Shown: positions 1-64,000 of the stretch, in pieces | Position numbering within the stretch: position 1 is the first letter of the stretch | Layout of the letters: the number at the start of each line of letters is the position of its first letter | Assembly (NCBI GenBank): GCA_035758565.1 | Contig: DASTXL010000002.1 | Location: 83,118 to 147,117 of the forward strand | Origin: Candidatus Saccharimonadales bacterium | GTDB taxonomy: Bacteria; Patescibacteriota; Saccharimonadia; Saccharimonadales; UBA10212 | DNA length: 64,000 nt | Direction: 5' to 3' | Notes under the pieces: model-generated | What the model was told of the DNA's origin: nothing | The model's input: the letters and a program-made list of their open reading frames with translations, nothing else | Databases searched by the model: none | Translations under genes and position numbers: made by a program

Positions 1-950
1 AGCATTGCGGTTTGAAGCTGACCGGCTAATTGCGCGATTTGAGAGTAACTGGCTCCGTCGGTAAAAATCGACAGCACATATTGCCCGCCAGGATAACGCA
101 CAATGCCCGCGTCGTGGCGTACATAGCCTAGGTCGCCAGTTTTGTCGGCTACCTTACACTGACTGCCGCAACCGGTCGGAATGCCACTCCTAAGAACCTG
201 CTGCTGCAAAATATTAATAATAAAACTCCTGGTGGCGCCATCAAACCACTTGCCGTTATACAAACCCTGAAGATAATAGCTAATGTCGGCCGCAGAGGTA
301 GTTGGACCCTGAGGGTTATTTAAATCTGTGTTTTGTAGACCGATTGAATTTAACTGCACGTCGGCATCTTCCCAGCCCACATAATCGCCAACAGCAGCGC
401 CGCAAGGATTGTCCGATACCTTGAGCATAGCGCTCACGCAGTCGCTCAATGTTCGGCTTTGGCCGTTGACCTGAACATCAGTCGACGACCATTGGCTCAT
501 GGGTGTTTTCTGGATTAACGGGTACATCAAAAGCAATTTGAACATGCTAGCCGAACGATAACTATGCGTTGAACTGTAGCTAGCAGTACGCTCATCATCG
601 CCCAGACCCTGAACTTGCACCGACCACTTGTGGCCCGGATGCGAATCAACGAATTGATTAATGATGTTTTGCAGCTTGTTGTCTTGGTCGTTAACAGAGA
701 CTACCGGCGAGGTATCGATTTTCGATTGAATAGCCGGTGTTTTGACCTGCGCGCTTGCGGCCAAACCCGCTTTAGATCCGTGAGCATCGGTTCTCACCTG
801 CAAGTGGGCAAAAAATACTGCGGCGGCCATAGGAATACTAACGGCCATTAAATATAAGATGACCGGTATGGAGCGCCGACGGACTATACCCCGCCGTAAG
901 CTATAACTATAAGATGGACTACTCCACCTAGCCGGGGCTAATTTTTTCAC
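1..950 (-). CDS. Class A beta-lactamase-fold serine hydrolase, truncated by the left window edge
   Basis: Absent from the ORF track because it runs off the edge. My manual minus-strand translation gives RSASMFKLLL (S-x-x-K), KVSDNPCG (S-D-N) and VADKTGDLG (K-T-G) in canonical order, after one hydrophobic N-terminal helix (VILYLMAVSIPMAAAVFFA). The start is uncertain: GTG at 950 or ATG at 848. Confidence 0.7.
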   Translation of the reverse strand, partial: MKKLAPARWSSPSYSYSLRRGIVRRRSIPVILYLMAVSIPMAAAVFFAHLQVRTDAHGSKAGLAASAQVKTPAIQSKIDTSPVVSVNDQDNKLQNIINQFVDSHPGHKWSVQVQGLGDDERTASYSSTHSYRSASMFKLLLMYPLIQKTPMSQWSSTDVQVNGQSRTLSDCVSAMLKVSDNPCGAAVGDYVGWEDADVQLNSIGLQNTDLNNPQGPTTSAADISYYLQGLYNGKWFDGATRSFIINILQQQVLRSGIPTGCGSQCKVADKTGDLGYVRHDAGIVRYPGGQYVLSIFTDGASYSQIAQLAGQLQTAM

Positions 951-1073
951 TTTGTTTTGTTTTAAATTGTTTTTGTCTCTAAAGGTACGTCTAGTTTTAA
1001 GATAGACTAGCGCAAAATAAAAATCAATACTCTTATGGTTAAATTGGCGGTTATTAAACAACTAGGTGGTGGA

Positions 1074-1101
1074 GGTGGCGCCCCGGTTGTGGGGCGCCAC
1101 C
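1074..1101 (-). terminator. GC-rich perfect hairpin 3' of the Rpf-like gene
   Basis: GGTGGCGCCCC (1074-1084), loop GGTTGT, GGGGCGCCACC (1091-1101). The 11-bp perfect stem lies 2 nt beyond the TAG stop (1104-1106). There is no U-tract. Confidence 0.55.
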
Positions 1102-1103
1102 GT

Positions 1104-1925
1104 CTACACCGATCGAGACGAAATTGGCGCTGTCGAGTAGCCGCAGGCACGAGCCGTGTTGGGCCAAGGGTCAAACCCTCTGCCCGAGTAGTAGGCTCGC
1201 GAAGCGGCGATCATCTGCGCCCAGGCCGGCCAGTTGTTGGCCGTACCCCATCGCGCCATGAAGTCAGCTCCGTAACGGTTCTGGAACGGCAGATCCATCT
1301 GCAGACCGCCGTAGTAACCGTTGCCGGTGTTTGCGTTCCATGCTCCTTCGAAGCCGTGGATGCAAACGAAGCCGTGATACAGCCAATCGTGCTTGATCTT
1401 CGGTTGTGGCAGGAGCGGCTTGATCTGCTTGTCCAGCTTGACCAGTCGCTCCGTGCTTACTCGCACCGCACCGCGGGCAACTGCGCAGAGCCCTTCCGGG
1501 CCCTCGAGCAGATGCTTGCGACGCAGATCCCAGCAGGTGTAGCGCTGGTAGTGCCGGTACAGCGTCCAGCGACGCTGAGGGTTGTTCCAGTAGTGGACAG
1601 TGCCCACTCGACGACGCACCTCAGCGCACATGCGCCGAGCCTTGCTGAGCTTAGCGGAGCTAAGAACCCGCAGGCTCTTGTCCCTATGGCTAGAGGCAGC
1701 CTTGACCTGGCTGCAATGGTGGACCGCCGCCGCGGCCACGGAACTCTGGGCATCCGCTTGCTCCACCGAGGTGAAGGCAGCGAGCGCTGCCGCGGCAATA
1801 GCCGCAGCCAAGATCAGAATGAACCGACGAACCACGTCGTCTCCCTTCGGTCGATTTTTCAGGTTCTCGAGGCTATGAAAAACTAGCCCACGCTTTGTTC
1901 TGGTTACTAGTTTGTAAGCCATCAT
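1104..1925 (-). CDS. Secreted Rpf-like / transglycosylase-like domain protein (peptidoglycan hydrolase)
   Basis: The C-terminal domain CIHGFEGAWNANTGNGYYGGLQMDLPFQNRYG...WPAWAQMIAASRAYYSGRGFDPWP matches the resuscitation-promoting-factor type transglycosylase-like signature with its Glu. A signal-peptide-like stretch is present (RRFILILAAAIAAAALAAFTSVEQADAQ). A more likely start is GTG at 1835, preceded by AAGGGAG (1841-1847 on +). The ATG at 1925 lies in the low-GC flank. Confidence 0.8.
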   Translation of the reverse strand: MMAYKLVTRTKRGLVFHSLENLKNRPKGDDVVRRFILILAAAIAAAALAAFTSVEQADAQSSVAAAAVHHCSQVKAASSHRDKSLRVLSSAKLSKARRMCAEVRRRVGTVHYWNNPQRRWTLYRHYQRYTCWDLRRKHLLEGPEGLCAVARGAVRVSTERLVKLDKQIKPLLPQPKIKHDWLYHGFVCIHGFEGAWNANTGNGYYGGLQMDLPFQNRYGADFMARWGTANNWPAWAQMIAASRAYYSGRGFDPWPNTARACGYSTAPISSRSV

Positions 1926-2121
1926 TGTCGCTAGAGAATTTAGAAATGTCTTTTAGCAAAACAACTCTAAATTCCCTAACGGCTAGGCTTAAGATGCGAA
2001 CTTATCAAGTTTGCGCGGGAGGTTTACCCGCTCCATGATAAATATTATTCGTCGCATCGGTCTAACAACCGCCACTGTTAGGGTATCGTTTTATATCTGT
2101 TATTTCAAGACTTGAATATTT

Positions 2122-2847
2122 TTATTTGAATGTTTTTAGTAAATAAAATCGCTCTAAGTTGCCTTTAGCACCTGCAACTTCGCTGTCGGCTTTATCGACA
2201 GTTGCAAAATACTTTCGGCTCCAACTCTCAAAATCTTTTAGAATTTGCCGCCGGATTTTATCGTTTTTAATTACACCTTTATTTACTTGGTTAGCGCCGG
2301 CTTCGAACTGCGGCTTTACCATGGCCACAATTTGAGTATTTTTGTTAGCCAGCTTGGCAACTGCTGGCAAAATGTCACGCAAAGAAATAAAACTCACGTC
2401 TATTACCGCAATATCCACCGGGCTGCTCAGCGATTTAAGGTCACGAATATCAGTTTTTTCGTGTAGCTCTATTCGTTCGTCACTTCTTAAACTCGGGTGT
2501 AGTTGGTCGGTGCCAACGTCTACGGCGATAACTTTTTTTGCCCCGTGTTTGAGCGCATAATCCGTGAATCCGCCGGTGCTGCTACCCACATCCAGAACAA
2601 CTTTGTCTTTAAAATCTATATTTAATTTTTGAGCCACGCTAGCCAGCTTCAAACCTGCCCGGCTGACATATTGTTCCTCTGCGATCAGTTTTATTCTGTC
2701 TTTTTGGCCAACTAAAAGCCCGGCTTTATCTTGGATTTGATCGTTAACTTTTACCTTGCCGAGCTTAATGTAGCTTTCAGCCTGCGAACGGCTAGTAACT
2801 AAACCGCGAGCTACTAATTCTTTGTCTAATCTACTGCGCGAGTTCAT
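2122..2847 (-). CDS. tlyA: TlyA-family rRNA 2'-O-methyltransferase (hemolysin A-like)
   Basis: S4-like N-terminus (RLDKELVARGLVTSRSQAESYIKLGKVKVN) followed by an FtsJ-type SAM motif (VLDVGSSTGGFTD). Confidence 0.9.
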   Translation of the reverse strand: MNSRSRLDKELVARGLVTSRSQAESYIKLGKVKVNDQIQDKAGLLVGQKDRIKLIAEEQYVSRAGLKLASVAQKLNIDFKDKVVLDVGSSTGGFTDYALKHGAKKVIAVDVGTDQLHPSLRSDERIELHEKTDIRDLKSLSSPVDIAVIDVSFISLRDILPAVAKLANKNTQIVAMVKPQFEAGANQVNKGVIKNDKIRRQILKDFESWSRKYFATVDKADSEVAGAKGNLERFYLLKTFK

Positions 2848-3337
2848 AATTTTTCTTTACCCTCTTAATCATGCGGCCTGATCTTTTTAACCTCACCTGG
2901 CTTATTAACGAAAATTCTACTACCTTAATAGATTGCCCTTCCCATATTTGCCGCTCATTTTTCTGAAGATTATTACGTAAGGTAACGTGCGGTCGATACT
3001 TTTCGCCCAAAAAATCTTTTTGATGAATTGGGAAACCGTTGTTTTCTAAGCTTTCAAAGATATCCAGATGTAGTTTTTTAAGTTGCTCCAGGTAATCATT
3101 GACGGTTATGACTTGGAGCCTGTCTTCTCTGCCCCAGTCTTCGGTTTTGCCGGCCGTTACTTCAAAACTTTTGTGGCGAACCGCAACGGCCTGAAGGATC
3201 TTATCAAGACGATCTTCATCGTCGCACGGGAACCAGGGTACGATTGTTATGTGCTGCGGCCAAACTTCGAATTCTACATTAAATCTGGCAGGTTCTAACA
3301 AAATAACCACAAGATGCTCGTTGCGCTTAGGCATCAC
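2831..3337 (-). CDS. 2H phosphoesterase superfamily protein (LigT / 2'-5' RNA ligase-like)
   Basis: Two H-x-T-x motifs: WPQHITIVPWF and RPHVTLRNN. Confidence 0.6.
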   Translation of the reverse strand: MMPKRNEHLVVILLEPARFNVEFEVWPQHITIVPWFPCDDEDRLDKILQAVAVRHKSFEVTAGKTEDWGREDRLQVITVNDYLEQLKKLHLDIFESLENNGFPIHQKDFLGEKYRPHVTLRNNLQKNERQIWEGQSIKVVEFSLISQVRLKRSGRMIKRVKKNYELAQ

Positions 3338-3809
3338 CCATCCTCAAATACGTGACTATCTTTTTGCCCTTGGATAAGCCTCGAACAGCAATATTGTCAA
3401 AGATAGCAATCTCATTTATTACCATCTCTGGATGCTCGTCAAACGGGTCCCGATCCTCAAGCTTTCGATAGTGTGGAGTATACTGACTGCCCAGCCACAG
3501 CGGGTGAGAAAATTCTACACCATTTTCCACTAGCCTTTTGAATAATTCTTCGTGGAGCTTGATCAAGGCCGGTGATTTAACACTCACCGCCTTTTTTTCA
3601 TGACCTTGACCCCCTACAGTCATCGGGCCGTCTCGAACTATGCTAAAAGGCTCGGTTTCTTTTACTACTTCATCAATAACGCACATCCTGCCACGAGCAT
3701 CAAACCACGGCAAAATTGTTATGTGTGGAGGCACCTTGTCGAAAGTCTCGCCACTGAAGTAGCGCTCAAACGTCACGGCAACCAGAGTATGCTCGAGTGG
3801 CGCCGACAT
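3327..3809 (-). CDS. 2H phosphoesterase-like paralogue with a degenerate second motif
   Basis: The first motif PPHITILPWF is conserved. The second position reads TPHYRKLE, with no H-x-T/S. It overlaps the neighbouring paralogue by 11 nt. Confidence 0.5.
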   Translation of the reverse strand: MSAPLEHTLVAVTFERYFSGETFDKVPPHITILPWFDARGRMCVIDEVVKETEPFSIVRDGPMTVGGQGHEKKAVSVKSPALIKLHEELFKRLVENGVEFSHPLWLGSQYTPHYRKLEDRDPFDEHPEMVINEIAIFDNIAVRGLSKGKKIVTYLRMGDA

Positions 3810-3819
3810 TTTAAGTTTC

Positions 3820-4383
3820 CTATTTTACCCTCTCGCGGTATTCGCCGGTTTCAGTATTTACGCTGATTAAGTCGCCGGTTTTAATAAATGCCGGCACTTT
3901 GATCGTTATGCCGGTTTCCAGCGTGGCGTCTTTGGTAATGGCGCTCGAGGTATCGCCCTTCACCGCGTTTTCGGTGTAGGTAACTTTTAAGGGCAAATTC
4001 TTTGGTAGTTCAATATTGATTACCCGCCCCTCGAATAATTGAGCGGTGACTTGGTCGCCTTCACGCATAAAGCCAGCTTTATCTTCCATGTCGCTGGCTG
4101 GTACTTCGAATTGCTCAAAACTGTCATTATCCATAAAGAAAAAAATGGCACCGTCATTATATAGGTATTGAACCGGTCGGTTCTCTACTTCGGCGCTATC
4201 AACAGTGTCGTTGCCGTGAAAGGTTTTAGACAGAACCTTGCCGTCGATCAGGCTTTTGATCTTAACATTAACCGTTGAGCCGCCTCGGCCCATAACTTTT
4301 TGACTATATTCAGTCACGCGATAGGGTATTCCATCTAGCTGGAAAACCGTGCCCTTACGCAAATTTGTTATAGATAATGTCAT
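3820..4383 (-). CDS. efp: Translation elongation factor P
   Basis: Full-length EF-P pattern: LRKGTVFQLDGIPYRVTEYSQKVMGRGGSTVNVKIKSL, three OB/KOW-like domains, about 187 aa. Confidence 0.95.
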   Translation of the reverse strand: MTLSITNLRKGTVFQLDGIPYRVTEYSQKVMGRGGSTVNVKIKSLIDGKVLSKTFHGNDTVDSAEVENRPVQYLYNDGAIFFFMDNDSFEQFEVPASDMEDKAGFMREGDQVTAQLFEGRVINIELPKNLPLKVTYTENAVKGDTSSAITKDATLETGITIKVPAFIKTGDLISVNTETGEYRERVK

Positions 4384-4388
4384 GATTT

Positions 4389-4799
4389 CTACTCCAATTT
4401 ATCAATTATTTGTTCAATGTTTGCCGACAAATGCGCCACGTCGATCGCTTCAAAAATATTGTGTTCACTGGCGGTCAAAATACATTTCTTAGCTTTGTTA
4501 AGCCAAGATTTTGCTCGCTTGGCGTTATCGAGCTGATCTTCCCTGGTTTCGCTAAGCTCATAGGCATTAGAGTAAATCCGAGCATCTACTAAATCTTGCT
4601 GCAGGTCCGAAAGAAGTTCGCGGTTCTTAGAACTTAACTCCCCAAAATTAACCTTACGCAAAATCTGCCGCACGTCGCTATCCAAGCGCTTGACCAAAAC
4701 CGATAGCGATTGACTACTCTCCATATACTCCCATGGTAAATTCATTCGTGAATGAAGTACAAGGAAAAAGCGAGCATTGGAATGAGCCGTATTTAACAT
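4389..4799 (-). CDS. Hypothetical protein
   Basis: An ORF fills the gap between efp and rpsR. The helical, charged sequence has no motif I recognise. An internal ATG at 4724 (MESSQSL) preceded by GGGAG may be the true start. Confidence 0.45.
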   Translation of the reverse strand: MLNTAHSNARFFLVLHSRMNLPWEYMESSQSLSVLVKRLDSDVRQILRKVNFGELSSKNRELLSDLQQDLVDARIYSNAYELSETREDQLDNAKRAKSWLNKAKKCILTASEHNIFEAIDVAHLSANIEQIIDKLE

Positions 4800-4855
4800 A
4801 CGGTGAGTGAAACGCGCAGGTTTTGACGCCGTAATTCGCCACGAATAATTTAGCT

Positions 4856-5059
4856 TTAGTTGGTTGCGACGAATGGTAGCAACGCGATATGCCGAGCGCG
4901 CTTTATTGCACGAGCTAATTGGCGTTGTTTAGACTCAGTCAGACCAGTCTTTTTGCGCTGTTCTATCTGGCCGTACTGGTTGATGTAGCGCTGCAAGGTT
5001 TTAAAATCCTTGTAGTCAAAAAATGCTACGTCAGTTCGGTGTTTAAAAATCTTTGCCAT
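4856..5059 (-). CDS. rpsR: 30S ribosomal protein bS18
   Basis: FFDYKDFKTLQRYINQYGQIEQRKKTGLTESKQRQLARAIKRARHIALLPF. Confidence 0.95.
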   Translation of the reverse strand: MAKIFKHRTDVAFFDYKDFKTLQRYINQYGQIEQRKKTGLTESKQRQLARAIKRARHIALLPFVATN

Positions 5060-5065
5060 TAAAAA

Positions 5066-5338
5066 TTATTCTCCGTTAACTATTGAGGCTATTTTAATAT
5101 CAAATTCTGTAGGTAAATCTACTTCAGTAAGTCCGTTTTCTAGTGCACTCTCAACGCCACTAGCCGCCAGGACAAGAGTTTCTCTGCTAAAAGGCATGAG
5201 TGTTCTTATTCTCGCTATATGTACGCCCGAACTCGACTCGAGCTCTGCCAGTCCTCTGAGCACCTGACCATATCTCTTGATAGGCCTACGAGATAAAGGC
5301 ACGCTTTTAGCTTCGGCGGGCGTTAATATTCCTTCCAT
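5066..5338 (-). CDS. Hypothetical 90-aa protein inserted between ssb and rpsR
   Basis: It exactly fills the ssb-rpsR gap and has a strong SD (AAGGAG) 4 nt upstream of the ATG. No family recognised. Confidence 0.55.
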   Translation of the reverse strand: MEGILTPAEAKSVPLSRRPIKRYGQVLRGLAELESSSGVHIARIRTLMPFSRETLVLAASGVESALENGLTEVDLPTEFDIKIASIVNGE

Positions 5339-5346
5339 AAATCTCC

Positions 5347-5820
5347 TTAAAATGGGATGTCGTCGAGGTTGATCGGCTCATCGCCAATATCCTCGATAAC
5401 TACTTCCTCGTCATCCTTAGCTTTGCTGCTTGATTTGCTGGAACTTGCAGGCGCGCTTGAGCCACCACCGTCGCTGCCGCCAGGACCACCCAAGAATGTA
5501 ACGTCCTGGGCTACAACTTCAACTTTGCTACGTTTTTGACCATCTTGCTCCCAGCTACGGCTTTGCAAACGGCCATTAACTAACGCCGGGCGGCCCTTGG
5601 TCAGATACTGGGCAACGCGTTCGCCCAAAGGCCCCCAAGCCACGATGTCGATATAATCGGTCGCTTCGGTCCAGCCGCCATCGCTATTTTTATAGCTGCG
5701 GTTCAGCGCCAGACTAAAACTGCAAACGTTATTGCCATTTGGCGTAGTACGCAGTTCTGGATCGCGCGTTAGGTTGCCCATTAGAATTACTTGATTAAAA
5801 CTTCTTGCCATGGTTCGCAT
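5347..5820 (-). CDS. ssb: Single-stranded DNA-binding protein
   Basis: OB-fold N-terminus (NQVILMGNLTRDPELRTTPNG), Gly/Ser-rich linker, acidic tail ending DDIPF. Confidence 0.95.
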   Translation of the reverse strand: MRTMARSFNQVILMGNLTRDPELRTTPNGNNVCSFSLALNRSYKNSDGGWTEATDYIDIVAWGPLGERVAQYLTKGRPALVNGRLQSRSWEQDGQKRSKVEVVAQDVTFLGGPGGSDGGGSSAPASSSKSSSKAKDDEEVVIEDIGDEPINLDDIPF

Positions 5821-5955
5821 GTTTATGCTTCCAAATTACGGCGTCAAGCCTTCCGTTGCTCCTGCGAAGTAGAGTTCCTACGTCTTAGTCCGCTACTCGG
5901 GCTTTCCTTGTACTTTGTCGCCTAAACATCCTCCTTTTCTTTACTTATCCCTATT

Positions 5956-6339
5956 CTACTCTTCTTCGTTATCGTTATCGTCGTCATCGTTAGAACCGCG
6001 CTCAGCTGCCTTCTTAGCCTTATCGGCTTTGGCGGCTTCGGCTTTGGCGATAGCTTTCAGATCTGGCTTGGTGATCAAAAAGCGAATGATCTCGTCGGTA
6101 ATGTTGAAAACTTGTTCAACACGGGCGACGTTCTCGGCCGGCATCTCAACCGTATAAAAAACGTATACGGCGAAGTCTTGTTTTTTAATTGGGTAGGCTA
6201 ACTTACGTTTGCCCCAATTGTCGGTTTTTTCGATCTTACCGCCATTGTCGGTGATGATTTTTTTGATGCGGGTCTCGGCCTTTTCTAGATCAATTTCTAG
6301 ATCAGGATGATAAAGCACAGCAATTTCGTATGTGTTAAT
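5956..6339 (-). CDS. rpsF: 30S ribosomal protein bS6, probably initiating at ATT
   Basis: S6 fold with an acidic C-terminal tail. The ORF-track start (GTG 6318, MLYHPD) would delete the conserved N-terminal x-x-Y-E-I strand. In-frame upstream codons read ATT AAC ACA TAC GAA ATT GCT GTG, with AAGGAAGGAG ending 6 nt before the ATT at 6339. Confidence 0.85.
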   Translation of the reverse strand: MNTYEIAVLYHPDLEIDLEKAETRIKKIITDNGGKIEKTDNWGKRKLAYPIKKQDFAVYVFYTVEMPAENVARVEQVFNITDEIIRFLITKPDLKAIAKAEAAKADKAKKAAERGSNDDDDNDNEEE

Positions 6340-6375
6340 AACGAACTCCTTCCTTTGGCTCCAAGCTTTCAGTTC

Positions 6376-6506
6376 GCATCAGCCTGTCTGCTAGCAAAGC
6401 CAGCAGCTCCGCTGATGCTTTTGGCGAATTGCGTTGTCGCTTATGCTCAGTCGTTCGCTCAACGTATTTCTATACGCTTCGCTCACTCCTCGCTAGCTCC
6501 TAGCAT
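6376..6506 (-). repeat. Structured repeat element of about 130 nt, copy L, in the rpsF 5' leader
   Basis: Nested hairpin (GCATCAGC 6376-6383 / GCTGATGC 6411-6418 enclosing CTGCT/AGCAG), then TTTTGGCGAATTGC, hairpin CGTAT/ATACG (6462-6476), ACGCTTCG, TCCTAGCA. It is colinear, with near-identical spacing, with 21704-21832 inside fpg. Confidence 0.55.
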
Positions 6507-6585
6507 TTCATCCAAAACTAAAACCTTGGCTTCGGCTGAGCACCTAATTAAGTTGTCCCAACCTGAATTAGTTTTTAGTAGGCAA

Positions 6586-6614
6586 ATTGTAGCACTTTAC
6601 CCCTTATAAATCAA
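6586..6614 (-). promoter_or_regulatory. Sigma-70-type promoter of the rpsF operon
   Basis: The minus strand reads TTGATT-N17-TACAAT (TTGATT = 6614-6609, TACAAT = 6591-6586). This implies a 5' leader of about 240 nt. Confidence 0.6.
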
Positions 6615-6617
6615 CTG

Positions 6618-7667
6618 CTAAACGGCCAGTCTGTGCCCTAGGCGTTTATCAAGCTCGTTGCTAAGAGATTTGATTACCTCTTTTTCTTTGTATGGATCCT
6701 GAACTACGTGGCGAGCTATAAAAATATGAGCTTGTTTGGGGTATGCTCTTGGCGTAGAAATCCCCTGTTTTTTATTGTTCTTTTTCTTCCGCTTGCCGGT
6801 AGCTGCCGGTTCAGATTTTTTTGGAGGATCTAACCGTTGTCGGGGCAATAAGCCGCCGTCCCAGGCCCGCAAGTAATCAATCTCAATAGGTTCTACTGCG
6901 GCTTTGGCCGCGACTCTGAACAGTCTCCGGCCTAGCTTAATCTTGTCTTCCTCATTAGTACAGGTAAGGAAATCGAGCACCTCGTCTTGGTATTTATGAA
7001 TGTCTGGAATTTTTTGTTTAACCACTTGGTTAATAATTATGTCTTGGACTTTTTTAACATTTTCTACCCAGACTTCGTTGTGAGCCCACATATATTGCCG
7101 CTCGGCTAAGGTGAGCCGCCTTATTACTGGTATAGACGGTCTGACATCCACTGCTTCTGGACCGATGTACCTGGCTGCCATAAGGAGAAGTTTGCCTATT
7201 CGCGCAATCCTAGTCTTTGGGAGCGGCGTCCGTTCGAAATCTTTAGTAAATCTTTTATGCAGTTTTACAGGTACGCGCTGCACCCTGGAGTATCGGAGCG
7301 CTTTGTTTAAGTTGTCGCCCTTTTTCCGGAGTTCGTTTTCGGGGCCGTAAAGGTGGTGTCTGTCTTGACTATCATCCTCTCCTTGTTCTTCACGACTGGT
7401 ACCTTCTTCATCTTTAACCAGCATTTCATTTTGAAATTCTGTCCTATGGCTAGCTGGCACAAACAAAACCAAAGGCATTCCGAGGCTATCCACCGGGAAA
7501 AGTTTTGAATCAATCTCTGCCTGTGTTAACTCTCTGACTATCAAGCTATCATCGTCACTAAAAAGAGCCCGCGGGGGCTCTTCTGGTGAAGTTGAAAAAA
7601 TGGGCTCAAATTGAACCGGCTCTATGGCCGGCGACATGGCAGTGGTGAGCTTTAATTGCTCGGACAT
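6618..7667 (-). CDS. Hypothetical protein (349 aa, acidic N-terminal half, basic patch KRKKKNNKK)
   Basis: Long uninterrupted ORF with background composition. No motif recognised. Confidence 0.55.
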   Translation of the reverse strand: MSEQLKLTTAMSPAIEPVQFEPIFSTSPEEPPRALFSDDDSLIVRELTQAEIDSKLFPVDSLGMPLVLFVPASHRTEFQNEMLVKDEEGTSREEQGEDDSQDRHHLYGPENELRKKGDNLNKALRYSRVQRVPVKLHKRFTKDFERTPLPKTRIARIGKLLLMAARYIGPEAVDVRPSIPVIRRLTLAERQYMWAHNEVWVENVKKVQDIIINQVVKQKIPDIHKYQDEVLDFLTCTNEEDKIKLGRRLFRVAAKAAVEPIEIDYLRAWDGGLLPRQRLDPPKKSEPAATGKRKKKNNKKQGISTPRAYPKQAHIFIARHVVQDPYKEKEVIKSLSNELDKRLGHRLAV

Positions 7668-7868
7668 GAACTTTCTACCATATTTGTTTTACCTCTACGA
7701 CTTAATTCTATTAAGCTCGTGCTTATTTGACAATTATAAAATTTACAATTGTTACTAACCTGTTTTAGGAGTATTGTGAGCTTAGGTTCCTGGTCGCTGG
7801 AGTTTTTTAGCGGAGGAGCTATCGGTCTTAAACAACTAGGCACAGAAGGAGGCTCGGCTTTGAGCGCA

Positions 7869-8438
7869 ATGACAGAATTCGCCGGCCTTCTCTGGTCGCG
7901 AGCAACACCTGCACGTCGTCCGCTCGGACGGCTGCATACCTGGCTGGACAGTCGGCTTCGCCCGCGCAAAGACCTGATCGGCTGGCTGTGGCGCATGTTT
8001 CACAACCGGGAGTGGCAGAAGAGCGCATTGCAGAGTGCCGCCTTCTGGGTGCTGGCCACTTTGGTCATCTCCCGTCTGCTGCACCAGCTCGGTCACGGCT
8101 GGTACGTGAGCGTCGGCGTCAGCTTGGGGATGGACAGCGTTACGTACGCCATCAACAAGCTCTGGATCTGGCGCAAGCGCAATGTCGGCATCAAGAAGAG
8201 CTGCAAACGCAATTTCAGCGCGTGGGCAGCGTTCTTCGCCTTCAACGCCGCACTGGCCTGGATGTTGATGCATCCGGCTGGCGTCGGCACCATGCACGCC
8301 CGCTACATCCTCGGCGCCGTGGGCTTCGTAGCCAACCCGGTGATCTTCACCGTCCGTGACCGGCTGGTCTTCAGCCCGGAGAAGATCCAAGAGGTATTCG
8401 CGGAGTTCCGGCAAATCCTGTTCAAGACCGTGGCGTGA
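7869..8438 (+). CDS. GtrA-like small polytopic membrane protein (high-GC islet 2)
   Basis: Four predicted TM helices and an INKLWIWRKR motif resembling the GtrA-family N-x-x-W-x-F-R box. AAGGAGG lies at 7847-7853. Start candidates are TTG 7860, ATG 7869 or ATG 7995. The track ORF start at 7749 lies in the AT-rich flank. Confidence 0.6.
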   Translation: MTEFAGLLWSRATPARRPLGRLHTWLDSRLRPRKDLIGWLWRMFHNREWQKSALQSAAFWVLATLVISRLLHQLGHGWYVSVGVSLGMDSVTYAINKLWIWRKRNVGIKKSCKRNFSAWAAFFAFNAALAWMLMHPAGVGTMHARYILGAVGFVANPVIFTVRDRLVFSPEKIQEVFAEFRQILFKTVA

Positions 8439-8466
8439 GCCCGGGTCGCTCGCAAGCGATCCGGGC
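8439..8466 (+). terminator. GC-rich hairpin directly after the GtrA-like stop codon
   Basis: GCCCGGGTCGCT (8439-8450), loop CGCA, AGCGATCCGGGC (8455-8466). This is a 12-bp stem with one G-T pair. Confidence 0.55.
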
Positions 8467-8576
8467 CACGTCTCACCCCTGTTTTATAAATCCTAGTCCT
8501 TTATTATTCGTCTGACATGCTTGCCCCGCAGCGATTCCTGAATGTAGAAGAGAATGAATAATTCTATTTCGAAATA

Positions 8577-10814
8577 TCAAGAATCAGTGTCGAGGTCGTC
8601 ATAGACATCGCCTTCGCCGGCCGGAGCTATACCGGCAGGCTCTGGTTCGCTGCTGCCAAATACATCATCAGCACCCGACACCAATACTTCACGCGGTCGG
8701 TTAGTGCCGTCGCTTGGAGCAATTATGCCCCGCTCTTCCATGATGTCCATCAGGCGCGAAGCCCGGCCATAGCCAATGCGCAGTTTGCGCTGTAGCAGGC
8801 TGGTGCTGGCCTTACCAGCGGTGGCTACAACGCCCACGGCGTCTTTGAGCATATCGTCATCGTCGCCGCCGTCCATGCTCGCCACCACGCTGCCCTTGCC
8901 GTTGAGCTGCACTGGTTGAGAGATAACTTCGTCGTCATACTGCGGCGGACGCTGAGCTCGCAAAAAGTCACAAATCTTGCTCGTCTCGGAGTCGCTAATC
9001 AAAGCACCCTGTACACGCTTAGGTTTAGTGAATTCCGGAATGTTAAACAAGGCATCACCTCGGCCAAGCAGCTTTTCGGCACCAACTTGGTCGATAATCG
9101 TCCGGCTATCGACTTGGCTAACCGTAGTAAAGGCGATGCGCGCCGGCACGTTAGCCTTGATCAAACCGGTAATCACGTCCACACTCGGGCGCTGGGTGGC
9201 CACAACCAAGTGGATTCCGGCAGCACGGGCTTTTTGCGCCAAACGCACAATCAAGGCTTCCACATCTCGGGCAGCCATCATCATTAGATCAGCCAGCTCA
9301 TCAATAACTATCACTATATAAGGCATGCCTTCCTCTTTTTTGAGGTCGTTGTACTCGCCGATATTGCGCTTGCCAACTTCAGAAAAGGCTTTAAGTCGGC
9401 GCTCCATTTCGGCCACAGCCCACTTAAGAGCACTGATACATTTCTCTGGCTCGGTAATCACAGGTGCCAGCAGATGTGGAATATCCCGGTAAGGCGCCAT
9501 TTCTACCTGTTTAGGGTCAACCAAGATTAGTTTCATATCAGACGGCGAGTTGCGGTACAGCAAACTGGTTAGAAGCGCATTGATCATAACAGACTTACCC
9601 GAGCCAGTCTGGCCGGCAATAAGAAGGTGCGGCATACGTTCCAGGTCGCCAACGACCGGCAGGCCGGTAATGTCTTTGCCAATTACAAAACTTAAAGACC
9701 CCTTGGAGCCATGCCATTCACTGCTAGAAAGCAGGCCGTGCAAGGTAACGGTAGCCGCCTTGACGTTCGGCACCTCAATACCCACTGCCCTTTTACCCGG
9801 GATTGGTGCTTCCATTCGAATGCTAGTAGCCGCTAGATCCAACGCCAGGTTATTCTCTAAGGCTGTCATGCGGGTCAGCTTAACGCCTGTGGGCGGTTTG
9901 AGCGTGTATTGGGTAACGCGCGGGCCCACATTGGCGCCCTCAACCTCTACGTCGATGTTAAAGTTGGCGTAGGTTTCTTTAATAATCTCGGCGTTACCTT
10001 TAACGTCGCCAGCATCGGCTTTGTCTTGTTTAGAGTTAAGCAATTCTAGGCCCGGGAATTTCCAATCAGGGTCGCTGGCCGTAGTTAAAGCAGCGTGGTC
10101 TTGGGTTGGCGCCAACTTTTCGGCGGTGTTACGCAAAGAAGACATACGTGGCGCCCCGGCTACGGCAGCGTGGTGCTCAACCGGCACTCCTTCATGAAGC
10201 TCGAAGCTCGGTTCCATTTTCTTCTTGAGCTGAGCCAGATCTTCTTCGGCTTCTTTAGGTTCACGCTTAAATAGTTCGGCCAGCTTAAGAATTGCTTTTG
10301 GTTCGATAGAAAACGTAAAGAACACGGCAAAAATACTCAAAATAAAGAACACCAGACTTGCCAAGAACTTGCCAAGCGCTCCGGCTAGAGATTCGCCAAC
10401 AGCTTGTCCCACCTGGCCACCGTGACCGCCGACCCAAGCGCTGGGATCAGGGGCATTAAGGGCTGCATGACTAATAAATAAGGTGTTGAAAAAACTAGCT
10501 GTAAAAACCAACAGCGCTATTGTACCCACCATGTTAGGCAGGGGTATGCGCTGGTCTTCGCTCAAAAACTTCAGTGATCCAAGATAAAGCAAAGCCAAGG
10601 GCAAAATAATAGCGGCGATGCCAAAGGCCCACCAGGCCCCGTGCCATAAGCTATGCGGTAACGGAGCACTGACAAAAGCCCCAAAGGCTAGCACAATAGC
10701 AGCAACTATTAAGGCAACAGCACCAACGCCGCGCCAAAAACCAGAGTTCTTCTTCTCTGCTTTCTTTTTGGCGCCACTACCTTTGGGCCGACCGCGTTTT
10801 GATTTTTTAGCCAT
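8577..10814 (-). CDS. ftsK: DNA translocase FtsK/SpoIIIE
   Basis: N-terminal TM helices, Walker A GQTGSGKS, Walker B VIVIDELADL, C-terminal gamma domain LLQRKLRIGYGRASRLMDIME. Confidence 0.95.
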   Translation of the reverse strand: MAKKSKRGRPKGSGAKKKAEKKNSGFWRGVGAVALIVAAIVLAFGAFVSAPLPHSLWHGAWWAFGIAAIILPLALLYLGSLKFLSEDQRIPLPNMVGTIALLVFTASFFNTLFISHAALNAPDPSAWVGGHGGQVGQAVGESLAGALGKFLASLVFFILSIFAVFFTFSIEPKAILKLAELFKREPKEAEEDLAQLKKKMEPSFELHEGVPVEHHAAVAGAPRMSSLRNTAEKLAPTQDHAALTTASDPDWKFPGLELLNSKQDKADAGDVKGNAEIIKETYANFNIDVEVEGANVGPRVTQYTLKPPTGVKLTRMTALENNLALDLAATSIRMEAPIPGKRAVGIEVPNVKAATVTLHGLLSSSEWHGSKGSLSFVIGKDITGLPVVGDLERMPHLLIAGQTGSGKSVMINALLTSLLYRNSPSDMKLILVDPKQVEMAPYRDIPHLLAPVITEPEKCISALKWAVAEMERRLKAFSEVGKRNIGEYNDLKKEEGMPYIVIVIDELADLMMMAARDVEALIVRLAQKARAAGIHLVVATQRPSVDVITGLIKANVPARIAFTTVSQVDSRTIIDQVGAEKLLGRGDALFNIPEFTKPKRVQGALISDSETSKICDFLRAQRPPQYDDEVISQPVQLNGKGSVVASMDGGDDDDMLKDAVGVVATAGKASTSLLQRKLRIGYGRASRLMDIMEERGIIAPSDGTNRPREVLVSGADDVFGSSEPEPAGIAPAGEGDVYDDLDTDS

Positions 10815-10823
10815 CTTTAAACC

Positions 10824-10829
10824 ATTATA
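10824..10829 (-). promoter_or_regulatory. TATAAT -10 box 9 nt upstream of the ftsK ATG (possible leaderless or very short leader)
   Basis: The minus strand reads GGGTATAATGGTTTAAAGATG. There is no SD between the box and the ATG. Confidence 0.35.
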
Positions 10830-10888
10830 CCCTTAAGCGTTAGGGGATTATAGATCCTAACGTTGTTGTAATTATAACATGTTTACGC

Positions 10889-11047
10889 TTATTCTGTCAA
10901 TGATCTGTCAGAATCGTCCTCAGTCTCCACGACGATTATCTCGACATCAGAACCCGCGGTGCAACCCAAATTACGAAGAAACTCGGGCATTTCTTCCTCG
11001 GGTGTATTATCTACGCCTTCGCCGCGTAAAATTATCTGTCGACCCAT
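10889..11047 (-). CDS. Possible 52-aa acidic small protein
   Basis: Manual translation gives MGRQIILRGEGVDNTPEEEMPEFLRNLGCTAGSDVEIIVVETEDDSDRSLTE. It is below the ORF-track length cutoff and has no family support. Confidence 0.25.
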   Translation of the reverse strand: MGRQIILRGEGVDNTPEEEMPEFLRNLGCTAGSDVEIIVVETEDDSDRSLTE

Positions 11048-11109
11048 AAAGCACTCCTCTTCTGCCGAAGATTATACTTCAACCCTGCGACAGAAGCGAC
11101 GATAGCTCT

Positions 11110-13197
11110 TTAATCGACGCGGGCGTCTTGGTTGAGCAAGCGTTGGCGCATAGCTGCAAATCGGCGCTGTTGCTCTAATGCAATCTCTTCCGGCGTCTTC
11201 TCGCGCTGAGGTTCAGCATTGTCGTTACCTGGCTTGTGCATGTCGTTATTGACCTTTTCTGATCGGCCACCTATGACGTTGACCACCGGAATTACAATTG
11301 GGCTACGTTGAGTTTGCTCGTACAAGAAATGGGTAACGTAATCTTTGAGCTCAGCCTTAAAGCGATCTAGATCAACGCGTTTATAGCGTTGCTGCACTGC
11401 CCTTCTTAGCTCGGCTCTAAAAGCGTTCATCAGCTCCTCAGAGTCCTTCATGTAAATGAAGCCGCGACTGATGATGTCTGGGCTAGTCAGCAATGCGCCG
11501 GTCTTTTTATCTATCGTTAGAACCACGGCTACCAAACCTTCTTCGCTTAGAAGCACGCGGTCTTTTACTACCACGCTAGAGACAATTGAGCCGGTTTGAT
11601 CGACCAACACAGTGCCGCGGGGCACCTGGCCGTCGATTTCCATTTTGTCGCGAGTTATGCAAATAACATCGCCGTTTTCGGCATTTACGCAGTTGGCTCT
11701 TTGCATACCACGCTCTACGGCAATATCGATGTGACGCTTCTTAGAGCGATATGGTCCCCAGATCGGAATAAAGAACTTGGGCTTTAGCATCTCGATAATG
11801 TCGCCGTATTCTTCTTGACTAGAGTGACCAGAAACATGCAGCGGACCAATGTGGTCGATGTCGTGATTACGGTGCTCAAAGACATGCACGCCTTTGCGCA
11901 TTAAATCATCGACCATAACGCCAATTAAGGCATCGTTACCAGATTCTGGAATTGGCGTGCTAGACAGCACAACCGTGTCTTGTTCTTTCAGGCTGACATA
12001 CTTGTGTTCGCCCAAGCTCATGCGGTTCAAGGCTGAGTTGGGCTCGCCCTGCCCGCCAGTACAAACTACGACAACTTCGTTGTCTTTGAGGTTCGGCACA
12101 CTGGCAATCGGCACAAAAGTGCCTTTTGGAATCTTCATGAAACCATTGCGCACCGCCATTTCTAGCGTAGAAATCATACTGCGACCATCAAGCGCGATCT
12201 TGCGATTATGCTTCACTGCGGCGTTAACAATCATCTGAATACGGTTGACGTTGGTCGAGAAGATAGCCACAAAGATGCGGCCCGGCGCTTGTTCCATAAT
12301 ATCTACGAAGCTCTGTTCGATAGTTGATTCACTCGGCGTGCGGCCGGGGCGTTCGGTGGTGGTTGATTCGCTCATCAAGACCAACACGCCCTCACGGGCC
12401 AGTTCTTGCAGGCGTTCGGTGTCAGTGCGCTCGTGATCAAGCGGATTTGGGTCTAGGCGGAAGTCGCCGGTGTTCACCAAACGGCCAACCGGCGTATCGA
12501 CCACAATCATGGTACTGCCTGGGATAGAGTGCGTGACACGCACCAGCTCGATATAAAATTCACCGAGTTTTAGGCGCTCGTGAGTGTCTTCGTTCATGGC
12601 AACGGTTTTAAGTTCAAAGCCTTCTGGCATCGGCAAGCCAAAGTTCTGGAAGATTTCCTCAACTCGGCCAATGGTAAAACGGCTGCCGTAAACCGGTACG
12701 CCCGGGTATTTTGGCAAAATGTGCGGCATACCGCCCATATGATCTAGGTGGCCGTGGCTGATCACGAAACCGCGCAACTTGGATTTGATTTGGTCTAGGT
12801 AGGTGGTGTCAGCAATACCGTAATTGATGCCCGGCAGATCAACGCCGAGGTCGTTGCCACAGTCGATAACGATGGCGTCATTTTGATATTCGATAACCAG
12901 CATATTCTTAGACCCACCGGCGTCGAAACCGCCCAGGCCGATAATCTTGAGCCGGGGACTATCGTCGATAAAGTTAGCCCGGCGCTTAGGCTGATCGCTC
13001 TGCATGTTGCTGGCGTCAGAATACTGGTTGGCAATGCGGTTAGCGTCTTGTACGGCTTGCTTTTGGGCGCGCAGCGCGGCACCGCGGCTAACACTGCGGC
13101 CAGTGGCCGTTACGCCGCCGTTATTGTTACGTGGCGGGCGGTTGTTGCCAGAACGCTGGTTGCCCGGTTTGGGCTTATTGTTACTTTTTGGATTCAT
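11110..13197 (-). CDS. rnj: Ribonuclease J (metallo-beta-lactamase / beta-CASP) with a basic N-terminal extension
   Basis: The HxHxDH motif SHGHLDHMG, the beta-CASP region and the RNase J C-terminal domain are present. The N-terminus is a low-complexity stretch, KPKPGNQRSGNNRPPRNNNGG. Confidence 0.9.
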   Translation of the reverse strand: MNPKSNNKPKPGNQRSGNNRPPRNNNGGVTATGRSVSRGAALRAQKQAVQDANRIANQYSDASNMQSDQPKRRANFIDDSPRLKIIGLGGFDAGGSKNMLVIEYQNDAIVIDCGNDLGVDLPGINYGIADTTYLDQIKSKLRGFVISHGHLDHMGGMPHILPKYPGVPVYGSRFTIGRVEEIFQNFGLPMPEGFELKTVAMNEDTHERLKLGEFYIELVRVTHSIPGSTMIVVDTPVGRLVNTGDFRLDPNPLDHERTDTERLQELAREGVLVLMSESTTTERPGRTPSESTIEQSFVDIMEQAPGRIFVAIFSTNVNRIQMIVNAAVKHNRKIALDGRSMISTLEMAVRNGFMKIPKGTFVPIASVPNLKDNEVVVVCTGGQGEPNSALNRMSLGEHKYVSLKEQDTVVLSSTPIPESGNDALIGVMVDDLMRKGVHVFEHRNHDIDHIGPLHVSGHSSQEEYGDIIEMLKPKFFIPIWGPYRSKKRHIDIAVERGMQRANCVNAENGDVICITRDKMEIDGQVPRGTVLVDQTGSIVSSVVVKDRVLLSEEGLVAVVLTIDKKTGALLTSPDIISRGFIYMKDSEELMNAFRAELRRAVQQRYKRVDLDRFKAELKDYVTHFLYEQTQRSPIVIPVVNVIGGRSEKVNNDMHKPGNDNAEPQREKTPEEIALEQQRRFAAMRQRLLNQDARVD

Positions 13198-13240
13198 TTG
13201 TTGTCCTTTCTTTTCTTTAAGATTTTTAAAATGAATTTCT

Positions 13241-13807
13241 TTAATTAATGGCGGCCAGGACGCGTGGGATACGAGAGAAATCGGTTAACAGCGTCTGGCG
13301 CATACCGCCGTTATAAAGAGCGGCGGCGGGGTGAAAAAGCGGCATATACACTTGGCCGTTGAACCTTTTGGGCTGGCCATGACAGCGGCTTATTACAAGT
13401 CCCGGCAAGAGGCTATCCATGCTGTGGCGGCCAAGGGTGACCACCAGCTTGGGCTTGATAGCGTCTAGCTGGGCCTGCAAGTAAGGCAGAAATGCTTTCT
13501 TTTCTTCCGGCAATGGATCCCGATTGTTCGGTGGCCGGTACTTAACTATGTTGGTAATGTACACGTCTGATCTTTCTAATCCTATGCTTTCAAGCATTTC
13601 GTTTAAGAACTTGCCAGCGGCGCCTACGAAAGGTTTGCCTTGCTCGTCTTCGTTCTTGCCCGGTGCCTCGCCGATAAAAACGATCTCGGCATCCGGGTTG
13701 CCATCGCCAAACACCAACTGAGTAGCTGTAGCCGCTAGTTCCGGACAAATGTTGTTGGCCAGGATTTCTGCTTTGATCTTATCTAGCTCTTGCTGTTTGG
13801 ATGACAT
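13241..13807 (-). CDS. Uracil-DNA glycosylase, family 4
   Basis: GEAPGKNEDEQGKPFVGAAG motif and LFHPAAALY motif. Confidence 0.85.
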   Translation of the reverse strand: MSSKQQELDKIKAEILANNICPELAATATQLVFGDGNPDAEIVFIGEAPGKNEDEQGKPFVGAAGKFLNEMLESIGLERSDVYITNIVKYRPPNNRDPLPEEKKAFLPYLQAQLDAIKPKLVVTLGRHSMDSLLPGLVISRCHGQPKRFNGQVYMPLFHPAAALYNGGMRQTLLTDFSRIPRVLAAIN

Positions 13808-13808
13808 T

Positions 13809-14027
13809 TTAACGATTTGTTGAATAACGGATACCGAGCTCCACTCGCCGAACGGCCAAGGTCAAGCAAAACAATGTAATGGCGTAAAGCAGCAGGTTGC
13901 CGGTATTAATTGCCCAGGAAGCGAATCCGTAGCCGATTAACAGGATGACGATTGCCGCTACAATGTTAAACCACAATTTATGAACTATTAGCTCGTTTTG
14001 CGAACGACGGCTAACTCTTCGTGCCAC
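13809..14027 (-). CDS. Small membrane protein (two TM helices)
   Basis: Hydrophobic segments WFNIVAAIVILLIGYGFASW and LLLYAITLFCLTLAV. It is tightly packed against the UDG gene. Confidence 0.45.
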   Translation of the reverse strand: MARRVSRRSQNELIVHKLWFNIVAAIVILLIGYGFASWAINTGNLLLYAITLFCLTLAVRRVELGIRYSTNR

Positions 14028-14135
14028 TTTACTGCGCCTCCGGCTTTTGAGGACAACCTACGGTACCATCACCCCACAAAGTAAACTTTGCAGGGACCCC
14101 GGTTTTCCTCAACGCACCTTTTGGAATAAATCCAA

Positions 14136-14153
14136 ATCCGGCAATTGCCGGAT
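14136..14153 (-). terminator. Intrinsic terminator after pnp
   Basis: Palindrome ATCCGGCAATTGCCGGAT, followed on the minus strand by TTGGATTTATT. Confidence 0.6.
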
Positions 14154-14193
14154 CGGTGCTACTCTTTTCCCTTGAAATACCCATTCTACCTCC

Positions 14194-16335
14194 CTACTTG
14201 TCTTTGCTTAGCTCGCGGGCAGCGGCCTTCATGGAAAGCTGCAAACGACCACGATCATCTATAGCTACTAGTTTAACAGTAACTTTATCGCCTTCTTTCA
14301 AAACATCACTTGGTTTTTCGACGCGCTCTTCGCGAATCTCGCTTACGTGCACCAAGCCGTCTTTACCCGGCAGTATCTGAACAAAGGCACCAAAGTCCAT
14401 AACATTCACCACTGGAACGTCTTTGTATATATGGCCGACTTCCGGCTCGGCGGTAATGGATTCAATCCACTGGCGGGCAGCATCAATGCTTTTTTTGTCG
14501 GGGCTAGCTATCATAACCGTGCCGTCGTCTTTAATATCGATTTCAGCGCCGGTTTCACCGGTTATTTTCTGGATGGTTTCACCGCCCTTGCCGATCACTT
14601 CGCGAATTTTATCCGGGTTAATAGTCATAGTTTCTACCCGCGGAGCGTACGGGCTCAGTTCTTTACGAGGTTCTGGCAGGGTCTCAAGCATATGCTCTAA
14701 GATTTTAGCTCGGCCTTCCTTGCCCTGCTCTAGGGCGTCTTTGAGTACTTCTACGGGCAAGCCGTGAACCTTCATGTCCATCTGTAGAGCGGTGATGCCC
14801 TTTGAAGTACCGGTGACCTTAAAGTCCATGTCGCCGGCAAAGTCTTCGGCATCGGCAATGTCGCTCAAAATGTAGGCCTTACCGTCTTCGAGCATTAAGC
14901 CCATAGCAATGCCGCTAACTGGCGCTTTAATAGGCACGCCAGCATCCATCAAAGCCAAGCAAGACGAACAGGTAGCCGCCATAGATGTTGAGCCGTTCTG
15001 GCTCATAATTTCGGTTACAGAACGAATAGCATATGGAAATTCGGCTTCGCTTGGCAGTACGGCCGATAGAGCGCGCTCCGCCAAATAACCGTGACCGATT
15101 TCGCGGCGGCCCGGGCTGCCAAGGCGGCGAACTTCGCCAACCGTATAGCCGGGAGCGTTGTAGTGGTGCATGTAACGACGTTCACCGTCGCTTACTTCCA
15201 TGGTGTCTACCAGCTGAGCGTAGCTTAATGGCGCCAAGGTAACAATGTTCATACCCTGCGTCATGCCGCGAGTAAATATGCTAGAACCGTGAGCTCGGGG
15301 CAATAGACCCACCTCGCTGGATAACGGGCGAATTTCGGCAAGCTTACGGCCATCCGGACGAATGCCATCTTCTACGATACCTTGACGAACATCCTTATGA
15401 ATGGCCATCTGCAAGGCTTCGTCGTAGTCGCTCTTTTGATCCTCAAATTCTTCACCTAGTTTCTCGGCAAAGTATTCGCGCATTTGCTCGCGCAGGTCGT
15501 TGACCAACTCATTGCGCTCCGGATAAGGTGCTCGCAGCGGGTGGCCTAATTTGCCTTCGACCCACTTATCAACGGCTTTTTGGACCTCTTCATCGGGCTT
15601 TAGAAGCTCATATTCCTGTGGCTGCACACCGACTGCTTGGCAAAGTTTGTTTTGCAGTTCAATAGCTGGCTGGATAGCAGCGTGAGCGTAAGTCAGAGCC
15701 TCTACGATCTGCTCTTCGCTAACTTCGCGGGCCCCTGCCTCCACCATCATGATGGCATCCTTGGTACCGGCAACAACTAGATCGAGATCGCCGTTATCAA
15801 GCTCTTCACTAGACAAGAAGGCTTGCGGCTTGCCGCCTTTCAAACCAACGCGTACACCGGCTACCGGGCCGTCAAACGGCGCGCCAGTCAGCATAAAGGC
15901 GGTGCTCACGGCAATCATGGCAATAACGTCCGGGCGAAAGTTCGGATCCATAGAAAGTACGGTGGCCACGCCCTGAACTTCGTGACGGTAGCCTTTCGGC
16001 CACAACGGACGGACTGGGCGGTCAATCAGGCGGCCAATCAAAACGGCTTCGTCGCTTGGCCTGCCCTCGCGCTTAATAAAGCGGCTGCCGCTGATTTTGC
16101 CAGCGGCATAAAATTTTTCTTCGTAATCAATGCTTAGCGGGAAGAAATCCAGTCCTTGGACTTTTTCCGGGCTGACCATAGCTGTGCCAAGTACGACAGT
16201 GTCGCCATAAGTCACCAGTACACTGGCGGAAGTTCTAAAACCCACGCGGTTTACTTCAAGGCTGAGTTCACGACCGCAAAAATCGGTACTGACTTTAGTT
16301 ATTTTTTTACCATACGGGTTGATTATTTCACCCAT
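14194..16335 (-). CDS. pnp: Polyribonucleotide nucleotidyltransferase (PNPase)
   Basis: Two RNase PH domains, KH (IGKGGETIQKI) and S1 (VMDFGAFVQILPGKDGLVHVSEI). Confidence 0.97.
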   Translation of the reverse strand: MGEIINPYGKKITKVSTDFCGRELSLEVNRVGFRTSASVLVTYGDTVVLGTAMVSPEKVQGLDFFPLSIDYEEKFYAAGKISGSRFIKREGRPSDEAVLIGRLIDRPVRPLWPKGYRHEVQGVATVLSMDPNFRPDVIAMIAVSTAFMLTGAPFDGPVAGVRVGLKGGKPQAFLSSEELDNGDLDLVVAGTKDAIMMVEAGAREVSEEQIVEALTYAHAAIQPAIELQNKLCQAVGVQPQEYELLKPDEEVQKAVDKWVEGKLGHPLRAPYPERNELVNDLREQMREYFAEKLGEEFEDQKSDYDEALQMAIHKDVRQGIVEDGIRPDGRKLAEIRPLSSEVGLLPRAHGSSIFTRGMTQGMNIVTLAPLSYAQLVDTMEVSDGERRYMHHYNAPGYTVGEVRRLGSPGRREIGHGYLAERALSAVLPSEAEFPYAIRSVTEIMSQNGSTSMAATCSSCLALMDAGVPIKAPVSGIAMGLMLEDGKAYILSDIADAEDFAGDMDFKVTGTSKGITALQMDMKVHGLPVEVLKDALEQGKEGRAKILEHMLETLPEPRKELSPYAPRVETMTINPDKIREVIGKGGETIQKITGETGAEIDIKDDGTVMIASPDKKSIDAARQWIESITAEPEVGHIYKDVPVVNVMDFGAFVQILPGKDGLVHVSEIREERVEKPSDVLKEGDKVTVKLVAIDDRGRLQLSMKAAARELSKDK

Positions 16336-16522
16336 AAATTAGAGAGTTTCCTTTCTGGCTTCGCGTTCAGAGGGCAAATATATGGCTGCTTGTGCAGATC
16401 CTGTCATATATCTGAATCTCTGCCGCGAAACTTACTTTATTGGTCCTCACAGATTTTAACTTGTGGGGTTACTTAATGTGCACAAGCTTGTCCGCCAACT
16501 GGCGGATTAGAGTCTGGGCACT

Positions 16523-16801
16523 TTAGCGGCGAATGCCGAGCTTTTTAATCAAAGCAAGGTAGGCTTCGCCGTCACGAGCGGCAATGTATTTAAGCAAACG
16601 CTTGCGCTTACCAACCATCTGCAGAAGCGCGCGGCGAGCCGCAAAATCGTGCTTATTGCGCTTCATGTGATCTGTTAGTTCGGCAATCCGGGCAGTCAAA
16701 GTAGCTACCTGCACAGCAGGGCTACCGGTGTCTTTATCGTGAGCCTTGTGGTCACTCGCGACCGCGGCTTTCTTCTCACTAGTTATCATTCTTGGGGTCA
16801 T
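16523..16801 (-). CDS. rpsO: 30S ribosomal protein uS15
   Basis: GSPAVQVATLTARIAELTDHMKRNKHDFAARRALLQMVGKRKRLLKY. It sits upstream of pnp, as in the classical rpsO-pnp unit. Confidence 0.95.
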   Translation of the reverse strand: MTPRMITSEKKAAVASDHKAHDKDTGSPAVQVATLTARIAELTDHMKRNKHDFAARRALLQMVGKRKRLLKYIAARDGEAYLALIKKLGIRR

Positions 16802-16810
16802 TTTAGCAAA

Positions 16811-17503
16811 TTAAAGGTGTTTTGGCAAGGTCTGAACACTCCTTTGAATAATTTCTGCGTTCAGTGGCTCAATCTCGAGCGCATCGTCTATTTTATAGTC
16901 TGCAATTTTTGTTCGTTTGAGTGCAGACATATAGGCGCCGGTACCTAAGTTTGCGCCGATATCTTCTACTAAGCTGCGGATGTAAGTACCGCTGCTAACA
17001 GAGGTGGTGAAGCTTAATTTTGGATATTTGTATTCAATGTTTTCTATGGAATTAATCGTGACTTGACGCGGCTCAATTTTCACCTCTTTGCCCACCCTGG
17101 CTAGTTTGTAGGCCCGCTGGCCGTTGACTTTGATAGCCGAATAAATCGGGGGCGTCTGGTAAATATTGCCCACAAATTTGCTCAATACCATGCGCACCTC
17201 GGTTTCATCTGGGCGCTGAGTACTTTTTTTGGTTATTTCACCCTCGATATCTCCTGTTGAGCTTGTAGCGCCAAGAGCTGCTTCTACTTCATATGTTTTA
17301 TCGAGCTTAGAAAATTCGTTGGCCCGTTTGCAATACTTACCAATAACTAAAACCATTAAGCCGGAGGCGGCCGGATCCAGCGTGCCAGTATGCCCAACCT
17401 TTACTTTATACCCAGCGGCTTCACTTAAAGCGCGCCGCACGCGAGCAACCACACCAAAGCTTGAGATTCCAGCAGGTTTATTAACTAACAAAAAGCCGTC
17501 CAT
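16811..17503 (-). CDS. truB: tRNA pseudouridine-55 synthase
   Basis: The catalytic motif GHTGTLDPAASG and overall TruB collinearity. Confidence 0.9.
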   Translation of the reverse strand: MDGFLLVNKPAGISSFGVVARVRRALSEAAGYKVKVGHTGTLDPAASGLMVLVIGKYCKRANEFSKLDKTYEVEAALGATSSTGDIEGEITKKSTQRPDETEVRMVLSKFVGNIYQTPPIYSAIKVNGQRAYKLARVGKEVKIEPRQVTINSIENIEYKYPKLSFTTSVSSGTYIRSLVEDIGANLGTGAYMSALKRTKIADYKIDDALEIEPLNAEIIQRSVQTLPKHL

Positions 17504-17535
17504 GATGGCTAAGAGTATAAAGATTTACTTCTTAT

Positions 17536-19179
17536 CTAGCCAGCGTGGTTACCAAAAGGTGGCGTGCTCATCGGCATAAACGGTGGCGGTACTGGTGGCG
17601 GGGCAGTTGAATTGGTAGGCTTATTGTCTGCTTTATCTGTAGGAGTTGGCGTAGTCGAGCCTGGGATCGGCAAACTAGGCGTACCGTTAGGCTCTGGCTT
17701 TGCGGCGGGCTGTTCGTGGGCAGGCTCGGCCAACTCGGTAGCGCCCAAGCTCTCTACAGGATTATTAGCTGGGTCAAATGGCACGCTCGATAGAGCACTT
17801 TCTACAGCATTACGAGCGGCATTAACATCGGTGGCCGGGGCTTGAGCAGCTGGTTTATCCTCGGTCTTTTCGGCCTTGGCGGCTGTCTGTTCACTGAGTG
17901 GCTTAATAACGGTTTTATGCTCGAAAATCTGTTCTTTGCCGGGGCCGTCACCACTCAGGGGATCAATCGGCACACTGTCATAAGGATCCTGCCATTCTGG
18001 CATAGTAGAGGCCGTTAATGGACTTTCTAAGAACGGATGCTTAGTGGCAGGGTTTAATAAAGTATGCGAACCGGGCATTTCCGAAGGATCGGGCTCGGCT
18101 TCTTTCTCTTCAGATTTTTTAGACTCTTCGGCTGTTGAAGTTACGGCTTCTAGCGGCGACTTTGGACCTTTGTCGCTATCGTCGTCGTCATCTTCTTTTT
18201 TTTCGCTCTCAATAGGTTTTATGAGTTCGCCGGCTGTTTTTAGATTTCCCTGTTCGTCTATGTGGATCTCGTCGGATTCGGCGGCTTTGGCTTTTTCTTC
18301 TTTTTGTTTTCTTTCGGATTCTTTGAGTTTGGCCTCAAGATCGTGTTTGACGCTCAGGGTGCCGTCTTCGTCTACTTCTGATTCTTCGGTTTTTTCGGCA
18401 ACCGGTTTAGCAGCTTGAGGCGGTGCGGCTTGGTCGAGCTTGCTGACAATGAGCTGCTGGTTAGCGCCCGCCGCCATTAACTGGGCGCTCATTGTCATAA
18501 CTTTTGGCGAAGTCTTGGCGTTCCCGAATCTGGCAGTCTCGGCAACGATACCGGTTAAGAAAGCCGTAGCTATTTGGCCGTCAATCAAGCCCCCGCCAAA
18601 TGCTTCCGAGATACTGACCAGCATTTCGGACAAGCTGCTGGCCGAAGTATCCTGCCAGTTAATCTGTCCAACATCCGGCGCCTTGCCCTGTCCGGCGTTC
18701 AACGAAATAACCGTGGCGTCGTGCAAAATTCGACCGTGAGCCGAAATAGCAGCGTCAATTTGATTACGGTCTTTGATGCCAAGCGCCATAACCACCTCGA
18801 CATTAAAGTCACCTTGGCCGAACATTAGGTCTTTTTCGGTCAGGCTGGTTCTATAAGGAGTTATAAAGATTTTGACTACTTGGTCCTCGACCTTATAACG
18901 CAGCTTGTCGGCCTTTTCTTTATCGAGGCTGATTATAAAATCGCGTAGACTGTCCGTATTTGTTTCGATTGTTCGTTCGGGTTGTAAAAATTCTAGGGTC
19001 GAGGGCACTTGCCCCGAAAAAACAGCTGTGGCGTGTTTTTGCATTTTGTTGAGCAACAGTGTCAAACCAATGCACGCAGCCAACTGGTCAACAGTGGGGT
19101 TAGTGCTGACAGTTACTAAAACATTAGTCGCCTGGCGGACTCTTTCTACAATCTGTTGTTTTGCGGCTGCCGGATCCAT
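17536..19179 (-). CDS. NrnA-like DHH-family homologue with substituted catalytic motifs and a long disordered C-terminal tail
   Basis: WQDTSASSLSEM and GIVAETARF resemble NrnA (WVDTSASSVSEM, GIVGDTGRF, recalled from memory). The DxD position reads NPTVD and the DHH position reads SLNAGQ. The C-terminal 300 aa or so are Glu/Lys/Pro/Ala-rich low complexity. Confidence 0.55.
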   Translation of the reverse strand: MDPAAAKQQIVERVRQATNVLVTVSTNPTVDQLAACIGLTLLLNKMQKHATAVFSGQVPSTLEFLQPERTIETNTDSLRDFIISLDKEKADKLRYKVEDQVVKIFITPYRTSLTEKDLMFGQGDFNVEVVMALGIKDRNQIDAAISAHGRILHDATVISLNAGQGKAPDVGQINWQDTSASSLSEMLVSISEAFGGGLIDGQIATAFLTGIVAETARFGNAKTSPKVMTMSAQLMAAGANQQLIVSKLDQAAPPQAAKPVAEKTEESEVDEDGTLSVKHDLEAKLKESERKQKEEKAKAAESDEIHIDEQGNLKTAGELIKPIESEKKEDDDDDSDKGPKSPLEAVTSTAEESKKSEEKEAEPDPSEMPGSHTLLNPATKHPFLESPLTASTMPEWQDPYDSVPIDPLSGDGPGKEQIFEHKTVIKPLSEQTAAKAEKTEDKPAAQAPATDVNAARNAVESALSSVPFDPANNPVESLGATELAEPAHEQPAAKPEPNGTPSLPIPGSTTPTPTDKADNKPTNSTAPPPVPPPFMPMSTPPFGNHAG

Positions 19180-19260
19180 ATAAGTAGTTTACGTTTTTAT
19201 TTTAGAATCTTCTGTAGTCAGATTATCACCGAAGTTAAGCATAAGCAAGCTATTTTCTTT

Positions 19261-19330
19261 ACCCAGCACTTAGCTTCAAGACAGCCGCTTAAAGCGGCTA
19301 TTATGAAAGATTTGAAGCTAAGTGCTGGGT
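19261..19330. other. 70-nt perfect nested hairpin in the divergent intergenic region upstream of rpsT
   Basis: ACCCAGCACTTAGCTTCAA (19261-19279) pairs perfectly with TTGAAGCTAAGTGCTGGGT (19312-19330). An inner hairpin is AGCCGC/GCGGCT (19283-19299). Confidence 0.6.
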
Positions 19331-19404
19331 TTACAAATTAACACCTTAAAGGTATAGTCATTGCTTGTATCAAGTTTAATCACTCGTTAAGGAGTTAAGT
19401 TTAA

Positions 19405-19746
19405 GTGCCTATTATTAAATCAGCGAAAAAACGCGTAAAGGTTGCCCAGAAAGCTAACTTGCGCAACGTAAAAACTAAGCGTTCAATGCGTGAGGCTTTG
19501 AAAGCTTTTGCTAAGGTGTTGGCTAGCGGTACCCCGGCCGAAATTTCTGAGGCTGAGCGCAAGGCTGTCAGCGCCATTGACCAGGCTGCCAAAAAGGCCG
19601 TTATTCACAAAAACAAGGCTGCTCGCCAAAAGGCCGCATTGTCTGCTAAAGCCAAGGCTGCCGGCGCTAAGAAAACCACTGCCAAAAAGCCGGCCGCCAA
19701 GAAGGCTGCTGCTAAAAAGCCAGCTGCCAAAAAAGCCGCTAAATAG
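19405..19746 (+). CDS. rpsT: 30S ribosomal protein bS20 with a Lys/Ala-rich C-terminal extension
   Basis: GTG start after AAGGAG. The N-terminus PIIKSAKKRVKVAQKANLRNVKTKRSMREALK is typical of S20. The tail is AKAAGAKKTTAKKPAAKKAAAKKPAAKKAAK. Confidence 0.9.
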   Translation: MPIIKSAKKRVKVAQKANLRNVKTKRSMREALKAFAKVLASGTPAEISEAERKAVSAIDQAAKKAVIHKNKAARQKAALSAKAKAAGAKKTTAKKPAAKKAAAKKPAAKKAAK

Positions 19747-20653
19747 CGGTGATATAAGTACGAATTGCTTCGTCGAGATCGACCGGTTTGGATTTTCCTA
19801 GCCGGTCGATTTTTTCGGCCTCGGAAGCTAGCTCTTGCAGTTTGTGAACAGTTATTTTTTTGGCCAGCGGCTGAGCTTTGCTCACCGGAAACTGGCCAAG
19901 ACCGGCATCGGCTGCGATCTCGGCGGCTGACTTTTGCTGTCCTAATTTGGCCAGCGCCAAAATTCGCAACTGCCAAGCTAACATGGCCATAATTTCTTGC
20001 GGTTCTACGCGCATGCTTCGTTGTTCGTCGTACAGTTCCAGCGCCCGCTTTTTATCACCGCCAAAGGCCGCATCTAGCAAATCAAAAACTTTGCTTTGAG
20101 GTGTTTTTTCAGTCAATAGATCAATTGTCTGCCGGCTAATCGCGGGGTCGTAGGTTACTAATTTTTCTACTTCTCTAGCTAGAATTTGTTGGTTGTCGCC
20201 TACCCGGCCAACCAAATAATTAGCGTCACTTAAACTAATCGAGCCGCCTTGTTCTTTGGCATAATCCACTAGCCACTTGGCCAAACTACGGCTGTCTGGC
20301 AAATTAAATTCTTCAAGTGCCGTCTTGGATTTTAAGGTTTTATAATAACTGGAGCGCTTATCAATTGCCGGCTCGTAAAAAACAAGGTTAGTAGAATCGG
20401 CCGCTGACTCAATAATTTGTTCAATGGTCTCGCTAGCCAATTTGTTGGCGGCGAAGTTTCTTAAAACAACTAATTTCTTAGCTGCCAAAAAAGGTAAACT
20501 TTGCACAGCGTCAATTACGTTTTGGGCGCTAACTTCTTCGCCGTCGATACGCTCTACGGCCAAATCGCCGTGTTCAGCAATAAAGTCGTCAACCAACTGG
20601 TTGAGTCGGCGGCTTAATTCAAAGCTATTGCTCCCGCACAAAGAAATTATCAT
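19739..20653 (-). CDS. holA: DNA polymerase III delta subunit
   Basis: HolA-like pattern MIISLCGSNSFELSRRLNQLVDDF...LVFYE...KLVTYDP. I place the start at the internal ATG 20653 (or 20671), because the 20740 start would overlap dut. Confidence 0.75.
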   Translation of the reverse strand: MIISLCGSNSFELSRRLNQLVDDFIAEHGDLAVERIDGEEVSAQNVIDAVQSLPFLAAKKLVVLRNFAANKLASETIEQIIESAADSTNLVFYEPAIDKRSSYYKTLKSKTALEEFNLPDSRSLAKWLVDYAKEQGGSISLSDANYLVGRVGDNQQILAREVEKLVTYDPAISRQTIDLLTEKTPQSKVFDLLDAAFGGDKKRALELYDEQRSMRVEPQEIMAMLAWQLRILALAKLGQQKSAAEIAADAGLGQFPVSKAQPLAKKITVHKLQELASEAEKIDRLGKSKPVDLDEAIRTYITAI

Positions 20654-20681
20654 CTTTAGAAATGATATCATTGGAGAGATT

Positions 20682-21173
20682 ATGGGAGCGAACAAACATA
20701 AAATTCCGGCTAAGCTAACTAGCGGTACAGTGCTGCCCAAAAAAGCAACACCAGGAGCAGCCGGTTTAGATTTTGTGGCTATTAAAAGAGAGTTTTTTAA
20801 AGTTGAAAACGGCGAATTTAAAAATATAGAACCAACCGAAGCTAGGCAATTCGACTTGGTGCGCTATAGGACGGGCATTTTTATAGAGTTGCCTGAAGGT
20901 TGTGTGGCGCTGGCTTTTGCCCGTTCAAGCATTGCTAAAATGCCGCTGATTATGGCTAACACTACAGGAGTAATAGATTCTGATTACCGCGGCGAAATTA
21001 TGTTTATGTTCAGAATTTTGAATCCGGAAAATATTGTCGAAACGGCTTATCAAATTGGCGACCGTATTGGCCAGCTAGTGATTATGAAGGTCGAAGACGC
21101 GGAGCTTATAAAAACCGACGAGCTAAACAGCTCTCACCGCGGCGACGGCGCTTACGGCTCAACCGGCCGTTAA
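20682..21173 (+). CDS. dut: dUTP diphosphatase
   Basis: dUTPase motifs ARSSIA, GVIDSDYRGEI, RIGQLV, RGDGAYGSTG. The ATG at 20682 is preceded by GGAGAG. The 5' part of the track ORF (20424-20681) is antisense to holA. Confidence 0.9.
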   Translation: MGANKHKIPAKLTSGTVLPKKATPGAAGLDFVAIKREFFKVENGEFKNIEPTEARQFDLVRYRTGIFIELPEGCVALAFARSSIAKMPLIMANTTGVIDSDYRGEIMFMFRILNPENIVETAYQIGDRIGQLVIMKVEDAELIKTDELNSSHRGDGAYGSTGR

Positions 21174-22208
21174 CTAAGGCAAGATTTGGTCGTGCGGGCA
21201 AAAGTGTGTACCTCGGCCAGCTACACGGGTTTTTTCGATAATCGTGCCGCAGCGCGGACACGGCTGGCCTTCTTTTCTAAACACATTGGCAAAGCTTAGG
21301 TAGCTACCTTTGTTGCCTTCGGCATCGACATAGTTTTTATCAGTGCTGCCGCCTTTTTCTATAGATAGTCTTAGCACTTGCAGCAATCCGTTATAAAGAG
21401 CCATGAGCTTGGTTTTAGGGATTTGGCTAACTATGGTTGCCGGGTGAATTTTGGCCAGCCACAGCGATTCGTCGGCATAAATGTTACCCACGCCGGCAAG
21501 CACTGTTTGATCCAGCAAAACGGCTTTAATGTTGCTGTTCTTGCGCCGCATAATACGCTCAATAAACATATCAACCGTAAAGTCGTCTTCTAGCGGTTCC
21601 GGGCCAACCTTTTTAAAGAAATCTATTTCTGGGATTTCGATAGTCGGCATCAGGCGCATCCAGCCGAACTTGCGCTGATCGTTGAAAAACAACTGCGGGC
21701 CGTGTGGGCCTACTTTTGGGCGAAGCCCAAAACTCCGCCCACGCTCTTGGCCGATTGCCTCGTCAGCGACTCCAGTGCTCACGCTTCGTACTTTTTGTAC
21801 GATTTGCTCCGCGCTTCGTCGCTTCCTAGCACTCGGCTCAAGCCCATCGGTTATTTCCGCTTTTCTAGGCTCAAATGTAATAATTACACGCGTAGATTTC
21901 GCGGGCAGGTCGTTCACTAAGTCGGCGTTCGGATGCCCGGCTCCAAACCTTTGTTGGCCGACAAAAACCAGCTGGCCGGTCATTTTTAAGTGGATTATCA
22001 GAGAGTATTGACTAGAAAGATCGATGATCAAAACCTTTGCTCTGCGCCTAACGCCAACTACTTCGGCGCCGACCAAAAAACGCGCTACATCGGCTGGCGC
22101 ATTCGGAAAAGACTTCGGCCAATCGTGCTCGACAGTTTTAATTTTCAAGCCTGGCAAAAGGCGGCTTAAGCCTATGCGGATAGTCTCCACTTCTGGCAAT
22201 TCAGGCAT
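21174..22208 (-). CDS. mutM: Formamidopyrimidine-DNA glycosylase carrying an internal insertion of about 58 aa
   Basis: N-terminal PELPEVE, an H2TH region and a C-terminal zinc finger (CPRCG...FCPHD, where the fourth ligand position is not Cys). At 344 aa it is longer than the roughly 270 aa typical of the family. The extra segment spans residues about 114-171. Confidence 0.9.
   Translation of the reverse strand: MPELPEVETIRIGLSRLLPGLKIKTVEHDWPKSFPNAPADVARFLVGAEVVGVRRRAKVLIIDLSSQYSLIIHLKMTGQLVFVGQQRFGAGHPNADLVNDLPAKSTRVIITFEPRKAEITDGLEPSARKRRSAEQIVQKVRSVSTGVADEAIGQERGRSFGLRPKVGPHGPQLFFNDQRKFGWMRLMPTIEIPEIDFFKKVGPEPLEDDFTVDMFIERIMRRKNSNIKAVLLDQTVLAGVGNIYADESLWLAKIHPATIVSQIPKTKLMALYNGLLQVLRLSIEKGGSTDKNYVDAEGNKGSYLSFANVFRKEGQPCPRCGTIIEKTRVAGRGTHFCPHDQILP
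21704..21832 (-). repeat. Structured repeat element of about 130 nt, copy F, in frame inside fpg
   Basis: Nested hairpin (GTGGGC 21704-21709 / GCCCAC 21737-21742 enclosing TTTTGGGC/GCCCAAAA), then CTCTTGGCCGATTGC, hairpin TCGTAC/GTACGA (21786-21802), GCGCTTCG, TCCTAGCA. The order and spacing match 6376-6506. Confidence 0.55.
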
Positions 22209-22345
22209 TATAACCTTGACCTCTTCTTCTGTTTCAATCCCAGCACTAAAATCTTGATATTCCGCAATCTGATTACAGACTGCTCCATTTCAGGACTTAG
22301 CGCGGGACAGGCTTCGGGTAACTCCGGCATGCGCTAATTATTATA

Positions 22346-23143
22346 CTAGGCGGCTTGCTGCAGTACTTCATCTCTGAAGGCCGCGGCTTCGTGAGGATGC
22401 AAGGCAAAGCCTGGCTTGCGCGCATCAATATCTAAGGGAATTCGAAGAATTGTTGGCCGCTTTTGACGATCAATTTCAAGAGGAGTTTGGCTGGTTTTGA
22501 TCTGGAACGACCTCGTGGCTCCGTCTTGTGCGCGAACCATTATATCTTCAGCAAAATCTATGTCGTGTCTAGACGGTGAATATGTTGTTAGCGGAAAGCC
22601 AATCTTTTTAAACCCTTCGCAACCGATGTATTCGGCCACTATTCCTGACAAAATTCGGCTAACGCTGGCACCTCTGGCGGCCCTTTGTAGCGGAGTTTCA
22701 TTTGGTGGAATGCCCGAAACTAGCGTTCTGGCGTTGCTCAAAATTGCCTTAAGCATATCGTAGGTGTCGCGGCTGCTTTTGAGCGGAAAGGTCTCGCAAT
22801 ATTCGCGCATAAGATATTGAAAGCTAACCTTACCCGTATTCAACTCTGTTAGGTGGTCGCTGTGGCCACCAGATTCATATATATCCGAGTTGCTGAGGTA
22901 TAACACTCCCGCCACCATAAATCGGTTATGAAAGTCCGTCATGGTTGATTCGTAACTTCTGGCCACTACTGGAAGCTCAAAACTTGGGTACTCAAAAAGC
23001 TTTCGCGCAAGGGATGCGGCTCTGGTCGCTCTTTCGGTGGGTCTTATGCCATAGCCAAGATTGTTCAAAAGAACACCCCATGTTTCAGAAACCTCTGGTT
23101 TAGGGGTTGGAAGCCCGGGATCAAATTGGCCTGACTTTTTCAT
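22346..23143 (-). CDS. Orphan protein with a PD-(D/E)xK-like C-terminal pattern (paralogue 1)
   Basis: The C-terminus GIVAEYIGCEGFKKIGFPLTTY...HDIDFAEDI...SFQIKTS parallels the neighbouring gene. The E...D...QxK arrangement is reminiscent of Mrr-cat/DUF4365-type nuclease folds (pattern-level only). Confidence 0.5.
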   Translation of the reverse strand: MKKSGQFDPGLPTPKPEVSETWGVLLNNLGYGIRPTERATRAASLARKLFEYPSFELPVVARSYESTMTDFHNRFMVAGVLYLSNSDIYESGGHSDHLTELNTGKVSFQYLMREYCETFPLKSSRDTYDMLKAILSNARTLVSGIPPNETPLQRAARGASVSRILSGIVAEYIGCEGFKKIGFPLTTYSPSRHDIDFAEDIMVRAQDGATRSFQIKTSQTPLEIDRQKRPTILRIPLDIDARKPGFALHPHEAAAFRDEVLQQAA

Positions 23144-23203
23144 AAATAATCCAAATTTGGCCTAATTTTACAATTTTTACATCATTTTTCAAATATAGGC
23201 AAG

Positions 23204-24061
23204 CTAAAGCGCGACGCCGGCCAAAATATCTAACTTAGCTAGGACAGCCTGCTCTAGTTGACCAGCTTCGTCAGAGGGCAAATTCAAACTCGATCTAGAC
23301 ATAGGAACCCGTACGATAAATCCGTCAGGGGTATGAACTATGTCCAATCCTGGGTCCGCGCCCTTTTTAGCCTTAACCTGAACGGCTAAGCTCTCTAATC
23401 TTCGATTAGTGACAAACGGCAATTTTATGTCAGTCTGAGCCAGATCTTCTTCGGCCGACGCATAGGTAGCAAGTTCCCAGCCGCTGGCCCTTAACGCCAT
23501 CAAAATTTTATGCTCGGCTAGCATACCTATCAACTCGCCGTTAGTTTGGTTGATTCGACTATAAGTTATATCTAAGTCGTCCTCTAATAAACACTTGGCT
23601 TCATACATTACTGTTCTTAAGCCTTCCAACAGCAGAGGGTCGCCCGCGCCCTCAAAGGCGCCGACATAGTCTTGGAGATGCTGCAGAAAGTTTTTCTTTG
23701 ATTCTATTTTTTTGAGCACATGGCCTATAAAACGAGATTTGCGCCTACCCTTAAACTTGCTTTCTTCGCTGGGGATGGCCAGATCGGCAAGCTGAGAATA
23801 CGCTAGTAAAGCAACCGCATCGATAAACAAAGAAGAGACCACATCCGAGCCATAAGTTTCCGACATAGGGTCAATCGAAAGGCTGTCTAGGCCGTAGCGC
23901 TGAGTGGCCCTAATGAGCATCTCTGCCCGTTGTTGCGGGTTGGCGCTGCGGCTCGCTAGATCGGCAAAGTTCTGCTCGATTACGTCAACCGTCGGCAGCT
24001 GGCCGCGCAAAGCATCTTGCATGTTAAAAGCTTGCGGCCTTAACCTCTCTTGATAACTCAT
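23204..24061 (-). CDS. Orphan protein with a PD-(D/E)xK-like C-terminal pattern (paralogue 2)
   Basis: The C-terminus GMLAEHKILMALRASGWELATY...EEDLAQTDI...LAVQVKAKK follows a helical N-terminal domain unrelated to any family I recognise. Confidence 0.5.
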   Translation of the reverse strand: MSYQERLRPQAFNMQDALRGQLPTVDVIEQNFADLASRSANPQQRAEMLIRATQRYGLDSLSIDPMSETYGSDVVSSLFIDAVALLAYSQLADLAIPSEESKFKGRRKSRFIGHVLKKIESKKNFLQHLQDYVGAFEGAGDPLLLEGLRTVMYEAKCLLEDDLDITYSRINQTNGELIGMLAEHKILMALRASGWELATYASAEEDLAQTDIKLPFVTNRRLESLAVQVKAKKGADPGLDIVHTPDGFIVRVPMSRSSLNLPSDEAGQLEQAVLAKLDILAGVAL

Positions 24062-24096
24062 AGGCTAACTCTATAACGATAATTCTTATCCGTAAA

Positions 24097-24354
24097 ATGT
24101 TATCCTTGTCTTACATGGACAGTTTGCAAAATATTATGGCCAACCACCATTTTGAGGCGCCGGACGAAGCCAAAGCGCTCAAGGATTATTTGTTGCGCAA
24201 ATACAACACCGAGGGCCGCATAAAAGTCGATGATAATAATGTGATTTTAAGCGTGCCGAGCTCTGCCCTGGCGGCCACGCTTCAGCTGGAGCGCGATAAA
24301 GTTGCCCGAGAGTGTGGCATTAAAAAACGTTTAGTTATTAGAACCGGCCGCTAA
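24097..24354 (+). CDS. DUF721/DciA-like small protein
   Basis: ILSVPSSALAATLQLERDKVARECGIKKRLVIR resembles the DUF721 core (L-x-V-x-V-x-S-S-x-W-A-x-E-L ... I-x-x-I-x-F-R). Short length fits the family. Confidence 0.45.
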   Translation: MLSLSYMDSLQNIMANHHFEAPDEAKALKDYLLRKYNTEGRIKVDDNNVILSVPSSALAATLQLERDKVARECGIKKRLVIRTGR

Positions 24355-24357
24355 AAC

Positions 24358-24990
24358 TTATTCTTCTGGCGAACCGTCAAATCTTACGATATAAGTTAAC
24401 CATTTTGTACCGTGACTCATAGGAATGTAGTCTTCGTGGAGGGTAGTCATGCCGTGGCGAGTCAGAACCTCTCTGAACTCTCCCCGTTGCCAAAAAGCAA
24501 AAAAGTATGGCGTGTTCTTTAGATAATCTTTGGTTTGAAGCTCCTCGCCTTCACCTTCTTTCATGGCAATAAAGCCGATGGCTTTAGCTTTCATATTTTT
24601 GGTAATCGAGCTTAGAGCTTCGTCTATACGGCTTTTTGGCACATGTATTAATACCGCCGCCGCCCAAAAACCATCAAAAGGTTTATCAAAGTCTAGATCA
24701 TATAGACTTACCTGCTTAAAATCTGCGCCAGGATTATTTTTTCTGGCCTGCTCCAATTGCGGACCCGAGATATCGGTACCCACGTAGTCGTAGCCTTGGC
24801 CAATTAATTCCCGGGCATCGCGGCCAGACCCGCAGCCGATTTCTAAAAGACGTCCTGATGGCAATAGCCGGAAAAATTCATCAAAATTATCCTGCCAAAA
24901 CTTAACAGTTTTGTGAGTGTCTGCCCAATCAGCGGCAACAGAATCGTAACTTTGTTTTGTAATTTCTTCCTGAGGCGTAAGTTTAGTCAT
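24358..24990 (-). CDS. Class I SAM-dependent methyltransferase
   Basis: Motif I LLEIGCGSGRD, then the post-I acidic residue and motif II-like FDGFWAAAVLIHV. Confidence 0.8.
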   Translation of the reverse strand: MTKLTPQEEITKQSYDSVAADWADTHKTVKFWQDNFDEFFRLLPSGRLLEIGCGSGRDARELIGQGYDYVGTDISGPQLEQARKNNPGADFKQVSLYDLDFDKPFDGFWAAAVLIHVPKSRIDEALSSITKNMKAKAIGFIAMKEGEGEELQTKDYLKNTPYFFAFWQRGEFREVLTRHGMTTLHEDYIPMSHGTKWLTYIVRFDGSPEE

Positions 24991-25414
24991 GAGTTATTCT
25001 CGATAAATATTCTTTAATGCCTTTGAGCCAGCCGCCGGTGAAATAATCTTCCGGCTGGAAAGTCTTTACATCTACCCATTCGTATTTATCGTGATGATCG
25101 CCGAGTTTTATATCGCCACTTATGTATTTGCCTTCGTAGCCAATGGCAAAAATTCGGACCATTTCGCCCAATTTCATTTCTTTGCGCTCATGTCGGAAGA
25201 AGACTTTTGGCTCGCCGAGTTTGTATTTAACTTCGGGTCCGAGTTCTTCTTTGATTTTGCGCTCAATCACAGATTCTAGTGAAGCGTCGAACTCGTTTTC
25301 TCGAATCCGTCCGCCCGGAATATCCCAATCGCCAAACACATCATGCGTAATTAGCAGCTTACCGCCATCTCTTAGCAACAATTTGACTGCCACAAAATAC
25401 AAATCCCGCTCCAT
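24983..25414 (-). CDS. NUDIX hydrolase
   Basis: Nudix box GGRIRENEFDASLESVIERKIKEELG. Confidence 0.85.
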   Translation of the reverse strand: MERDLYFVAVKLLLRDGGKLLITHDVFGDWDIPGGRIRENEFDASLESVIERKIKEELGPEVKYKLGEPKVFFRHERKEMKLGEMVRIFAIGYEGKYISGDIKLGDHHDKYEWVDVKTFQPEDYFTGGWLKGIKEYLSRITHD

Positions 25415-25418
25415 TAAG

Positions 25419-25955
25419 TTAACTCCAGTCTCTACCAGCTTTGGCGGCTTTTAAAACATTTTGAATAAAATCTTTTTTTGCCGGTGAGTAAGATTTTCGG
25501 TCGTTAGGATATTTAGCGGCCAGCTTTATCTTTAACTTTTCATAATCCTTGGCGGCGGCTGGGTTTTTTAATAAATATTCTTTGAATAGGGTTGTCACGT
25601 CGATGTATTCTTCCCCTTTTTGGCCAACATGCAAATGGACTGTTCGGTTATCTTCGGGTCCTTTGGCGAACATTAAATGATCTGACATATCATCCCTTAG
25701 GTGATAATCCGCAGCCTCCAAAACTGGCACCCAGCTGCGGGCTTCATCTAAATCTTTCACAACCATCAAGATATCTAACAGAGGCTTAGCCATAATGTCA
25801 GGGATGCTGGTGCTACCCACGTGCATGATTTCTTCAATGTTAGAAGAATTTTTTAAAAGTTTCTGAAGTTCATCCTTTTCTTTGTCAAACGCGAGCGCCC
25901 AATTTGGATCATGCGGTTCGAGTCGGACTTTTTCCCGATGAACACCTAAGCTCAT
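25419..25955 (-). CDS. GrpB-family (UPF0157) nucleotidyltransferase-fold protein
   Basis: HVGSTSIPDIMAKPLLDILMVV and HLHV motifs typical of GrpB. Confidence 0.75.
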   Translation of the reverse strand: MSLGVHREKVRLEPHDPNWALAFDKEKDELQKLLKNSSNIEEIMHVGSTSIPDIMAKPLLDILMVVKDLDEARSWVPVLEAADYHLRDDMSDHLMFAKGPEDNRTVHLHVGQKGEEYIDVTTLFKEYLLKNPAAAKDYEKLKIKLAAKYPNDRKSYSPAKKDFIQNVLKAAKAGRDWS

Positions 25956-28621
25956 AGCTCGCCCCAGTTTTTGCCAATGGAAACATCGGTTTTAAGGTGC
26001 ACCGGCAGGTCAGTGTAGACGTTTTCCATGGTTTCTTTGGCCATTTTGCCAACCTCTTCAGCATCTTCCTTAGCGCACTCCAGGAGTATGGAGTCATGAA
26101 TTTGTAGCAAGATTTTTGGCTCGGCTTTCAGCTTTGAGCTTTCAGCTTTCAGCTTGTTGAGGTTCTTATAAACCTCAATCATGGCCATTTTGGTAATGTC
26201 GGCAGCGCTACCCTGCAAAGGCATGTTAATCGCCGCGCGGTAAGCGGCTTCGCGCACTACAAAATTGCTCGATTTTACATCTGGCGTGGGGCGGCGTCGG
26301 CCCAGCAATGTTTCTACGTAACCCTGCTCTTCTGCCTGTTTACGAGTTTTTTCAATGTATTCTTTGAGCTTCGGTCGGATTTCAAAATACTTTTTAATAA
26401 AGTCGCGTGCTTCACCAAAGCTCATGCCGGTTTGTTCGGATAATGCATGTGGGCCTAGACCGTACAAAATGCCAAAATTTACGGCTTTAACGCTGGAGCG
26501 TTGGGCCTTGGTAACTTTATCCGCCGGAATTCCGTAAAGTTCGCTGGCTGTTTCGGCATGAATGTCGCGGTCTTTGTTAAAGGCGTCGATCATGTTTTGA
26601 TCGTTGGCCAGCGAGGCCGCTAAACGCAGTTCCTGCTGGCTGTAGTCGGCGCTGACCAGCAAATTGCCCTCATTGGCCACGAACGCCGTGCGAATATTTT
26701 TGCCTAAGTCCGTTTTGACCGGAATGTTTTGCAAGTTCGGATCGGCGCTAGACAGCCTGCCAGTCGGCGCAATTGTCAGGTTAAAAGTTGTGTGTAAGCG
26801 ACTGCGCTCGTCGACTTGCTTCGGCAAAGTATCAACATACGTATTCTTTAATTTGGTGACCTCACGGTACTGGCCAATTAAATCAATGATCGGGTGCATT
26901 CCCCGCAGTTTGGCTAGCTCGCTAGCAGCAGTCGAGAATCCTGTCTTACCCTTTTTAATTCCCTGCTTCGGCAAGTTTAATTTTTCGAATAAGATGTCGG
27001 CCAGCTGACTCGGACTGCTGATATTAAACTCCTGATCGGCGTAGCCATAAATCTGCTGTTCCAGGTCACTAATGCTGCCTTCGAGACGAGCGGAGAACTT
27101 TTTAAGATATTTGGTATTCAGTTTGATGCCGGTCAGTTCCATGTCGGCCAGCACCGGCGTTAGTGGCCATTCGATATTTTGGGCTAAATCATAGAGTTTA
27201 GGCACTTGCTCGAGCGCTTCAACTTGGCCATGGTAAAGCGCGCGCATTACAGCAATAAACTCGTTGGCCCGTTCGATAAGCTCTTCTGTCGGCACGTCGT
27301 CAAAACTCGGCAAATTGTAAGCCATTTCGGCGGTAGCGAGATCATTCAAACTTTGTGAGCGAACTAGCGGGTTAATTAGAAAGGCTCCGACCAAAATATC
27401 ATGGCAAACTGGTGGAAATTCAACGCCGAGATGAGCGAGCAATTTTAGTGTGCTTTTAGTGTCGTAGCCAACGATGCCTTTGTCAGCCTTGCCGAACAAA
27501 TCTTTCAACACGGAGGCAACCTTAGCTTTGTCTAGCCTCGGTAAATCAAGCGTATAGGCGGAATTATTATCGCCGACAATTAGCACCCTAGGCTGGCTGC
27601 CATGCGGCCCGGCGGCCCGAGAATAAACGAAGATCGGCTCTGAATTATTCAGCTTTAAACTAGCCAGTTTTTCGTCCTTATTGATAATTAGATTCTTGGG
27701 CAAATCCAGCTTGGCACCAGTATTATCGGCCTTTTTTGTATCCTGCATATTGTCTGGCAAATTACGCAGCAAGCTCCGAAACTCCAGGTCTTCCAGCAGG
27801 TTGCGCAGTTTGGCGGTGTCGATTTTCGTACCGTCCATCTCGCTAAGATTCAACTTCATCGGCGCGTCGCACCAAATGGCTGCCACTGTCTTGCTCATAT
27901 AGGCCGAATCCTTGCCGGCTTCAAGTTTCTTGCGCAATGACTCCTTAATATCCGGCAGATGTTTGTAGACGCCGTCGAGAGTCTTGTATTCCTGCAGCAG
28001 TTGGATGGCCGTTTTTTCGCCAACGCCCGGCACGCCGGGGATATTATCGGAACTATCGCCTTTTAGCGCCTTTAAGTCCAGGAATTGTTCGGGCTTTAGC
28101 CCGTATTTAGCTTCGAAACTTTCGGGATGGAATTCTTCTATATTGGAAAAACCGCGCTTCAAGGCATAAACGTTCACGTGGCCGTTAATCAGTTGCAGCG
28201 CGTCGAGATCGGATGTTATAAGCATGGTTTCGATATTTTTGGTCTTGGCCTGGGCGGCCAGCGTGCCCATGATGTCGTCGGCCTCGTAATCATCGAGTTC
28301 GTAAAGCGGCCAGCCGAGCGCGGCCAGCACGTCGTGGAGGATTGGAATCTGCGTATAAAAGTCGGGCGGCGCCGGCTTGCGCCCGGCCTTGTAGTCCGGA
28401 TAGATTTCCAGGCGTTTTCGGATATTGGTTTTTGGTTTGTCCCAGGCAACACAGACATAATCCGGCCGGAGTTTCTTGATAAGCTCTAGCGCCATGGTCA
28501 CAAAACCGAATACACCGCCGGTCGGAATACCCTCTTTGGTAGATAAATTCGGCATGGCGTAATAACCACGGTAAAACACGCTTTTACCGTCAATAATTGC
28601 TAGCTTTTTTCTTTGCGCCAT
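25952..28621 (-). CDS. polA: DNA polymerase I
   Basis: 5'-nuclease N-terminus, polymerase motif A LVSADYSQQELRLAA, motif B RSSVKAVNFGILYG, motif C LLQIHDSILLE. Confidence 0.97.
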   Translation of the reverse strand: MAQRKKLAIIDGKSVFYRGYYAMPNLSTKEGIPTGGVFGFVTMALELIKKLRPDYVCVAWDKPKTNIRKRLEIYPDYKAGRKPAPPDFYTQIPILHDVLAALGWPLYELDDYEADDIMGTLAAQAKTKNIETMLITSDLDALQLINGHVNVYALKRGFSNIEEFHPESFEAKYGLKPEQFLDLKALKGDSSDNIPGVPGVGEKTAIQLLQEYKTLDGVYKHLPDIKESLRKKLEAGKDSAYMSKTVAAIWCDAPMKLNLSEMDGTKIDTAKLRNLLEDLEFRSLLRNLPDNMQDTKKADNTGAKLDLPKNLIINKDEKLASLKLNNSEPIFVYSRAAGPHGSQPRVLIVGDNNSAYTLDLPRLDKAKVASVLKDLFGKADKGIVGYDTKSTLKLLAHLGVEFPPVCHDILVGAFLINPLVRSQSLNDLATAEMAYNLPSFDDVPTEELIERANEFIAVMRALYHGQVEALEQVPKLYDLAQNIEWPLTPVLADMELTGIKLNTKYLKKFSARLEGSISDLEQQIYGYADQEFNISSPSQLADILFEKLNLPKQGIKKGKTGFSTAASELAKLRGMHPIIDLIGQYREVTKLKNTYVDTLPKQVDERSRLHTTFNLTIAPTGRLSSADPNLQNIPVKTDLGKNIRTAFVANEGNLLVSADYSQQELRLAASLANDQNMIDAFNKDRDIHAETASELYGIPADKVTKAQRSSVKAVNFGILYGLGPHALSEQTGMSFGEARDFIKKYFEIRPKLKEYIEKTRKQAEEQGYVETLLGRRRPTPDVKSSNFVVREAAYRAAINMPLQGSAADITKMAMIEVYKNLNKLKAESSKLKAEPKILLQIHDSILLECAKEDAEEVGKMAKETMENVYTDLPVHLKTDVSIGKNWGEL

Positions 28622-28763
28622 ATTACCTCGCCCTTGCCCCGCACTAAAACCTGAGCGGAGTAGTTTGTAATCAGATTATGAAGTCTCAAGTTTTTAGTGC
28701 CGGGGTCTCCGCCATTAGGCTAGATTATATACCTTCGGATATAAGCACGCGATTGCTTATGAT

Positions 28764-29321
28764 TTAAGTGCGCGTTAATAGAGCCAGATTATAGTTCGGG
28801 TCTAGTTCTCGGGCAATATCGGCGGCGGCTGTGTAAATTTGAGATCTTTGATACCGCTCTTCGTCTAATTCCTCCTTGGTCTTTTGAAGTTCTGCGGAAT
28901 CTTTTTTCATGCGAGCGGCTTCCAAAAGTCTAATTCTTTTATAGCCCGCCGGGAACCTTGCCTCTAAAGTTTCAAATATCTCCACATACTTACGCTCCGA
29001 CGCCAGGTGAGCGAACATTCGGCTAAACACATCCTCTGGAACTTCTCCACGGCGCAGAGTATCTATAGCCGCTAAGATCATTGGAAAATTATTGACGTCG
29101 TGAACCATAGTTTTTTGGCCACCACCAAGCGCAACTTCTATATCAGGAAAATCTTCGTTAACGTATAGAGGATTGGGAGTGATTTGAGCCAGTTCTTGTT
29201 CGAGTTTAGTTTGGTCCTCGAGCGTCCAGATATCTCTCTCGTTAGCAGTTTGCTGCTGCCTAAGCCGCTCGAGTTGACTTTGCACTTCGCCGTCAATTGG
29301 TGTGGGCAAATCTTCTGCCAT
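28764..29321 (-). CDS. Hypothetical protein (185 aa, helical, charged)
   Basis: Clean ORF with background composition. No motif recognised. Confidence 0.45.
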   Translation of the reverse strand: MAEDLPTPIDGEVQSQLERLRQQQTANERDIWTLEDQTKLEQELAQITPNPLYVNEDFPDIEVALGGGQKTMVHDVNNFPMILAAIDTLRRGEVPEDVFSRMFAHLASERKYVEIFETLEARFPAGYKRIRLLEAARMKKDSAELQKTKEELDEERYQRSQIYTAAADIARELDPNYNLALLTRT

Positions 29322-29328
29322 ATTTAAA

Positions 29329-29904
29329 TTATAAGTTCAGAGTTGATTTAATCTGTAATTTAAAACCCTCTAAATCATTGTCGTTGTTGGTTAAAAAAAT
29401 ATCAGACTTGGCTTTGACAGCCGACATACTCAAGGTAGCCGCATCGCCGCCTTCGTGCATTTCGTCCTCTTCTTCTTTCAGGAATTGATCAAACGTTTTT
29501 TGGTCTTCGGCGCTGCGCGACCTAGAAGAAACGCGCTGGTAACGCAGTTTAGGATCGGCATCAACCCAAACTACTTTGCCGCCCAATTGGTGGATTTCAT
29601 CGGCTTCGCCGGCGTTTCTAAGATTAGAGATAACCAAGCCAGCGTATTTGCCGTCTGTTGCTTTAAAAACTTCAACCGCTTTATCCATGAGGATTCCTAG
29701 GCCAAATTCCCGGCGCCACTCGGCGCTAATTTTCCTTAAATTCTGGCGCTCGATTGGCAAATTCCGACGCCTGGCTTCGTCACGCAGCAAATCCGACACA
29801 GAAACAAACAGCCAGTCATAATCTTCGGCGAGAATTTGACCCAGAGTATCTTTGCCAGAGCCGTTTGTACCAGAAATACCAATTAACTGGAGCGGCTTAC
29901 GCAT
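29329..29904 (-). CDS. P-loop nucleotide/nucleoside kinase-like protein
   Basis: Walker [13 protein letters not shown] and an overall small-kinase layout (dephospho-CoA/adenylate kinase-like). The substrate cannot be inferred. Confidence 0.55.
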
Positions 29905-31054
29905 CCTTGAGCTCTTGTGCTTCTTGCATACCCTCTAGATGATTCAGGGCATCTCTTTCTATTTTTCGAATTCTTTCTCTGGCCATTCCCCAGCTTCTTC
30001 CGATTTCGTCCAAAGTTTGAGGCTCGCCCTCAAACCCGTAGCGGGCTGATATAACTTTTCTTTCCATATAGGGCAAGCTGTCTACGAGTTCGCGGATACG
30101 CTCACGGCGAATATCCTCGTGAACGGTTTCTTCGACAGGGGGTTCGGAATCGTTTTCTATCATGTCGCCAAGCTCAGCATCGTCTTCTTCGCCAACGGTC
30201 ATGTTCAAAGATACAGAAGCTCTTACCAGAGACTTAACTTCCTCGACATCCTGAACCGACAGAACGGCTTTGTCGGCAATTTCTTCGTTAGTCGGTTCGC
30301 GCCCTAGCTCCACAACCAAGTCGCGTTCGGCTTTCACAACTTTGTTGAGTTTTTCAACCATGTGCACCGGAATACGGATGGTGCGGGCCTTGTCGGCCAG
30401 GGCCCGGGCTACAGCTTGGCGAATCCACCAGGTAGCGTAAGTAGAGAATTTGAAACCTTTGCGCCAGTCGAACTTTTCAGTGGCTCGATTTAACCCGATG
30501 CATCCCTCTTGAATTAAATCCAAAAAGGGCAGGCCTTGGTTTCGATAACGCTTGGCAATAGAAACCACTAAGCGCAGGTTACTCTCTACCATTTTTTCCT
30601 TGGCCGCCGCATCGCCTCTCTCAATTCTTTTGGCCAGAGTCACCTCTTGATCCGCAGTCAGTAAAGGGTGTTTACCTACCTCTCTTAAGAAAAGCTGTAA
30701 ACTATCCAGCGAGCCGCTCCTAATCAGCTCATCAATTTCCTGCTCCTCACCCTCGTGGTCGCCGTTGATAGTCACCCCCGATTGTTCGATCATGTGAATC
30801 ACCCGGCTAACATCGTGATCCTCTAAACCTAAGCCGTCACAGGCACTGGTAATTGATTCTAGATCAATAAGGCCGTGGTTCTGGGCCGACTCGAGTAAAG
30901 AGCTTATCTCTGGCTGACTTAAAAGATCCGCATAATTGTCGATTCCTGATTCATAACCGCCACCTACCACTTCTAGGTGTGGCTGCGAATAGTAGGCGGC
31001 AGGTCCGTCTTCTTCCGGAGCAATACTAGTATTAAAACTTGGCCCGAATTCCAT
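29897..31054 (-). CDS. RpoD-type sigma-70 factor, second tandem copy
   Basis: Regions 1.2-4 are present: [46 protein letters not shown], and the C-terminal 4.2 [22 protein letters not shown]. Confidence 0.85.
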
Positions 31055-31097
31055 TTAGGCTCACTATACTACAGCTTTTGCAGCTAACCATGAGCAT

Positions 31098-32237
31098 TTA
31101 CTGCAGGTATTCGTGCAGACGGCGGGTTTCTTTGTTCTTGCGCAGTTTAGCCAGGGCTTTGGCTTCGATCTGACGGATGCGCTCGCGGGTAACGCTGAAC
31201 TCCTGACCGACTTCTTCTAGAGTGTGGCTTTTGCCGTCCTCTAGGCCAAAACGTAGCTTTAAGATCTTTTGTTCGCGCTCGGTTAGTGTGCCTAAGATTT
31301 GACGAACTTGTTCTTTGAGCAGCTGTTCGCTGGCAGACTCGGTAGGACTTTTTTGGTCTTCGTCCTCGATAAAATCGCCCAAAACGCTATCTTCTTCGTC
31401 GTCGCGGACCGAAGCATCGAGCGAACTGATATCTTGTTTAATTTTCATGATGTGCTCGACCTTGTCGACATCCATCTCCATAGCAACGGCAATTTCTTCG
31501 TTGGTCGGTTCGCGGTTTAACTCCTGAGTCAGGCGGCGCTGGGTGCGCAGCAGCTTATTGATAGTTTCGACCATGTGCACCGGAATACGGATGGTGCGGG
31601 CCTGGTCGGCAATGGCCCGGGTGATAGCTTGGCGAATCCACCAAGTTGCATAAGTAGAAAATTTGAAACCGCGTTCTGGATCGAATTTTTCTACTGCGCG
31701 CAACAAACCAGTGTTGCCTTCTTGGATTAAATCAAGCAGGTCTAAGCCACGGCCTACATAACGCTTAGCAATAGAGACTACCAAACGCATGTTGGCTTCG
31801 GCCATTTGGTCTTTGGCCCGTTTGTCGCCGGACACGACCCTTTTAGCCAGCGCCAACTCTTCTTCGGCGGACAAAAGCGGGATTTTACCGATTTCGCGCA
31901 AGTAAAGACGCACGCTGTCATCGGCAATATCGTCTATATAAGAGTTGTCCTCTTTTAGAAGTTCTTCTTCGGCTTCCTCTTCTTCCCAATCGCTCAGTTC
32001 TACGGCGTCAGGTTCGGTAGCCGGCAGCAGTTCGATGTCGTTTTCGGTCATTTCGGCATATAGGCGTTCCAGCACATCGATATTTGCCGGAGCGTCTGGA
32101 ATCAATGCGAAAATATCGCGCTGATCGAGTTTACCGTCTTTCTTACCCTGCTCGAGCAACTGGGTAATTTCTTTATCATAAGTTTTGTTGGTCCGCTTGG
32201 GCGCGGCCTTCTTGTCTTCAGCTTTCTTTCTGGGCAT
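31098..32237 (-). CDS. rpoD: RNA polymerase primary-like sigma factor
   Basis: [69 protein letters not shown]. It lies directly downstream of dnaG, as in the classical dnaG-rpoD arrangement. Confidence 0.9.
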
Positions 32238-32296
32238 ATCCCCTCCCTACCTAAAGCAACGCTTAAGCTGCTCTTTTCTTTGATTACAGCATAGCG

Positions 32297-34039
32297 TTAT
32301 TTAATTAAACTGTTAAGCTCATCTGCTTTTTTGACTAAAGCTTCAATTTCTGCCTCGTCGGCAGCTCGCATTTTTTCGGCTAATTTTTCTTTTTCTATTT
32401 TGACGTAACGGTCTATTAACCGGTGTTTGAGGCGCTCAGCCTGAGACGCTAAGTCCTCTGGCGGCACACTGCTATAAATTTCCTCAAACTGTAACATTAT
32501 AATTTTAACATAATCAGCCACTGGCTGCAATTGTGCGGCTATCTTGGTGTCTCCTTTAAAGTCAGGGTTGGACTTCAAAAAATCATAAGTTTCTTGCTGC
32601 GGACCCTCGGTAAATACATCTTTAGGCAAGTCGCTCAGCAAGCTCCGCAAATTCGGCACCGCCAACAGCATAGCCAATAAATGGTCCTGCAAGCGCTGGT
32701 GCTCAAAAGCCACAACGTCAATTTTGCCGGGTTGGTATTTGGATTTTTTAAATAGCTGCGGCTGTGTTGACTGGCCAATAAACTTAGCTTTTACGGCATC
32801 AAAGCTGGTGTCGGTGAGTTCGGCAATTTTCTTTAAGTAATGCTCCTTCTCAACGGGATCTTTGAGTCGGCGGATGGTGGCTATCAGCGTGTCGGTAAAC
32901 AGCCTCTTTCCGGCGGCAGTTTTTACATCTACCTCTGTTAAGTAGCGTTCAATGAGCCAATCTGGCGCATAAATACTTTGTTCAATAGCCCGCTCCCAGG
33001 CCTTGGGATTTTGCTGCACAAGTTCGTCGGGGTCTTTCGCTCCATCAATGCTTATGATGCGCAAATTGACTTCGGCTTTTTGAGCTAACGGGATAACCCG
33101 TTCGGTAGCGGCAATACCGGCGCGGTCGCTGTCAAAGCTCAGGCGAATATCGCCTGTGAAACGCTTAAGCGCCCGCAAGTGCTGCTCGGTCATAGCTGTA
33201 CCAGCGCTGGCTACTACGTTTTTAAAGCCAGCTTGCCAAGAGCTAATAACGTCCAGGTTGCCCTCGACAACTACAACAAAGCTTTGCTTTCGAATGGCTT
33301 CTTTGGCCAGGTGCAGCCCAAATATCTGGCGGCTCTTATCGTAAACGATCGTGGCCGGTGTGTTGATATATTTGGGTGAATTTGGCTCATCGGCAAGCTG
33401 TCGGGCGGTAAAGCCGACAATCTGCCCAGCTTGGTCGGCCAACGGCACCATTATCCTACCCCGGAACATGTCACGGGCGGCACCGGCCCTACGCATACTT
33501 ATTAGCCCAGCCCGCTGCATTTCATCGGTCGTAAAACCACTCTTAGTTAAAAAATTAACTAAGGCCACACCAGTGCTGGGCGCATAGCCCAGCCGCCAAG
33601 CAAGTATGGTGTCTCTGGAAAATTTGCGTTTATTAATCAAGTAATCAAGGGCTGGCTTATTAACCGTTAGCTGCTTTTGATAAAACTTAGCCGCTAGCTC
33701 CAGAACCTCGAGAGTCCGGCTCTTAAGCTTGCTATTACTAGAACTGCCGGCGGTCTTGTACTGGTCTAAATCAACGCCGGCTTTGCGAGCTAACATCTCG
33801 AGAGCGCCTTTAAAGTCTAGGCCTTCAACATCCATAACAAAGCTGAACATGTCGCCGCCTTTGCCGCTAGAAAAATCGTGCCAGATTTGCTTTTCGGGAC
33901 TAACAATAAAGCTCGGAGTTTTCTCGTTAGTGAACGGACTCAAACCTTTAAAGTTGCGGCCGGCTCTGCGAAGCTGGACGTATTCGCTAATTACGTCCTC
34001 AATACTTAATCGGGATTTCACCTCTGAAGCTGCATCCAT
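32297..34039 (-). CDS. dnaG: DNA primase with all four zinc-ligand positions substituted
   Basis: NEKTPSF primase motif and TOPRIM VVVVEGNLDV. The zinc-ribbon region reads GLSPFTNEKTPSFIVSPEKQIWHDFSSGKGGD, with S, T, D and S at the Cys/His/Cys/Cys positions. Confidence 0.95.
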   Translation of the reverse strand: MDAASEVKSRLSIEDVISEYVQLRRAGRNFKGLSPFTNEKTPSFIVSPEKQIWHDFSSGKGGDMFSFVMDVEGLDFKGALEMLARKAGVDLDQYKTAGSSSNSKLKSRTLEVLELAAKFYQKQLTVNKPALDYLINKRKFSRDTILAWRLGYAPSTGVALVNFLTKSGFTTDEMQRAGLISMRRAGAARDMFRGRIMVPLADQAGQIVGFTARQLADEPNSPKYINTPATIVYDKSRQIFGLHLAKEAIRKQSFVVVVEGNLDVISSWQAGFKNVVASAGTAMTEQHLRALKRFTGDIRLSFDSDRAGIAATERVIPLAQKAEVNLRIISIDGAKDPDELVQQNPKAWERAIEQSIYAPDWLIERYLTEVDVKTAAGKRLFTDTLIATIRRLKDPVEKEHYLKKIAELTDTSFDAVKAKFIGQSTQPQLFKKSKYQPGKIDVVAFEHQRLQDHLLAMLLAVPNLRSLLSDLPKDVFTEGPQQETYDFLKSNPDFKGDTKIAAQLQPVADYVKIIMLQFEEIYSSVPPEDLASQAERLKHRLIDRYVKIEKEKLAEKMRAADEAEIEALVKKADELNSLIK

Positions 34040-34109
34040 ACTCTAATAGTAACGTATTGTATGTTTGTTCACAGTCAAAGCGGCTTTGTCTGCTATATTT
34101 GACGATAAT

Positions 34110-34943
34110 ATGAGCGAATTTAGGGCAGTTATTCTTGATTTAGATGGCACTGTTGTAGAGCCCACACCTAGCGCACTTCCATCGGAGCGGGTGGTAAATG
34201 CTGTTAAGAACACCGTGGAGAGCCAAACCAGAGTCAGCGTCGCCACTGGCCGTCCATATTGGATGGCTAAAAATATCATTAATCGTCTGGGCGTGGTTGA
34301 TTTTTGCGCCATAAACGGCGGTGCCGAAGTTTACGACCCCGTCAAGGACGAGCGAGTATATTACACTAAAATCCCCAGACTTAGCCAGCGGGCCGTCGTG
34401 ACAATTTGCCACAATATGGGAATTGACGTTTATGATGCAGAGAGTCAGGTGGTTGGGACGCCAATAGAAAGACCGTCGGCTGTTGACGAGAACAACGTTA
34501 AGTTGTTTATTTCCGGCTTGGAAGAGATTCGCGCTGATGAGCTCTTAGAAGAATTGCGGCCGATTGATGATGTTTTCCCTGTGAAGTCTACCTCGTGGTC
34601 GCCGGGTGAAGTTGTCGATATTCATATTACTCACAACTTGGCTACCAAGGAACAAACCGCCAAAGCAATTTTAGAAGCTTATGGGATTGACCCCGACCAC
34701 AGCATAGGTATAGGCGACAGCTGTAACGATATGCCATTGTTTGCCGTAGTTGGCAGAAGCTTTGCAATGGGTAACTCGCATATTGACCTCAAAAATGTAG
34801 CCGACGATGTGACGGCCAGCCTCAAAGACGATGGCGTGGCTGTTGTTTTAGAAAAATTTTTTCCAACTCCAGCATCATCGTCAATAAAAACTCAGGCTTT
34901 TAGTATTCCTGCTTTTAGCCCCGGTCGCGTCCCAATAGCTTAG
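34110..34943 (+). CDS. HAD-superfamily hydrolase, Cof-like (IIB)
   Basis: Motif I VILDLDGTVV, motif IV GIGDSCNDMPLF. I use the ATG at 34110 (MSEFRAV). Confidence 0.8.
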   Translation: MSEFRAVILDLDGTVVEPTPSALPSERVVNAVKNTVESQTRVSVATGRPYWMAKNIINRLGVVDFCAINGGAEVYDPVKDERVYYTKIPRLSQRAVVTICHNMGIDVYDAESQVVGTPIERPSAVDENNVKLFISGLEEIRADELLEELRPIDDVFPVKSTSWSPGEVVDIHITHNLATKEQTAKAILEAYGIDPDHSIGIGDSCNDMPLFAVVGRSFAMGNSHIDLKNVADDVTASLKDDGVAVVLEKFFPTPASSSIKTQAFSIPAFSPGRVPIA

Positions 34944-34965
34944 TCGGTAGTTCCCTGTTAGAATA

Positions 34966-35571
34966 GTGCTTATGCAACCGCAAAGCCCGAGCGGGCCGAA
35001 CCCGCAGTTCGATTTCATGCTGAAAGATCAAGGTAAGCAGCGCCGCTCCTTACCATCGTTCAGCTTGCCTAAGCCCGTGCTTATTAGCGCCTGCACGGTA
35101 GTCGTAATTATTATCTTAGTTGTTTTATTTTCTTTGCTGTCGGGTTCTAAAAATAAAGATACCAATCAAATCACCAGCCTCATGGCCGAGGCCCAAGAGA
35201 TATCACGGGCCAGCGGTTTAATTAACCAGCAATCCAAAGACGCCAATGTAACCGCTCTAGCTTCGACCGTCAGCACTACGCTTTCTAGCCAACAAGCACA
35301 ACTTAGCAACTACCTTACCTCTACTGGACACAAAGTTGATGCCAAGCTTTTGAGTGCCGATCAGAACACCGGCACAGATACGCTTTTTCAGACAGCGGCT
35401 CAAAACAATAACTTGGCTTCTACTTATAATAATTACCTCAAACAGAACCTGGTCAACTATAAGACAATGCTGGCCAACGAATATAGTTCAACTCCGAGCA
35501 AGACTCTCAAAGATATTCTAAATAACGCTGCCGGTAGCGTTAACGCCATTTTAAGTTCTCTTAATTCTTAA
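34966..35571 (+). CDS. Membrane-anchored hypothetical protein
   Basis: A single N-terminal TM (VLISACTVVVIIILVVLFSLL) followed by a Gln/Asn/Ser/Thr-rich ectodomain. Confidence 0.5.
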   Translation: MLMQPQSPSGPNPQFDFMLKDQGKQRRSLPSFSLPKPVLISACTVVVIIILVVLFSLLSGSKNKDTNQITSLMAEAQEISRASGLINQQSKDANVTALASTVSTTLSSQQAQLSNYLTSTGHKVDAKLLSADQNTGTDTLFQTAAQNNNLASTYNNYLKQNLVNYKTMLANEYSSTPSKTLKDILNNAAGSVNAILSSLNS

Positions 35572-35881
35572 CTAGCTCGTAGGAGTGACGGATTAGGTCT
35601 TTGACCTCGTCATCGGCTAGTTGGCCGGTTAGAATAATGGTGTTCCAGTGCTTTTTATTTAGGTGGTAGCCCGACATCACGGTTTCATAACGTTCGCGCA
35701 GAATTTCAGCTAATTTAGGGTCGCACTTTAGGCTCAGACGCAAAGGGTCGCTGCCTTCGGCAATCAGCGCAAACATCTTATCGTTCAGCTTATAAACTGC
35801 CGTACCTTCGCCGAACGGATAGTCTAGCTTAGCGCCCGACAAACTTAAAATATAATCTTCTACCTCTTTATGGGTTTTCAC
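35561..35881 (-). CDS. MmcQ/YjbR-family protein
   Basis: LDYPFGEGTAVYKLNDKMFALI and HLNKKHWNTI motifs typical of the YjbR family. Confidence 0.7.
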   Translation of the reverse strand: MKTHKEVEDYILSLSGAKLDYPFGEGTAVYKLNDKMFALIAEGSDPLRLSLKCDPKLAEILRERYETVMSGYHLNKKHWNTIILTGQLADDEVKDLIRHSYELVKN

Positions 35882-35969
35882 ACCTCAATTTTATCAGACC
35901 AAAAATTTGACAATTGCGCGCTTAAAGGCGTTAATTAAAGCAATAATTTAGTGTTTTGGGAGATTTAAG

Positions 35970-38900
35970 ATGCGCGAGCGGCTTGTTAGGGTGGCTAAAC
36001 AAACATCAAAAAGGTTCTTAACACTAACGGCGGCTACGATTATGGCCTTTTCTGGCCTGGCTTTGGCCAGTCCGATGTTCTTCACTGGCAACGTTGCGGC
36101 CGCTGGCGGCATCCTTTTGCTAAACGAGATTTTTCCCAGCCCGGATCTGAACAGTCAAAGTGAATGGGTAGAAGTTTATAACCCCGGCAGTACCAGTGTC
36201 AGCACCAGCGGCTGGAACATTTCTTCATCCGGCCACGATTTTAGCGGTAGTGGTAATGTAAGCAACAATTGTTCCGACACTGTTCCGGCCTACGGCTACT
36301 GTGTTTTTACTGATAACTCCCAGGTCAGTGCCCAGCAACTGCTCGCCAACGGCGGCGACACAGTTACGCTGACTAATGGGGTTAATAGCGACTCCGTAAC
36401 CTACCCTTCTATAAGCAGTAGCTCTGATATGAGCTACGCTCGGACCGTGAACGGCGCAGGTAGCTGGACTTCGGCCTCTCCAAGCGAAGGAACCAGTAAC
36501 GATCCTGCCGACAACTTGAGCGTCTGCGCCAGCAACTGTGACTATACGAGCATTGGCGCTGCTATCTCTGGCGCCCAAGCCGGCACGGACATCTACGTCG
36601 ATCCAGGCACTTACCATGAGAACGTTAACGTTAATAAGGCCGTTACGCTTATGGGTGCGGGCGCAGATAGTACCACGATTGTAGCTACCGACGGCAATTC
36701 TTCGCCGCTAACCTTCAGCGGCAACGGCGCCACTGTCAGCGGCTTTACTATCACCCACGACTACACTGACTCTGAGCTGGCCGCCTGGAACTTTAACAAT
36801 AACGGCGTGACTTTCGGCCAATTGACCCACGACAACACTCTTGAGAATTCAACAGTCACTCTTAACCGTAACGGTGTCTACCTGAACAATTCAGAAGATA
36901 ACGTAGTGACCCGCAACACCATCACGAACAACCGGACCGGCGTTAACATGACCAACGATCTGGCCGGTACTCAGATAACCGACAATGTAATTTCGGATAA
37001 CTGGACCGAGGGTTTGGTTACCTACGACTCGGGTATTGCCATCAACTATTCCAACGTCACCGTTAGCGGCAACACTTTTGATCAAAACTGGTACGAACAA
37101 ATCACTGTCAAAAATACGAGTCTCTCCAGCGGCACTCTTGACGTTAGCGGCAACACTTTCAGCGACAGTCCGGTCACTTACACGACTTCTTCCAGCTCCA
37201 GCTTGGACGAGCCGGGATTTGCCGCTCAGCAGCCGGTAAGCCTAGGCGGTACGGCTACCAAGCCTGCTCAAAGTCTGCCTACCCTGCGCATCTTTAACGG
37301 CGGCAACGTCAGCCTAGGCTACAGTGGCAAGACTTTGAAGGTTGGCGCGGACGAACCTTACACCACTATTCAATCAGCCGTTAACGACGCTTCGGCCGGC
37401 GACACGATTGCCGTTGATGCCGGAACCTACAATGAGTCACCGACTATTAATAAGTCGCTGACCCTGACCGGCGCCCAAGCCGGCGTAGCTGGCTCTAGCC
37501 ACAGCGGCAATGAATCAACGGTTAACCGTTTCTATGTCACTGCCGGCGGTGTTACCGTCAACGGTTTTAGCTTCAACGGCACCAGCACCAGCGGCCAGCT
37601 TCAGGTCTTGTCGGCCTCTACTTTGTCAGGAATTGTCGTCGAGAATAATGTCTTCAGCGGATATAGCAATGTTGCTCTGCCAACCAATGGTGCCGGTAAT
37701 ATTGTAATTAAGCAAAACCTGTTCACCTCTCCGGGCGCTCCAGCTGAGGCTATCCAGATCAAGCCATACAGCAACCAGAACGTCATTAATCAGCACGACT
37801 GTAACGGCACCCAGGTCTTAAACAACGTATTTACCAACGCCACAACCAACGGCGCGGCCGATATCAACTTTTCCTGCACCGGCAGTAATTCGTCTAATGT
37901 TACCGTGTCGGGCAATACCAGCACTAACCCAACCGACCCTAACGGCCCGAACATGGTAGCCTTCTCGGGTGTCACGGACGGGATTGTGGTAAGCAACAAC
38001 ACGGCAAGCACCAGCGGTTCACAAGTACTCTTCTTCGGCAGCGTCAGCGGCACGGCTTCGATTACCGGCAATACCTTCACGAATGGTGGCGGGAAGGCCG
38101 TTTCCATCCATGGCGGCGACCATTATGCCGGCGTAAATGACAGCTCCAACACTGGTACGTTTACAATTACGGGCAATACCTTCAGCGGCAACGCTTACGG
38201 CGTATACGTACAAAGTGGCTCCCTCAGCGGCAGTGGTTCAGTCGACGCCTCACACAACTACTGGGGCACGGCCGTAGCTTCAACCATAGAAGGCGAGAAC
38301 ACCAGCGGTGTCACCGTTTCGCCATACTATGTTGATCACTTAAACGGCACTTTAAGTTCGGTAGTGCCTACCACGGTTTACGTTAACCAAACCGGTCACA
38401 TCCCCGGCTACGACGAATTCTCTACCATCAGCGAAGCCGTCAATGCTGTCGCCAGCGGCGGTACCGTCAACGTCGGCGCCGGCAACTACACTGAAAGTTC
38501 ACTTACACTTGCTAAGCCGCTGAACCTGTTCGGACCAAACAAGGACGCTAATCCGAATACCGACACCCGCGTCAGCGAAGCGACAGTGACCGGCCACATC
38601 CTGGTCACTTCCAGCAATGTTGAAATCAAAGGTCTAACTCTTACCGATCCAAACTATTCTGGCGTCAGTATTGAAGCCGTCCAGGTCTACGGTTCCGGTT
38701 CGCTAGTTAGCAACGTGACTGTCCAAAACAACATTTTTACCAGCATTGAAAACAGCGCGGCTCACGGCGCTTACGGCGTCATGGTTCAGGGCAACGTCAA
38801 GACTATCGAGGTCTACGCCAACAAATTTAGCGGCATCAACGCTACTACTAGCGGCGGCTGGGCCCACGCTATCGAAGTTTCTCCCACCAGCTCCAATGGC

Positions 38901-40031
38901 AGCATTCCGCAAGATGTTAGGGTTATTGGCAACAGCTTCTCGAACATTACCAACGTTGGTAATTCGGATGCTTACGCCTTCAGCGTCGATAGTACTACCT
39001 ACGGCGGCCAAACAGTTTACGCTGATGCCTCGCAGATTCTACCGTTTGCCGGCAACAGCCTGGCTGGCCTAAAGGTTCGCAACCTTGACCCCAACCATAC
39101 CTTAGATCTAACCGACAACTGGTGGGGCAATGTCTTGGGCGCTAGCAGCAGCCAATACAGCGGCGCCGTCGATGTATCGAGCTGGTGCACAGACAGCACC
39201 TGTACTTCCGACCAATCGGCCTCAAGCGGCACTACTACATTGCCGTCAGGTTCACTTGGCACGCCAACCACTTCCGGCAACACTTCCAGCCTTACACTGC
39301 CTTCAACCAACGACGTAACAGCTTCTACTACGACTTCTAGCGGCACGGTTCAAGTTACAATTCCAGCCGGTATCACTATTAGCGCTCCGGCTAGCAGTAA
39401 CTGGGATGGCACTATTACCGCCCCGACCGTCACAACTGTTCAACTGGGTTCTACTAAAACTGTCTCGCTAGCCATCCAAGTTGGCGCTTCTGGAGTAGAT
39501 TTGACATTCGATAAGGCCGTTCGCTTGGTTCTGCCCGGCCAGGCTGGCCAATCAGTCGGCTTTGTTAACGCCGAAGGCGTCTTTAGCACCATCGACGCTT
39601 GTGTAGCTGGCGACGACCAGAACGCTCAGGACACAGCCTTACTCGCGGGCGGTGATTGTTATCTGACTTCCGGCAGCGACTTAGTAGTTTGGACCAAGCA
39701 CTTCACTACCTTTGTTGCCTATACGCCTGCACCGCAGAGTTCTAACGGCAACTCTTCTAGTGCCACAACCACTTCCGCCTCAACCACTGGCTCCCAAGCC
39801 AGCAATGGCTCTGGTGCCGGCGAAGTGCAAGGACAAAATACCTCAGCTACCAGCGGCAAAACTTCAAGCACCAACGTTAAGACACCAGCTGCCAACGCTA
39901 GCCAGCCTAAGGTTGCCGCCAAAGAAGCCGGCGGCATCCGCTGGTATTGGTGGGTCATCGTTGCCCTAGTTGCTCTAGCAGCTATCGGCTTTGGTGTTTA
40001 CCGTTACGCCGACGGCACTGACAAAAATTAA
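35970..40031 (+). CDS. Giant surface protein: signal/TM, lamin-tail (LTD) domain, three right-handed beta-helix modules, Ser/Thr-rich stalk, C-terminal TM anchor
   Basis: The LTD-like segment is LLLNEIFPSPDLNSQSEWVEVYNPGSTSVSTSGWNI...YCVF. Three beta-helix entry motifs follow: YTSIGAAISGAQAGTDIYVDPGTYHENV, YTTIQSAVNDASAGDTIAVDAGTYNESP and FSTISEAVNAVASGGTVNVGAGNYTESS. The C-terminal anchor is WYWWVIVALVALAAIGFGVYRY. Confidence 0.8.
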   Translation: MRERLVRVAKQTSKRFLTLTAATIMAFSGLALASPMFFTGNVAAAGGILLLNEIFPSPDLNSQSEWVEVYNPGSTSVSTSGWNISSSGHDFSGSGNVSNNCSDTVPAYGYCVFTDNSQVSAQQLLANGGDTVTLTNGVNSDSVTYPSISSSSDMSYARTVNGAGSWTSASPSEGTSNDPADNLSVCASNCDYTSIGAAISGAQAGTDIYVDPGTYHENVNVNKAVTLMGAGADSTTIVATDGNSSPLTFSGNGATVSGFTITHDYTDSELAAWNFNNNGVTFGQLTHDNTLENSTVTLNRNGVYLNNSEDNVVTRNTITNNRTGVNMTNDLAGTQITDNVISDNWTEGLVTYDSGIAINYSNVTVSGNTFDQNWYEQITVKNTSLSSGTLDVSGNTFSDSPVTYTTSSSSSLDEPGFAAQQPVSLGGTATKPAQSLPTLRIFNGGNVSLGYSGKTLKVGADEPYTTIQSAVNDASAGDTIAVDAGTYNESPTINKSLTLTGAQAGVAGSSHSGNESTVNRFYVTAGGVTVNGFSFNGTSTSGQLQVLSASTLSGIVVENNVFSGYSNVALPTNGAGNIVIKQNLFTSPGAPAEAIQIKPYSNQNVINQHDCNGTQVLNNVFTNATTNGAADINFSCTGSNSSNVTVSGNTSTNPTDPNGPNMVAFSGVTDGIVVSNNTASTSGSQVLFFGSVSGTASITGNTFTNGGGKAVSIHGGDHYAGVNDSSNTGTFTITGNTFSGNAYGVYVQSGSLSGSGSVDASHNYWGTAVASTIEGENTSGVTVSPYYVDHLNGTLSSVVPTTVYVNQTGHIPGYDEFSTISEAVNAVASGGTVNVGAGNYTESSLTLAKPLNLFGPNKDANPNTDTRVSEATVTGHILVTSSNVEIKGLTLTDPNYSGVSIEAVQVYGSGSLVSNVTVQNNIFTSIENSAAHGAYGVMVQGNVKTIEVYANKFSGINATTSGGWAHAIEVSPTSSNGSIPQDVRVIGNSFSNITNVGNSDAYAFSVDSTTYGGQTVYADASQILPFAGNSLAGLKVRNLDPNHTLDLTDNWWGNVLGASSSQYSGAVDVSSWCTDSTCTSDQSASSGTTTLPSGSLGTPTTSGNTSSLTLPSTNDVTASTTTSSGTVQVTIPAGITISAPASSNWDGTITAPTVTTVQLGSTKTVSLAIQVGASGVDLTFDKAVRLVLPGQAGQSVGFVNAEGVFSTIDACVAGDDQNAQDTALLAGGDCYLTSGSDLVVWTKHFTTFVAYTPAPQSSNGNSSSATTTSASTTGSQASNGSGAGEVQGQNTSATSGKTSSTNVKTPAANASQPKVAAKEAGGIRWYWWVIVALVALAAIGFGVYRYADGTDKN

Positions 40032-40046
40032 CACACCCTAAAAATG

Positions 40047-40081
40047 AATAAACTCCGGAGTTAGTATCTCCGGAGTTTATT
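40047..40081. terminator. Bidirectional intrinsic terminator between convergent genes
   Basis: AATAAACTCCGGAG (40047-40060), loop TTAGTAT, CTCCGGAGTTTATT (40068-40081). The 14-bp perfect stem has A/T runs on both sides. Confidence 0.75.
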
Positions 40082-40097
40082 TTTATGCTACCTATGA

Positions 40098-40682
40098 TTA
40101 GGCTTTGGAGCGCGCGGCCGCTAGGGTGTCAGCGTACCACTTTAGTGTCTGGCTTTGGGCCCTTAGGCTGACTTGCGGACCATAGGGCTTGTCGCGCAGC
40201 TCTTCTTTTAGTACGCCCTCTTCGTCAATAGCGTCACCAACTCGGTCGCTAAAGAATACGGCCTGCGGGATACTCACGGCGCCAACCCCCGGCAAGGCCA
40301 TGCGTAAGTTGGCTACCGCTTGTGCGCCACCGGCGGAACCGTGGGCTACCAAGGCTACTGGCTTATTCTCCATTTGATAGTCAAGAAAATCTAAGGCGTT
40401 CTTTAGAACCGCTGATGTTGAGCGGTTGTATTCTGGTGTTACTAAAACGTATCCGTCGAATTCTGCTATCTTGTCCAGCCACGTCTTAACCTCCGGCTTC
40501 GGTTGGCGTTCTGGGTTATACCGAGGACTTACTGCCTCGTCAAAAAAAGGCAGCGGATAATCTCTGAGGTCAAGGGTCTCAACTTTAGCTATTTTAGAAA
40601 CTTCCTTGGCTACCCAAGCGGCTAACTTATCTGTTTGGCGGCCTTCACGAGTACTACCAACAATTACGGCAATTTTTGTCAT
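40098..40682 (-). CDS. NADPH-dependent FMN reductase family protein
   Basis: KIAVIVGSTREGRQT N-terminus and the PEYNRS motif. Confidence 0.8.
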   Translation of the reverse strand: MTKIAVIVGSTREGRQTDKLAAWVAKEVSKIAKVETLDLRDYPLPFFDEAVSPRYNPERQPKPEVKTWLDKIAEFDGYVLVTPEYNRSTSAVLKNALDFLDYQMENKPVALVAHGSAGGAQAVANLRMALPGVGAVSIPQAVFFSDRVGDAIDEEGVLKEELRDKPYGPQVSLRAQSQTLKWYADTLAAARSKA

Positions 40683-40752
40683 TTATTCTCCTTGGTTTGG
40701 TGCTATACTTTTTATAGTTAAATATTAAATCCATTACTATATTTTGTAAAGT

Positions 40753-41091
40753 ATGAAAAGTTTATCAAGAACCAAATCTCTCGAACCTCACGCCGGCTGT
40801 ATTGCCAGCGCCATGGAGATAATTGGTAACAAGTGGACTGCTTTGATTTTGAGAGACCTAGCCAGCGGCTCAAAGCGCTTCAGCGAACTCGAGAAATCCG
40901 TTGGCAAAATTAATCCCCGCACTCTTTCTCAGCGACTAGACGACCTCGAGGTGCATAAAATTGTCACTAAAAAATCTTATGCCGAGGTTCCGCCACGAAT
41001 TGAATATACGCTGACCAAAAAAGGTGAGGATCTGGTGCCGGTTCTAGAGCAAATGGCCGCGTGGGGCACGCGCTACTACCACGCCGGCTAG
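40753..41091 (+). CDS. HxlR-family winged-helix transcriptional regulator
   Basis: [14 protein letters not shown]...[28 protein letters not shown]...PPRIEYTLT. It is divergent from the FMN reductase gene. Confidence 0.85.
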
Positions 41092-41489
41092 TTCTTAGGT
41101 TTAAATTCTAAACTGGCCGAATTTATACAATAATGCTGGCCACTTGGGCTGCTAGAATCGTCAAATAAGTGCCCAAGGTGACTGCCGCAATTAGCGCAAA
41201 TAACCTCGGTACGATGCATGCCATGACTACTATCTTCTAGCAGTTTAACAGCATCACTTCGGACCACGTCGGCAAAGCTTGGCCACCCAGCTAACCCTGG
41301 AATATCCGACTCATACTTGGATTCGCTACTAAACAGCTCGGCACCGCAAACCGGGCAGACATACATCCCTTTTTCTTCATTGTTCAAAAGTTCGCCGCTG
41401 AACGGTGCTTCCGTACCCTTCTCCCTCAGGATGTGGTACTGTTCCGGTGTTAACCTTTTTTTAATCTCTTCTTCACTAAGTTGGGCCAT
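41088..41489 (-). CDS. msrB: Peptide-methionine (R)-S-oxide reductase
   Basis: CPVCGAELF and [14 protein letters not shown] zinc motifs, with the catalytic region HYCINS. Confidence 0.95.
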
Positions 41490-43181
41490 CTACATCCTTT
41501 CTGGAGCTTCAATACCCAGTAAGTTTAGTCCGCCTTTTAGAGTTTGGCTGTAAAGTTCCACCAATTTTAGGCGCACCTCTTCGCGCGGATCATCAATGAT
41601 CCGGCTTTTTTCATAAAAACTATTAAATTCCTGAGCTAGCTCATAAAGATAAGTACAAACGTGGTGCGGCATCAGCTCTTCAGTTGCTTTCGCTACGACT
41701 TCTTGGTATTCGCCAATTTTGCGTAGTAAGCTTCTTTCGGGTACGTCCAGGTCTAGGCTTTTAGCAGGTTGTTTATCCGCCTTAGACAGAATGCTTTTCG
41801 CCCGGGCGTGAGCGTACTGTAAATAAGGTCCCGAATTTCCTTCAATGCTTACCGACTCGGCCGGGTCGTAGATAATATCGCCGCCCATGCGCTGTTTCAA
41901 GAAAGCATACTTAACAGCTCCCAACGTGACCTGCTCGTCGTCCTTGCCGGTTAGTTCGCGGTTAGCAGCAGCGGCAAACTGAATCACATCAGTGGCACCC
42001 AGGATATTACCCAGCCGGCTGCTCATTTTCACGCCGCCGGACAGCTTGACGATCCCATGAGTTACGTGAGTAGTGCGTCGGCTTAAGTCCGGCGCAAACT
42101 GCTCGATACTTTTAAGTACGACTTTCATATACTCAATAATGTCATTCCCGGTAATTACCACCGAGCGGTCAAACTTATAATCATTCCACTTGGCCATGAT
42201 TAGACCGACGTCTTTCGCTTCGTAAGTCGGCAGCCCCTGAGAGTTTATAAACACGCGGGTGTGGAGACCATATTTTTCACCCGGGAAAACTATCGCGCCG
42301 TTGCTTTCCTCATAAACGTCGCCGATATGCTCCTGGACGGTCTTAACCCCCAGTGGTGCCGTCTGGCTTTCCGGATAATACTTTTCAAAGCGGCTGCCTA
42401 TGAAACGATAAAACTCATCAAAATATTGATAGCTCCATTCCCTGCAATTCCAATAAATCTGCGCGAAGGGCGATTCGTGGTCGTCCAGCTCATGCACCTG
42501 GTAAACGCGCTTGTTGTAGTCGATAATCTGTTGCTTAGCCTTCTCGTCGGTTTCGTAGGCGTTGTTACCTTCAACGTAGCGCTTAGTTATAAAAGCTATT
42601 CGGGCCGACAATTCTTGTTCGGCCAATCTTTGGATTTCACTTAGAGCCCGGCCCTCGTTGAGCTCGCCGTCCGAACAATGCCCGACAATTGCCCACATGG
42701 TCTTACCTACATGTAAGCCAACGTCACCGCCGAAGTTAACGCGGTGCACCTTGGCGCCGGCGTTCTCAAGTAAATTAGCGACGGCATCACCCATGATTGA
42801 GGTGTAAAGATGTGCGGCGTGCAAAACTTTAAAGGGATTCGGATCAGAGTACTCGGCAACTATTGTTTGGCCGGCAAGCGGCTTGGCCGGTTCAGCCTCC
42901 ACAATGGTCCAGAGAGCCTCTTGAGTCAGCGTAATATTGATAAAACCCGGCCCAGCCGGCATAGCGGTATGGATTTTTTTGTAGTCGCCGCCATTTAACT
43001 TGTCTGAAAGTTCTTGGGCAATATCACGAGGGTTTTTGCCGAGCCTGCCGGCCAGCTGTAAGGCTACGTTGCTGGCATAGTCGCCGAATTGGCCGTCGCT
43101 CATTTCTACCGAGGGTTTGACTTCGATTTTATATAAGTCCCGGCAAAGCTTGGCTAAATCCTCTTGAAGCTCATTTATCAT
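41490..43181 (-). CDS. argS: Arginine--tRNA ligase
   Basis: Class I layout with the HIGH-region variant (KVLHAAHLYT), a DALR anticodon-binding domain and a terminal Met typical of ArgRS. Confidence 0.95.
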   Translation of the reverse strand: MINELQEDLAKLCRDLYKIEVKPSVEMSDGQFGDYASNVALQLAGRLGKNPRDIAQELSDKLNGGDYKKIHTAMPAGPGFINITLTQEALWTIVEAEPAKPLAGQTIVAEYSDPNPFKVLHAAHLYTSIMGDAVANLLENAGAKVHRVNFGGDVGLHVGKTMWAIVGHCSDGELNEGRALSEIQRLAEQELSARIAFITKRYVEGNNAYETDEKAKQQIIDYNKRVYQVHELDDHESPFAQIYWNCREWSYQYFDEFYRFIGSRFEKYYPESQTAPLGVKTVQEHIGDVYEESNGAIVFPGEKYGLHTRVFINSQGLPTYEAKDVGLIMAKWNDYKFDRSVVITGNDIIEYMKVVLKSIEQFAPDLSRRTTHVTHGIVKLSGGVKMSSRLGNILGATDVIQFAAAANRELTGKDDEQVTLGAVKYAFLKQRMGGDIIYDPAESVSIEGNSGPYLQYAHARAKSILSKADKQPAKSLDLDVPERSLLRKIGEYQEVVAKATEELMPHHVCTYLYELAQEFNSFYEKSRIIDDPREEVRLKLVELYSQTLKGGLNLLGIEAPERM

Positions 43182-43198
43182 CTCTTTAAATATAAAGC

Positions 43199-43879
43199 CT
43201 AGCGGTCGCTTTTAGAAGCTTTGAAGACCATCAAACCTTGCCAAAATGCCAGATAGCTAACGCTTAAAAGCACAAAGAATAAGCCGGTCATGTCTAGAGC
43301 ATGAGGGTTACCCAGCGGATCTGTCACGCGGTCGGACACGTTAATAATTAAGCCGCTAGTATTGCTCACCAGGTCCCAGCTGCTCCAGCGCAAAACTCGC
43401 CCCATATAAATAGCGAAGCTGGAGAGCAAAATGACGAGCTCTATCAAAAGCCAGCTTTTCTCTTTTGAAAGGCGCTTCAAAAACTCCCGGTGCAGTAAAT
43501 AAAGACTAGTGAACCCCAGTACAAAGCCATTGAGCACTAATGTACTGATTAAAACAATATCGAAAAGTTCGCTTATCTCGCCGGTTGGGTAAACATGAAT
43601 AAAGTCCGTCAATACATACCAGGTATTCGGTAAAAAGAACAGCCAAGCGAGGCTCAAAAGAACATTCTGCCAAGATAGCCAGCGCCTGATTCTTAGCTGC
43701 TCGCACAAAATCCAGCCGAACCCTAGACCAACCCAAGCCAGAGCCAAGTTCTCGGGTATAAACCAATAGCGTGTAGTGCCGGTGACCGCGGCACGGTAGC
43801 AAAGCAGGCCAATACATAGCAGGCTGAGCAGCCCCATTGACGCTATATAATGCTTAATTGCCTCACTTCTTAAGCTCAT
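43199..43879 (-). CDS. DUF1361-like polytopic membrane protein
   Basis: NLALAWV, FLPNTWYVLTDFIH and GRVLRWSSWD motifs match my recollection of DUF1361. Confidence 0.6.
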   Translation of the reverse strand: MSLRSEAIKHYIASMGLLSLLCIGLLCYRAAVTGTTRYWFIPENLALAWVGLGFGWILCEQLRIRRWLSWQNVLLSLAWLFFLPNTWYVLTDFIHVYPTGEISELFDIVLISTLVLNGFVLGFTSLYLLHREFLKRLSKEKSWLLIELVILLSSFAIYMGRVLRWSSWDLVSNTSGLIINVSDRVTDPLGNPHALDMTGLFFVLLSVSYLAFWQGLMVFKASKSDR

Positions 43880-43905
43880 AGGCTAATTATACTAAACGCG
43901 CGCCT

Positions 43906-44580
43906 TTAAGCACTGAATTGGACCAGCCAATTGGGACTGTCCAAAAAGTGTTCTATGCGGAATTGAAACTCTTTGAGTGCCTGCTCGCGGGCGGCATCAT
44001 CCATACCAAGCACATTCATAGCAGCGAACGGCTCATGAACGTTAAAACCACAAAAAGCCAACGTGCCGTAGTTTATAGGGTGCAAGAACTGGTTAATACT
44101 GGCTTTGTGCTCGCTGGTAGACTGATAATATTCCGCCGGATGCCCAACGCTCACAACCAACATTGCCTGCTTGCCGCGCAACAAACCTTTTTCATAAAAT
44201 TGGCCACCGTCCCAGGCAAAGCCCATGGCCAATACCCGATCAAACCAGCCTTTCAAGATAGCCGGCACCGAATGCCACCATAGCGGTGCCACGAAAATTA
44301 CAAAATCAGCAACTTGAACCTTATTAATCTCGGCGCTAATATCCGGCGCAAAGGCATTGCCGAGGCCGGCGGCGTGTTTTTGTTCGAGCATATAGTTAAA
44401 ATGCCCTCCGCTGGTAGTTACAAAATCCCATTTTTGCGCGGAGGGGTTAAACCCAGAGCCATACAGATCGCTAATGGTAACGGTGTGGCCCTGACGGGCC
44501 AAGACTTCGGTAGCCAAGTTCTTCATGGCCGCCGTGAAGCTGCTTGGCTCGTTATGCGCATAAACGATTAATATATTCAC
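43906..44580 (-). CDS. Flavodoxin-like-fold NAD(P)H dehydrogenase (quinone)
   Basis: MNILIVYAHNEPSSFT N-terminus and LWWHSVPAILKGWFDRV motif. Confidence 0.75.
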   Translation of the reverse strand: MNILIVYAHNEPSSFTAAMKNLATEVLARQGHTVTISDLYGSGFNPSAQKWDFVTTSGGHFNYMLEQKHAAGLGNAFAPDISAEINKVQVADFVIFVAPLWWHSVPAILKGWFDRVLAMGFAWDGGQFYEKGLLRGKQAMLVVSVGHPAEYYQSTSEHKASINQFLHPINYGTLAFCGFNVHEPFAAMNVLGMDDAAREQALKEFQFRIEHFLDSPNWLVQFSA

Positions 44581-44678
44581 TCCACCCCCTAATATTCTTA
44601 CGCTTATTTTAGCTTAAATGCGTAGGGCTCCCAAGCATTGAAAATAAAGCTTGGGATAAAAGCCAGGCTGTACAAAAA

Positions 44679-45119
44679 CTAAGCGAAAGAGCCAACTGGC
44701 CGCACCATTTGGTCGCTCATCCTAAAAATCATCTGGCTGATTCGCCAAGTACCGTTAGAGCCTTTGACCAAAATGTAATCAATAGTGCCGCGAACGGTCC
44801 AAACATAGCGATCGCCGTGATCGGCTACGTAGTGCATGTTCTCTACCTGAGTCGTAACTTTAGCGCGGCGTGAGTTAAGCATGCGAACAGCCAGTTTTTT
44901 GATGAAGTGCCGGGTGGCGTAAAAGTAACTGCCGATCTCTCGGCGCCAGCCATCCACCAGCCTGTGCTTAGGGATTATCGCCGGCATCTCGCCGGTCATG
45001 GCCTTGTTATCGATGAATGGATTTTTAACAAAAAACTCTTCTAGTTGCCGCCACTGCTTCATGTCCTGAAGCATAGCAACGCTCTGCACAATATCTTTTA
45101 TTTGCTCTTTGTCGCTCAT
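44679..45119 (-). CDS. NTF2/SnoaL-like fold protein
   Basis: Size and pattern fit (DIVQSVAMLQDMKQWRQLEEFF ... WRISQM). Weak, pattern-level only. Confidence 0.45.
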   Translation of the reverse strand: MSDKEQIKDIVQSVAMLQDMKQWRQLEEFFVKNPFIDNKAMTGEMPAIIPKHRLVDGWRREIGSYFYATRHFIKKLAVRMLNSRRAKVTTQVENMHYVADHGDRYVWTVRGTIDYILVKGSNGTWRISQMIFRMSDQMVRPVGSFA

Positions 45120-45374
45120 TTAATGCCCCCTTTTGTTTGCTACCTTCGTTAATGCTAACGAGTAACACTGAAAATAAGCTAAATGCTATTTTGGTAGCGG
45201 TTAAAATTTTAACTGCTACTGCTTATTATTTTATCACCAGCAAAAATCACTTGCCTCTCCCACCGCTTGGCTTGAGGATAAGCCAAGCGGAAGAGCAGCG
45301 ATAATAAAAACCTTGCTGAAATTGTGCTACTCGTTCGCGCAATTTCCGAGCAAGGCTAGGATTAGATTGATGCG

Positions 45375-45392
45375 TGGCGGAAGGGGCGGGAT
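45375..45392 (-). repeat. Exact 18-nt copy of the 3' end of tRNA-Ser(GGA)
   Basis: TGGCGGAAGGGGCGGGAT at 45375-45392 is identical to 45543-45560 (the tRNA 3' end including CCA), 168 bp apart in direct orientation. Confidence 0.85.
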
Positions 45393-45507
45393 ACCTAAAG
45401 TCGCTAGCGCTCCTGGGATAATTTCGTCGCGTGCTCGAAATAAATTCCTGCGCGCGCTCCTCATTACCGAACCCTGGCTCAAATCCTGCGCTTTCAACTA
45501 GAAAGCT

Positions 45508-45535
45508 AAAGCCGGCCTAGTGAAAGACCGGCTTT
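45508..45535 (-). terminator. Hairpin immediately 3' of tRNA-Ser(GGA)
   Basis: AAAGCCGG (45508-45515) pairs with CCGGCTTT (45528-45535). Confidence 0.5.
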
Positions 45536-45542
45536 ACCTTCC

Positions 45543-45633
45543 TGGCGGAAGGGGCGGGATTCGAACCCGCGATACGCTTTGGGCGCATACACGCTTTCCA
45601 AGCGTGCTCCTTCAACCACTCGGACACCCTTCC
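45543..45633 (-). tRNA. tRNA-Ser (anticodon GGA), CCA encoded
   Basis: Manual fold: acceptor GGAAGGG/CCCTTCC, anticodon stem CACGC/GCGTG with loop TTGGAAA, long variable arm, T arm GCGGG-TTCGAAT-CCCGC, then GCCA. Confidence 0.9.
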
Positions 45634-45812
45634 GTACCGAAATATTTTACCAGAGATTAATCTAGATTTTTTTACAACTTTTTCTTTTTGTATAGGAAGT
45701 TATCCCCAGCGTACACTTTAAAGAGACTTGGAAGTTAGCCTGCCAGTCGATCGGGAGAAATCCGCAAGTAGGGTGCGGCTTATTCTTCAGACTAAATTTT
45801 TAAAGGATTTAA

Positions 45813-46682
45813 ATGGCCCTTATAGAACTACGTGACGTATCGAAAGTTTACGGCTTCGGCGATGCTACTACTCTGGCGCTCGACGAGGTGAGTTTAAGAG
45901 TGGAAAAGGGCGAATTCGTGGCCATCATGGGCCCATCCGGCAGCGGCAAAACGACCTTAATGAACATTATAGGAGTGCTCGACCGGCCCAGCCACGGCGA
46001 GTACTTGCTCGACGGCCGCCATGTTGCCCGTTTTAGGCCTAATCAAAGCGCTAAGTTGCGCCGCGATAAAATCGGTTTTGTGTTCCAATCATATAATTTA
46101 CTGCCACGCCTCAACGTGCTCGAAAACGTAGCCCTACCCTTGGCCTACAAAGGCATGACGCCTATGCGCAGGGCTCGTCGGGCTAGCGACATCTTAGAAC
46201 TAGTCGGTCTACGCGACCGCGAGTATTATATGCCCCGCCAGCTGTCCGGCGGCCAGGCTCAGCGGGTAGCAATTGCCCGGGCACTTATTAATAATCCGAG
46301 TTTGCTGATCGCCGACGAACCAACCGGCAACCTAGACAGCCAAGACAGCCGCGTTATTATGGAACTTCTCTCGGATCTTCATCGCCAGGGTAATACTATT
46401 TTGATGGTTACCCATAACCCCGAACTAACCCGCTACGCTCAGCGCGTGCTCTATATGCGCGACGGCGGTGTTGTCGAAGATGAACAAACAGCCATTGGTC
46501 AAATGGCCCGCGGTGCCCGCAAGACTTTCTTTGAAAAGAAAACTTTGAGTGATGATGAGATTGCCGCCGGTGTTTCAGCCATAATGCACGCCCTGCCAGA
46601 CAAAGCCAAGCCCGCCAAAAAACGCCGCGCCAAGCCAAGAAAAACTACGCGCAAACGCGTGACCAAAAAGGTAGCGCGCTAA
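45813..46682 (+). CDS. ABC transporter ATP-binding protein (MacB/LolD-like) with a basic C-terminal tail
   Basis: Walker A GPSGSGKTT, signature LSGGQAQR, Walker B LLIADEPT. The tail is KPAKKRRAKPRKTTRKRVTKKVAR. Confidence 0.9.
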   Translation: MALIELRDVSKVYGFGDATTLALDEVSLRVEKGEFVAIMGPSGSGKTTLMNIIGVLDRPSHGEYLLDGRHVARFRPNQSAKLRRDKIGFVFQSYNLLPRLNVLENVALPLAYKGMTPMRRARRASDILELVGLRDREYYMPRQLSGGQAQRVAIARALINNPSLLIADEPTGNLDSQDSRVIMELLSDLHRQGNTILMVTHNPELTRYAQRVLYMRDGGVVEDEQTAIGQMARGARKTFFEKKTLSDDEIAAGVSAIMHALPDKAKPAKKRRAKPRKTTRKRVTKKVAR

Positions 46683-47896
46683 TGTTCAGCGGCAATTACA
46701 AGATGGCGGCGACCTATTTGCGCCAAACCAAATGGCGCTCATTGCTCACCATGCTAGGTATTATCGTCGGCGTGGCATCGGTAATTACAGTCGTTAGTTT
46801 GGGTGAAGGTCTAAAGCATCAAGTCGTTGGCCAGATTAATTCCCTAGGCAGCGATGTCGTGACCGTTCGCTCCGGTAAGCTGGTTCATCAGAACGGTAAC
46901 CAACAGGGTTTAAACCTGCTGGCCTTCTTATCGGCTAGTACGCTAACTACCAAAGACGTTACTTCGCTAGGTAAACTCTCGTCGGTCAGCCAAGTTGTGC
47001 CTTTCGACTTTGTCACCAACAGTGCCAGCTCGACCGACACCGAAGTTGACAACGCTTATGTGATTGGCACCACCCCAAATATGCCGCAAGTTCTACACCA
47101 AAAGATGTCGTACGGTAGTTTCTTTGACGGCGACTCCGACAATTTTGCAGTTATTGGTACCAATGTGGCCCACGGCTTGTTCGGCGAGTTCAATCCCGTT
47201 GGACAGTCTCTGCAAATCCGCGGCCAAAGCTTTATTGTTCACGGCGTGCTTTCGCCAACCAATGGCGGCCTGCTTTCAATCGCCCAAACAGATTACAACA
47301 ATGCTATTTTCATCCCCACAACCGCGGCTCAAGGTCTTACCGGCGACCACACCAACATCTTGCAAATCCTTCTTAAATCCAAGAATTCCTCTGACGTTTC
47401 GCAGGCCATTGCCGACGCCCAAGCTGATCTAGCGTCTAATCACGGCAACGACGATTTCACCGTTCTTAAACAAGATCAGTTGCTCGATTTAGCCGGTGGC
47501 GTAGTCAATTCTATTACCGGTTTTATATCTGGGATTGCCGCAGTTAGCTTGCTGGTTGGCGGGATTGGAATTATGGACATCATGCTAGTTAGCGTTTCTG
47601 AACGTACGCGCGAAATCGGGGTCCGCAAGGCTCTGGGCGCCACCAATCGCCAGATTCTAAACCAGTTTTTGGTAGAAGGTCTGGTGCTCACTATTTCTGG
47701 CGGCGTACTAGGCATTCTTGTTGCCCTGCTGGCCAATGTAGCCCTACGGCTTTATACCAACTGGCAGCCGGTAGTTAATTGGCCAATTATTCTACTAGCC
47801 GTGGGCGTATCGATTTTGGTGGGTGTAATTTTCTCGACGGCGCCGGCAATCAAAGCTGCCCGCAAAAATCCCATTGATGCCCTAAGAGGTAATTAG
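46682..47896 (+). CDS. ABC transporter permease (MacB periplasmic domain plus FtsX)
   Basis: N-terminal TM, a large extracytoplasmic domain and C-terminal FtsX-type helices (SVSERTREIGVRKALGA). Confidence 0.9.
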   Translation: MFSGNYKMAATYLRQTKWRSLLTMLGIIVGVASVITVVSLGEGLKHQVVGQINSLGSDVVTVRSGKLVHQNGNQQGLNLLAFLSASTLTTKDVTSLGKLSSVSQVVPFDFVTNSASSTDTEVDNAYVIGTTPNMPQVLHQKMSYGSFFDGDSDNFAVIGTNVAHGLFGEFNPVGQSLQIRGQSFIVHGVLSPTNGGLLSIAQTDYNNAIFIPTTAAQGLTGDHTNILQILLKSKNSSDVSQAIADAQADLASNHGNDDFTVLKQDQLLDLAGGVVNSITGFISGIAAVSLLVGGIGIMDIMLVSVSERTREIGVRKALGATNRQILNQFLVEGLVLTISGGVLGILVALLANVALRLYTNWQPVVNWPIILLAVGVSILVGVIFSTAPAIKAARKNPIDALRGN

Positions 47897-47898
47897 AT

Positions 47899-48153
47899 TT
47901 AGGTTCGCTTTTTTATAACTAGCCAAAGATAGACAACTGCCGAAATGATAAAAATTGTCCAGCTAATAGTCGCCAGGGTGGAGCCAATGGTCACCTTGGT
48001 GCTCGCGCTATTCAACGCTGAACAATTAGTGTCTGAGCCAATGGGACAGTTATAAACGTTCCAGATAGATAATACGCTAGCTATTTCTATCACTAATGTA
48101 GCCGCAAAAGAAGCTATCAAAATTTTAAGTACGTTTTTCTTAGTTAGTTTCAT
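47899..48153 (-). CDS. Small membrane protein
   Basis: Two hydrophobic helices (ILIASFAATLVIEIASVL; WTIFIISAVVYLWLVI). Confidence 0.45.
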   Translation of the reverse strand: MKLTKKNVLKILIASFAATLVIEIASVLSIWNVYNCPIGSDTNCSALNSASTKVTIGSTLATISWTIFIISAVVYLWLVIKKRT

Positions 48154-49181
48154 TGGTCGAGTTGTTTTTTGAACTTTTCAACCAGATCAACCGGTGCCGG
48201 GTTTTGATTGTTCAGCAGGGCTACATAAATTGACACAAAGTCGCCAAAGCAGACTGCCCAAAGCAGCTGCTCCAAAACTGTTTGGCCCTCAGGCTTCACA
48301 ATGTACGGTGCTGGTCTGCGACCGGAAAGCAATTTCTCGGCCACCTCAAACCGCTTTAAAATTCTAGGATTTTCTAAGCCGGAACGCAGCTCCACAATAG
48401 CGTAAGGCTTCTCAATTGGATGGCTAGACCAGCCAATCAGTTCATTATGGTCAAATTCACTCAACTGATTCCACCAAGCTACGTTCTTAGCGTTCTCGTT
48501 AAAACTTATTTTCCACTTGTAGGCAGCCGGCGCCATCAGCGGACCGCCGTAAATCACGATCGAATTGCCGGCTAGCTCCATAGCTAGTTTTTTGGCTGGA
48601 TTATCTTTTTGCGGCACCGTTGGCAGCCAGGTTTTAACCACTTCGGTTAGAAATGTGGCAGTTTGGTGCAGCTCCTTGGTGGCCTCGTTTTTGTTGAGCA
48701 GGCCGGCGGCTTCCAAAATCGCCACAAGGGCCTTAAGGTTATAAAAAACCGCATACCTAGGCTGGTCGGCTTTAGGCAACAGTAAAAGCGAGTGCCCTTT
48801 TTCTTTGGCAATTTCGACTAACTTGCCGCCACCAGCAATCACTAGAACCTTAGCGCCCTTTTCTTCTGCCTCGGCTAGAGCCGAAAGTGTTTCTTCGGTA
48901 TTGCCTGAATAACTAGAGGCTATAAAAAGCGTCTCCCGCGAAACGTATGCCGGTAAATGGTAATCGCGGCATACTTCAAAAGGCAAATTGTAGCCAGGCC
49001 ACGTAGCAGCCAGCAACGCAGCTAGTGCTGAACCACCCATGCCCGCATAAACCACATTGCTAAATTCACCGCTTATGTGTGGGAGTTCAAAGGCATACTC
49101 TAGCTGTGCCGGTTGTTTTTCGGCAATACCCAGCGCATCTTGCCCGTCTCGGAAGTGGATGAACTTCAAATCGTCGAGCAT
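48150..49181 (-). CDS. Bifunctional phosphoglucose/phosphomannose isomerase-type SIS protein
   Basis: SIS-domain layout (VVYAGMGGSALAA ... IASSYSGNTEET). Size and C-terminal domain are as in the PGI/PMI family. Confidence 0.75.
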   Translation of the reverse strand: MLDDLKFIHFRDGQDALGIAEKQPAQLEYAFELPHISGEFSNVVYAGMGGSALAALLAATWPGYNLPFEVCRDYHLPAYVSRETLFIASSYSGNTEETLSALAEAEEKGAKVLVIAGGGKLVEIAKEKGHSLLLLPKADQPRYAVFYNLKALVAILEAAGLLNKNEATKELHQTATFLTEVVKTWLPTVPQKDNPAKKLAMELAGNSIVIYGGPLMAPAAYKWKISFNENAKNVAWWNQLSEFDHNELIGWSSHPIEKPYAIVELRSGLENPRILKRFEVAEKLLSGRRPAPYIVKPEGQTVLEQLLWAVCFGDFVSIYVALLNNQNPAPVDLVEKFKKQLDQ

Positions 49182-49254
49182 AAGCCGTTTGACCCCCTAT
49201 AGTTACCTGCCTATAATTGTAAATGATAAAAGCAAAAGCACCTAAGGGGGTGGA

Positions 49255-49665
49255 ATGTTCGGACTAAACGATGATGACCGGCCGCACCACGACCACATGC
49301 CAAAAACTGACAATATGAGCGACGATTCTTCTAGCTCGCCGTTCGCGGCTGCTTATTCTTCGTTGAATGGCGGCATCAAGCCAAGCCCTCACCTCGGAGA
49401 CAACGCTGGTATGCCAGAAGAGGACTTATTGCAAATTAAGTCTCAGGCCCTCAAAAGCCTGGCTCCGCTGGTCGGTCATCTAGACCAATCTCCCGAGGAA
49501 AAATTCAAGACAACCATGATGATGATTCAGGCAACCGATAATTCCGATTTAATTCGAGATGCCTACAGCGCCGCTAATCAAATTCCAGACGAAAAGGCTC
49601 GCGCCCAGGCTCTTTTAGACGTCATTAACGAGATAAATTACTTTACCCAAAAGGGCAAAAACTAA
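49255..49665 (+). CDS. Hypothetical protein
   Basis: ORF with a GGGGG-rich SD region upstream. No motif recognised. Confidence 0.4.
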   Translation: MFGLNDDDRPHHDHMPKTDNMSDDSSSSPFAAAYSSLNGGIKPSPHLGDNAGMPEEDLLQIKSQALKSLAPLVGHLDQSPEEKFKTTMMMIQATDNSDLIRDAYSAANQIPDEKARAQALLDVINEINYFTQKGKN

Positions 49666-50123
49666 GAAGCGCGGCGGGTTTTGACGGCGTAGTGCAGCCC
49701 TGCAGCCACAAAGCTGGCCGCTAAAAATATAACAGCGACATCGCCAGGACCAGTATCTGATAGTTGTTGATTTTGATTTGCCGAGCCAGGTCCTTTGCCA
49801 GAACTGGCGCTCCCTGATGTAGAACCGGAATTAGACGAGCCACCTGTGGACTTTTTGGGTGTCTCGCTAGAGCCGTTAGGCTGCAACGGAGGAGTGGCAG
49901 TGTTGGCACCCCGAGGATTGTTAACAGCCCCATGGTTAGAGCGATGGTGGATCCAGCGGGCGCCAAAGAAAATCACCACAATCAATACGATAGCTACAAC
50001 CACCTTGGTGGCCCAGCCGAACCACGGCTGATTAGTTACCTTTTCAAACATGGTGGGTTCAGTATCCGTGCTAATTGTTGGTTCATCAGTAGGATTATTA
50101 ACAACCGGCTTTTCGGCGTTCAT
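49662..50123 (-). CDS. Low-complexity envelope protein with an N-terminal TM and a sorting-signal-like C-terminus
   Basis: N-terminal TM VVVAIVLIVVIFFGARWI, then a Gly/Ser/Asn-rich spacer. The C-terminus is LSDTG plus hydrophobic VAVIFLAASFVAAGLHYAV plus KTRRAS. Confidence 0.5.
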   Translation of the reverse strand: MNAEKPVVNNPTDEPTISTDTEPTMFEKVTNQPWFGWATKVVVAIVLIVVIFFGARWIHHRSNHGAVNNPRGANTATPPLQPNGSSETPKKSTGGSSNSGSTSGSASSGKGPGSANQNQQLSDTGPGDVAVIFLAASFVAAGLHYAVKTRRAS

Positions 50124-50175
50124 TTAAATCTCCTTTTGACATGATTATATCATAATTGGAGATTTATGCAATAAG

Positions 50176-51276
50176 CTATACCTGCCCAGGGACTTTTTTA
50201 ACCTTTTCTAAATATACCTTTCTGGTAGTGCTCATAAGGTCGCTTGAGCCGTCTAAAGTTAGCGCCCACTCGACAAGTCCGCACCGGATGGCAATGGCCG
50301 AGGCCGCCGTACGATTTTCTACGCCGAGCTTCTCATAGATGTTAGTCAAATGAAACTTTATAGTCTGCGGCGTAACAAACCGCTCTTTAGCTATGTGTTT
50401 ATTGGGCAAGCCCAGACAAACACAACCCAGTACATCCAGCTCTCCGTTAGTTAATTCCGACACTTCTTTAGGCATGTGATCCCTGGGATCTCCCTCGGCT
50501 TGTGATGGAAAGCTGATCGCATACCCGCTTGCCTTAACCAAAGAAGCGATAGATTTAAGCACATCCCCCGGCTGGTTAACTTCAAAGAGCTCGTACATTC
50601 GTCTCATATGCTCCCAGACATATTCTTCAGAAAGGCAAAGCTTTTCGGCCGCCTGCGCCCTGGAGGCTCCTTCGTCAAGCATGGTCAATACTTCGTACAT
50701 GGCCAGCGGAATTCTGCCCAAAATCTTTTGAGCCGACTCTTTGTTATCCTCCGGAATTAGCGCCTGGCTTAGCCTGGCCATCATTTCCTGGTCTTCGGGC
50801 GATAGTCGAAAAATACTAATGTTGTTTTGGAAAATGCGATTGGCTACCATCATTAATAGGCCGGCAGCCTTTATAACCTTCTCCTTCCTTGCGGTCTCCT
50901 GGTTTGTAGCCTCGTTATAGATTGCCACGGCTTTTAGCCCACCGCTAACGCCTAATTTTTTATAAACATGGCTGCGGTGATACTTAACCGTTTCGGGCGT
51001 AACCCACAGCTGTTGGGCAGCTTCCTGGATACCCAGCCCTTGGCTCATTAACTTTAAGTGCTCGTGTTCGGCAAGGGTCAAAGATTCAGCTCCCTCAGGA
51101 AGCGACCGATCCCGGATATTTAAAAAATCCAAAGCTATGCCGCCAACCTCAGCGGCAGCTATGGCCAATCTAACTTCGACAGCGCGTATCCGATCTTCTG
51201 TTTGGGAGGCGGGAACAGGTTCGTCAGTGGCGCCGGTCGGGATTTCGAGCTGATCCAGCTCTCCCAGGCTCTCCAT
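50176..51276 (-). CDS. Regulator with three LuxR/GerE-type HTH modules and no receiver or sensor domain
   Basis: HTH 1 is LTLAEHEHLKLMSQGLGIQEAAQQLWVTPETVKYHRSHVYKKLGV. HTH 2 (degenerate) is MYEVLTMLDEGASRAQAAEKLCLSEEYVWEHMRRMYELFEV. HTH 3 is LTNGELDVLGCVCLGLPNKHIAKERFVTPQTIKFHLTNIYEKLGV. Confidence 0.75.
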   Translation of the reverse strand: MESLGELDQLEIPTGATDEPVPASQTEDRIRAVEVRLAIAAAEVGGIALDFLNIRDRSLPEGAESLTLAEHEHLKLMSQGLGIQEAAQQLWVTPETVKYHRSHVYKKLGVSGGLKAVAIYNEATNQETARKEKVIKAAGLLMMVANRIFQNNISIFRLSPEDQEMMARLSQALIPEDNKESAQKILGRIPLAMYEVLTMLDEGASRAQAAEKLCLSEEYVWEHMRRMYELFEVNQPGDVLKSIASLVKASGYAISFPSQAEGDPRDHMPKEVSELTNGELDVLGCVCLGLPNKHIAKERFVTPQTIKFHLTNIYEKLGVENRTAASAIAIRCGLVEWALTLDGSSDLMSTTRKVYLEKVKKVPGQV

Positions 51277-51354
51277 CGATCACCCCCACGCTTGCTTACA
51301 TAACAAGCTAACAAGGTGGCTGATATTTATCAGTGACTAGGCGCACAAGCAGTC

Positions 51355-51381
51355 AAATAGGCGGCTATTTGCCGCCTATTT
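51355..51381 (-). terminator. Hairpin terminator after groEL
   Basis: AAATAGGCGGC (51355-51365), loop TATTT, GCCGCCTATTT (51371-51381). Confidence 0.65.
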
Positions 51382-51403
51382 TCTATGCGATTTGGCAGAG
51401 CTT

Positions 51404-53047
51404 CTACATCATGCCCATACCGCCCATGTCAGGGGCGGCCGGGGCAGATTTTTCTGGGATGTCGACAACTAGCGCGCCCATGGTCATGGCCGTCCCGGCG
51501 ATGCTAACAGCGTTTTGGATAACTTCTCTAGCCACGCGGGTTGGGTCAATTATTCCTTCGGACTTAAGGTCGACCAACTTGTCCGGTGTATTAACATCTA
51601 CGCCCTGGCCTGGGTTTTTGTGCTCACGGATCTTTGGCAACCATTCGTCAGGATTAAGGCCAGAATTATGCATTAACTCATAAAACGGTCTTAACAGGGC
51701 TGTTTTGAACAACTGCTTGCCTTCTACTAACTCATCCGTTGAGTCAATCTTTATATGATCGCTAAGATTTACGAGCGTTACGCCACCGCCCGGTACAACG
51801 CCTTCGCTCATAGCGGCCTTAACGGCGGCCACGGCGTCATCGACGCGGTATTTCTTCTCTTCAATTTCTGTCTCGGTGGCACCGCCGACTTTGATAACGG
51901 CAACCTTGCCGGAGAGCGCCGCGCGGCGCTTCTCTAGATTTTCTTTGTCGTATTCACTTGTAGCCGCATCGACTTGCTTATTGATTTGAGCGATGCGGGC
52001 CTTGATAGCTTCGGCCGAACCAGCGCCTTCGATAATCGTCGTCTCGTCCTTGGTGACGATAACTTTGCGGGCGCTACCGATCACGCTGACGTCGGCGTTT
52101 TCGAAAGTAGTACCGGTCTCTTCGCTAATTACCTCGCCGCCGGTCAAAATAGCAATGTCGTTCAAAATGTCTTTGCGACGATCACCGAAGGCCGGAGCCT
52201 TGACGGCGACGGTATTAAACACGCCTTTCAGTTTGTTGAGGATCAGCGTGCCCATGGCTTCGCCTTCGACGTCCTCGGCAATCAAAACCAGATCTTTCTT
52301 GCCGCTCTGAGCTAGTTTCTCGAGCATCGGAAGAAATTCCTGGATGCTAGAAATCTTAGCGTCAGTAATCAAAATCGCCGGCTTGTCATAAACGGCTTCC
52401 ATACGCTCGGTATCAGTCACCATGTAGGGGCTAACGTAGCCGCGGTCCATGCTGAAGCCTTCGACAACTTCGCTCTCGAGCGCCAAACCCTGGCCTTCTT
52501 CAACGGTTACCACGCCGTCTTTGCCAACTTTTTCCATAACGTCAGCAATCAGCGCGCCAATTTCAGCGTCGCCAGCGGAAATTGTGGCGACTTCGGCTAC
52601 GCGCTCTTTTTTGCCGGCAATGTCTTCGCTCATGCCGGACAGCTGGTTAAGCACGTCTTGCGCGGCAGCTTCCAGGCCTTTTCTAAGCAGCATCGGGTTA
52701 TGGCCAGCGGCGATCAGCTTGTTGGCCTCGTTTAAAATGTGGTAGGTCAAAACCGTAACGGTAGTGGTGCCGTCGCCGGCAACGTCGTTCATCTTGCTGG
52801 CGGCTTGCTTGATCAGTTCGGCGCCGACTTTGTAGCCCAGCGTTTCGTCGTCTTTGTCTTCAACTTCTACGCCCTTGGCTACCGTCACGCCGTCGTGCGT
52901 GACACTCGGCGCGCCGTAACTTTTGCTGATTACCACGTTGCGTCCCTTCGGGCCCATGGTAGTTTTCACGGCGTTATATAAAATCTCGGCACCTTTTAAG
53001 ACGCGGGTGCGGGCGTCATCATCATAAAAAACTTTCTTGGCCATCAA
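51404..53047 (-). CDS. groEL: Chaperonin GroEL
   Basis: Full-length Cpn60, including AAMSEGVVPGGG and the C-terminal PDMGGMGMM. Confidence 0.98.
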   Translation of the reverse strand: MMAKKVFYDDDARTRVLKGAEILYNAVKTTMGPKGRNVVISKSYGAPSVTHDGVTVAKGVEVEDKDDETLGYKVGAELIKQAASKMNDVAGDGTTTVTVLTYHILNEANKLIAAGHNPMLLRKGLEAAAQDVLNQLSGMSEDIAGKKERVAEVATISAGDAEIGALIADVMEKVGKDGVVTVEEGQGLALESEVVEGFSMDRGYVSPYMVTDTERMEAVYDKPAILITDAKISSIQEFLPMLEKLAQSGKKDLVLIAEDVEGEAMGTLILNKLKGVFNTVAVKAPAFGDRRKDILNDIAILTGGEVISEETGTTFENADVSVIGSARKVIVTKDETTIIEGAGSAEAIKARIAQINKQVDAATSEYDKENLEKRRAALSGKVAVIKVGGATETEIEEKKYRVDDAVAAVKAAMSEGVVPGGGVTLVNLSDHIKIDSTDELVEGKQLFKTALLRPFYELMHNSGLNPDEWLPKIREHKNPGQGVDVNTPDKLVDLKSEGIIDPTRVAREVIQNAVSIAGTAMTMGALVVDIPEKSAPAAPDMGGMGMM

Positions 53048-53162
53048 AATCCTCCTATTTAAAGATTAACTGAGACAAACCTGGGGTTTTTCTCGTCACG
53101 CCGGGCAAATTGTGCGAAATTTGCTCGGGCTGCTCTTTTCCCTTTTAAAACTAGACTTCTCA

Positions 53163-53426
53163 TTACTTTACGGTCGCTAAAATATCTTCTTCTTTAACTA
53201 AAATGTACTCTTTGTCTTCAACCTTGACCTCGGTTGTCGAGTAGGACTTATAAACAATCCGGTCACCCGGCTTAATTTCTTTTACCCCTTTGCCAACCTT
53301 TAAAACTTTGGCCACTTTTGGCTTCTCGGCGGCTTTATCTGGCAAGTACAGGCCAGATGCAGTTTTAGTCACGGCCTCTTCTTGCTCGGCCACGACCCAC
53401 TCGTTCAATGGATTTAAACTAGACAT
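53163..53426 (-). CDS. groES: Co-chaperonin GroES
   Basis: The mobile-loop region (TASGLYLPDKAAEKP) and Cpn10 length. Confidence 0.95.
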   Translation of the reverse strand: MSSLNPLNEWVVAEQEEAVTKTASGLYLPDKAAEKPKVAKVLKVGKGVKEIKPGDRIVYKSYSTTEVKVEDKEYILVKEEDILATVK

Positions 53427-53469
53427 ATCTCCTCCTGATTATTACCTAGAATGGAGCCTCAAGCTCCAG

Positions 53470-53496
53470 CTAGCACTCATGATATACGAGTGCCAA
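53470..53496 (-). promoter_or_regulatory. CIRCE operator (HrcA site) upstream of groES
   Basis: CTAGCACTC-N9-GAGTGCCAA against the consensus TTAGCACTC-N9-GAGTGCTAA. A TTGACA -35 (minus strand, 53508-53503) precedes it. Confidence 0.8.
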
Positions 53497-53622
53497 AATT
53501 CCTGTCAAGAGATATGAAGCTTATGCTTGCCGTAACTTAATTAATGTTGACCGATTAAAATCAGAGGAGTAGACTCTTTTTATTCCAGGCCACCCCCCCC
53601 CAAGTGGAAAGGCAGGTGCGTT

Positions 53623-54033
53623 ATGTCGGGTTACGCAATCGATGGCCTCGTCATCGAGCGCTGTGGCCGCGAGGTCTCGCTGGTCAACGTCATGGGCGCG
53701 GTTCCCAACCCCGCCTCTGTCGGTCCGATCCGACGGGAGTTCGCGAAGGTCATGGGCATGCATCCGAAGCGCGTGGTCGGCCCCTCTGGGCCGGACTCCA
53801 CCGGTTCGGTCACCGTCCTGACCGCCACGGTCCCGGAGCACCGCGAGGACGACGCAGAGCTGACGATCTGGGAGATCATCGCCCGCAAGGGCAACCTGAT
53901 CGAACCTCAGCTCACCAAGACGAGCCCGAGCAACTTCGGCTCACGTCGAAGGCGCGCGATGCGCAGCCACCCGCACGAGACGCCGCTTCCGCGGCTAACG
54001 AGTCGTGGGCGCAGCTGCGGGCACCTGCACTAG
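53623..54033 (+). CDS. Orphan ORF of high-GC islet 3 (possibly decayed at the 3' end)
   Basis: This is the only frame with a protein-like N-terminal 100 aa or so (MSGYAIDGLVIERCGREVSLVNVMGAV...AELTIWEIIARKGNLIEPQ) and high third-position GC. The last 35 aa or so are Arg/His-rich and third-position GC drops, while another frame becomes GC3-rich. A frameshifted remnant is possible. Confidence 0.35.
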   Translation: MSGYAIDGLVIERCGREVSLVNVMGAVPNPASVGPIRREFAKVMGMHPKRVVGPSGPDSTGSVTVLTATVPEHREDDAELTIWEIIARKGNLIEPQLTKTSPSNFGSRRRRAMRSHPHETPLPRLTSRGRSCGHLH

Positions 54034-54043
54034 CCGGATTCGC

Positions 54044-54068
54044 GGGGACCGGGCAGCGCCCGGTCCCC
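54044..54068 (+). terminator. GC-rich perfect hairpin after the islet-3 ORF
   Basis: GGGGACCGGGC (54044-54054), loop AGC, GCCCGGTCCCC (54058-54068). It starts 10 nt after the TAG at 54031-54033. Confidence 0.55.
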
Positions 54069-54129
54069 TCCCCTGTTGGACTGGATACCTGCCGCGGATT
54101 CTGCATTAGCAGAAGCCCGCGGTTCTCCC

Positions 54130-54138
54130 TGTTATACT
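54130..54138 (+). promoter_or_regulatory. Extended -10 (TGTTATACT) 6 nt upstream of the ATG at 54145
   Basis: An identical 9-mer occurs at 58007-58015 upstream of valS. There is no SD between the box and the ATG. Confidence 0.4.
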
Positions 54139-54144
54139 TAGCCC

Positions 54145-54942
54145 ATGGCCAAAAATATCTTGATGTGCGCTCCTGACTTTTTTGATATCGAATACGAAAT
54201 CAATGTTTGGATGCACCAAGAAAACCAAGTTGCTGAAGAAACCGCCGAAGACCAGTGGCGCAAACTTTATAAAATTTACTCTGAAAAACTTGGCTGGAAC
54301 GTCAAATTAATCGACCCCGTCAAAGGCCTGCCTGATATGGTATTTGCCACCGACTGCTGCCTGATGATAGATGACAAAATCCTACTTTCCTCTTTCCGAT
54401 TTCCGGAACGCCAGCCCGAAACCGAGCACTTTGAAAAATGGTTCCGCGCCAAAGGTTATACCAAGATCAAAAAAGCTAAAAACTTCTTCGAAGGCGGTGG
54501 CGATAATTTAATTTGTGGTAACAAGATCCTAGCCGGCCACGGCTTCCGCTCTAGCCCGGAAGCGGCCACGGAACTGCAAAGTTACTTCGACCGCGAGGTT
54601 GTCAGTCTAAAAATCGTCGACCCGCGCTTTTATCATTTGGATACTTCCCTAGCCGTGTTATCCGACGACACGGTCGCCAGCTACCTGCCGGCCCTCGACG
54701 AAGCCAGCCAAAAACGCCTAAAAGCCGCTGTTCCAAATGTTATCGAAGCCACGCTAGAAGAAGCCCAAGGCTTTGGCTTAAACGCTGTAAGTGACGGTCA
54801 CACCGTAATTACCAGCAACGAGTCAGAAAGCTTGCTCGCTAAATACCGCACCGCCGGTTTTGAAGTAATTGGCACGCCAATTTTAGAATTCCGAAAAAGC
54901 GGCGGCGGCGTTAAGTGTTTGACTCTCGACCTAGACCACTAG
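54145..54942 (+). CDS. Guanidino-group-modifying enzyme (amidinotransferase / DDAH / arginine-deiminase-fold family)
   Basis: FEGGGD, YHLDT and the C-terminal catalytic-Cys motif SGGGVKCLTL. Confidence 0.7.
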   Translation: MAKNILMCAPDFFDIEYEINVWMHQENQVAEETAEDQWRKLYKIYSEKLGWNVKLIDPVKGLPDMVFATDCCLMIDDKILLSSFRFPERQPETEHFEKWFRAKGYTKIKKAKNFFEGGGDNLICGNKILAGHGFRSSPEAATELQSYFDREVVSLKIVDPRFYHLDTSLAVLSDDTVASYLPALDEASQKRLKAAVPNVIEATLEEAQGFGLNAVSDGHTVITSNESESLLAKYRTAGFEVIGTPILEFRKSGGGVKCLTLDLDH

Positions 54943-54943
54943 A

Positions 54944-55360
54944 TTAGTGCATTCGCGGACGCGCAGCGCCCACATTTCCAGTTCTAAACGAACTGCCGTT
55001 TGTCTTCGGGCCCCAAGGTACATGGGCGGCCATGGCATGAGCCCGACGAGTCATCTCTTGGTCTTCGGCCAGCTTAACGACGTGCTGGATCTCGGCAACC
55101 AGGCCGTCCTGGCCCAAAACTACCCTATATACATCATCGGCCGCGCAGACGTGAGCGCCAACTGGGTCAGTAGCCTCGTCTAAGATTGCCTCATAGGCCG
55201 TGCCGCTGCCTACAGGCAGCATTTCTACTAGCCGGGTCAGGCTCAAAGCTCGTTCAGCCTCACCGGCTCTCAATGCATAAATTCTTTTACGCTGTTCTTC
55301 GAATGATTTTGCCGGCAATATTCCGACGGGGATATCTATGACAGTTTCAGATCCGTTCAT
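54944..55360 (-). CDS. Hypothetical protein (138 aa)
   Basis: ORF flanked tightly by neighbouring genes. No motif recognised. Confidence 0.4.
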   Translation of the reverse strand: MNGSETVIDIPVGILPAKSFEEQRKRIYALRAGEAERALSLTRLVEMLPVGSGTAYEAILDEATDPVGAHVCAADDVYRVVLGQDGLVAEIQHVVKLAEDQEMTRRAHAMAAHVPWGPKTNGSSFRTGNVGAARPRMH

Positions 55361-55430
55361 TGGGACAAATCCTTAATCTTGCATATTATACTTAATTTAT
55401 GCATATTTGTCAATAAACGAATGTTTGCGA

Positions 55431-56783
55431 TTACCGGTTACGAAGCGCCGTGCGAGCAGCCTTAACTTCGTCATAGGGCCGCTCGATCACGCGTTCTTGA
55501 TTGGCATCGTCTTGTTGCAAGTGCCGCAGTTCAGCGGCTTTTGGCCCATTAGAGAGGATGGATTTTTCGTGACCCTTGCCGAGCAGCAATACTACGTCAC
55601 CTTTCTTGGCGACCTTAAAGGCAGCTGCAATGGCTTCTTCACGCTTGTGTATTAAAAATAAATCTCTTTCCCGAATTTTACCGATCTTCTCGGCACCAGC
55701 GGCTATTTCTTCCATGATGGCTAGACCGTCCATATCACGGTCGTCTTCTTCGGTTACGAATACAATGTCGGCATATTTGCCAGCCAGCTCGCCTTGCACG
55801 GCTCGCTTCTTTTCGTCGCGCCGTCCAGCCGAACCGAACATCACGATTAACTTGCCTTTAACTAGCGGCTTGATGTCTTTGAACAGTTTTTCAAAGCTGT
55901 CCGGGGTGTGAGCGTAATCCACAATTACCTCAAAATCTTGGCCCTCATCCACCGTTACCATCCGACCCTCTACACTTTTTAGAGCAGCTATTCCCTGTTC
56001 TATTTGCTCGACACTCAAACCTAGAGTTCGGCCAACTCCCAACGCCGCTAAAGAGTTATAAACGTTAAAACTGCCTGGCAAATGGCATGTGATGTTGTAT
56101 TTGTCGCTACCGATTTCAACGCTATATCGGCTACCGCTGGCGTTCATTTCTACGTTTTTGGCTTTTAAGTCACCCCTCTTGATACCGTATGTTACTGGAT
56201 TTTTAATATCCTGGGCAAAAAGCTCCGCACTTGGGTCCTCGGCGTTTATTATTCCGGTTCGCAGGCCTTTGCGGTTTTTGTTTGTTAGCTTGAACAACTT
56301 TCGTTTGGCATCTCGGTACTTCTCGAACGTGCCATGATAATCTAGGTGCTCTTCGGTGATATTCGTCATAACCGCCACGCTATATGGCACGCCCCACACC
56401 CGGTATTGAGCCAGTGCATGACTGGTTGTCTCTAAAATTAGCCAATCCACACCTTGCTCTTGCATATACTTAAACCGCTTGAGCAGCACTGGTACGCCGG
56501 CAGTAGTCATATGTTCTATCTGCGGCTTAATGTCGTCACCAACACCGTAGGCCACAGTTGTCATCAGACCGACTTTATAACCTGCTTCATGTAGCATCCG
56601 ATGGATCAGAAAACAGGTAGTTGTCTTGCCATTGGTGCCGGTTACGCCTATAACTTTTAGACTCTGAGATGGAAATCCCTTTAGCGTATTCAGCGCTACG
56701 GCCTCCCCTAGGTGCCCGTAAGGTTCGACGGTTCTGAATACTTTTTTTGGCACGAACTTTTTAACTATTGTTCTCGGGTTCAT
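55431..56783 (-). CDS. murE: Mur ligase, MurE-like (UDP-MurNAc-L-Ala-D-Glu:diamino acid ligase)
   Basis: P-loop GVTGTNGKTTT, and DYAHTPDS characteristic of MurE. The N-terminal domain is short. Confidence 0.8.
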   Translation of the reverse strand: MNPRTIVKKFVPKKVFRTVEPYGHLGEAVALNTLKGFPSQSLKVIGVTGTNGKTTTCFLIHRMLHEAGYKVGLMTTVAYGVGDDIKPQIEHMTTAGVPVLLKRFKYMQEQGVDWLILETTSHALAQYRVWGVPYSVAVMTNITEEHLDYHGTFEKYRDAKRKLFKLTNKNRKGLRTGIINAEDPSAELFAQDIKNPVTYGIKRGDLKAKNVEMNASGSRYSVEIGSDKYNITCHLPGSFNVYNSLAALGVGRTLGLSVEQIEQGIAALKSVEGRMVTVDEGQDFEVIVDYAHTPDSFEKLFKDIKPLVKGKLIVMFGSAGRRDEKKRAVQGELAGKYADIVFVTEEDDRDMDGLAIMEEIAAGAEKIGKIRERDLFLIHKREEAIAAAFKVAKKGDVVLLLGKGHEKSILSNGPKAAELRHLQQDDANQERVIERPYDEVKAARTALRNR

Positions 56784-56806
56784 ACTCTAAAGTATACTGT
56801 AAGCTT

Positions 56807-57865
56807 ATGAGAATCTTAGGGATTGAAAGCTCAGCCGATGAAACCAGCGCTGCCGTAGTGGAAGATGGCAAAAATCTACTGTCCAATATAGTGGCCAGCA
56901 GTCTAAAGCTGCACGAGGTTTACGGCGGCATCGTCCCGGAAATTGCTGCTCGTTCCCATCTAGAAGTAATAATACCGACTATAGAAAAGGCCTTGGCCGA
57001 CGCCGGAACTAATTGGCAAGATATTGACGCTATCGCCGTAACTAAAGGACCGGGCTTAATTGGCAGCTTGCTCATAGGCGTCTTAACCGCCAGAACGTTG
57101 GCCATCTCAAAAAACAAACCTCTATACGCCGTCAATCACGTAGAAGCCCACGTTTATGCCAATTTCATAACCGAAACTAAGCTTCAGAATTACCAGCTGC
57201 CCAAGCACCAGCCTCAGTTCCCCTGCCTTGCCCTAATTGTCTCTGGCGGTCACTCTCAGCTAGTTTTGTTCAAGAATCACGGCGACTACCAGATTCTCGG
57301 ACAGACACGCGACGACGCCGTCGGCGAAGCCTACGACAAGGTCGCCAAAATGTTGGGCTTTCCCTACCCTGGCGGGCCCAGCATCGAGAAAGCCGCGCGC
57401 CTAGGCAATCCTCAGGCAATCAATTTGCCGCAAGCTAAGCTTGATGGCGAATACGAATTCAGCTTTTCAGGCCTTAAAACAGCCGTTTTAAGAGCCGCTC
57501 AAGCTTTAATCGGTGAAGATTACACATTTCCTTCTTCTAAGCTTCCAGAGCGCTTAAATGAGGCTCAAAAGGCTGACATTGCCGCCAGCTTTGAGCGAGC
57601 CGCTCTTTTGGCTCTGGTGGACGCTACAGCTAAAGCTACCATCAGACTAAATCCTAAAAGCATAGTCATCGCCGGTGGAGTAGCCGCCAGTGGGGGGCTG
57701 CGGCGCGAATTAGAAGACAAACTACCCCTTGCTCCCACTTATACAGATATGAAACTGTGCACCGATAATGCCGCCATGATTGCCTCCCTGGCCTATTACC
57801 GCCATTCAATGGACACTCCAGCCGACACTTACTCCCTGTCGCCCGAGCCAAATTTAGCAATGTAG
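56807..57865 (+). CDS. tsaD: tRNA N6-adenosine threonylcarbamoyltransferase
   Basis: MRILGIESSADETSAAVV, the His pair NHVEAHV, and SGGHSQL. I place the start at the ATG at 56807. Confidence 0.95.
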   Translation: MRILGIESSADETSAAVVEDGKNLLSNIVASSLKLHEVYGGIVPEIAARSHLEVIIPTIEKALADAGTNWQDIDAIAVTKGPGLIGSLLIGVLTARTLAISKNKPLYAVNHVEAHVYANFITETKLQNYQLPKHQPQFPCLALIVSGGHSQLVLFKNHGDYQILGQTRDDAVGEAYDKVAKMLGFPYPGGPSIEKAARLGNPQAINLPQAKLDGEYEFSFSGLKTAVLRAAQALIGEDYTFPSSKLPERLNEAQKADIAASFERAALLALVDATAKATIRLNPKSIVIAGGVAASGGLRRELEDKLPLAPTYTDMKLCTDNAAMIASLAYYRHSMDTPADTYSLSPEPNLAM

Positions 57866-57920
57866 TTGAAAACGTAAGCTCGTTGCTGTTAAGCTAAAAT
57901 CAAACAAAAAGTGAAATGTT

Positions 57921-57980
57921 AGGGCACTATTTCACTTGCTTTTCGTACGAAAAGCTTAGTAGTTAGTGCCCTCTTTTTCA
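57921..57980 (+). terminator. Long stem-loop terminator after tsaD
   Basis: AGGGCACTA (57921-57929) pairs with TAGTGCCCT (57964-57972). The inner palindrome is GCTTTTCGTACGAAAAGC (57938-57955). CTTTTTC follows. Confidence 0.7.
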
Positions 57981-58006
57981 TGTGAAGGGCAAAAAGTTAA
58001 CACCTT

Positions 58007-58015
58007 TGTTATACT
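58007..58015 (+). promoter_or_regulatory. Extended -10 (TGTTATACT) 9 nt upstream of the valS ATG
   Basis: No SD between the box and the ATG at 58025. The same 9-mer occurs at 54130-54138. Confidence 0.4.
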
Positions 58016-58024
58016 GTAAAAATC

Positions 58025-60637
58025 ATGAAGTTATCGAGCGCTTATGAGCCCGCAGATTATGAATCCGACATCTATTCCCTCTGGGAGAAGGCAGGGGTCT
58101 TTAAAGCCGACCCCAAGAGTTCTAAGCCTCACTTTTCTATCAGCATGCCGCCACCCAACGAAACCGGCAGCTTGCATGCCGGCCACGCCATTTTCTTGAC
58201 TCTGCAAGATCTTATGGCCCGTCATGCGCGCCAAACCGGCAAAGACGTTCTTTGGCTCCCAGGAACCGATCACGCTGCTCTTGCTGTGAATGCGCTTATG
58301 GAAAAACGGCTGGCGGAGCAGGGGACTAGTCGAGAAAAAATTGGCCGAGAAGAGTTTCTACGCCAAACTCGGGAGTTCGTTAGCCAAAACCGCGGCAATA
58401 TGAATGCTCAGATCAAGGCCATGGGCTCTAGCGTTGATTGGAGCCGGGCTCGCTACACCTTAGACGAGGCTCTAAACCGCTGCGTTAATGAAACCTTTGT
58501 CAAAATGTACGACAGGGGTCTAATTTACAGAGGTCACCGCATTGTTAACTGGGATCCTAAGCTTCAGACCGTAGTCTCCGACGACGAAGTCGTTTATAAG
58601 GAAGAGAAGGCACCATTTTACACTTTGCAGTTTGGCCCCTTCCAGATTGGCACTGCCCGCCCAGAGACTAAGTTTGGCGACAAGTACGTCGTGATGCACC
58701 CTGATGATGAACGTTATAAACACTTCAAAGACGGCGACACTTTTGAGTGCGAGTGGATCAATGGCAAAATTACCGCCACGGTGGTCAAAGACGAAGCGAT
58801 TGATCCAGAGTTTGGCACCGGTGTCATGACCATCACGCCGTGGCACGACCACACGGATTTTGAGATTGCCGAACGCCATGGCCTAGAGAAAGAACAAATT
58901 ATTGATTTTGACGGCAAGCTACTGCCCATAGCCGGAGAGTTTGCGGGGCAGGGTATAGACGAAGCCAGACCAAAAATCGTTGAAAAGCTCCAAGCTAAAG
59001 GTTTGATGGTTGATATTGATGAGAATTACATTCACAACGTCGCCATCAATGACCGCGGCAAAGGAGTTATTGAACCGCAAATCCGTTTGCAGTGGTTCGT
59101 AGACGTTAACCGCCCGGCAGTTGAATGGAAGGGTCAGTTGCGCAGCTTGAAAGAGGTTATGCGGGCCGTTATCGACGATGAAGATATCAGGATCCTGCCA
59201 ACCCGCTTTGAGAAAGTTTACTTCCACTGGATCGACAATTTGCGCGACTGGTGCATATCGCGTCAAATCTGGTGGGGACACCGCATTCCGGTTTGGTACA
59301 AGGCCGAAGAGCGTTACGTTGGCGTAAACGCGCCCGAAGGCGAAGGCTGGCAACAAGACCCAGACACACTTGATACCTGGTTTTCTAGCGCGCTTTGGAC
59401 CTGGAGCACACTGATTGATCAAGATTTAGCCAAAGATTTTTCCCTGTCTTTAGAAGATATTTTGGCCCATAGTTTAGACTTCCAGACTTACCACCCCACC
59501 TCTGTTATGGAGACCGGTTGGGACATTTTATTTTTTTGGGTGGCGCGTATGATTCTGGCCACCACATTTATGACTGGCCAAGTTCCCTTTAAAACTGTTT
59601 ACCTGCACGGCTTAGTGCGCACCGAAGCCGGCAAAAAAATGAGCAAGAGCGACCCCGAGGGCAATGTTGATCCAGTAGAAATTATTAGCGAATATGGCGC
59701 TGATGCTCTGCGACTGGCATTAATATCAGGCGTTAGCGCCGGTAATGACCAACGTTTGGGGAAGGGAAGGATTATTGCCAGCCGTAACTTCTGCAATAAG
59801 CTATGGAACATCGCCCGTTACATTGAAACTAATGCCTCTGGCGACTTAAGCGTAGACCCCGAACCAAAGACTGTCGCCGATCATTGGATACTTAACAAGT
59901 TAAGTATTGTTCAGGCGAGTATAAACCGCGATGTTTCCGGTTTTAAGTTTGGCGAAGCCTACGACACCCTCTATCACTTTATTTGGGACGATTTAGCCGA
60001 TTGGTATATCGAGGCCAGCAAGGCAGAGCAGAACCAGAGCGTTTTGGCCTATGCCCTAAAAACCAGCTTGCTGCTGGCCCATCCTTTTGCTCCGTTCGTT
60101 ACCGAAGCCATTTGGCAGCAATTGGGCTGGGGGAACACTGTTCTAGCCGCCATAGAACAGGCTAAGCTTCCGGCTTTTGATCAAGCAGCATCACAGGAAT
60201 TTGAAGATGTTAAAGAAATCGTTACCGAAGCCAGACGCATAGCTAAAACTCTAAATGTACCAAAGCCCGACATGGTTTTTGAAAGTGAACCGTTAGTTGC
60301 GCAGAATAAAGAACTTATCTTAAGGCTCGCTAAGCTGGGTAGTGTTCGTGAGGTTACTAAGGGTGAAGGCCTTAGGTTGACCTCGATAAACAGAGTTATT
60401 TGGCTCGACATAGATAAAACTAAGGCTCGTGACCACGCCGATAAACTTGCTGAACGCGTTAAGGCAGTTGAGGTAAATATCGCTAATCTAGAAAGCCGAC
60501 TCGCTAATAAAAGCTATGCGGAGCGAGCACCGGCTGAGTTGGTTGGGCAGACCAAAGCTCAGCTCAAGCAAGAACAAGACGCACTTGAACGCCTAAACGA
60601 GGAGTTAGCCGAGTTTAAAGCTCTAGGTGGGCTTTGA
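58025..60637 (+). CDS. valS: Valine--tRNA ligase
   Basis: HIGH region PPPNETGSLHAGHA, KMSKS, an editing domain and a C-terminal coiled coil. Confidence 0.98.
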   Translation: MKLSSAYEPADYESDIYSLWEKAGVFKADPKSSKPHFSISMPPPNETGSLHAGHAIFLTLQDLMARHARQTGKDVLWLPGTDHAALAVNALMEKRLAEQGTSREKIGREEFLRQTREFVSQNRGNMNAQIKAMGSSVDWSRARYTLDEALNRCVNETFVKMYDRGLIYRGHRIVNWDPKLQTVVSDDEVVYKEEKAPFYTLQFGPFQIGTARPETKFGDKYVVMHPDDERYKHFKDGDTFECEWINGKITATVVKDEAIDPEFGTGVMTITPWHDHTDFEIAERHGLEKEQIIDFDGKLLPIAGEFAGQGIDEARPKIVEKLQAKGLMVDIDENYIHNVAINDRGKGVIEPQIRLQWFVDVNRPAVEWKGQLRSLKEVMRAVIDDEDIRILPTRFEKVYFHWIDNLRDWCISRQIWWGHRIPVWYKAEERYVGVNAPEGEGWQQDPDTLDTWFSSALWTWSTLIDQDLAKDFSLSLEDILAHSLDFQTYHPTSVMETGWDILFFWVARMILATTFMTGQVPFKTVYLHGLVRTEAGKKMSKSDPEGNVDPVEIISEYGADALRLALISGVSAGNDQRLGKGRIIASRNFCNKLWNIARYIETNASGDLSVDPEPKTVADHWILNKLSIVQASINRDVSGFKFGEAYDTLYHFIWDDLADWYIEASKAEQNQSVLAYALKTSLLLAHPFAPFVTEAIWQQLGWGNTVLAAIEQAKLPAFDQAASQEFEDVKEIVTEARRIAKTLNVPKPDMVFESEPLVAQNKELILRLAKLGSVREVTKGEGLRLTSINRVIWLDIDKTKARDHADKLAERVKAVEVNIANLESRLANKSYAERAPAELVGQTKAQLKQEQDALERLNEELAEFKALGGL

Positions 60638-61457
60638 CTTTTTTAATGCTGGCTTCGGCGTCATAGGGGTTAAAGCGACAGATCTGCCAGCCCAATTTGT
60701 CGGCATTAACCACCGCTAGCTTGTCGTCGTCAACTAAAAGAATGCTTTCGGGTGCGCAACCAGCTTCTTCTTGTGCGTACTCAAAAATTTCAGGACCGTA
60801 TTTGAGCATTTTAACCACGGACGAATCTATCACCTTAGAGAATCGCGACAGGGTAATTTTGCGCTGGGCAGATAAGCCGTCAATTAACTTCGGCATGGTG
60901 TTGGAAAATAAGCCAATCTCGTAGTTTTTAGCGGCCCAATCAACTAGTTCGGCCATGCCCTCTACAGGCTCCACGGCAGATAGGTAAAACTTGCCCCAAT
61001 CAAAATCATCCATTCCAAGATGCTGACCCATGGCCCTGTTGAAGTCGGCCATGCTCATCTTGCCGTCACAGACGTCGTCGTCATATCGCCAGTAAAAGGC
61101 TTCGATAGTATCAACCGGCAGTCCGGTCAGGCTCGACAGCTTAGTGAAGGCCTTTTCGTAAGATCGCACCAAGGTGCCGTTAAGGTCAAAGTAAACAAAT
61201 TTAATACCACTTTTAGAGGTTTTTTTAGCCATCGGCTCGGCCTTTTTGACGTCCAGCAAAGTATCAAGGGGAACCTCGGTAGCCGCAGCAATAGCTGCCA
61301 CCGTAAAGACGCTTGGTGCCCGAATAGCGCCACGCTCAATTTTGGCCAGTGTCGAATAAGATAAGCCCGCCTTTTGACACAACTCTTGTTGTGTCAGCCC
61401 AGCTCTCTGGCGAGCTTTTTGCAAGCGCTGCCCCAGCGCCTTTTCTTCTACCCCCAT
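60615..61457 (-). CDS. Fusion of an XRE-type HTH domain and a HAD-like hydrolase domain
   Basis: The N-terminus LGQRLQKARQRAGLTQQELCQKAGLSYSTLAKIERG is an XRE HTH. It is followed by HAD motif I-like VYFDLNGTLV (the second Asp is Asn) and ILLVDDD. Confidence 0.7.
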   Translation of the reverse strand: MGVEEKALGQRLQKARQRAGLTQQELCQKAGLSYSTLAKIERGAIRAPSVFTVAAIAAATEVPLDTLLDVKKAEPMAKKTSKSGIKFVYFDLNGTLVRSYEKAFTKLSSLTGLPVDTIEAFYWRYDDDVCDGKMSMADFNRAMGQHLGMDDFDWGKFYLSAVEPVEGMAELVDWAAKNYEIGLFSNTMPKLIDGLSAQRKITLSRFSKVIDSSVVKMLKYGPEIFEYAQEEAGCAPESILLVDDDKLAVVNADKLGWQICRFNPYDAEASIKKVKAHLEL

Positions 61458-61540
61458 ATAGCCATATAGTACCAGTTAAGTTATGAACCGCCAACCACAT
61501 AATGCCACCTAGAGGGGTAAATCTGTGGAGATTCTGTGGA

Positions 61541-61933
61541 TTAAAAGGCTAGTTTCGTGGCAATTTTTGATAATTGATCATGGTCGGGCTCAACCGACTG
61601 GTCTGGCACATAGTGATATTGCCGGGCATTTTCGAAAGGGAAGACATGAACATGCGCGTGAGGTACGCCAAGGCCTTCAATCTGGAGGCCGACGTAAGTT
61701 GGTTCTAAAACATCTTGAATACGTCCTGCAATCTTTTTGGCTGCCCCCATTAGATGCTGATATTCCTCGTCACCCAGATTCCAAACAAACTTGACCTGCT
61801 TCTTGGGCACGATTAGAACGTGACCAGGAGTCTTAGGGTGAATATCGAGAAAAGCCAAAACTTGATCGTCTTCGTAAACTTTGTGGCAGGGAATTTCGCC
61901 TTTAATAATCTTGGTGAAAATGCTGTCGCTCAT
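61541..61933 (-). CDS. HIT-family (histidine triad) protein
   Basis: Histidine triad VPHAHVHVFP and the N-terminal IFTKIIKGEIP. Confidence 0.9.
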   Translation of the reverse strand: MSDSIFTKIIKGEIPCHKVYEDDQVLAFLDIHPKTPGHVLIVPKKQVKFVWNLGDEEYQHLMGAAKKIAGRIQDVLEPTYVGLQIEGLGVPHAHVHVFPFENARQYHYVPDQSVEPDHDQLSKIATKLAF

Positions 61934-62011
61934 AGCTTCATATTAACAGGTTGTGCTCTTGATTTTTCTTACTAATTATGCTAATGTTTAATAAGTTTTT
62001 CAAAAACAAAA

Positions 62012-62959
62012 ATGAGCGAATTAACAATCCCGAGCATCGAAAAAGAAGACATTAGCCCACCTAAGATCGAGGCCGGCGGTACGGCAATTGTGCTACAGAG
62101 GCATGAAAAATACGACCGCGACCGAAGCTCTGAACGCTCAGGCTCCGTCTTCGAGGATGCTGCTGAAGCCGCCAAAGAACGAGCTTTGGCTTTTTTTAAG
62201 GAACTTCTATCCAACGAAGATCCAAATAGTCCCACCTACGTTTTCTTTGGCTCAAGCGACACCCAGTACAACAACAAAGGACGCCGCAGCTTGGAAACAG
62301 CCGAGCTAGCACAGCAGGCCTGCATCGAAGTTATGGAGTCGCTAGGCATCAATCCTGCGGAAAGAATACTCAACCTCAACACCAACCACAGTTTAAAAAA
62401 ATTCGACAGTAATCAACAAGGGCAAGATTTAAACATTCGGCCAATTATTAAATTGCGGGAGCCAAATATTTTTGGAGACCACGATAACCACCGACTAGGG
62501 GGCATAGATAAGGAGGCCGCCGCCAAGTCTGGCGACCGGCGCTACTTCGACTACATGATCCAAAAACACGGTTCGGAGGGTGACGAGGCATGGACTCCAG
62601 AAGTTTGGGCCATACATGAAAAGGACGGTGAAGAGGAAAAGAGACGTGAGCTTGGGGCCGAGGGAGTTTATGACATCTTGGACAGAACAAAACGCGCCCT
62701 TGCTGGACTTGCGAGATATTCTGAAGCTTTTCATGACAAGAATCCTGAGGCTAAACTACTACTATGGGTTACCAGCCATTACGACACCATAAGTCCTCTT
62801 GTGAAAGATGCTCAAGGAATCAGTTTGAAAGGTGATGAGTATCTGAAGGTTGATTACGGAGGCGGGGTCGTCATCAACCTGCCAAAAGGTGGCGAAACCG
62901 TCTTGGAGGCTAGGAGTCAAAAGGTGCCGCTCGCTATCGGCAGGGTAGCGGTGGGTTAA
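62012..62959 (+). CDS. Possible histidine-phosphatase-superfamily protein
   Basis: VLQRHEKY (an RH-type catalytic motif) and VTSHYDTISPL (a distal His motif). Weak, pattern-level only. Confidence 0.4.
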   Translation: MSELTIPSIEKEDISPPKIEAGGTAIVLQRHEKYDRDRSSERSGSVFEDAAEAAKERALAFFKELLSNEDPNSPTYVFFGSSDTQYNNKGRRSLETAELAQQACIEVMESLGINPAERILNLNTNHSLKKFDSNQQGQDLNIRPIIKLREPNIFGDHDNHRLGGIDKEAAAKSGDRRYFDYMIQKHGSEGDEAWTPEVWAIHEKDGEEEKRRELGAEGVYDILDRTKRALAGLARYSEAFHDKNPEAKLLLWVTSHYDTISPLVKDAQGISLKGDEYLKVDYGGGVVINLPKGGETVLEARSQKVPLAIGRVAVG

Positions 62960-63480
62960 GCCGTCAGGGCGTCTACAGCCGCTTGAATAGTTTTGAAAAG
63001 CGGGACACCGTGATCGGTGTGCCACTTTTTAATAACAGTTATGTGGCTCTGAACTTGGTCGAGAGCATCACTCTTAGCGCCACCATCGTAGTTATTATGC
63101 TCGCGGTAAGCAATGTAAGATTTGTGCGTTTCCCAGTCGGGAACAACCACGGCATCAGGCTTTAGCCAATAGTTAGAGGCCCCCATGACCCAAAAACCTT
63201 TGGTCTTGGCCTCCATAGTTATAAGATCGCTACGCTGATCAACTCTGTTGATAACATCTAATGGCTCTTCCCACCACGCCCCATCGGGATGGGCGCCGGC
63301 ACCAATCCACAGATCATCGCCATCAATCCAGTGAGGCTCCGCTTGATTTTTGCAAAAATGCGTCTTACCGGCACCGGACGGGGCTAGAATAAAGAGACCT
63401 TTTTGGTGGGTTTTGTACTTAAGAGCCAATTGCTGGTAAAAATTCGAACCATCGCGGAGAATTAAAGGTTTTAGTTCCAT
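62956..63480 (-). CDS. P-loop NTPase of unknown function
   Basis: Walker A LAPSGAGKTH. No further motif recognised. Confidence 0.5.
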   Translation of the reverse strand: MELKPLILRDGSNFYQQLALKYKTHQKGLFILAPSGAGKTHFCKNQAEPHWIDGDDLWIGAGAHPDGAWWEEPLDVINRVDQRSDLITMEAKTKGFWVMGASNYWLKPDAVVVPDWETHKSYIAYREHNNYDGGAKSDALDQVQSHITVIKKWHTDHGVPLFKTIQAAVDALTA

Positions 63481-63497
63481 ACGCTCATGATATCAAA

Positions 63498-63515
63498 TGG
63501 CGGAGAGGGAGGGAT
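63498..63515 (-). repeat. Exact 18-nt copy of the 3' end of tRNA-Ser(GCU)
   Basis: TGGCGGAGAGGGAGGGAT at 63498-63515 is identical to 63687-63704, 189 bp apart in direct orientation. A degenerate T-loop-like GTTCGACCC follows. Confidence 0.85.
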
Positions 63516-63556
63516 GTTCGACCCAACCCGTCAAAAAGCTCTGCTTTTTGCGGTCG

Positions 63557-63621
63557 GGCCCGCCTCGCGGTTTGCCTGAGCGGGCAAACATCGCTCCGGC
63601 CGTTCGAATCCCACGCGGGCC
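63557..63621 (+). pseudogene. tRNA-like remnant (acceptor-like stem plus T-loop-like sequence)
   Basis: GGCCCGC (63557-63563) pairs perfectly with GCGGGCC (63615-63621). There is an internal stem GTTTGCC/GGCAAAC (63570-63589) and GTTCGAATC at 63602-63610. At 65 nt, with no proper T stem or 7-nt anticodon loop, it is not a functional tRNA fold. Confidence 0.3.
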
Positions 63622-63686
63622 AAGCAGTTGTCTCGCTTCGCCTCGTACCAAATTAATAAACCCAGCTAGCGCTGGATTCATTAATT

Positions 63687-63779
63687 TGGCGGAGAGGGAG
63701 GGATTCGAACCCTCGCTGGAACTTTCGCCCCACTATCGATTTAGCAAACCGACCCCTTCAGCCTCTTGGGTACCTCTCC
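63687..63779 (-). tRNA. tRNA-Ser (anticodon GCU), CCA encoded
   Basis: Manual fold: acceptor GGAGAGG/CCTCTCC, anticodon stem TCGGT/ATCGA with loop TTGCTAA, long variable arm, T arm GAGGG-TTCGAAT-CCCTC. Confidence 0.9.
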
Positions 63780-63795
63780 ATTGTATTTAACTAGC

Positions 63796-63886
<91 letters not shown>

Positions 63887-64000
63887 ACGGAGGCCCTTAA
63901 ACAGAGGTAAGTATACCAGCTCGCGGGTGGTTTATCTAGACCGTTATATAAGTTAAAATAAGCATAAGCCCTGGTTGTTAAGCTTTCTGTACTGTTTTAG

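Follow-up and report, generated by a model that had tools for sequence, protein, structure and literature searches.

Results

A GC-rich islet that holds one gene

The window (the whole stretch of 64,000 nucleotides that was analysed) carries on its minus strand a coding sequence of 243 amino acids, which runs from a GTG at 1835 to a TAG at 1104 and makes up a GC-rich islet. The same frame is open further upstream: the longer minus-strand reading frame 1104-1925 gives, from an ATG, a 273-residue product identical to the NCBI protein VFT49_02940 of a Candidatus Saccharimonadales MAG, which settles the suspected Saccharibacteria origin of the genome. The in-frame GTG (1835-1833) is preceded by the Shine-Dalgarno (SD) sequence GAAGGGAG at 1848-1841. 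Because the orthologues all align at this SD and at the start codon at 1835, we rejected the start at ATG 1925 (the NCBI model, 273 aa); the additional stretch is the conserved 3' strand of a leader helix, P4, together with the leader junction. An antisense reading frame at 1035-1886 (283 aa) was also rejected, as the homologues match the minus-strand frame and long antisense frames are not kept in the orthologues. The first-pass annotation had described the islet as one minus-strand gene with its own SD and GTG, and this gene model agrees with it.

Two nucleotides past the stop codon begins a GC hairpin (1074-1101, minus strand) with 11 perfect pairs, a 6-nt loop and no U tract, in which GGTGGCGCCCC (1101-1091) pairs with GGGGCGCCACC (1084-1074), just as it had been reported. 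The 73-nt context of this hairpin folds with -33.9 kcal/mol (z = -4.8). A GC-rich hairpin of about 11-16 bp, perfect or near-perfect, directly follows the stop in 12/12 loci (the window and 11 others), with stem sequences that vary between groups of loci. The 64-kb window holds no paralogue of the enzyme.

The compositional deviation of the islet, proposed from hand counts, survives windowed statistics. The segment 1067-1850 has a GC content of 0.630 versus 0.490 for the whole 64-kb window, and in sliding 784-bp windows (mean 0.490, sd 0.033) the islet stands at z = 4.2, the top value in the 64 kb. The GC of the coding sequence (1104-1835) is 0.623 overall and 0.615, 0.520 and 0.734 at the three codon positions, its GC3 lying about 3.7 sd above that of the window's reading frames (mean 0.515, sd 0.059, for 59 reading frames of at least 100 aa); the genes adjoining the islet have GC3 values of 0.41-0.52. 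The hand counts of G+C themselves were exact (40/60 at 1141-1200, 17/60 at 961-1020 and 30/60 at 1981-2040), and the switches placed by eye at about 1067 and about 1850 agree with the 40-nt GC profile: at the left border GC goes up from 0.38 to 0.70 over positions 1030-1060, and at the right one it drops from 0.57 to 0.47 over about 1800-1880. The borders fall at the SD on one side and at the sequence behind the hairpin on the other, and a pair of conserved complementary arms spans both.

A predicted secreted enzyme with an Rpf fold

The protein consists of a Sec signal peptide (residues 1-28, 1752-1835 on the minus strand) that ends between ADA and Q, a helical four-Cys N-module (residues 29-147, 1395-1751) and an Rpf-fold catalytic domain (residues ~148-232, 1140-1394), in which C158, H160, E163 and C231 are invariant among 119 sequences. 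An Rpf-type signature had been noticed in the C-terminal domain, and this is borne out at the level of the fold while it is weak by sequence. With 24.8 bits (E = 3.6e-5, covering 17-76 of the 77 profile positions) the PF06737 match stays below the family threshold of 27, and the NCBIfam RpfC model scores 30 bits against a cutoff of 200; PDB Rpf chains are matched by sequence at E ~ 4e-4, and about half of the homologues have a precomputed PF06737 match.

The AlphaFold2 model has a mean pLDDT of 85.1, with values >90 over most of the catalytic domain. Its 15 best Foldseek matches in the PDB are Rpf chains only, all with a probability of 1.00 and with target-normalised TM-scores that are mostly 0.64-0.86 and lower for two-domain RpfB entries; the best ones (RpfB 3eo5/4emn, RpfE 4cge and RpfC 4ow1) reach a TM-score of ~0.85 with an rmsd of 1.4-1.9 A at 30% identity. 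In the model E163 lies at the end of helix 150-163, and in the gapless HMMER alignment it falls two residues past the Glu of the canonical CES motif, so that E163 can only be a putative equivalent of the catalytic Glu. The islet gene is predicted to code for a secreted muralytic enzyme of the Rpf fold.

The gene occupies the same site in related Saccharibacteria

Thirteen related Saccharibacteria contigs, namely the window and 12 others, carry the gene at the same site between tlyA and crp. The assemblies are independent and come from NCBI, JGI, ENA and Logan; in the 12 other contigs tlyA is followed by the islet gene and then by crp or a bla-like gene. The orthologous coding sequences have a GC of 0.58-0.65 versus 0.46-0.525 in their flanks, and this excess, found in 12/12 measured sequences (GC3 0.64-0.83), is equal in the N-module and in the C-terminal domain. 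When the orthologues are compared, synonymous sites are saturated (pS 0.72-0.84 for the flanks and 0.55-0.71 for the islet gene), and the divergence tracks that of the flanks, with a Spearman coefficient of 0.58 for the N-module. The same two groups are seen in EF-P, in the N-module and in the leader. The gene carriers are the relatives with the closest EF-P, at 76-84% identity in full-length comparisons and 71% for the partial EF-P of locus L005.

A synteny comparison had been suggested as a check, and in more distant Saccharibacteria the site turned out to be empty or otherwise filled. The gene is absent from at least 13 syntenic loci of such relatives, whose EF-P is at most about 72% identical: tlyA adjoins crp in L097, a 102-bp gap separates them in L087, and 11 other gene-free loci hold a PF00156 phosphoribosyltransferase-like gene at the site. 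Among the carriers, L004 keeps the leader and the N-module in front of an unrelated C-terminal domain that is still GC-rich, and in L088 the leader stands before an N-region rich in Pro/Thr and a catalytic motif that has diverged. No mobile-element genes were found near the islet gene. The idea of a small envelope cluster with the neighbouring beta-lactamase-fold gene did not hold up, since this bla-like gene lies next to the islet gene only in the window and L001, is found beyond crp and bPH in L170 and is absent nearby in the other loci. This comparison marks the gene as old, stable, vertically inherited and a clade-level trait of one soil Saccharimonadales clade.

A structured leader between a putative promoter and the start codon

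Upstream of the gene lies a putative sigma-70-like promoter (2080-2108, minus strand) with the -35 box TTGAAA (2108-2103), a 17-nt spacer and the -10 box TACCCT (2085-2080). The pattern TTGACA/TTGAAA-N17-TAnnnT recurs, equally far from the leader, in the aligned orthologous loci. Since a consensus promoter scanner did not report the 2080-2108 promoter, its function is assigned from conservation only.

The leader contains a hairpin, P1-P2-P3 (1994-2057, minus strand), whose asymmetric internal loop (CGAAUWAUAUUU) is conserved and whose tip varies. RNAalifold gives 27 pairs for P1-P3, 22 of them with compensatory change; over 13 sequences 92.9% of the P1-P3 cells are paired and 18/21 pairs show compensatory change, with 27-47% paired in slid controls. 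The helix P4 (1916-1990, AAGCC at 1990-1986 with GGCUU at 1920-1916) is 100% paired in 12 sequences, with 4/5 pairs compensatory and 13-47% paired in slid controls, and it encloses the variable hairpin P5, a 24-nt inverted repeat (1929-1952/1958-1981) that recurs in the single-sequence fold. A further hairpin, P6 (1871-1888, GGCUA...UAGCC), lies about 20-40 nt upstream of the SD and is followed on its 3' side by a conserved G(U/A)ACCU(C)GACA stretch; read by eye, every locus has a hairpin at the P6 position, and the stems are unrelated in sequence. The SD and the start codon come last, at 1826-1848: the SD (1848-1841) abuts a small hairpin, GACGA-CGUGGU-UCGUC (1841-1826), which holds the GTG (1835-1833) in its loop. 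Its stems, as judged by eye, change from GACGA/UCGUC in the window to CGACCG/CGGUCG in L001 and CGACCA/UGGUCG in L169. The window leader alone folds with -87.2 kcal/mol (z = -5.1), and no terminator-like U tract is present.

The covariance model of the leader, R1, scores 100.7 bits in the window (span 1983-2079). On complete held-out loci it scores 83.8 (L169), 45.0 (L171) and 29.4 bits (L170), and it gives a partial match of 24.1 bits on the truncated L168. R1 matches 13/13 gene-carrying Saccharibacteria loci. It gives no match in 77 Thermoleophilia-type loci, in one contig labelled Burkholderiales, in 3 phage-like contigs, in 80 viral loci of IMG/VR or, apart from one match at chance level (L120, E = 0.16), in 77 gene-free tlyA loci; R1 finds no second copy of the leader in the 64-kb window, and a DNA pattern of the leader has no match in IMG/VR. 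With R1 blank in the Thermoleophilia-type, phage-like and IMG/VR loci, we rejected a transfer of the leader together with the gene. Searches of Rfam 15 with the window and five orthologous loci gave nothing, whether at the gathering score or with E relaxed to 5 or 10, and no Rfam match was found in 12 Thermoleophilia and phage loci. On the strength of these searches we rejected a riboswitch of a described class, ydaO/c-di-AMP above all, or a described small RNA ahead of the gene. Covariation thus argues that the leader of about 240 nt between the promoter and the start codon is a structured RNA, and one that is absent from Rfam.

The two ends of the predicted transcript are complementary

About 7 nt past the -10 box, where transcription is expected to start or directly beside that point, lies the arm UGGCGGUUGUUAGAC (2060-2074, minus strand), and 13 nt beyond the GC hairpin lies a second arm, UUGUUUAAUAACCGCCA (1045-1061, minus strand). 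The 5' arm is complementary to 1045-1059, which gives a helix of 14-15 bp. The pairing is found in 11/11 loci that hold both ends, in more than five sequence variants. Compensatory change is seen in 12/17 pairs, and the core pairs are ~100% paired versus 25-47% in slid controls; since the 3' arms were selected as the most complementary stretches, the percentage paired is inflated, and the diversity of variants is not. In a gapless shuffle test at most 6/500 shuffles reached the observed pairing in 8/11 loci, the weaker loci being L003 (457/500), L105 (165/500) and L169 (41/500). In the helix core 6/8 non-Watson-Crick cells are G.U in the sense orientation, which favours a constraint on the RNA over one on the DNA.

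A GC hairpin without a U tract is compatible with read-through. No comparable repeat was found in the Thermoleophilia loci, and no remnant of the arm motif at the empty sites. A local hairpin at the 5' end (P0, CGGU/ACCG) was considered and dropped: it is not universal, and the long-range pairing of the arms better explains the conservation. These patterns indicate that the complementarity of the ends is maintained by compensatory change. The putative promoter, the leader, the start-codon hairpin and the end pairing are a new result of this comparative analysis, and they appear in the Saccharibacteria copies only.

Relatives of the catalytic domain in Thermoleophilia and phages

The expectation that the catalytic-domain subfamily belongs mostly to high-GC Actinomycetota proved right: among 463 genome hits, nearly all of the best 80 belong to Gaiellaceae, Gaiellales or Thermoleophilia, next to two Saccharibacteria species representatives. 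In the Thermoleophilia/Gaiellales loci examined, the GC of the gene equals that of the genome (0.69-0.77), and the Gaiellaceae copies have a chromosomal context. The domain is also carried by 147 IMG/VR contigs with a GC of 0.42-0.73, and P0022, encoded on a phage-like contig, is 55% identical over residues 100-232; no relatives were found among the deposited phage genomes of INPHARED. Phages are at least as plausible a donor as a host, to which the first-pass annotation had pointed.

The Saccharibacteria copies are 52-75% identical to one another in the catalytic domain, and their best Thermoleophilia matches are 60-82% identical. For the window copy, the best identity outside Saccharibacteria is 72% in the trimmed alignment and ~81% over the best local stretch, both for the catalytic domain only, and no donor sequence above ~82% amino acid identity was found for the catalytic domain of any copy. 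For the N-terminal two thirds, the N-module, no Thermoleophilia homologue could be detected, although they are equally GC-rich. A neighbour-joining tree of the 89-column catalytic domain is star-like and carries no bootstrap values, and the identity matrix singles out no donor either. The star-like tree, the N-module without a Thermoleophilia homologue and the two-residue offset of E163 are points against the explanation that we prefer. A literature search found nothing relevant that links Rpf, riboswitches or Gaiellales with Saccharibacteria.

Since the domain family is native in Thermoleophilia/Gaiellales and present in viral contigs, and distant relatives lack the gene, we consider an ancient acquisition plausible, in which at least the catalytic domain was most likely acquired once, before the clade diversified.

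Discussion

The explanation that we favour, with a probability of roughly 0.6, is that the islet is an ancient gene of the clade with a catalytic domain of the Thermoleophilia/Gaiellales-phage type, whose GC has been kept high and which codes for a secreted muralytic enzyme under RNA control. We infer that GC-richness is a maintained trait of any coding sequence at this site, and not the un-ameliorated scar of a transfer; if it is selected, the GC excess is no longer evidence for transfer.

The following mechanism is proposed. Transcription would start from the conserved sigma-70-like promoter, and the first ~15 nt of the transcript would pair with ~15 nt past the 3' GC hairpin, a complementarity backed by covariation. 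This pairing would close the mRNA and shield both of its ends from nucleases, as in the hbs mRNA of B. subtilis. The leader of ~240 nt would fold into P1-P3, P4/P5 and P6, with covariation for P1-P4, and the small hairpin that holds the start codon and abuts the SD would allow a ligand or a protein to gate the translation of a potentially self-lytic enzyme. The exported enzyme would then cut the glycan strands of peptidoglycan, either those of its own cell or those of an actinobacterial host.

A more far-reaching proposal, tentative and in our view rather doubtful as a whole, is an 'armoured, gated' mRNA, in which a new riboswitch-like leader class, the end clamp, the hairpin and a coding sequence that selection for nuclease resistance keeps rich in GC would together make a translationally silent, long-lived message that is stored and released on a signal, with Gaiellales/Thermoleophilia as the hosts. 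Host contact or exit from dormancy are examples of such a release signal.

The reading put forward from the letters alone, a recent and private acquisition from a high-GC actinobacterial host with the GC excess as un-ameliorated donor composition, is very improbable. It is in line with the outlying GC and GC3, with a domain family centred in Gaiellales and with a gene GC of 0.62 that lies between a donor-type value of ~0.72 and the 0.49 of the recipient. However, the nearest homologues are in sister genomes, with 12 other contigs that carry the orthologue at the same site and with the same GC excess; the synonymous sites are saturated and the divergence is congruent with that of the flanks. 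These observations together argue against a recent private event, as do a best outside identity of 72% (trimmed) to ~81% (local) that concerns the catalytic domain alone and an EF-P 71-84% identical in the twelve other loci, which are thus not the same population. The GC deviation, taken earlier as the mark of a fresh transfer, is not diagnostic of one because all measured orthologues have it despite saturated synonymous sites; having persisted through saturating divergence, it is a maintained feature and not a tool for dating. An assembly chimera or a contaminating actinobacterial fragment could be suspected from the sharp compositional borders, and its probability is negligible: it is in practice excluded because thirteen independent assemblies agree on the arrangement, and the compositional switches fall on the SD and the post-hairpin sequence, with the conserved arms spanning them. 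Unlikely, too, is that nothing was transferred in, the gene being native to the clade or exported from it to Thermoleophilia and phages, and its GC wholly the product of selection on amino acids (Ala, Arg, Gly, Trp and Cys are the ones concerned) and on the structure or stability of the mRNA. The GC excess has outlasted saturating divergence and extends to the N-module, which is specific to Saccharibacteria, the leader and the end clamp are specific to Saccharibacteria, and the tree is star-like; against this stand the best 80 of 463 genome hits, which are almost all Thermoleophilia with native composition, set beside two Saccharibacteria species representatives, the more distant Saccharibacteria that lack the gene at a conserved site, and the breadth of the family in phages.

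Two other explanations bear on how the parts of the locus belong together. The promoter, leader and clamp might be a fixed cassette whose coding sequence is replaced recurrently by lysins of high-GC donors or phages, an exchange by which the GC would stay high. That L004 is GC-rich with an unrelated C-terminal domain, that L088 has a divergent N-region and motif, that the catalytic domains are as near to Thermoleophilia as to one another and that phage carriers with a GC of 0.55-0.65 exist would all fit; the N-module identity, however, tracks the flank identity and yields the same two groups, no copy has a donor match above ~82% and no mobile-element genes lie nearby, so that we regard recurrent replacement as distinctly unlikely. 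We see a slim chance that the arms work as DNA, as the repeats of an invertible segment or as relic terminal repeats of a mobile cassette that recombination keeps alike. They bracket the leader, the coding sequence and the hairpin with the promoter just outside, which is the geometry of an ON/OFF inversion, and recombination between repeats would also account for their concerted change. On the other side, 13/13 assemblies have the segment in one orientation, no recombinase gene is nearby, the 5' arm begins at the predicted transcription start and the 64-kb window has no second copy of the leader or of the enzyme.

To our knowledge, the hosts of soil Saccharibacteria and the means by which these breach or remodel cell walls are largely unknown, and almost no regulatory RNAs have been described in Patescibacteria. 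A clade-specific secreted enzyme of predicted Rpf fold, shared with Gaiellales and soil phages, offers a host-range hypothesis and a candidate effector. The leader, the start-codon hairpin and the end pairing make a testable new case of post-transcriptional control in Patescibacteria, and the leader is a candidate orphan riboswitch whose output gene is evident. For methods there is a caution, namely that a sharp GC/GC3 island that is found in every measured orthologue cannot date a transfer. If the 'armoured, gated' mRNA were true, an ultra-small epibiont would keep the message of a wall-cutting enzyme until a signal arrives, and the relatedness of the enzyme to wall hydrolases of Gaiellales would suggest that this soil clade has its hosts among Gaiellales/Thermoleophilia.

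Comparison with known systems

The islet protein shares with the resuscitation-promoting factors (Rpf; PF06737; RpfB, RpfC and RpfE of M. tuberculosis) the compact lysozyme-like fold, the NTGNGYYGGLQ motif, a Cys pair that brackets the domain, secretion and the occurrence in Actinomycetota and phages. It differs in its N-terminal helix, which reads CIHxxEGxW where Rpf has (A/Q)CESGGNW, which places the invariant Glu two residues further on, and in that its C-terminal half (FQxxYGxDFxxRWGTADNWPxWAQ) is longer. As accessory module it has a helical four-Cys one in place of the DUF348/G5 or LysM modules of Rpf, and the host phylum is Saccharibacteria. The phage members (IMG/VR; phrog_29757, 'transglycosylase') have the same catalytic domain at 45-75% identity and are likewise short proteins with signal-peptide-like N-termini; in P0022 and P0031 the similarity extends into the end of the N-module. 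Phage copies match their own contig in composition, and neither the leader nor the clamp accompanies them.

In Streptomyces and Corynebacterium the ydaO-type c-di-AMP riboswitch lies in the 5' UTR of rpfA and of other wall-hydrolase genes (PMC10117811, PMC9960051). The likeness consists in a long structured leader ahead of an Rpf-type or wall-hydrolase gene and in the control of a dangerous enzyme by RNA, which for the islet gene is a prediction. Unlike ydaO, the islet leader has no similarity to RF00379; it is built of one long three-helix hairpin, P4/P5 and P6, has no terminator-type platform, and its start codon lies in a hairpin.

[quoted passage not shown] By analogy with hbs, the role to be expected would be protection from RNase Y and RNase J. 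The islet pairing rests on comparative covariation in 11 loci and that of hbs on experiment, and unlike in hbs it comes together with a GC hairpin, a conserved leader and a coding region enriched in GC.

Results

The segment 1067-1850 has a GC content of 63.0%, against 49.0% for the whole window, and ranks highest of all 784-bp windows (z = 4.2; mean 0.490, sd 0.033), with islet borders at ~1050-1065 and ~1810-1880. The hand counts of G+C in the first-pass annotation (40/60, 17/60 and 30/60 on the three lines it quoted) were exactly reproduced, and a single minus-strand ORF lies within the islet, as it had claimed. Because GC3 of the coding sequence is also raised (0.734, versus 0.515 ± 0.059 for 59 window ORFs and 0.41-0.52 for the neighbouring genes), the GC excess goes beyond an amino-acid effect alone.

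The gene (1104-1835, minus strand, 243 aa) opens with an in-frame GTG at 1835, with GAAGGGAG just upstream, and its TAG stop is followed after 2 nt by a perfect 11-bp GC hairpin without a T run (1074-1101, minus strand), whose 73-nt context folds at -33.9 kcal/mol (z = -4.8). The Shine-Dalgarno (SD) sequence and start codon at 1835 are the point at which all orthologues align, suggesting that the deposited protein probably carries 30 surplus residues at its N-terminus. The deposited NCBI model, 273 aa from ATG 1925, initiates within the conserved RNA leader (1836-1925), in the junction ahead of the 3' strand of leader helix P4 (CGAUGGCUUACA); a 'hypothetical protein' encoded on a 356-kb contig of a Candidatus Saccharimonadales MAG has exactly the sequence of this longer ORF's product.

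At the sequence level the assignment to the Rpf domain has weak backing: PF06737 reaches 24.8 bits, under its cutoff of 27, NCBIfam RpfC 30 bits versus a cutoff of 200, a PHROG 'transglycosylase' family matches at 1e-5 and PDB Rpf chains match at E ~4e-4. In an AlphaFold2 model built from 119 homologues (mean pLDDT 85), the predicted Rpf fold of the C-terminal domain is clear, as residues ~150-232 superpose on RpfB, RpfE and RpfC (target-normalised TM ~0.85, rmsd 1.4-1.9 Å) and all 15 best PDB fold matches are Rpf chains. The Rpf-type signature read earlier thus stands at the level of fold and falls short of the curated sequence cutoffs. Residues C158, H160, E163 and C231 are invariant family-wide. 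The motif reads CIHxxEGxW, versus CESGGNW in canonical Rpf, and the invariant Glu lies two residues off the canonical one in the HMMER alignment; we therefore speak of an Rpf-fold variant rather than of a certified Rpf. A signal peptide of typical Sec type (MVRR, hydrophobic core, ADA|Q) precedes an N-module of long helices with four conserved Cys, upstream of the catalytic domain; the six Cys and the predicted signal peptide fit an exported protein.

The closest homologues occupy the same site in other Saccharibacteria contigs, in the gene order S6-SSB-S18-EF-P-(2',5'-ligase)-TlyA, the gene, then a Crp-like regulator or a beta-lactamase-fold gene (L001, L003, L004, L005, L007, L088, L105, L106, L168-L171). 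With the window, these 12 loci make thirteen independent assemblies (NCBI, JGI, ENA, Logan) sharing one arrangement, which excludes an assembly chimera. All 12 measured orthologous coding sequences are GC-rich relative to their own flanks (0.58-0.65 versus 0.46-0.525), with GC3 of 0.64-0.83, and the excess is equal in the N-module and the catalytic domain. Between the window and orthologous loci, pS is 0.72-0.84 for EF-P and TlyA and 0.55-0.71 for the gene; synonymous sites are saturated, and the gene is near saturation given its skewed GC3. N-module divergence follows flank divergence (Spearman 0.58), and EF-P, the N-module and the leader RNA each fall into the same two groups. Saturation, together with divergence in step with the flanks, indicates long vertical inheritance. 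The GC islet is a maintained feature across the clade, and its excess must be upheld by selection, with repeated replacement less likely; it is not a leftover of transfer.

Two loci carry variant proteins. In L004 (4340-5119, protein P0016) leader (96.8 bits) and signal peptide are kept, as is an N-module 57% identical; the C-terminal domain is unrelated (CIAGVETNH...GKYKGKYQYDNGTW) and has no Pfam match. Judged by sequence, the RNA framework has stayed and the domain within it has been swapped; despite the different domain the coding sequence is still GC-rich (GC3 0.82). In L088 (919-1957) the leader (51.6 bits), end clamp and 3' hairpin surround a protein whose N-region is rich in Pro/Thr and whose catalytic motif has diverged (CIHHYEGSWTDTGAPFWGGVQMD), which suggests exchange or remodelling of lysin variants inside the cassette.

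The 286-bp stretch that separates tlyA from the start codon is strikingly conserved across orthologous loci despite an ordinary composition (43% GC). On the minus strand, a promoter-like TTGACA/TTGAAA-N17-TAnnnT (2108-2080) stands at a fixed distance from the leader, followed by the long P1-P2-P3 hairpin (1994-2057), in which the asymmetric internal loop CGAAUWAUAUUU is conserved and the tip varies, then helix P4 (1986-1990 with 1916-1920) enclosing a variable hairpin P5, hairpin P6 (1871-1888), and the SD with a small start-codon hairpin (1826-1841). RNAalifold predicts 27 pairs, 22 of them with compensatory change. A covariance model of P1-P3 only (R1), built without L169, L171 and L170, matches 13/13 loci, scoring 84, 45 and 29 bits on the three held out; in the truncated L168 it matches part (24 bits). 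R1 found no match in the window beyond the leader site, in 78 genome loci (nearly all Thermoleophilia-type, two Saccharibacteria excluded), or in 3 phage-like contigs and 80 viral loci, and one match at chance level in 77 TlyA loci without the gene (L120, E = 0.16). Across 13 aligned sequences 92.9% of cells in the R1 helices are paired, versus 27-47% in a control with slid partners, and 18 of 21 pairs show compensatory change; P4 is 100% paired (12 sequences; compensatory in 4 of 5 pairs). The window leader alone folds into the same helices at -87.2 kcal/mol (z = -5.1), and it matched no Rfam 15 family, whether by gathering score or with the E limit relaxed to 5 or 10.

The leader opens with ~15 nt (2060-2074) that begin ~7 nt past the -10 box, at the expected transcription start, and are complementary to 15-17 nt at 1045-1061, just past the 3' GC hairpin. 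This end clamp is found at the same positions in 11/11 loci holding both ends, with at least five arm sequences (e.g. UGGCGGUUGUUAGA, GACGGUUACUAGAG, GACGGAUACCAGAG, GACGGCUGAUAAACC, GACGGCCGCCGAGG); 12 of 17 pairs show compensatory change and 14 core pairs are nearly always formed. Six of the eight non-Watson-Crick cells in the helix core are G.U in sense RNA, which favours a constraint on the arms at the RNA rather than the DNA level. That the arms act in DNA, as an invertible segment or relic terminal repeats, is improbable, because all assemblies show one orientation and no recombinase gene lies nearby. Thermoleophilia loci have no flanking repeat of this type beyond chance. A strong GC hairpin directly follows the stop in 12/12 loci checked, with differing stems and no U tract. 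In one subgroup of loci (L088, L105, L106) the 3' arm is followed, ~100 nt beyond the stop, by another conserved hairpin (GCCUGCAGGGCAGGC), which may be the terminator of the convergent crp gene or the unit's true 3' end.

The beta-lactamase-fold gene (PF13354, 112 bits) is an immediate neighbour in just two loci, the window and L001; L170 has it on the far side of crp and bPH, and the surroundings of the other loci lack it. We thus find no evidence for the envelope cluster that had been proposed for the two. In the AT-rich spacer 951-1044 (25.5% GC), between the 3' arm and this gene, direct reading gives a promoter-like TTGATT-N17-TATCTT, suggesting that transcription of the beta-lactamase-fold gene probably starts here, separately from that of the muralytic gene. 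The window has two further GC islets. One (7749-8438) holds a 229-aa plus-strand ORF (GC 0.59, GC3 0.748, the window's highest) with a weak GtrA/DPMS transmembrane match (PF04138, 18 bits, below cutoff), its high GC extending to ~9000, into the 3' end of an FtsK-like gene. The other (53560-54180, GC up to 0.70 in 200-bp windows), just upstream of groES, has a 136-aa plus-strand ORF (53623-54033) and, 10 nt on, a perfect 11-bp GC hairpin without a U tract (54044-54068), the same design of GC-rich ORF plus GC hairpin as islet 1; the ORF has no Pfam match, and the islet lacks both an Rfam match and an inverted repeat of 11 nt or more at its flanks.

Origin of the gene

Among 80 metagenomic loci with a TlyA orthologue, the gene occurs only in the closest relatives; full-length EF-P of carriers is 76-84% identical. 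In at least 13 loci of more distant relatives the TlyA...Crp-bPH synteny is intact and the gene missing: TlyA directly abuts Crp in L097, and L087 has a 102-bp gap only. In 11 distant Saccharibacteria loci (L091, L110, L123, L124, L128, L136, L143, L149, L151, L157, L163) the tlyA-crp site holds a 218-aa phosphoribosyltransferase-like gene (PF00156; MYFASRVQAGRMLA...). The catalytic-domain subfamily has 463 matches among GTDB species genomes, and the best 80 belong to Gaiellaceae, Gaiellales, Thermoleophilia or Actinomycetota, save two Saccharibacteria and one contig labelled Burkholderiales. This last (L042, JAICUZ010000120.1; 7.5 kb, GC 0.70) carries a Gaiellaceae-like sequence next to L060 in the tree and is probably a mis-binned actinobacterial contig. 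Actinomycetota-type copies have the GC of their genomes (0.69-0.77) and an ordinary chromosomal context.

The domain also occurs in 147 IMG/VR contigs (GC 0.42-0.73), and the enzyme, in short forms, on three phage-like contigs from metagenomes; P0022, from one of 66.5% GC, is 55% identical over residues 100-232, so that part of the N-module is covered. Phage-like contigs with short forms of 180-195 aa (L165, L166, L167, L172-L251) also encode rIIB, DNA ligase, Mu gp48, DnaB, primase, amidase and CHAP proteins. The domain is absent from all 50,697 deposited phage genomes searched, and by its sequences this looks like an uncharacterised soil-phage lysin family. Thermoleophilia have no detectable homologue of the rest of the N-module. 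A tree of the domain (89 columns) is star-like, and Saccharibacteria catalytic domains are 52-75% identical mutually and 60-82% to their best Thermoleophilia matches.

A recent acquisition is ruled out by what the first-pass annotation had itself named as refuting its proposal of a host-derived gene: the nearest homologues are in sister genomes, at the same locus and with the same composition. Acquisition long ago is probable, given distant relatives without the gene and a Gaiellales-dominated subfamily, and we consider the most likely history to be that at least the catalytic domain was acquired once, in ancient times, from either a host or a phage (probability about 0.55).

Discussion

Taking the gene, fold, synteny, composition and covarying RNA helices as established, we propose that the unit's own promoter would drive its transcription, that the mRNA ends would pair and, with the GC hairpin, shield the message, and that the leader would respond to a putative ligand or protein and control access to the SD and start codon. 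The exported protein would then cut glycan strands, of its own wall or that of an actinobacterial host; a Gaiellales host, suggested by kinship with Gaiellales enzymes, is a testable idea and not a result. Clamp, 3' hairpin and GC-enriched coding sequence together suggest selection for a nuclease-resistant, long-lived mRNA, which, if true, would explain how the GC3 excess outlasts saturating divergence.

The first-pass observation is borne out, and its interpretation in part. The enzyme represents a new variant of the Rpf fold that scores below threshold and comes from a phylum where it was not expected. Streptomyces rpfA is controlled by a ydaO/c-di-AMP riboswitch (PMC10117811), an identity ruled out for the present leader, which lacks an Rfam 15 match. 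The closest precedent of the clamp is the B. subtilis hbs mRNA, where a 14-bp interaction of the 5' and 3' UTRs modulates RNase Y cleavage in the leader (PMC5737220). Leader and 5'-3' clamp together are a new form among known kinds of post-transcriptional control.

Follow-up and report, generated by a model that had tools for sequence, protein, structure and literature searches.

A divergent family of Y-shaped structured repeats in Saccharimonadales, with copies in an rpsF leader and in frame within fpg

The stretch of DNA analysed here, 64,000 nucleotides long and referred to as the window, is part of a metagenome-assembled genome (MAG) of Candidatus Saccharimonadales (TM7, Candidate Phyla Radiation). 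On its minus strand lies rpsF, which encodes ribosomal protein S6, together with ssb and rpsR on the same strand, and further along lies fpg (Table 1). The S6 and Fpg proteins of the window are identical to NCBI proteins from a Candidatus Saccharimonadales MAG. An earlier note, made from the sequence alone, had pointed out that a segment of the rpsF leader (6376–6506) is colinear with a segment inside fpg (21704–21832), each having an outer stem that encloses an inner hairpin, the TTGGCSRATTGC block, a CGTAy/rTACG hairpin and TCCTAGCA. This colinearity was reproduced. The alignment of the two segments is the top non-self match of the window, with a score of 32 against 28 for the next real match and 18.2 ± 2.4 for 500 dinucleotide shuffles (maximum 31), which is better than the shuffles and borderline when taken alone.

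The decisive evidence for a family came from a covariance model, as had been suggested in the note. Built from 26 copies and run over the window with its filters off, the model recognizes both segments with E values of about 5e-36 to 1e-38. These scores were obtained on complete units of 162 nt, showing that 6376–6506 and 21704–21832 are the cores of such units, i.e., of copies A and D. Thus, the segments are real, but the size of about 130 nt first given for the element is too small, since the true unit has a closing helix that joins both of its ends, and of the architecture described at that time the long arm (100 nt) had been seen only in part. In addition, the window holds four copies rather than the two that were noticed: an nhmmer profile of the first copies returned two further ones at 4749–4845(+) and 5834–5914(−), and the covariance model likewise found four. 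Copies B and C are short forms, which consist of the closing helix P1 (ATGTTTA/TAAACAT in B, ATTCGTG/CACGAAT in C) and the long arm without the short arm. Copy B occupies the rpsF-ssb spacer, and copy C lies immediately after the rpsR stop codon, antisense to rpsR. The two are mutually inverted around ssb-orf90-rpsR and are joined by an inverted repeat (I2). The TTGATT-N17-TACAAT promoter proposed upstream of copy A exists as a pattern, but such matches are not more frequent there than in shuffled sequence.

Table 1. Copies of the element and associated features in the window
Feature	Position	Strand	Description and evidence
Copy A	6364..6525	−	Full length, 162 nt; rpsF 5' leader; covariance model 141.6 bits
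Copy A, parts	P1 6522-6517 with 6373-6368; long arm ~6516-6419; short arm 6418-6376	−	
Copy B	5818..5929	−	Short form, 112 nt; nhmmer E 1.7e-8; covariance model 64.6 bits
Copy C	4739..4850	+	Short form, 112 nt; nhmmer E 6e-11; covariance model 86.9 bits
Copy D	21690..21851	−	Full length, 162 nt; in frame within fpg (element frame 0); covariance model 150.5 bits
rpsF (S6)	5956..6339	−	Pfam Ribosomal_S6; alignment with relatives
fpg, host of copy D	21174..22208	−	Pfam Fapy_DNA_glyco, H2TH, zf-FPG_IleRS
Promoter-like TTGATT-17-TACAAT	6586..6614	−	Pattern scan, 9/12 with TG extension; consensus match only
Likely native rpsF leader hairpin	6534..6567	−	Conserved in relatives; separate from the element
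GAAGCCAAGG, left half of a possible target-site duplication around copy A	6524..6533	−	
GGAGCCAAAGG, right half of the same possible duplication	6352-6362		Possible duplication of 10-11 bp

The look-alikes in the tRNA-Ser spacers, which the note had mentioned as looser candidates, are not members, as their best model score is 11.6 bits (E of about 0.2). Nor are these spacers homologues of each other, being alike only in tRNA 3'-end fragments. At a distance of 150–190 nt downstream of tRNA-Ser(GGA) and of tRNA-Ser(GCT), the T-arm and acceptor 3' end of the respective tRNA occur a second time (ATCCCGCCCCTTCCGCCA and ATCCCTCCCTCTCCGCCA at 45370–45395 and 63490–63512, minus strand); these second copies resemble the att-site duplications of integrating elements, or tRNA gene remnants.

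The fold of the element was derived with RNAalifold from a structure-blind MAFFT alignment of 26 copies. The consensus comprises 53 pairs in eight helices, 45 of these pairs with compensatory changes, and has the shape of a Y, in which P1 pairs both ends of the unit. The long arm of about 100 nt is irregular, being interrupted by small internal loops that are rich in purines (GA/GGA, A.A), and its tip is a CGUAy-loop-rUACG hairpin. In the short arm of 43 nt, an outer stem of 8 bp is separated by a GGAG/NCAG internal loop from an inner stem, also of 8 bp, which ends in a 3-nt loop. Pairing was found in 92.4% of the cells, compared with 28–44% in slid controls; the compensatory cells numbered 348 (40–66 in the controls), the covariation score was 0.686 (0.07–0.14), and the observed pairing and covariation values were attained in none of 500 shuffles. 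P1 is paired in 85% of cells and has a different sequence in nearly every copy, and all 6 of its pairs covary; a local hairpin at the 5' end (GCGC-TTGA-GCGC) was dropped for the reason that the long-range closing helix covaries in all copies. What is conserved across copies are the internal loops GA/GGA, A.A and GGAG/NCAG and the G.U pairs at columns 16/107 and 50/70. Over all copies, G.U pairs outnumber A.C mismatches by 318 to 72, indicating that folding takes place in the sense strand of the host genes, either as RNA or as single-stranded DNA. Copies in intergenic regions fold as well as those in genes, and the highest model scores are intergenic. When copy A was folded alone, it adopted the Y shape of the family (−65.4 kcal/mol, z = −6.5).

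Altogether, 92 copies (72 distinct) were collected from genomes and metagenomes, all of them in Saccharibacteria DNA, so that the additional copies anticipated from the first two do exist. A degenerate pattern of the short arm, searched in 185,579 species genomes, matched at 16 places, 14 of which are in Saccharibacteria MAGs, the other two being chance matches; all 55 of its matches in metagenome contigs are members, each scoring above 100 bits by the model. Every named genome with the element belongs to the Saccharibacteria. Further copies were found with nhmmer on related contigs upstream of polA, in the L22-S3 spacer and at the start of the RNase J gene. The secondary copies in the flanks suggest a density of roughly one copy per 16–30 kb in element-bearing genomes. 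The full copies are uniform in length (161–165 nt), with 112-nt short forms beside them, and their median identity is 59%; few decayed relics were found. The note's proposal of a mobile or RNA-structural family with a fixed architecture and divergent stems is thus borne out by the number of copies, by the strong covariation in eight helices and by presence or absence that differs among orthologous sites.

Known families did not account for the element. An Rfam 15 covariance scan (E ≤ 10) of copy A with its flanks and of the best-scoring copy (L022) gave no match, rpsF-leader families included; an Rfam scan of the window at gathering thresholds returned only three tRNAs. There was no match to the element by blastn in phage and plasmid collections. 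A profile of the insert peptide returned nothing from homologous proteins, and an exhaustive search of representative proteins with the insert peptide found only Fpg clusters and small ORFs, the latter being miscalled intergenic copies. A full-text search of the literature on palindromic elements, MITEs, structured RNAs and in-frame repeats in Saccharibacteria, Patescibacteria or CPR yielded nothing relevant. The element is thus an apparently undescribed, taxon-restricted family of structured repeats.

Related rpsF operons provide empty sites. Six related rpsF-ssb-rpsR loci (S6 80–90% identical, 57 kb in total) carry no copy, the best model score in them being 14 bits. The rpsF-ssb spacer is 6–32 nt long in these relatives versus 136 nt in the window, and the element is also absent from the position of copy C. 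Copies A, B and C are thus insertions and not part of a conserved regulation of rpsF. Copy A was placed just 3' of another hairpin and before the Shine–Dalgarno sequence. This other hairpin, supported by a seven-leader alignment and a consensus fold of 12 pairs, 6 of them with compensatory changes, is likely the native rpsF leader motif. It reads AUUCAGGUyrG..GC...GGC..yyGGCC, followed by CGAGACCAA and the Shine–Dalgarno sequence, and is kept upstream of rpsF in related Saccharimonadales (L079–L083). The possible target-site duplication around copy A has a counterpart in the empty site of the relatives, where the duplicated sequence is present once, as CGAGACCAACGG.

Several gene starts called at this locus fall within copies of the element. 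The start codon of rpsF is apparently ATT at 6339–6337(−), 6 nt after AAGGAG, at a position occupied by TTG in the relatives; in the NCBI annotation, a protein of 138 aa begins further upstream, within the 3' end of the element. If the longest ORFs are taken, ssb would start within copy B (5820) and the gene that follows rpsR within copy C (4799), and the alignment of relatives suggests ATG 5811 and ATG ~4733, respectively, as the starts.

Fpg is the one host protein for which compatibility of the insert with the protein fold was modelled. Copy D encodes residues ~120–173 of the window Fpg, and the Pfam N-terminal domain Fapy_DNA_glyco is broken at residue 115, exactly at copy D. In the AlphaFold2 model, residues 120–168, which lie between strands 106–112 and 172–177, have pLDDT values below 50. 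Most Fpg orthologues have 289–294 aa and lack about 50 residues at this site, and a subset of 341–355 aa has them. In the Fpg tree, the window protein and its sister (P0002) are nested among sequences without the insert. The insert of P0002 contains an unrelated peptide; however, its DNA aligns with that of the others and forms the same hairpins from different sequences, showing that conservation is at the level of the nucleic acid. The identity of the element and that of its host gene also disagree: the window element is 81% identical to the element of a distant fpg, with flanks that are 66% identical, and only 56% identical to the element of the sister gene, in which the other frame is used and the flanks are 69–77% identical.

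Other features were observed around these fpg genes and elsewhere in the window. In one relative, a gene of the 23S_rRNA_IVP family (PF05635; L003, 11069–11461) directly follows the insert-bearing fpg; this family also covers the Avd proteins of diversity-generating retroelements. In the window, a 48-nt inverted repeat (22239–22286 and 28657–28704, 81% complementary, arms 6.4 kb apart) has its first arm just upstream of fpg, a 184-nt direct repeat (30274–30457 and 31487–31670, 80% identity, 1.2 kb apart) probably reflects neighbouring paralogous genes, and several families of 31-nt repeats occur inside a long repetitive coding region at 36.9–42.7 kb.

Approximately 26 of the 72 distinct copies lie within ORFs, and these belong to at least nine protein families. 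The hosts include Fpg, Dus, Xth (with one or two copies), an MGMT-like protein, RarA and FolD, as well as the N-termini of RNase J and PolA and the long leaders of type IV pilin-like proteins, in which the copies lie just before a G|FT(I/L)VE motif. All genic copies are in sense orientation and in frame, and no antisense genic copy is credible. Two reading frames of the element are in use, giving unrelated peptides from the same DNA. Each genic copy has an open frame and a length divisible by three (162 or 165 nt), whereas the frame that genic copies use most is interrupted by stops in 8 of the 13 intergenic copies looked at first, as it is in most intergenic copies. Based on these open frames and lengths, the genic copies would be translated as about 54 hydrophilic, disordered residues, which, we infer, host proteins can accommodate in loops at their surface, as N-terminal extensions or in pilin leaders that are cleaved off. 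Open frames are more common in antisense (41, 18 and 39 of 67) than in sense (8, 31 and 13 of 67). The peptides of the antisense frames are hydrophobic (GRAVY +0.2 to +0.4), and those of the sense frames are hydrophilic (GRAVY −0.8). It is plausible that the antisense peptides, being hydrophobic, are less tolerable to a protein, which would account for the sense-only rule in genes. The one apparent antisense genic copy, in L072, was judged spurious, i.e., a short ORF created by the open antisense frames of the element with a low-complexity-like product. The antisense ORFs at 6307–6609(+) in the window and in L043 were judged spurious in the same way.

Individual host genes show how the copies are arranged. 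One gene for tRNA-dihydrouridine synthase (Dus; L017, 4264–5727) holds three in-frame copies and encodes 487 aa instead of ~330, and its Pfam domain is split into three stretches; in a Dus orthologue (L061), one unrelated copy occupies the first of the three sites. Five pilin-like genes have the element as their N-terminal leader (L033 605–1171; L035 232–1125 and 1135–1794; L060 1869–2552 and 3139–5445). These leaders stand immediately ahead of the prepilin cleavage motif GGFT(I/L)VE, so that prepilin peptidase would remove the element if it is translated.

Apart from coding sequences, copies were found in 5' leaders, operon spacers and 3' ends. According to approximate gene calls, intergenic copies in operon spacers are sense in 6 cases and antisense in 12, a further 9 lie at convergent gene ends, and no copy was found in intervals between divergent genes. 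For one third of the intergenic copies, the genes on both sides run antisense to the element. The occurrence of both orientations is awkward for a simple cis-acting role in mRNA. Signs of a conventional transposition mechanism were not detected: over 65 copies, the best flank match averages 5.69, compared with 5.65 for mismatched controls, indicating that there is no general target-site duplication, a possible one being seen at copy A alone, and neither a mobilizing enzyme nor a conserved terminal inverted repeat was found, with no transposase gene beside any copy in the loci read. Nevertheless, a copy in FolD and a copy in a pilin leader are 86% identical with unrelated flanks. This pair, together with the empty rpsF sites, the nested Fpg inserts and the mismatch between element and host identities, points to repeated gain, replacement or recombinational transfer. 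No near-identical copies were found at different loci of one contig, which together with the median identity of 59% indicates that any burst of spread is old.

A different kind of evidence comes from copies at the same site in related genes. In RarA, RNase J, Xth and Fpg, some same-site copies have diverged about as much as their flanks, and in these most of the pairs that changed did so on both sides and stayed paired. For example, between the RarA copies of L019 and L063, 33 pairs are unchanged, 15 are doubly substituted and compensated, one has a single change and four are broken. In the same-site comparison, unpaired positions differ in 20% of cases and paired positions in 36%. These double substitutions, which preserve the fold, indicate that the fold is under selection where it sits.

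Several explanations have to be weighed against these observations. A chance likeness of two GC-rich, hairpin-prone segments would agree with a pairwise score that barely exceeds the best shuffle and the next real match, but is refuted by model scores of 141–150 bits, 92 members, the covariation statistics and the interruption of the Fpg domain exactly at the insert. A regulatory leader specific to rpsF, e.g., an autoregulatory S6:S18 structure to which the likeness in fpg would be incidental, might be suspected from the three copies in the rpsF-ssb-rpsR operon of the window, and a motif in the 5'-UTR of rpsF is reportedly bound by S6:S18 (Fu et al. 2014). Copy A shares with this motif its place in the rpsF leader; however, the element is not conserved in related rpsF leaders and is present in many other genes. 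Absence from the six related operons, occurrence in at least 15 unrelated gene contexts, the lack of a matching Rfam leader family and the separate conserved hairpin upstream make such a leader extremely unlikely, effectively a refuted proposal, and the hairpin at 6567–6534 is a better candidate than the element for a native regulatory motif. It is very unlikely, too, that the element is an intron-like or bypassed intervening sequence, cut from the mRNA or skipped by the ribosome, with P1 joining the junctions. P1 does pair the element ends in every copy and the fold is strongly selected within essential genes, yet the genic frames are open and their lengths multiples of three, neither of which removal would need, the intergenic copies are equally well conserved, and no group I/II intron or ribozyme family matches. 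The same open, three-fold genic frame, unlike most intergenic copies, speaks against a self-splicing intron, and an insert of 54 aa that is read in two frames, compared with a splicing domain of at least ~130 aa, speaks against an intein. Inteins, group I/II introns, bridge or omega RNAs, retrons and DGR templates were set aside by size, by the lack of an adjacent enzyme gene or by the lack of a model match.

The selected fold itself may be read in more than one way. A functionless quasi-palindrome at the DNA level, whose arms stay complementary through template-switch correction during replication, predicts that double changes far exceed single ones among orthologous copies, as was observed, and imperfect palindromes make up essentially the whole element. 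But template switching should erase mismatches, whereas internal loops and specific G.U pairs persist across copies; the asymmetry of G.U over A.C indicates one folding strand; and the unpaired positions are the most conserved, which leaves this explanation unlikely. The main rival is a structured RNA module that serves the host as a platform in cis or in trans, e.g., as the target of an RNase or of a global RNA-binding protein that controls mRNA stability or processing, with the copies in coding regions under double selection. It is favoured by the compensatory changes between copies at orthologous sites, in which loops vary less than stems, by intergenic copies that are as well folded as genic ones and include the top scores, by the scarcity of decayed relics, by the absence of copies between divergent genes compared with 9 in convergent regions, by the excess of G.U over A.C on the sense strand, and by the sense-only rule in genes despite the more frequently open antisense frames. 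Moreover, selection in place is strong and extends to intergenic copies, which is hard to square with the decay of dead selfish DNA and favours an RNA function at the level of the host. The element also has four conserved unpaired GGA/GGAG motifs, which may resemble the sites of CsrA-type regulators. On the other hand, the element is present or absent among close relatives (six rpsF operons and many fpg genes are without it), one third of its intergenic copies are antisense to both neighbours, and its host genes share no theme other than housekeeping. A host module of this kind is therefore a serious but distinctly less probable explanation.

The closest analogue of the element is the Rickettsia palindromic element (RPE), for which ten families of ~150 bp elements have been described, nearly half of the elements being fused in frame to metabolic genes (PMC10969869; RPE-1 and related families, Ogata et al. 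2000, as summarised in PMC10969869). In both cases, dispersed repeats of ~150 nt with a stable predicted fold occur in many copies in a small, reduced genome, and a large share of these interrupts unrelated housekeeping genes in frame, at positions that the fold of the protein can accommodate; no transposase is encoded, and the copies are old, with positions partly conserved between species. However, the Saccharibacteria element belongs to another phylum (Saccharibacteria/CPR) and no sequence relationship was detected, the RPE being compared by description only. It is a two-armed Y with conserved purine-rich loops, whereas the RPE is a simple hairpin; its two reading frames mean that there is no single conserved peptide; and compensatory evolution at orthologous sites is demonstrated here. 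Thus, the element resembles the RPE in behaviour, while membership by descent is unsupported.

Two other classes of repeats are less close. Like the MITEs (Correia/CREE, ERIC, RUP, BOX), the element is small, non-autonomous and hairpin-forming, lies in transcribed regions and can fuse to ORFs. In MITEs, the terminal inverted repeats are conserved in sequence, the target site is duplicated and a related autonomous IS exists, whereas the terminal helix of the element differs per copy, there is no general duplication, no parent element was seen in the loci read, and divergence among the copies is much greater than in active MITEs. With REP/REPIN sequences, it shares dependence on structure, long persistence and a place in transcribed extragenic space away from promoter regions. 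However, REPINs are doublets of 20–40-nt palindromes that never lie in genes, hardly differ within one genome and depend on a gene for the RAYT transposase, in contrast to 162-nt units of which one third are genic, which are highly divergent (59%) and beside which no RAYT was seen in the loci read.

Taken together, the segment in the rpsF leader is a complete copy of what is probably an ancient, non-autonomous, highly structured Saccharimonadales repeat that behaves like an RPE, a reading we hold with moderate confidence. Such a repeat may have been spread by a trans-acting activity that recognizes the folded single strand, RNA or single-stranded DNA, and may also have travelled through homologous recombination of the flanking genes. 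Wherever it sits, the fold would still have a role, probably that of a co-transcribed RNA module which a cellular factor binds or processes. Alternatively, and with clearly lower probability, the element might be, rather than tolerated junk, a functional structured RNA domain in dozens of Saccharimonadales transcripts, either as the place that a global RNA-binding factor binds or processes, or as the RNA form of an RNA-mediated mobile element; within coding sequences, the same DNA could then be under selection for its Y-shaped RNA and also for encoding a harmless peptide. For the Candidate Phyla Radiation, either role, if true, would mean a new class of RNA, regulatory or mobile.

The family has consequences for annotation, where it gives rise to spurious small ORFs (window 6307–6609; P0122, P0124 and P0127), to wrong starts (ssb, the gene after rpsR and the 138-aa rpsF call) and to apparent 'insertions' in conserved enzymes. 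It also supplies ~70 diverse sequences for a model that is applicable to all CPR genomes, and it gives unusually clean evidence that a fold of RNA or single-stranded DNA can be kept under selection within coding sequences. RPE-like in-frame repeats have until now been regarded as a peculiarity of Rickettsia; an unrelated family in the tiny, host-dependent genomes of Saccharibacteria suggests that such repeats are a recurrent outcome of genome reduction, which would be a general route to new protein segments.

Follow-up and report, generated by a model that had tools for sequence, protein, structure and literature searches.

The closest described relatives of the gene considered here belong to the GtrA family (IPR007267), which includes GtrA of Shigella phage SfX, YfdG of E. 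coli, GtcA of Listeria and Bacillus, and Rv3789 of M. tuberculosis. In three-component Gtr-type systems, GtrA is accompanied by partner transferases of the GtrB/CsbB and GT-C types. Variable surface-polysaccharide and serotype loci, a second point of comparison, are replaced by recombination through their conserved flanking genes and are usually AT-rich. In GtcA, R95 and N132, a charged and a polar residue of helices 3 and 4, are essential (PMC7389260). A 2026 paper terms the membrane domain of the P. furiosus DPMS GtrA-like and a possible flippase, finds the DPMS polar-pocket motifs absent from GtrA-type proteins in general, and notes that a flippase role for Rv3789 is disputed (PMC12992685).

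The window analyzed here, a stretch of 64,000 nucleotides from a Candidatus Saccharimonadales bacterium, carries an apparently divergent member of this superfamily between ftsK and rpsF. It is probably an accessory, long-resident GtrA/DPMS-superfamily gene of the ftsK-rpsF slot in one Saccharimonadales clade, with a high GC content that is maintained. The GC-rich islet would form a single transcription unit, consisting of an AT-rich conserved leader, a Shine-Dalgarno site, a 192-aa coding sequence, and a stop-codon hairpin. The features of this unit are as follows (related loci carry the prefix L).

7772..7777, plus strand: candidate -10 hexamer TATTGT (family consensus TAYTGT), aligning with TACTGT or TATTGT in L088, L089, L002, L086, and L001
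7796..7805, plus strand: leader block GCTGGAGTTT, with the same letters in L088 and L089 and recognizable in L002
7824..7835, plus strand: leader block GGTCTTAAACAA (family consensus GGTCTTCGACAA), overlapping a 13-mer at 7828-7840
7846-7852, plus strand: Shine-Dalgarno site AAGGAGG, 7 nt 5' of TTG 7860, with GGAGG-type sites at the same position in relatives
7860..8438, plus strand: ORF with a TTG start for a putative four-helix transmembrane protein of 192 aa, a divergent GtrA-superfamily member (GC 0.615, GC3 0.81)
8432-8472, no strand assigned: GC-rich hairpin between convergent genes, with 6 further pairs beyond a 12-bp stem, stop codon included

The ORF closes with TGA at 8436-8438. The start of the orthologous reading is TTG 7860, not ATG 7869; relatives open with ATG or GTG followed by AGC-GC, which corresponds to M-S-A, and the product is therefore 192 aa (189 aa in the public annotation). 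The gene is real, and comparison among relatives indicates that its coding sequence is under purifying selection, with dN/dS of 0.14-0.27 (0.14 for the closest pair). An antisense ORF of 192 aa, from 7836 to 8414, is co-extensive with the coding sequence. It was considered as a feature and discarded, being a side effect of high GC3. An artefact of assembly chimerism, or a spurious ORF whose true counterpart lies antisense, is scarcely credible. The co-extensive antisense ORF and the origin of the sequence in a metagenome-assembled genome could be read in this way, but the same architecture is found in 10 independent assemblies, the plus frame shows GC3 > GC1 > GC2 with dN/dS well below 1, and in L002, L003, and L089 the antisense ORF shrinks to 99, 88, and 129 aa, respectively.

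An AF2 model based on 37 aligned sequences (pLDDT 91.3), which supersedes a run on 6 sequences (pLDDT 61), contains long helices at residues 50-77, 80-103, 111-137, and 144-170. The model thus displays the four-helix, 2+2 arrangement of a small membrane protein that is expected of the GtrA family. Hydropathy analysis marks three segments as strongly hydrophobic; helix 2, which bears D92, is weaker. Four polar or charged residues are kept in most of the family: D92 (30 of 37 sequences), R107 (31/37), N129 (31/37), and N159 (29/37). Of these, D92, N129, and N159 lie inside helices, and R107 is at the end of helix 2. They recall the essential R95 and N132 of GtcA, a correspondence by resemblance and not residue by residue (PMC7389260). 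A family-specific motif, W.W.L.H...WQKS, precedes helix 1, and some alleles have an extra N-terminal helical segment.

The initial annotation called the product a GtrA-like protein with four transmembrane helices. At the superfamily level this description holds, with 15 of the 37 family members matching Pfam PF04138 (GtrA_DPMS_TM) at E <= 0.01 (best 1.5e-7) and a DPMS-like predicted fold. The window protein itself falls short, scoring 18.5 bits against a cutoff of 26.1 bits (E = 0.0023; profile positions 21-117 of 117), and it has no match in NCBIfam. Foldseek places 9ep0 and 5mlz, which represent the P. furiosus DPMS membrane domain and the sole solved GtrA/DPMS membrane domain, first and second in the PDB. 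Their probabilities are 0.99 and 0.96, with E-values of 0.05-0.17, 14-15% identity over 145 columns, and TM scores of 0.43-0.44; the probability of every remaining PDB match is at most 0.18. A Foldseek search of the viral library BFVD returned nothing significant, and a sequence-profile search of the PDB gave only noise. Against 20 enterobacterial GtrA sequences, hhalign produced a weak match (E = 0.019, 57 columns), probably because this reference set is 80-99% identical (Neff 1.6). The alignment covers the helix 3-4 half and sets R117 of the window protein opposite a conserved Arg of YfdG; R117 is not among the residues conserved in at least 75% of the family. The Pfam and model comparisons support a protein that is GtrA-like at the superfamily level, short of curated Pfam membership.

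Upstream of the gene, the hexamer at 7772..7777 opens the conserved region and is predicted to act as a promoter element; a simple sigma-70 scan made no call there. The motif GGTCTTCGA(C/A)AA lies 30-45 nt 5' of the start codon in L002, L003, L086, L088, and L089, and L001 and L084 have a variant of the block at 7824..7835. RNAalifold weakly pairs this block with the Shine-Dalgarno region. The leader has no significant structure, either as a single sequence (z = +0.4 versus shuffles) or as a consensus (-3.9 kcal/mol), and pairing of the GGTCTTC block with the Shine-Dalgarno site is only a hint.

Downstream, the 12-bp GC hairpin that had been described as abutting the stop codon is present, with a stem of 8439-8450 / 8455-8466 that contains one G.U pair and closes a loop of 4 nt. 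The full hairpin at 8432-8472 folds at -35.3 kcal/mol (z = -5.1 versus shuffles). Each of the 10 loci that were folded has a hairpin of -30 to -48 kcal/mol over or just after its stop codon; the stems are unlike in sequence, and in most loci a TTTATAA-like tail follows. In the window, there is no U-tract adjacent to the hairpin, the nearest T-run (TGTTTTAT) starts 11 nt past the stem, and a scan for canonical intrinsic terminators made no call. The hairpin is probably a transcription stop or an RNA-stabilizing element for one or both convergent genes. An Rfam scan of 7600-8600 gave a sole match, a chance miRNA on the hairpin, which was discarded.

The composition of the islet departs clearly from that of the genome. 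The counts made by hand in the initial annotation are exact (38/60 G+C in 8041-8100 and 22/60 in 8521-8580), the AAGGAGG, the single plus-strand gene, the stop-codon hairpin, and the 13-mer are each found as claimed, and the shift is large and significant. GC is 0.625 in 7845-8470, compared with 0.362 in 7668-7844, 0.377 in 8471-8576, and a mean of 0.490 for the whole window (SD of 0.037 in 600-bp windows, among which the islet region ranks in the top three). A GC walk sets the edges at 7838 and 8481. The GC3 of the gene is 0.813, versus 0.506 +/- 0.054 for the 50 other window genes (z = +5.7). The leader at 7770-7845 is not GC-rich (0.47), and the sequence farther upstream is at 0.28. Strand orientation was discarded as the source of the excess, since islet 1 lies on the minus strand and GC3 is normal in the other plus-strand genes. 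The window has two other GC-rich islets, one of which encodes an Rpf/transglycosylase-like domain with weak NCBIfam matches to the RpfC and Rpf models. Resuscitation-promoting factors are typical of Actinobacteria.

Such a step could mark the edges of an insert recently taken up from a donor of high GC, such as an actinobacterial host. The GC3 deviation, the sharp edges, the two additional islets (one with the Rpf/transglycosylase-like domain), and the lack of the gene in the slots of the closest ftsK relatives (L007, L004, and L008) all fit this explanation. Cultured Saccharibacteria, moreover, live on Actinobacteria and take up DNA. Nevertheless, recent acquisition is very improbable. In 10 other loci, the same slot holds a homologue in the same orientation, with a leader and a hairpin that are homologous too, and every allele is GC3-rich. 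Approximately 70 nt of the conserved unit lie upstream of the GC step, in sequence of ordinary or AT-rich composition, and the GC edge is therefore the edge of the coding sequence and not an insertion joint. Because the high GC is limited to the coding sequence and hairpin and is common to every allele, it is best read as a maintained property of the gene, not as the footprint of a recent arrival. No homologue was found outside the small family in 1.84e9 representatives, tblastn gave no phage or plasmid match for the gene, and there is no tRNA in 1-15000 and no integrase-like ORF. The proposal of a foreign gene marked by its GC is consequently not supported. Since homologues sit at the same site in relatives, the observation that the initial annotation named as fatal to its proposal, homologues inherited in relatives, largely applies.

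The 13-mer adds little to the case for an insertion. The sequence TTAAACAACTAGG has exactly two copies in the window, at 1054 and 7828, but the window holds 112 repeat pairs of at least 13 nt, which makes a shared 13-mer unremarkable in itself; only its nearness to two GC steps is notable. An inverted near-copy with 3 mismatches lies at 8492-8504 (28 such matches versus 20.8 expected), and L001 lacks it. As an att-like or target-site repeat, the 13-mer was rejected: it has no right-end counterpart in relatives, 13-mers are often shared by chance, and, since it runs into a conserved leader block of the gene itself, it is not an insertion joint.

The site itself is better described as a variable slot, delimited and occupied as follows.

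5956..6318, minus strand: rpsF, conserved left edge (rpsF-ssb-rpsR), identified by tblastn
6618..7667, minus strand: hyp349, divergently transcribed neighbour and second, independent slot occupant, with no Pfam, PADLOC, or PHROG family
8577..10814, minus strand: ftsK, convergent neighbour and conserved right edge, with Pfam FtsK_SpoIIIE, FtsK_alpha, and FtsK_gamma

In tblastn searches, rpsF follows ftsK in 71 of 80 species-level loci, separated by a gap that ranges over 137-5627 bp with a median of 992 bp and measures 2259 bp in the window, and the content and size of the slot vary across these 71 species. Weak relatives of hyp349 are found in the slots of L002, L005, L023, L047, L052, L066, L076, and L079, whether or not the GtrA-like gene is there as well, and the L007 slot contains an unrelated polytopic membrane protein. 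The GtrA-like gene lies in the slot, on the strand opposite ftsK, in the window, L001, L002, L003, L005, L084/L085, L086, L087, L088, L089, and the P0005 contig; a metagenome scan with the 6-sequence alignment had contributed two loci. ftsK is directly convergent downstream in 9 of 11 loci. A 265-aa gene separates the two in L086, and in L003 the GtrA-like gene is followed by a short ORF that was recognized by eye as resembling the FtsK C-terminus. The leader blocks are common to the carrier loci (as a variant in L001 and L084), as is the position of the hairpin.

The family is small, with approximately 40 clusters among 1.84 billion representatives and 5-10 matches in a set of 5.8e9 proteins; no cultured organism is represented among these matches. 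Every readable context (11 loci) is Saccharimonadales-like, and no donor lineage was found. The gene is accessory. L005 is the only carrier among the 80 species-level ftsK loci, and the gene is missing from 70 of the 71 with a complete gap, including the nearest, L007. Presence in relatives, which the initial annotation had taken as a test of its claim, thus gives a divided answer: same-site homologues exist in 10 other loci, but in only 1 of 71 complete-gap species-level relatives. All carriers fall in one ftsK clade. The absence of the gene from L007, L004, and L008, the closest ftsK relatives of the window, speaks against long residence, as vertical descent needs several losses.

The gene tree conflicts with the ftsK tree and contains three deep allele classes. 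L001 and L005 are 95% identical in ftsK and 32% in the gene, L001 and L087 are 90% and 22% identical, and the window and L001 are 78% and 59% identical, respectively. The best Saccharimonadales copy shares 59% core identity and 47-50% whole-protein identity with that of the window. This conflict makes exchange among Saccharimonadales likely and, as far as the trees indicate, indicates exchange inside the clade instead of import from outside. At the slot, lineages seem to have swapped deeply diverged alleles.

The GC3 of the gene exceeds that of its flanking genes in 11 of 11 loci, a count that overstates the support because the loci are phylogenetically non-independent. Values for the gene versus its flanks are listed below.

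Window:.81 vs.54/.45
L001:.62 vs.45
L002:.85 vs.66/.44
L003:.68 vs.56
L005:.55 vs.47
L084:.69 vs.55/.37
L086:.76 vs.44-.60
L087:.80 vs.62/.46
L088:.76 vs.60/.46
L089:.78 vs.57/.48

For most pairs dS exceeds 1.4, that is, synonymous sites are saturated, and GC3 is high throughout. These data bear on a second import model, in which alleles are repeatedly replaced by homologous recombination through the conserved ftsK and rpsF flanks from an unsampled higher-GC pool and GC3 marks the age of arrival, the window allele (0.81) being a recent one. The strong conflict between the gene and ftsK trees, the three allele classes, the spread of GC3 from 0.55 to 0.85, the patchiness within the clade, and a slot that varies in size and content across 71 species are in line with this model. 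However, it requires many independent imports to one site in one orientation, 15 billion public proteins reveal no high-GC pool, and the leader moves with the gene yet is not GC-rich. In addition, L088 and L089, from one sample, hold GC3 of 0.76 and 0.78 at a dS of 0.57. Recurrent import is therefore rather unlikely. Long residence with maintained GC, the reading we prefer, places the gene in the variable ftsK-rpsF gap of one clade on the strand opposite ftsK, and the GC excess may derive from selection on synonymous sites or from GC-biased gene conversion at a recombining slot. A stronger form of this reading is less likely even than recurrent import; in it, the slot is a site of allele swapping for a private, fast-diverging GtrA-like protein, the coding sequence is actively kept GC3-rich by GC-biased gene conversion at a recombination hot spot or by synonymous selection, and synonymous turnover is complete. 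If that form were true, GC islets would mark recombining envelope genes, possibly involved in epibiont-host specificity, and not high-GC imports.

If it acts like GtrA, GtcA, and Rv3789, the protein may handle sugars linked to polyprenyl phosphate at the membrane, either translocating them or assisting a translocase, for the modification of envelope glycans; the envelope-glycan part of this role would follow from the family name only. A partner glycosyltransferase, which the initial annotation proposed to seek elsewhere in the genome, was not found in the window: the 40 ORFs scanned there contain no match to a glycosyltransferase family, GtrB/CsbB-type and GT-C enzymes included. Nor does a glycosyltransferase lie beside the GtrA-like gene in any locus, where the neighbours are ftsK, a hypothetical protein, and rpsF, and the genomic context therefore lends this role no support. 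Our literature search found no paper connecting GtrA with Saccharibacteria and no account of GC-rich islets in these bacteria.

A GtrA-like fold could also serve outside lipid-linked sugar metabolism, as an anchor or adaptor in the membrane, a small transporter, or a factor in immunity or host interaction that diverges through conflict. This alternative is the less likely of the two roles. The lack of a glycosyltransferase partner in the window or any locus favours it, as do alleles that are only 18-32% identical while ftsK is 83-95% identical, the family-specific N-terminal motif, the extra helical segment of some alleles, and the unrelated polytopic membrane protein in the L007 slot. The flippase role of Rv3789 is itself contested (PMC12992685). 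Conversely, the purifying selection (dN/dS 0.14-0.27), the conserved D92, N129, and N159 in helices together with R107, which recall R95 and N132 of GtcA (PMC7389260), and the absence of PADLOC and PHROGs matches for the gene argue against a non-sugar function.

Several implications follow from these comparisons. A GC step with z near +6 would normally be taken as horizontal transfer, and the present locus is a caution for genome scans that composition alone misleads. The gene would represent a small branch of the GtrA superfamily that lacks annotation and is confined to a single clade of ultrasmall epibionts, bacteria with poorly known envelopes. As the slot varies between species, the gene is a candidate determinant of surface variation. 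Given population data, the GC3 excess limited to the coding sequence could become a test case for biased gene conversion in Patescibacteria.

Compared with the systems introduced above, the locus shows a mixture of shared and distinct properties. Like members of the GtrA family, the modeled protein has four long helices in two pairs, and each pair closes with a motif resembling N-x-x-x-(I/V/F)-(W/F)-x-x-R, namely INKLWIWRKR after helix 2 and NPVIFTVRDRLVF after helix 4. Unlike the enterobacterial GtrA proteins (120 aa), it comprises 192 aa, with an extra N-terminal helical segment and the W.W.L.H...WQKS motif, and unlike the P. furiosus DPMS (5mlz, 9ep0), it has no fused glycosyltransferase catalytic domain. 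Three-component Gtr-type systems (GtrA + GtrB/CsbB + GT-C) have partner transferases nearby, whereas the window gene lacks them and, in contrast to the yfdG-yfdH-yfdI cluster, adjoins no gtrB or gtrC-type gene. Nor is it phage-borne, and it is confined to a fixed slot in one Saccharimonadales clade. In this last respect it resembles the surface-polysaccharide and serotype loci that are swapped through conserved flanks, with which it shares a fixed slot, alleles diverged relative to the flank tree, a patchy distribution, and other membrane proteins in the slot. It departs from them in consisting of one small gene, not a multigene glycan cluster with glycosyltransferases, and in having an anomaly that is GC-rich.

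The GtrA-like gene is accessory and restricted to one clade, where it resides in a variable slot next to ftsK and has probably been exchanged among members of that clade. Its product is identical to its top database match, VFT49_02995, a 189-aa hypothetical protein from a 355,811-bp contig of a Candidatus Saccharimonadales MAG. It is the sole plus-strand ORF between ftsK and the gene for a 349-aa hypothetical protein. The local features are:

rpsR and ssb, minus strand, at the head of the order rpsR, ssb, rpsF, 349-aa hypothetical, ftsK, RNase J
5956-6318, minus strand, rpsF
6618-7667, minus strand, 349-aa hypothetical, divergent from the GtrA-like gene
7860-8438, plus strand, GtrA-like gene
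8577-10814, minus strand, ftsK
11110-13197, minus strand, RNase J

The initial annotation described this gene as GC-rich, with its own SD and a GC hairpin, and these observations are confirmed. Both hand counts of G+C (38/60 and 22/60) were exact on recount. GC is 0.625 at 7845-8470 and drops to 0.362 and 0.377 in the spacers on either side, against a window mean of 0.490 (standard deviation 0.037 among 600-bp windows); a GC walk places the islet edges at 7838 and 8481. The gene’s GC3 is 0.813, compared with 0.506 +/- 0.054 for 50 other window genes (z = +5.7), and only two other genes, 1104-1925 (0.71) and 53623-54033 (0.85), are comparable outliers. The SD, AAGGAGG, lies at 7846-7852, 7 nt 5' of TTG 7860. 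Public annotation begins the 189-aa product at ATG 7869. Because the ATG or GTG of relatives aligns exactly at TTG 7860, followed by AGC-GC, TTG 7860 is the orthologous start, yielding 192 aa with the N-terminus M-S-A (region 7860-7871); SD spacing also favours it. The 12-bp stem at 8439-8466 is part of a longer hairpin, 8432-8472, that includes the stop codon (-35.3 kcal/mol, z = -5.1). No U-tract adjoins it, and it is not a canonical intrinsic terminator.

The further proposal that GC content marks a foreign gene is not supported, given same-slot homologues that share the leader, hairpin and GC3 excess, and no donor or mobility gene. The gene has the same place and orientation in every relative with a readable DNA context or gene table (the ftsK-region loci L001, L002, L003, the P0005 contig, L084/L085, L086, L087, L088, L089 and L005). 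The complete order rpsR-ssb-rpsF-hypothetical(-)-gene(+)-ftsK(-)-RNase J is preserved in the two loci with long flanks, L084 and L089, and the part of it from ssb onward in L088. The homologous unit exceeds the coding sequence, as the upstream blocks TAYTGT, GCTGGAGTTT and GGTCTTCGACAA are common to relatives. A strong hairpin lies over or just 3' of the stop codon in 10/10 folded loci; the stem sequences differ among loci, and most hairpins precede a TTTATAA-like tail.

The 13-mer noted at the islet border occurs only at 1054 and 7828 in the window, which holds 112 pairs of repeats 13 nt or longer. It overlaps the conserved leader block GGTCTT(C/A)(G/A)ACAA and is therefore, at the islet (7828-8504), part of the gene’s own leader. 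The conserved leader reaches ~70 nt further upstream, with GC of 0.47 at 7770-7845 and 0.28 beyond. Since the leader runs on into ordinary or low-GC sequence, the GC step is the coding-sequence edge and not an insertion joint. At 8492-8504 the 13-mer has an inverted near-copy that differs at three positions; matches this close occur 28 times where 20.8 are expected, and the near-copy is absent from L001. Searches of phage and plasmid sequences and of PADLOC and PHROG families gave no match to the gene, and no tRNA occurs in window positions 1-15000. Neither an outside donor nor mobility machinery was found. Within the leader, GGTCTTC shows partial complementarity to the SD (7824-7852, GAAGGAGG). 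RNAalifold keeps several of these pairs in 4/4 leaders, at a weak energy of -3.9 kcal/mol, and the pairing may represent candidate SD sequestration.

Presence in relatives is uneven. Same-slot homologues exist in relatives’ loci, yet among 80 GTDB species-representative ftsK loci, searched anywhere within 6 kb, only L005 carries one. The whole ftsK-rpsF gap is present in 71/80 of these loci and spans 137 to 5627 bp (median 992 bp; 2259 bp in the window, 6319-8576), making it a variable slot across Saccharimonadales. In the nearest ftsK relative, L007, the slot holds an unrelated low-GC gene, convergent to ftsK, for a 282-aa polytopic membrane protein that matches no Pfam family. The 349-aa hypothetical has weak relatives (22-32% identity) in the slot of L002, L005, L023, L047, L052, L066, L076 and L079. 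These share, by eye, a short His-rich motif (HH.FHP / NHYGVVHP). The 349-aa protein itself matches no family in Pfam, PADLOC or PHROGs.

A neighbour-joining FtsK tree places all placeable carriers in one clade, together with the non-carriers L004, L006, L007 and L008. Similarities of the GtrA-like gene conflict with this tree. L001 and L005 are 95% identical in FtsK and 32% in the GtrA-like gene, L001 and L087 90% and 22%, and the window and L001 78% and 59%. L001 and L005 are not close strains, as they share only 76% DNA identity and the motor domain of FtsK is itself highly conserved. Even so, the reversed rank order favours one or more replacements among three deeply diverged allele classes.

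In every locus, the gene has higher GC3 than the genes flanking it (0.55-0.85 vs 0.37-0.66). Synonymous sites are saturated, with dS of 1.4 to 1.9 between most pairs; for L088 and L089, the least diverged pair, dS is 0.57 and dN/dS 0.14. At such divergence the signature of one ancient import would have been erased, and the excess is therefore either sustained in situ or replenished by recurrent replacement. It is limited to the coding sequence. Strand orientation was ruled out as its cause, since GC3 is normal in other plus-strand genes and islet 1 is encoded on the minus strand. The finding is modest, and its one curious aspect is this maintained composition.

GC-rich small envelope genes may recur in the Saccharimonadales clade of carriers. 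L087 has a second GC-rich gene (3-521, minus strand; GC 0.64, GC3 0.81) encoding a membrane-anchored product, two genes from the GtrA-like gene. Islet 1 (1050-1950) contains a minus-strand ORF (1104-1925, 273 aa, GC3 0.71, z = +3.8) and a hairpin at 1065-1110. Its protein has a C-terminal transglycosylase/Rpf-like domain (Pfam PF06737, 24.8 bits, cutoff 27; NCBIfam RpfC, 4e-7; PHROG transglycosylase, 1e-5). L005 carries a partial homologue (35% identity) at its far end, and islet 1 may therefore also be common to relatives. Islet 3 (53590-54130), between groES and an amidinotransferase-like gene, contains a plus-strand ORF (53623-54033, 136 aa, GC 0.67, GC3 0.85, z = +6.3) that matches nothing in Pfam, PADLOC or PHROG. 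One perfect 11-bp hairpin (54044-54068) lies 3' of it, and CCCTGTT occurs twice in the 70 nt beyond (54071, 54127). Elsewhere, a 1353-aa protein (35970-40031, plus strand) with a lamin-tail domain and right-handed beta-helix repeats is likely a large surface protein. Adjacent, overlapping paralogues of the 2'-5' RNA ligase superfamily lie at 2831-3337 and 3327-3809, and tandem full-length sigma-70 (RpoD-type) genes at 29897-31054 and 31098-32237, directly downstream of dnaG; all four are on the minus strand.

The proposed GtrA-like identity stands at the superfamily level, whereas the window protein itself falls below the Pfam cutoff (GtrA_DPMS_TM, E = 0.0023, 18.5 bits; cutoff 26.1 bits) and matches no NCBIfam model. 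A word-indexed search of 5.8e9 proteins returned only five relatives, and an exhaustive profile search of 1.84e9 representatives returned 40 proteins, nearly all 150-215 aa. PF04138 is matched individually by 15/37 aligned family members (best 1.5e-7). An AlphaFold2 model from the 37-member alignment (pLDDT 91.3) has four long helices, spanning 50-77, 80-103, 111-137 and 144-170, and further helices at the N- and C-termini. The top two Foldseek matches in the PDB, over 145 columns, are 9ep0 and 5mlz (probability 0.99 and 0.96), both P. furiosus dolichyl-phosphate mannose synthase; all remaining matches have probability <=0.2. The membrane domain of this enzyme is modelled jointly with GtrA in Pfam and was called GtrA-like in a 2026 paper (PMC12992685). 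Alignment to enterobacterial GtrA with hhalign is weak (E = 0.019), and a PDB sequence-profile search and a BFVD structure search returned nothing. We read the window protein as a divergent GtrA-superfamily branch and not a curated member.

No glycosyltransferase was found among 40 scanned window ORFs or beside the GtrA-like gene in any locus. Conserved positions in the family are W52, S59, W63, G78, D92, R107, N129, G155, N159-P160, F163 and F171. In Listeria GtcA, a helix 3 Arg and a helix 4 Asn are essential (PMC7389260); any residue-level counterparts of these among the conserved positions are tentative. By analogy with GtrA, GtcA and Rv3789, whose own assignment as a flippase is contested (PMC12992685), the GtrA-like protein may move polyprenyl-phosphate-linked sugars across the membrane or contribute to their handling.
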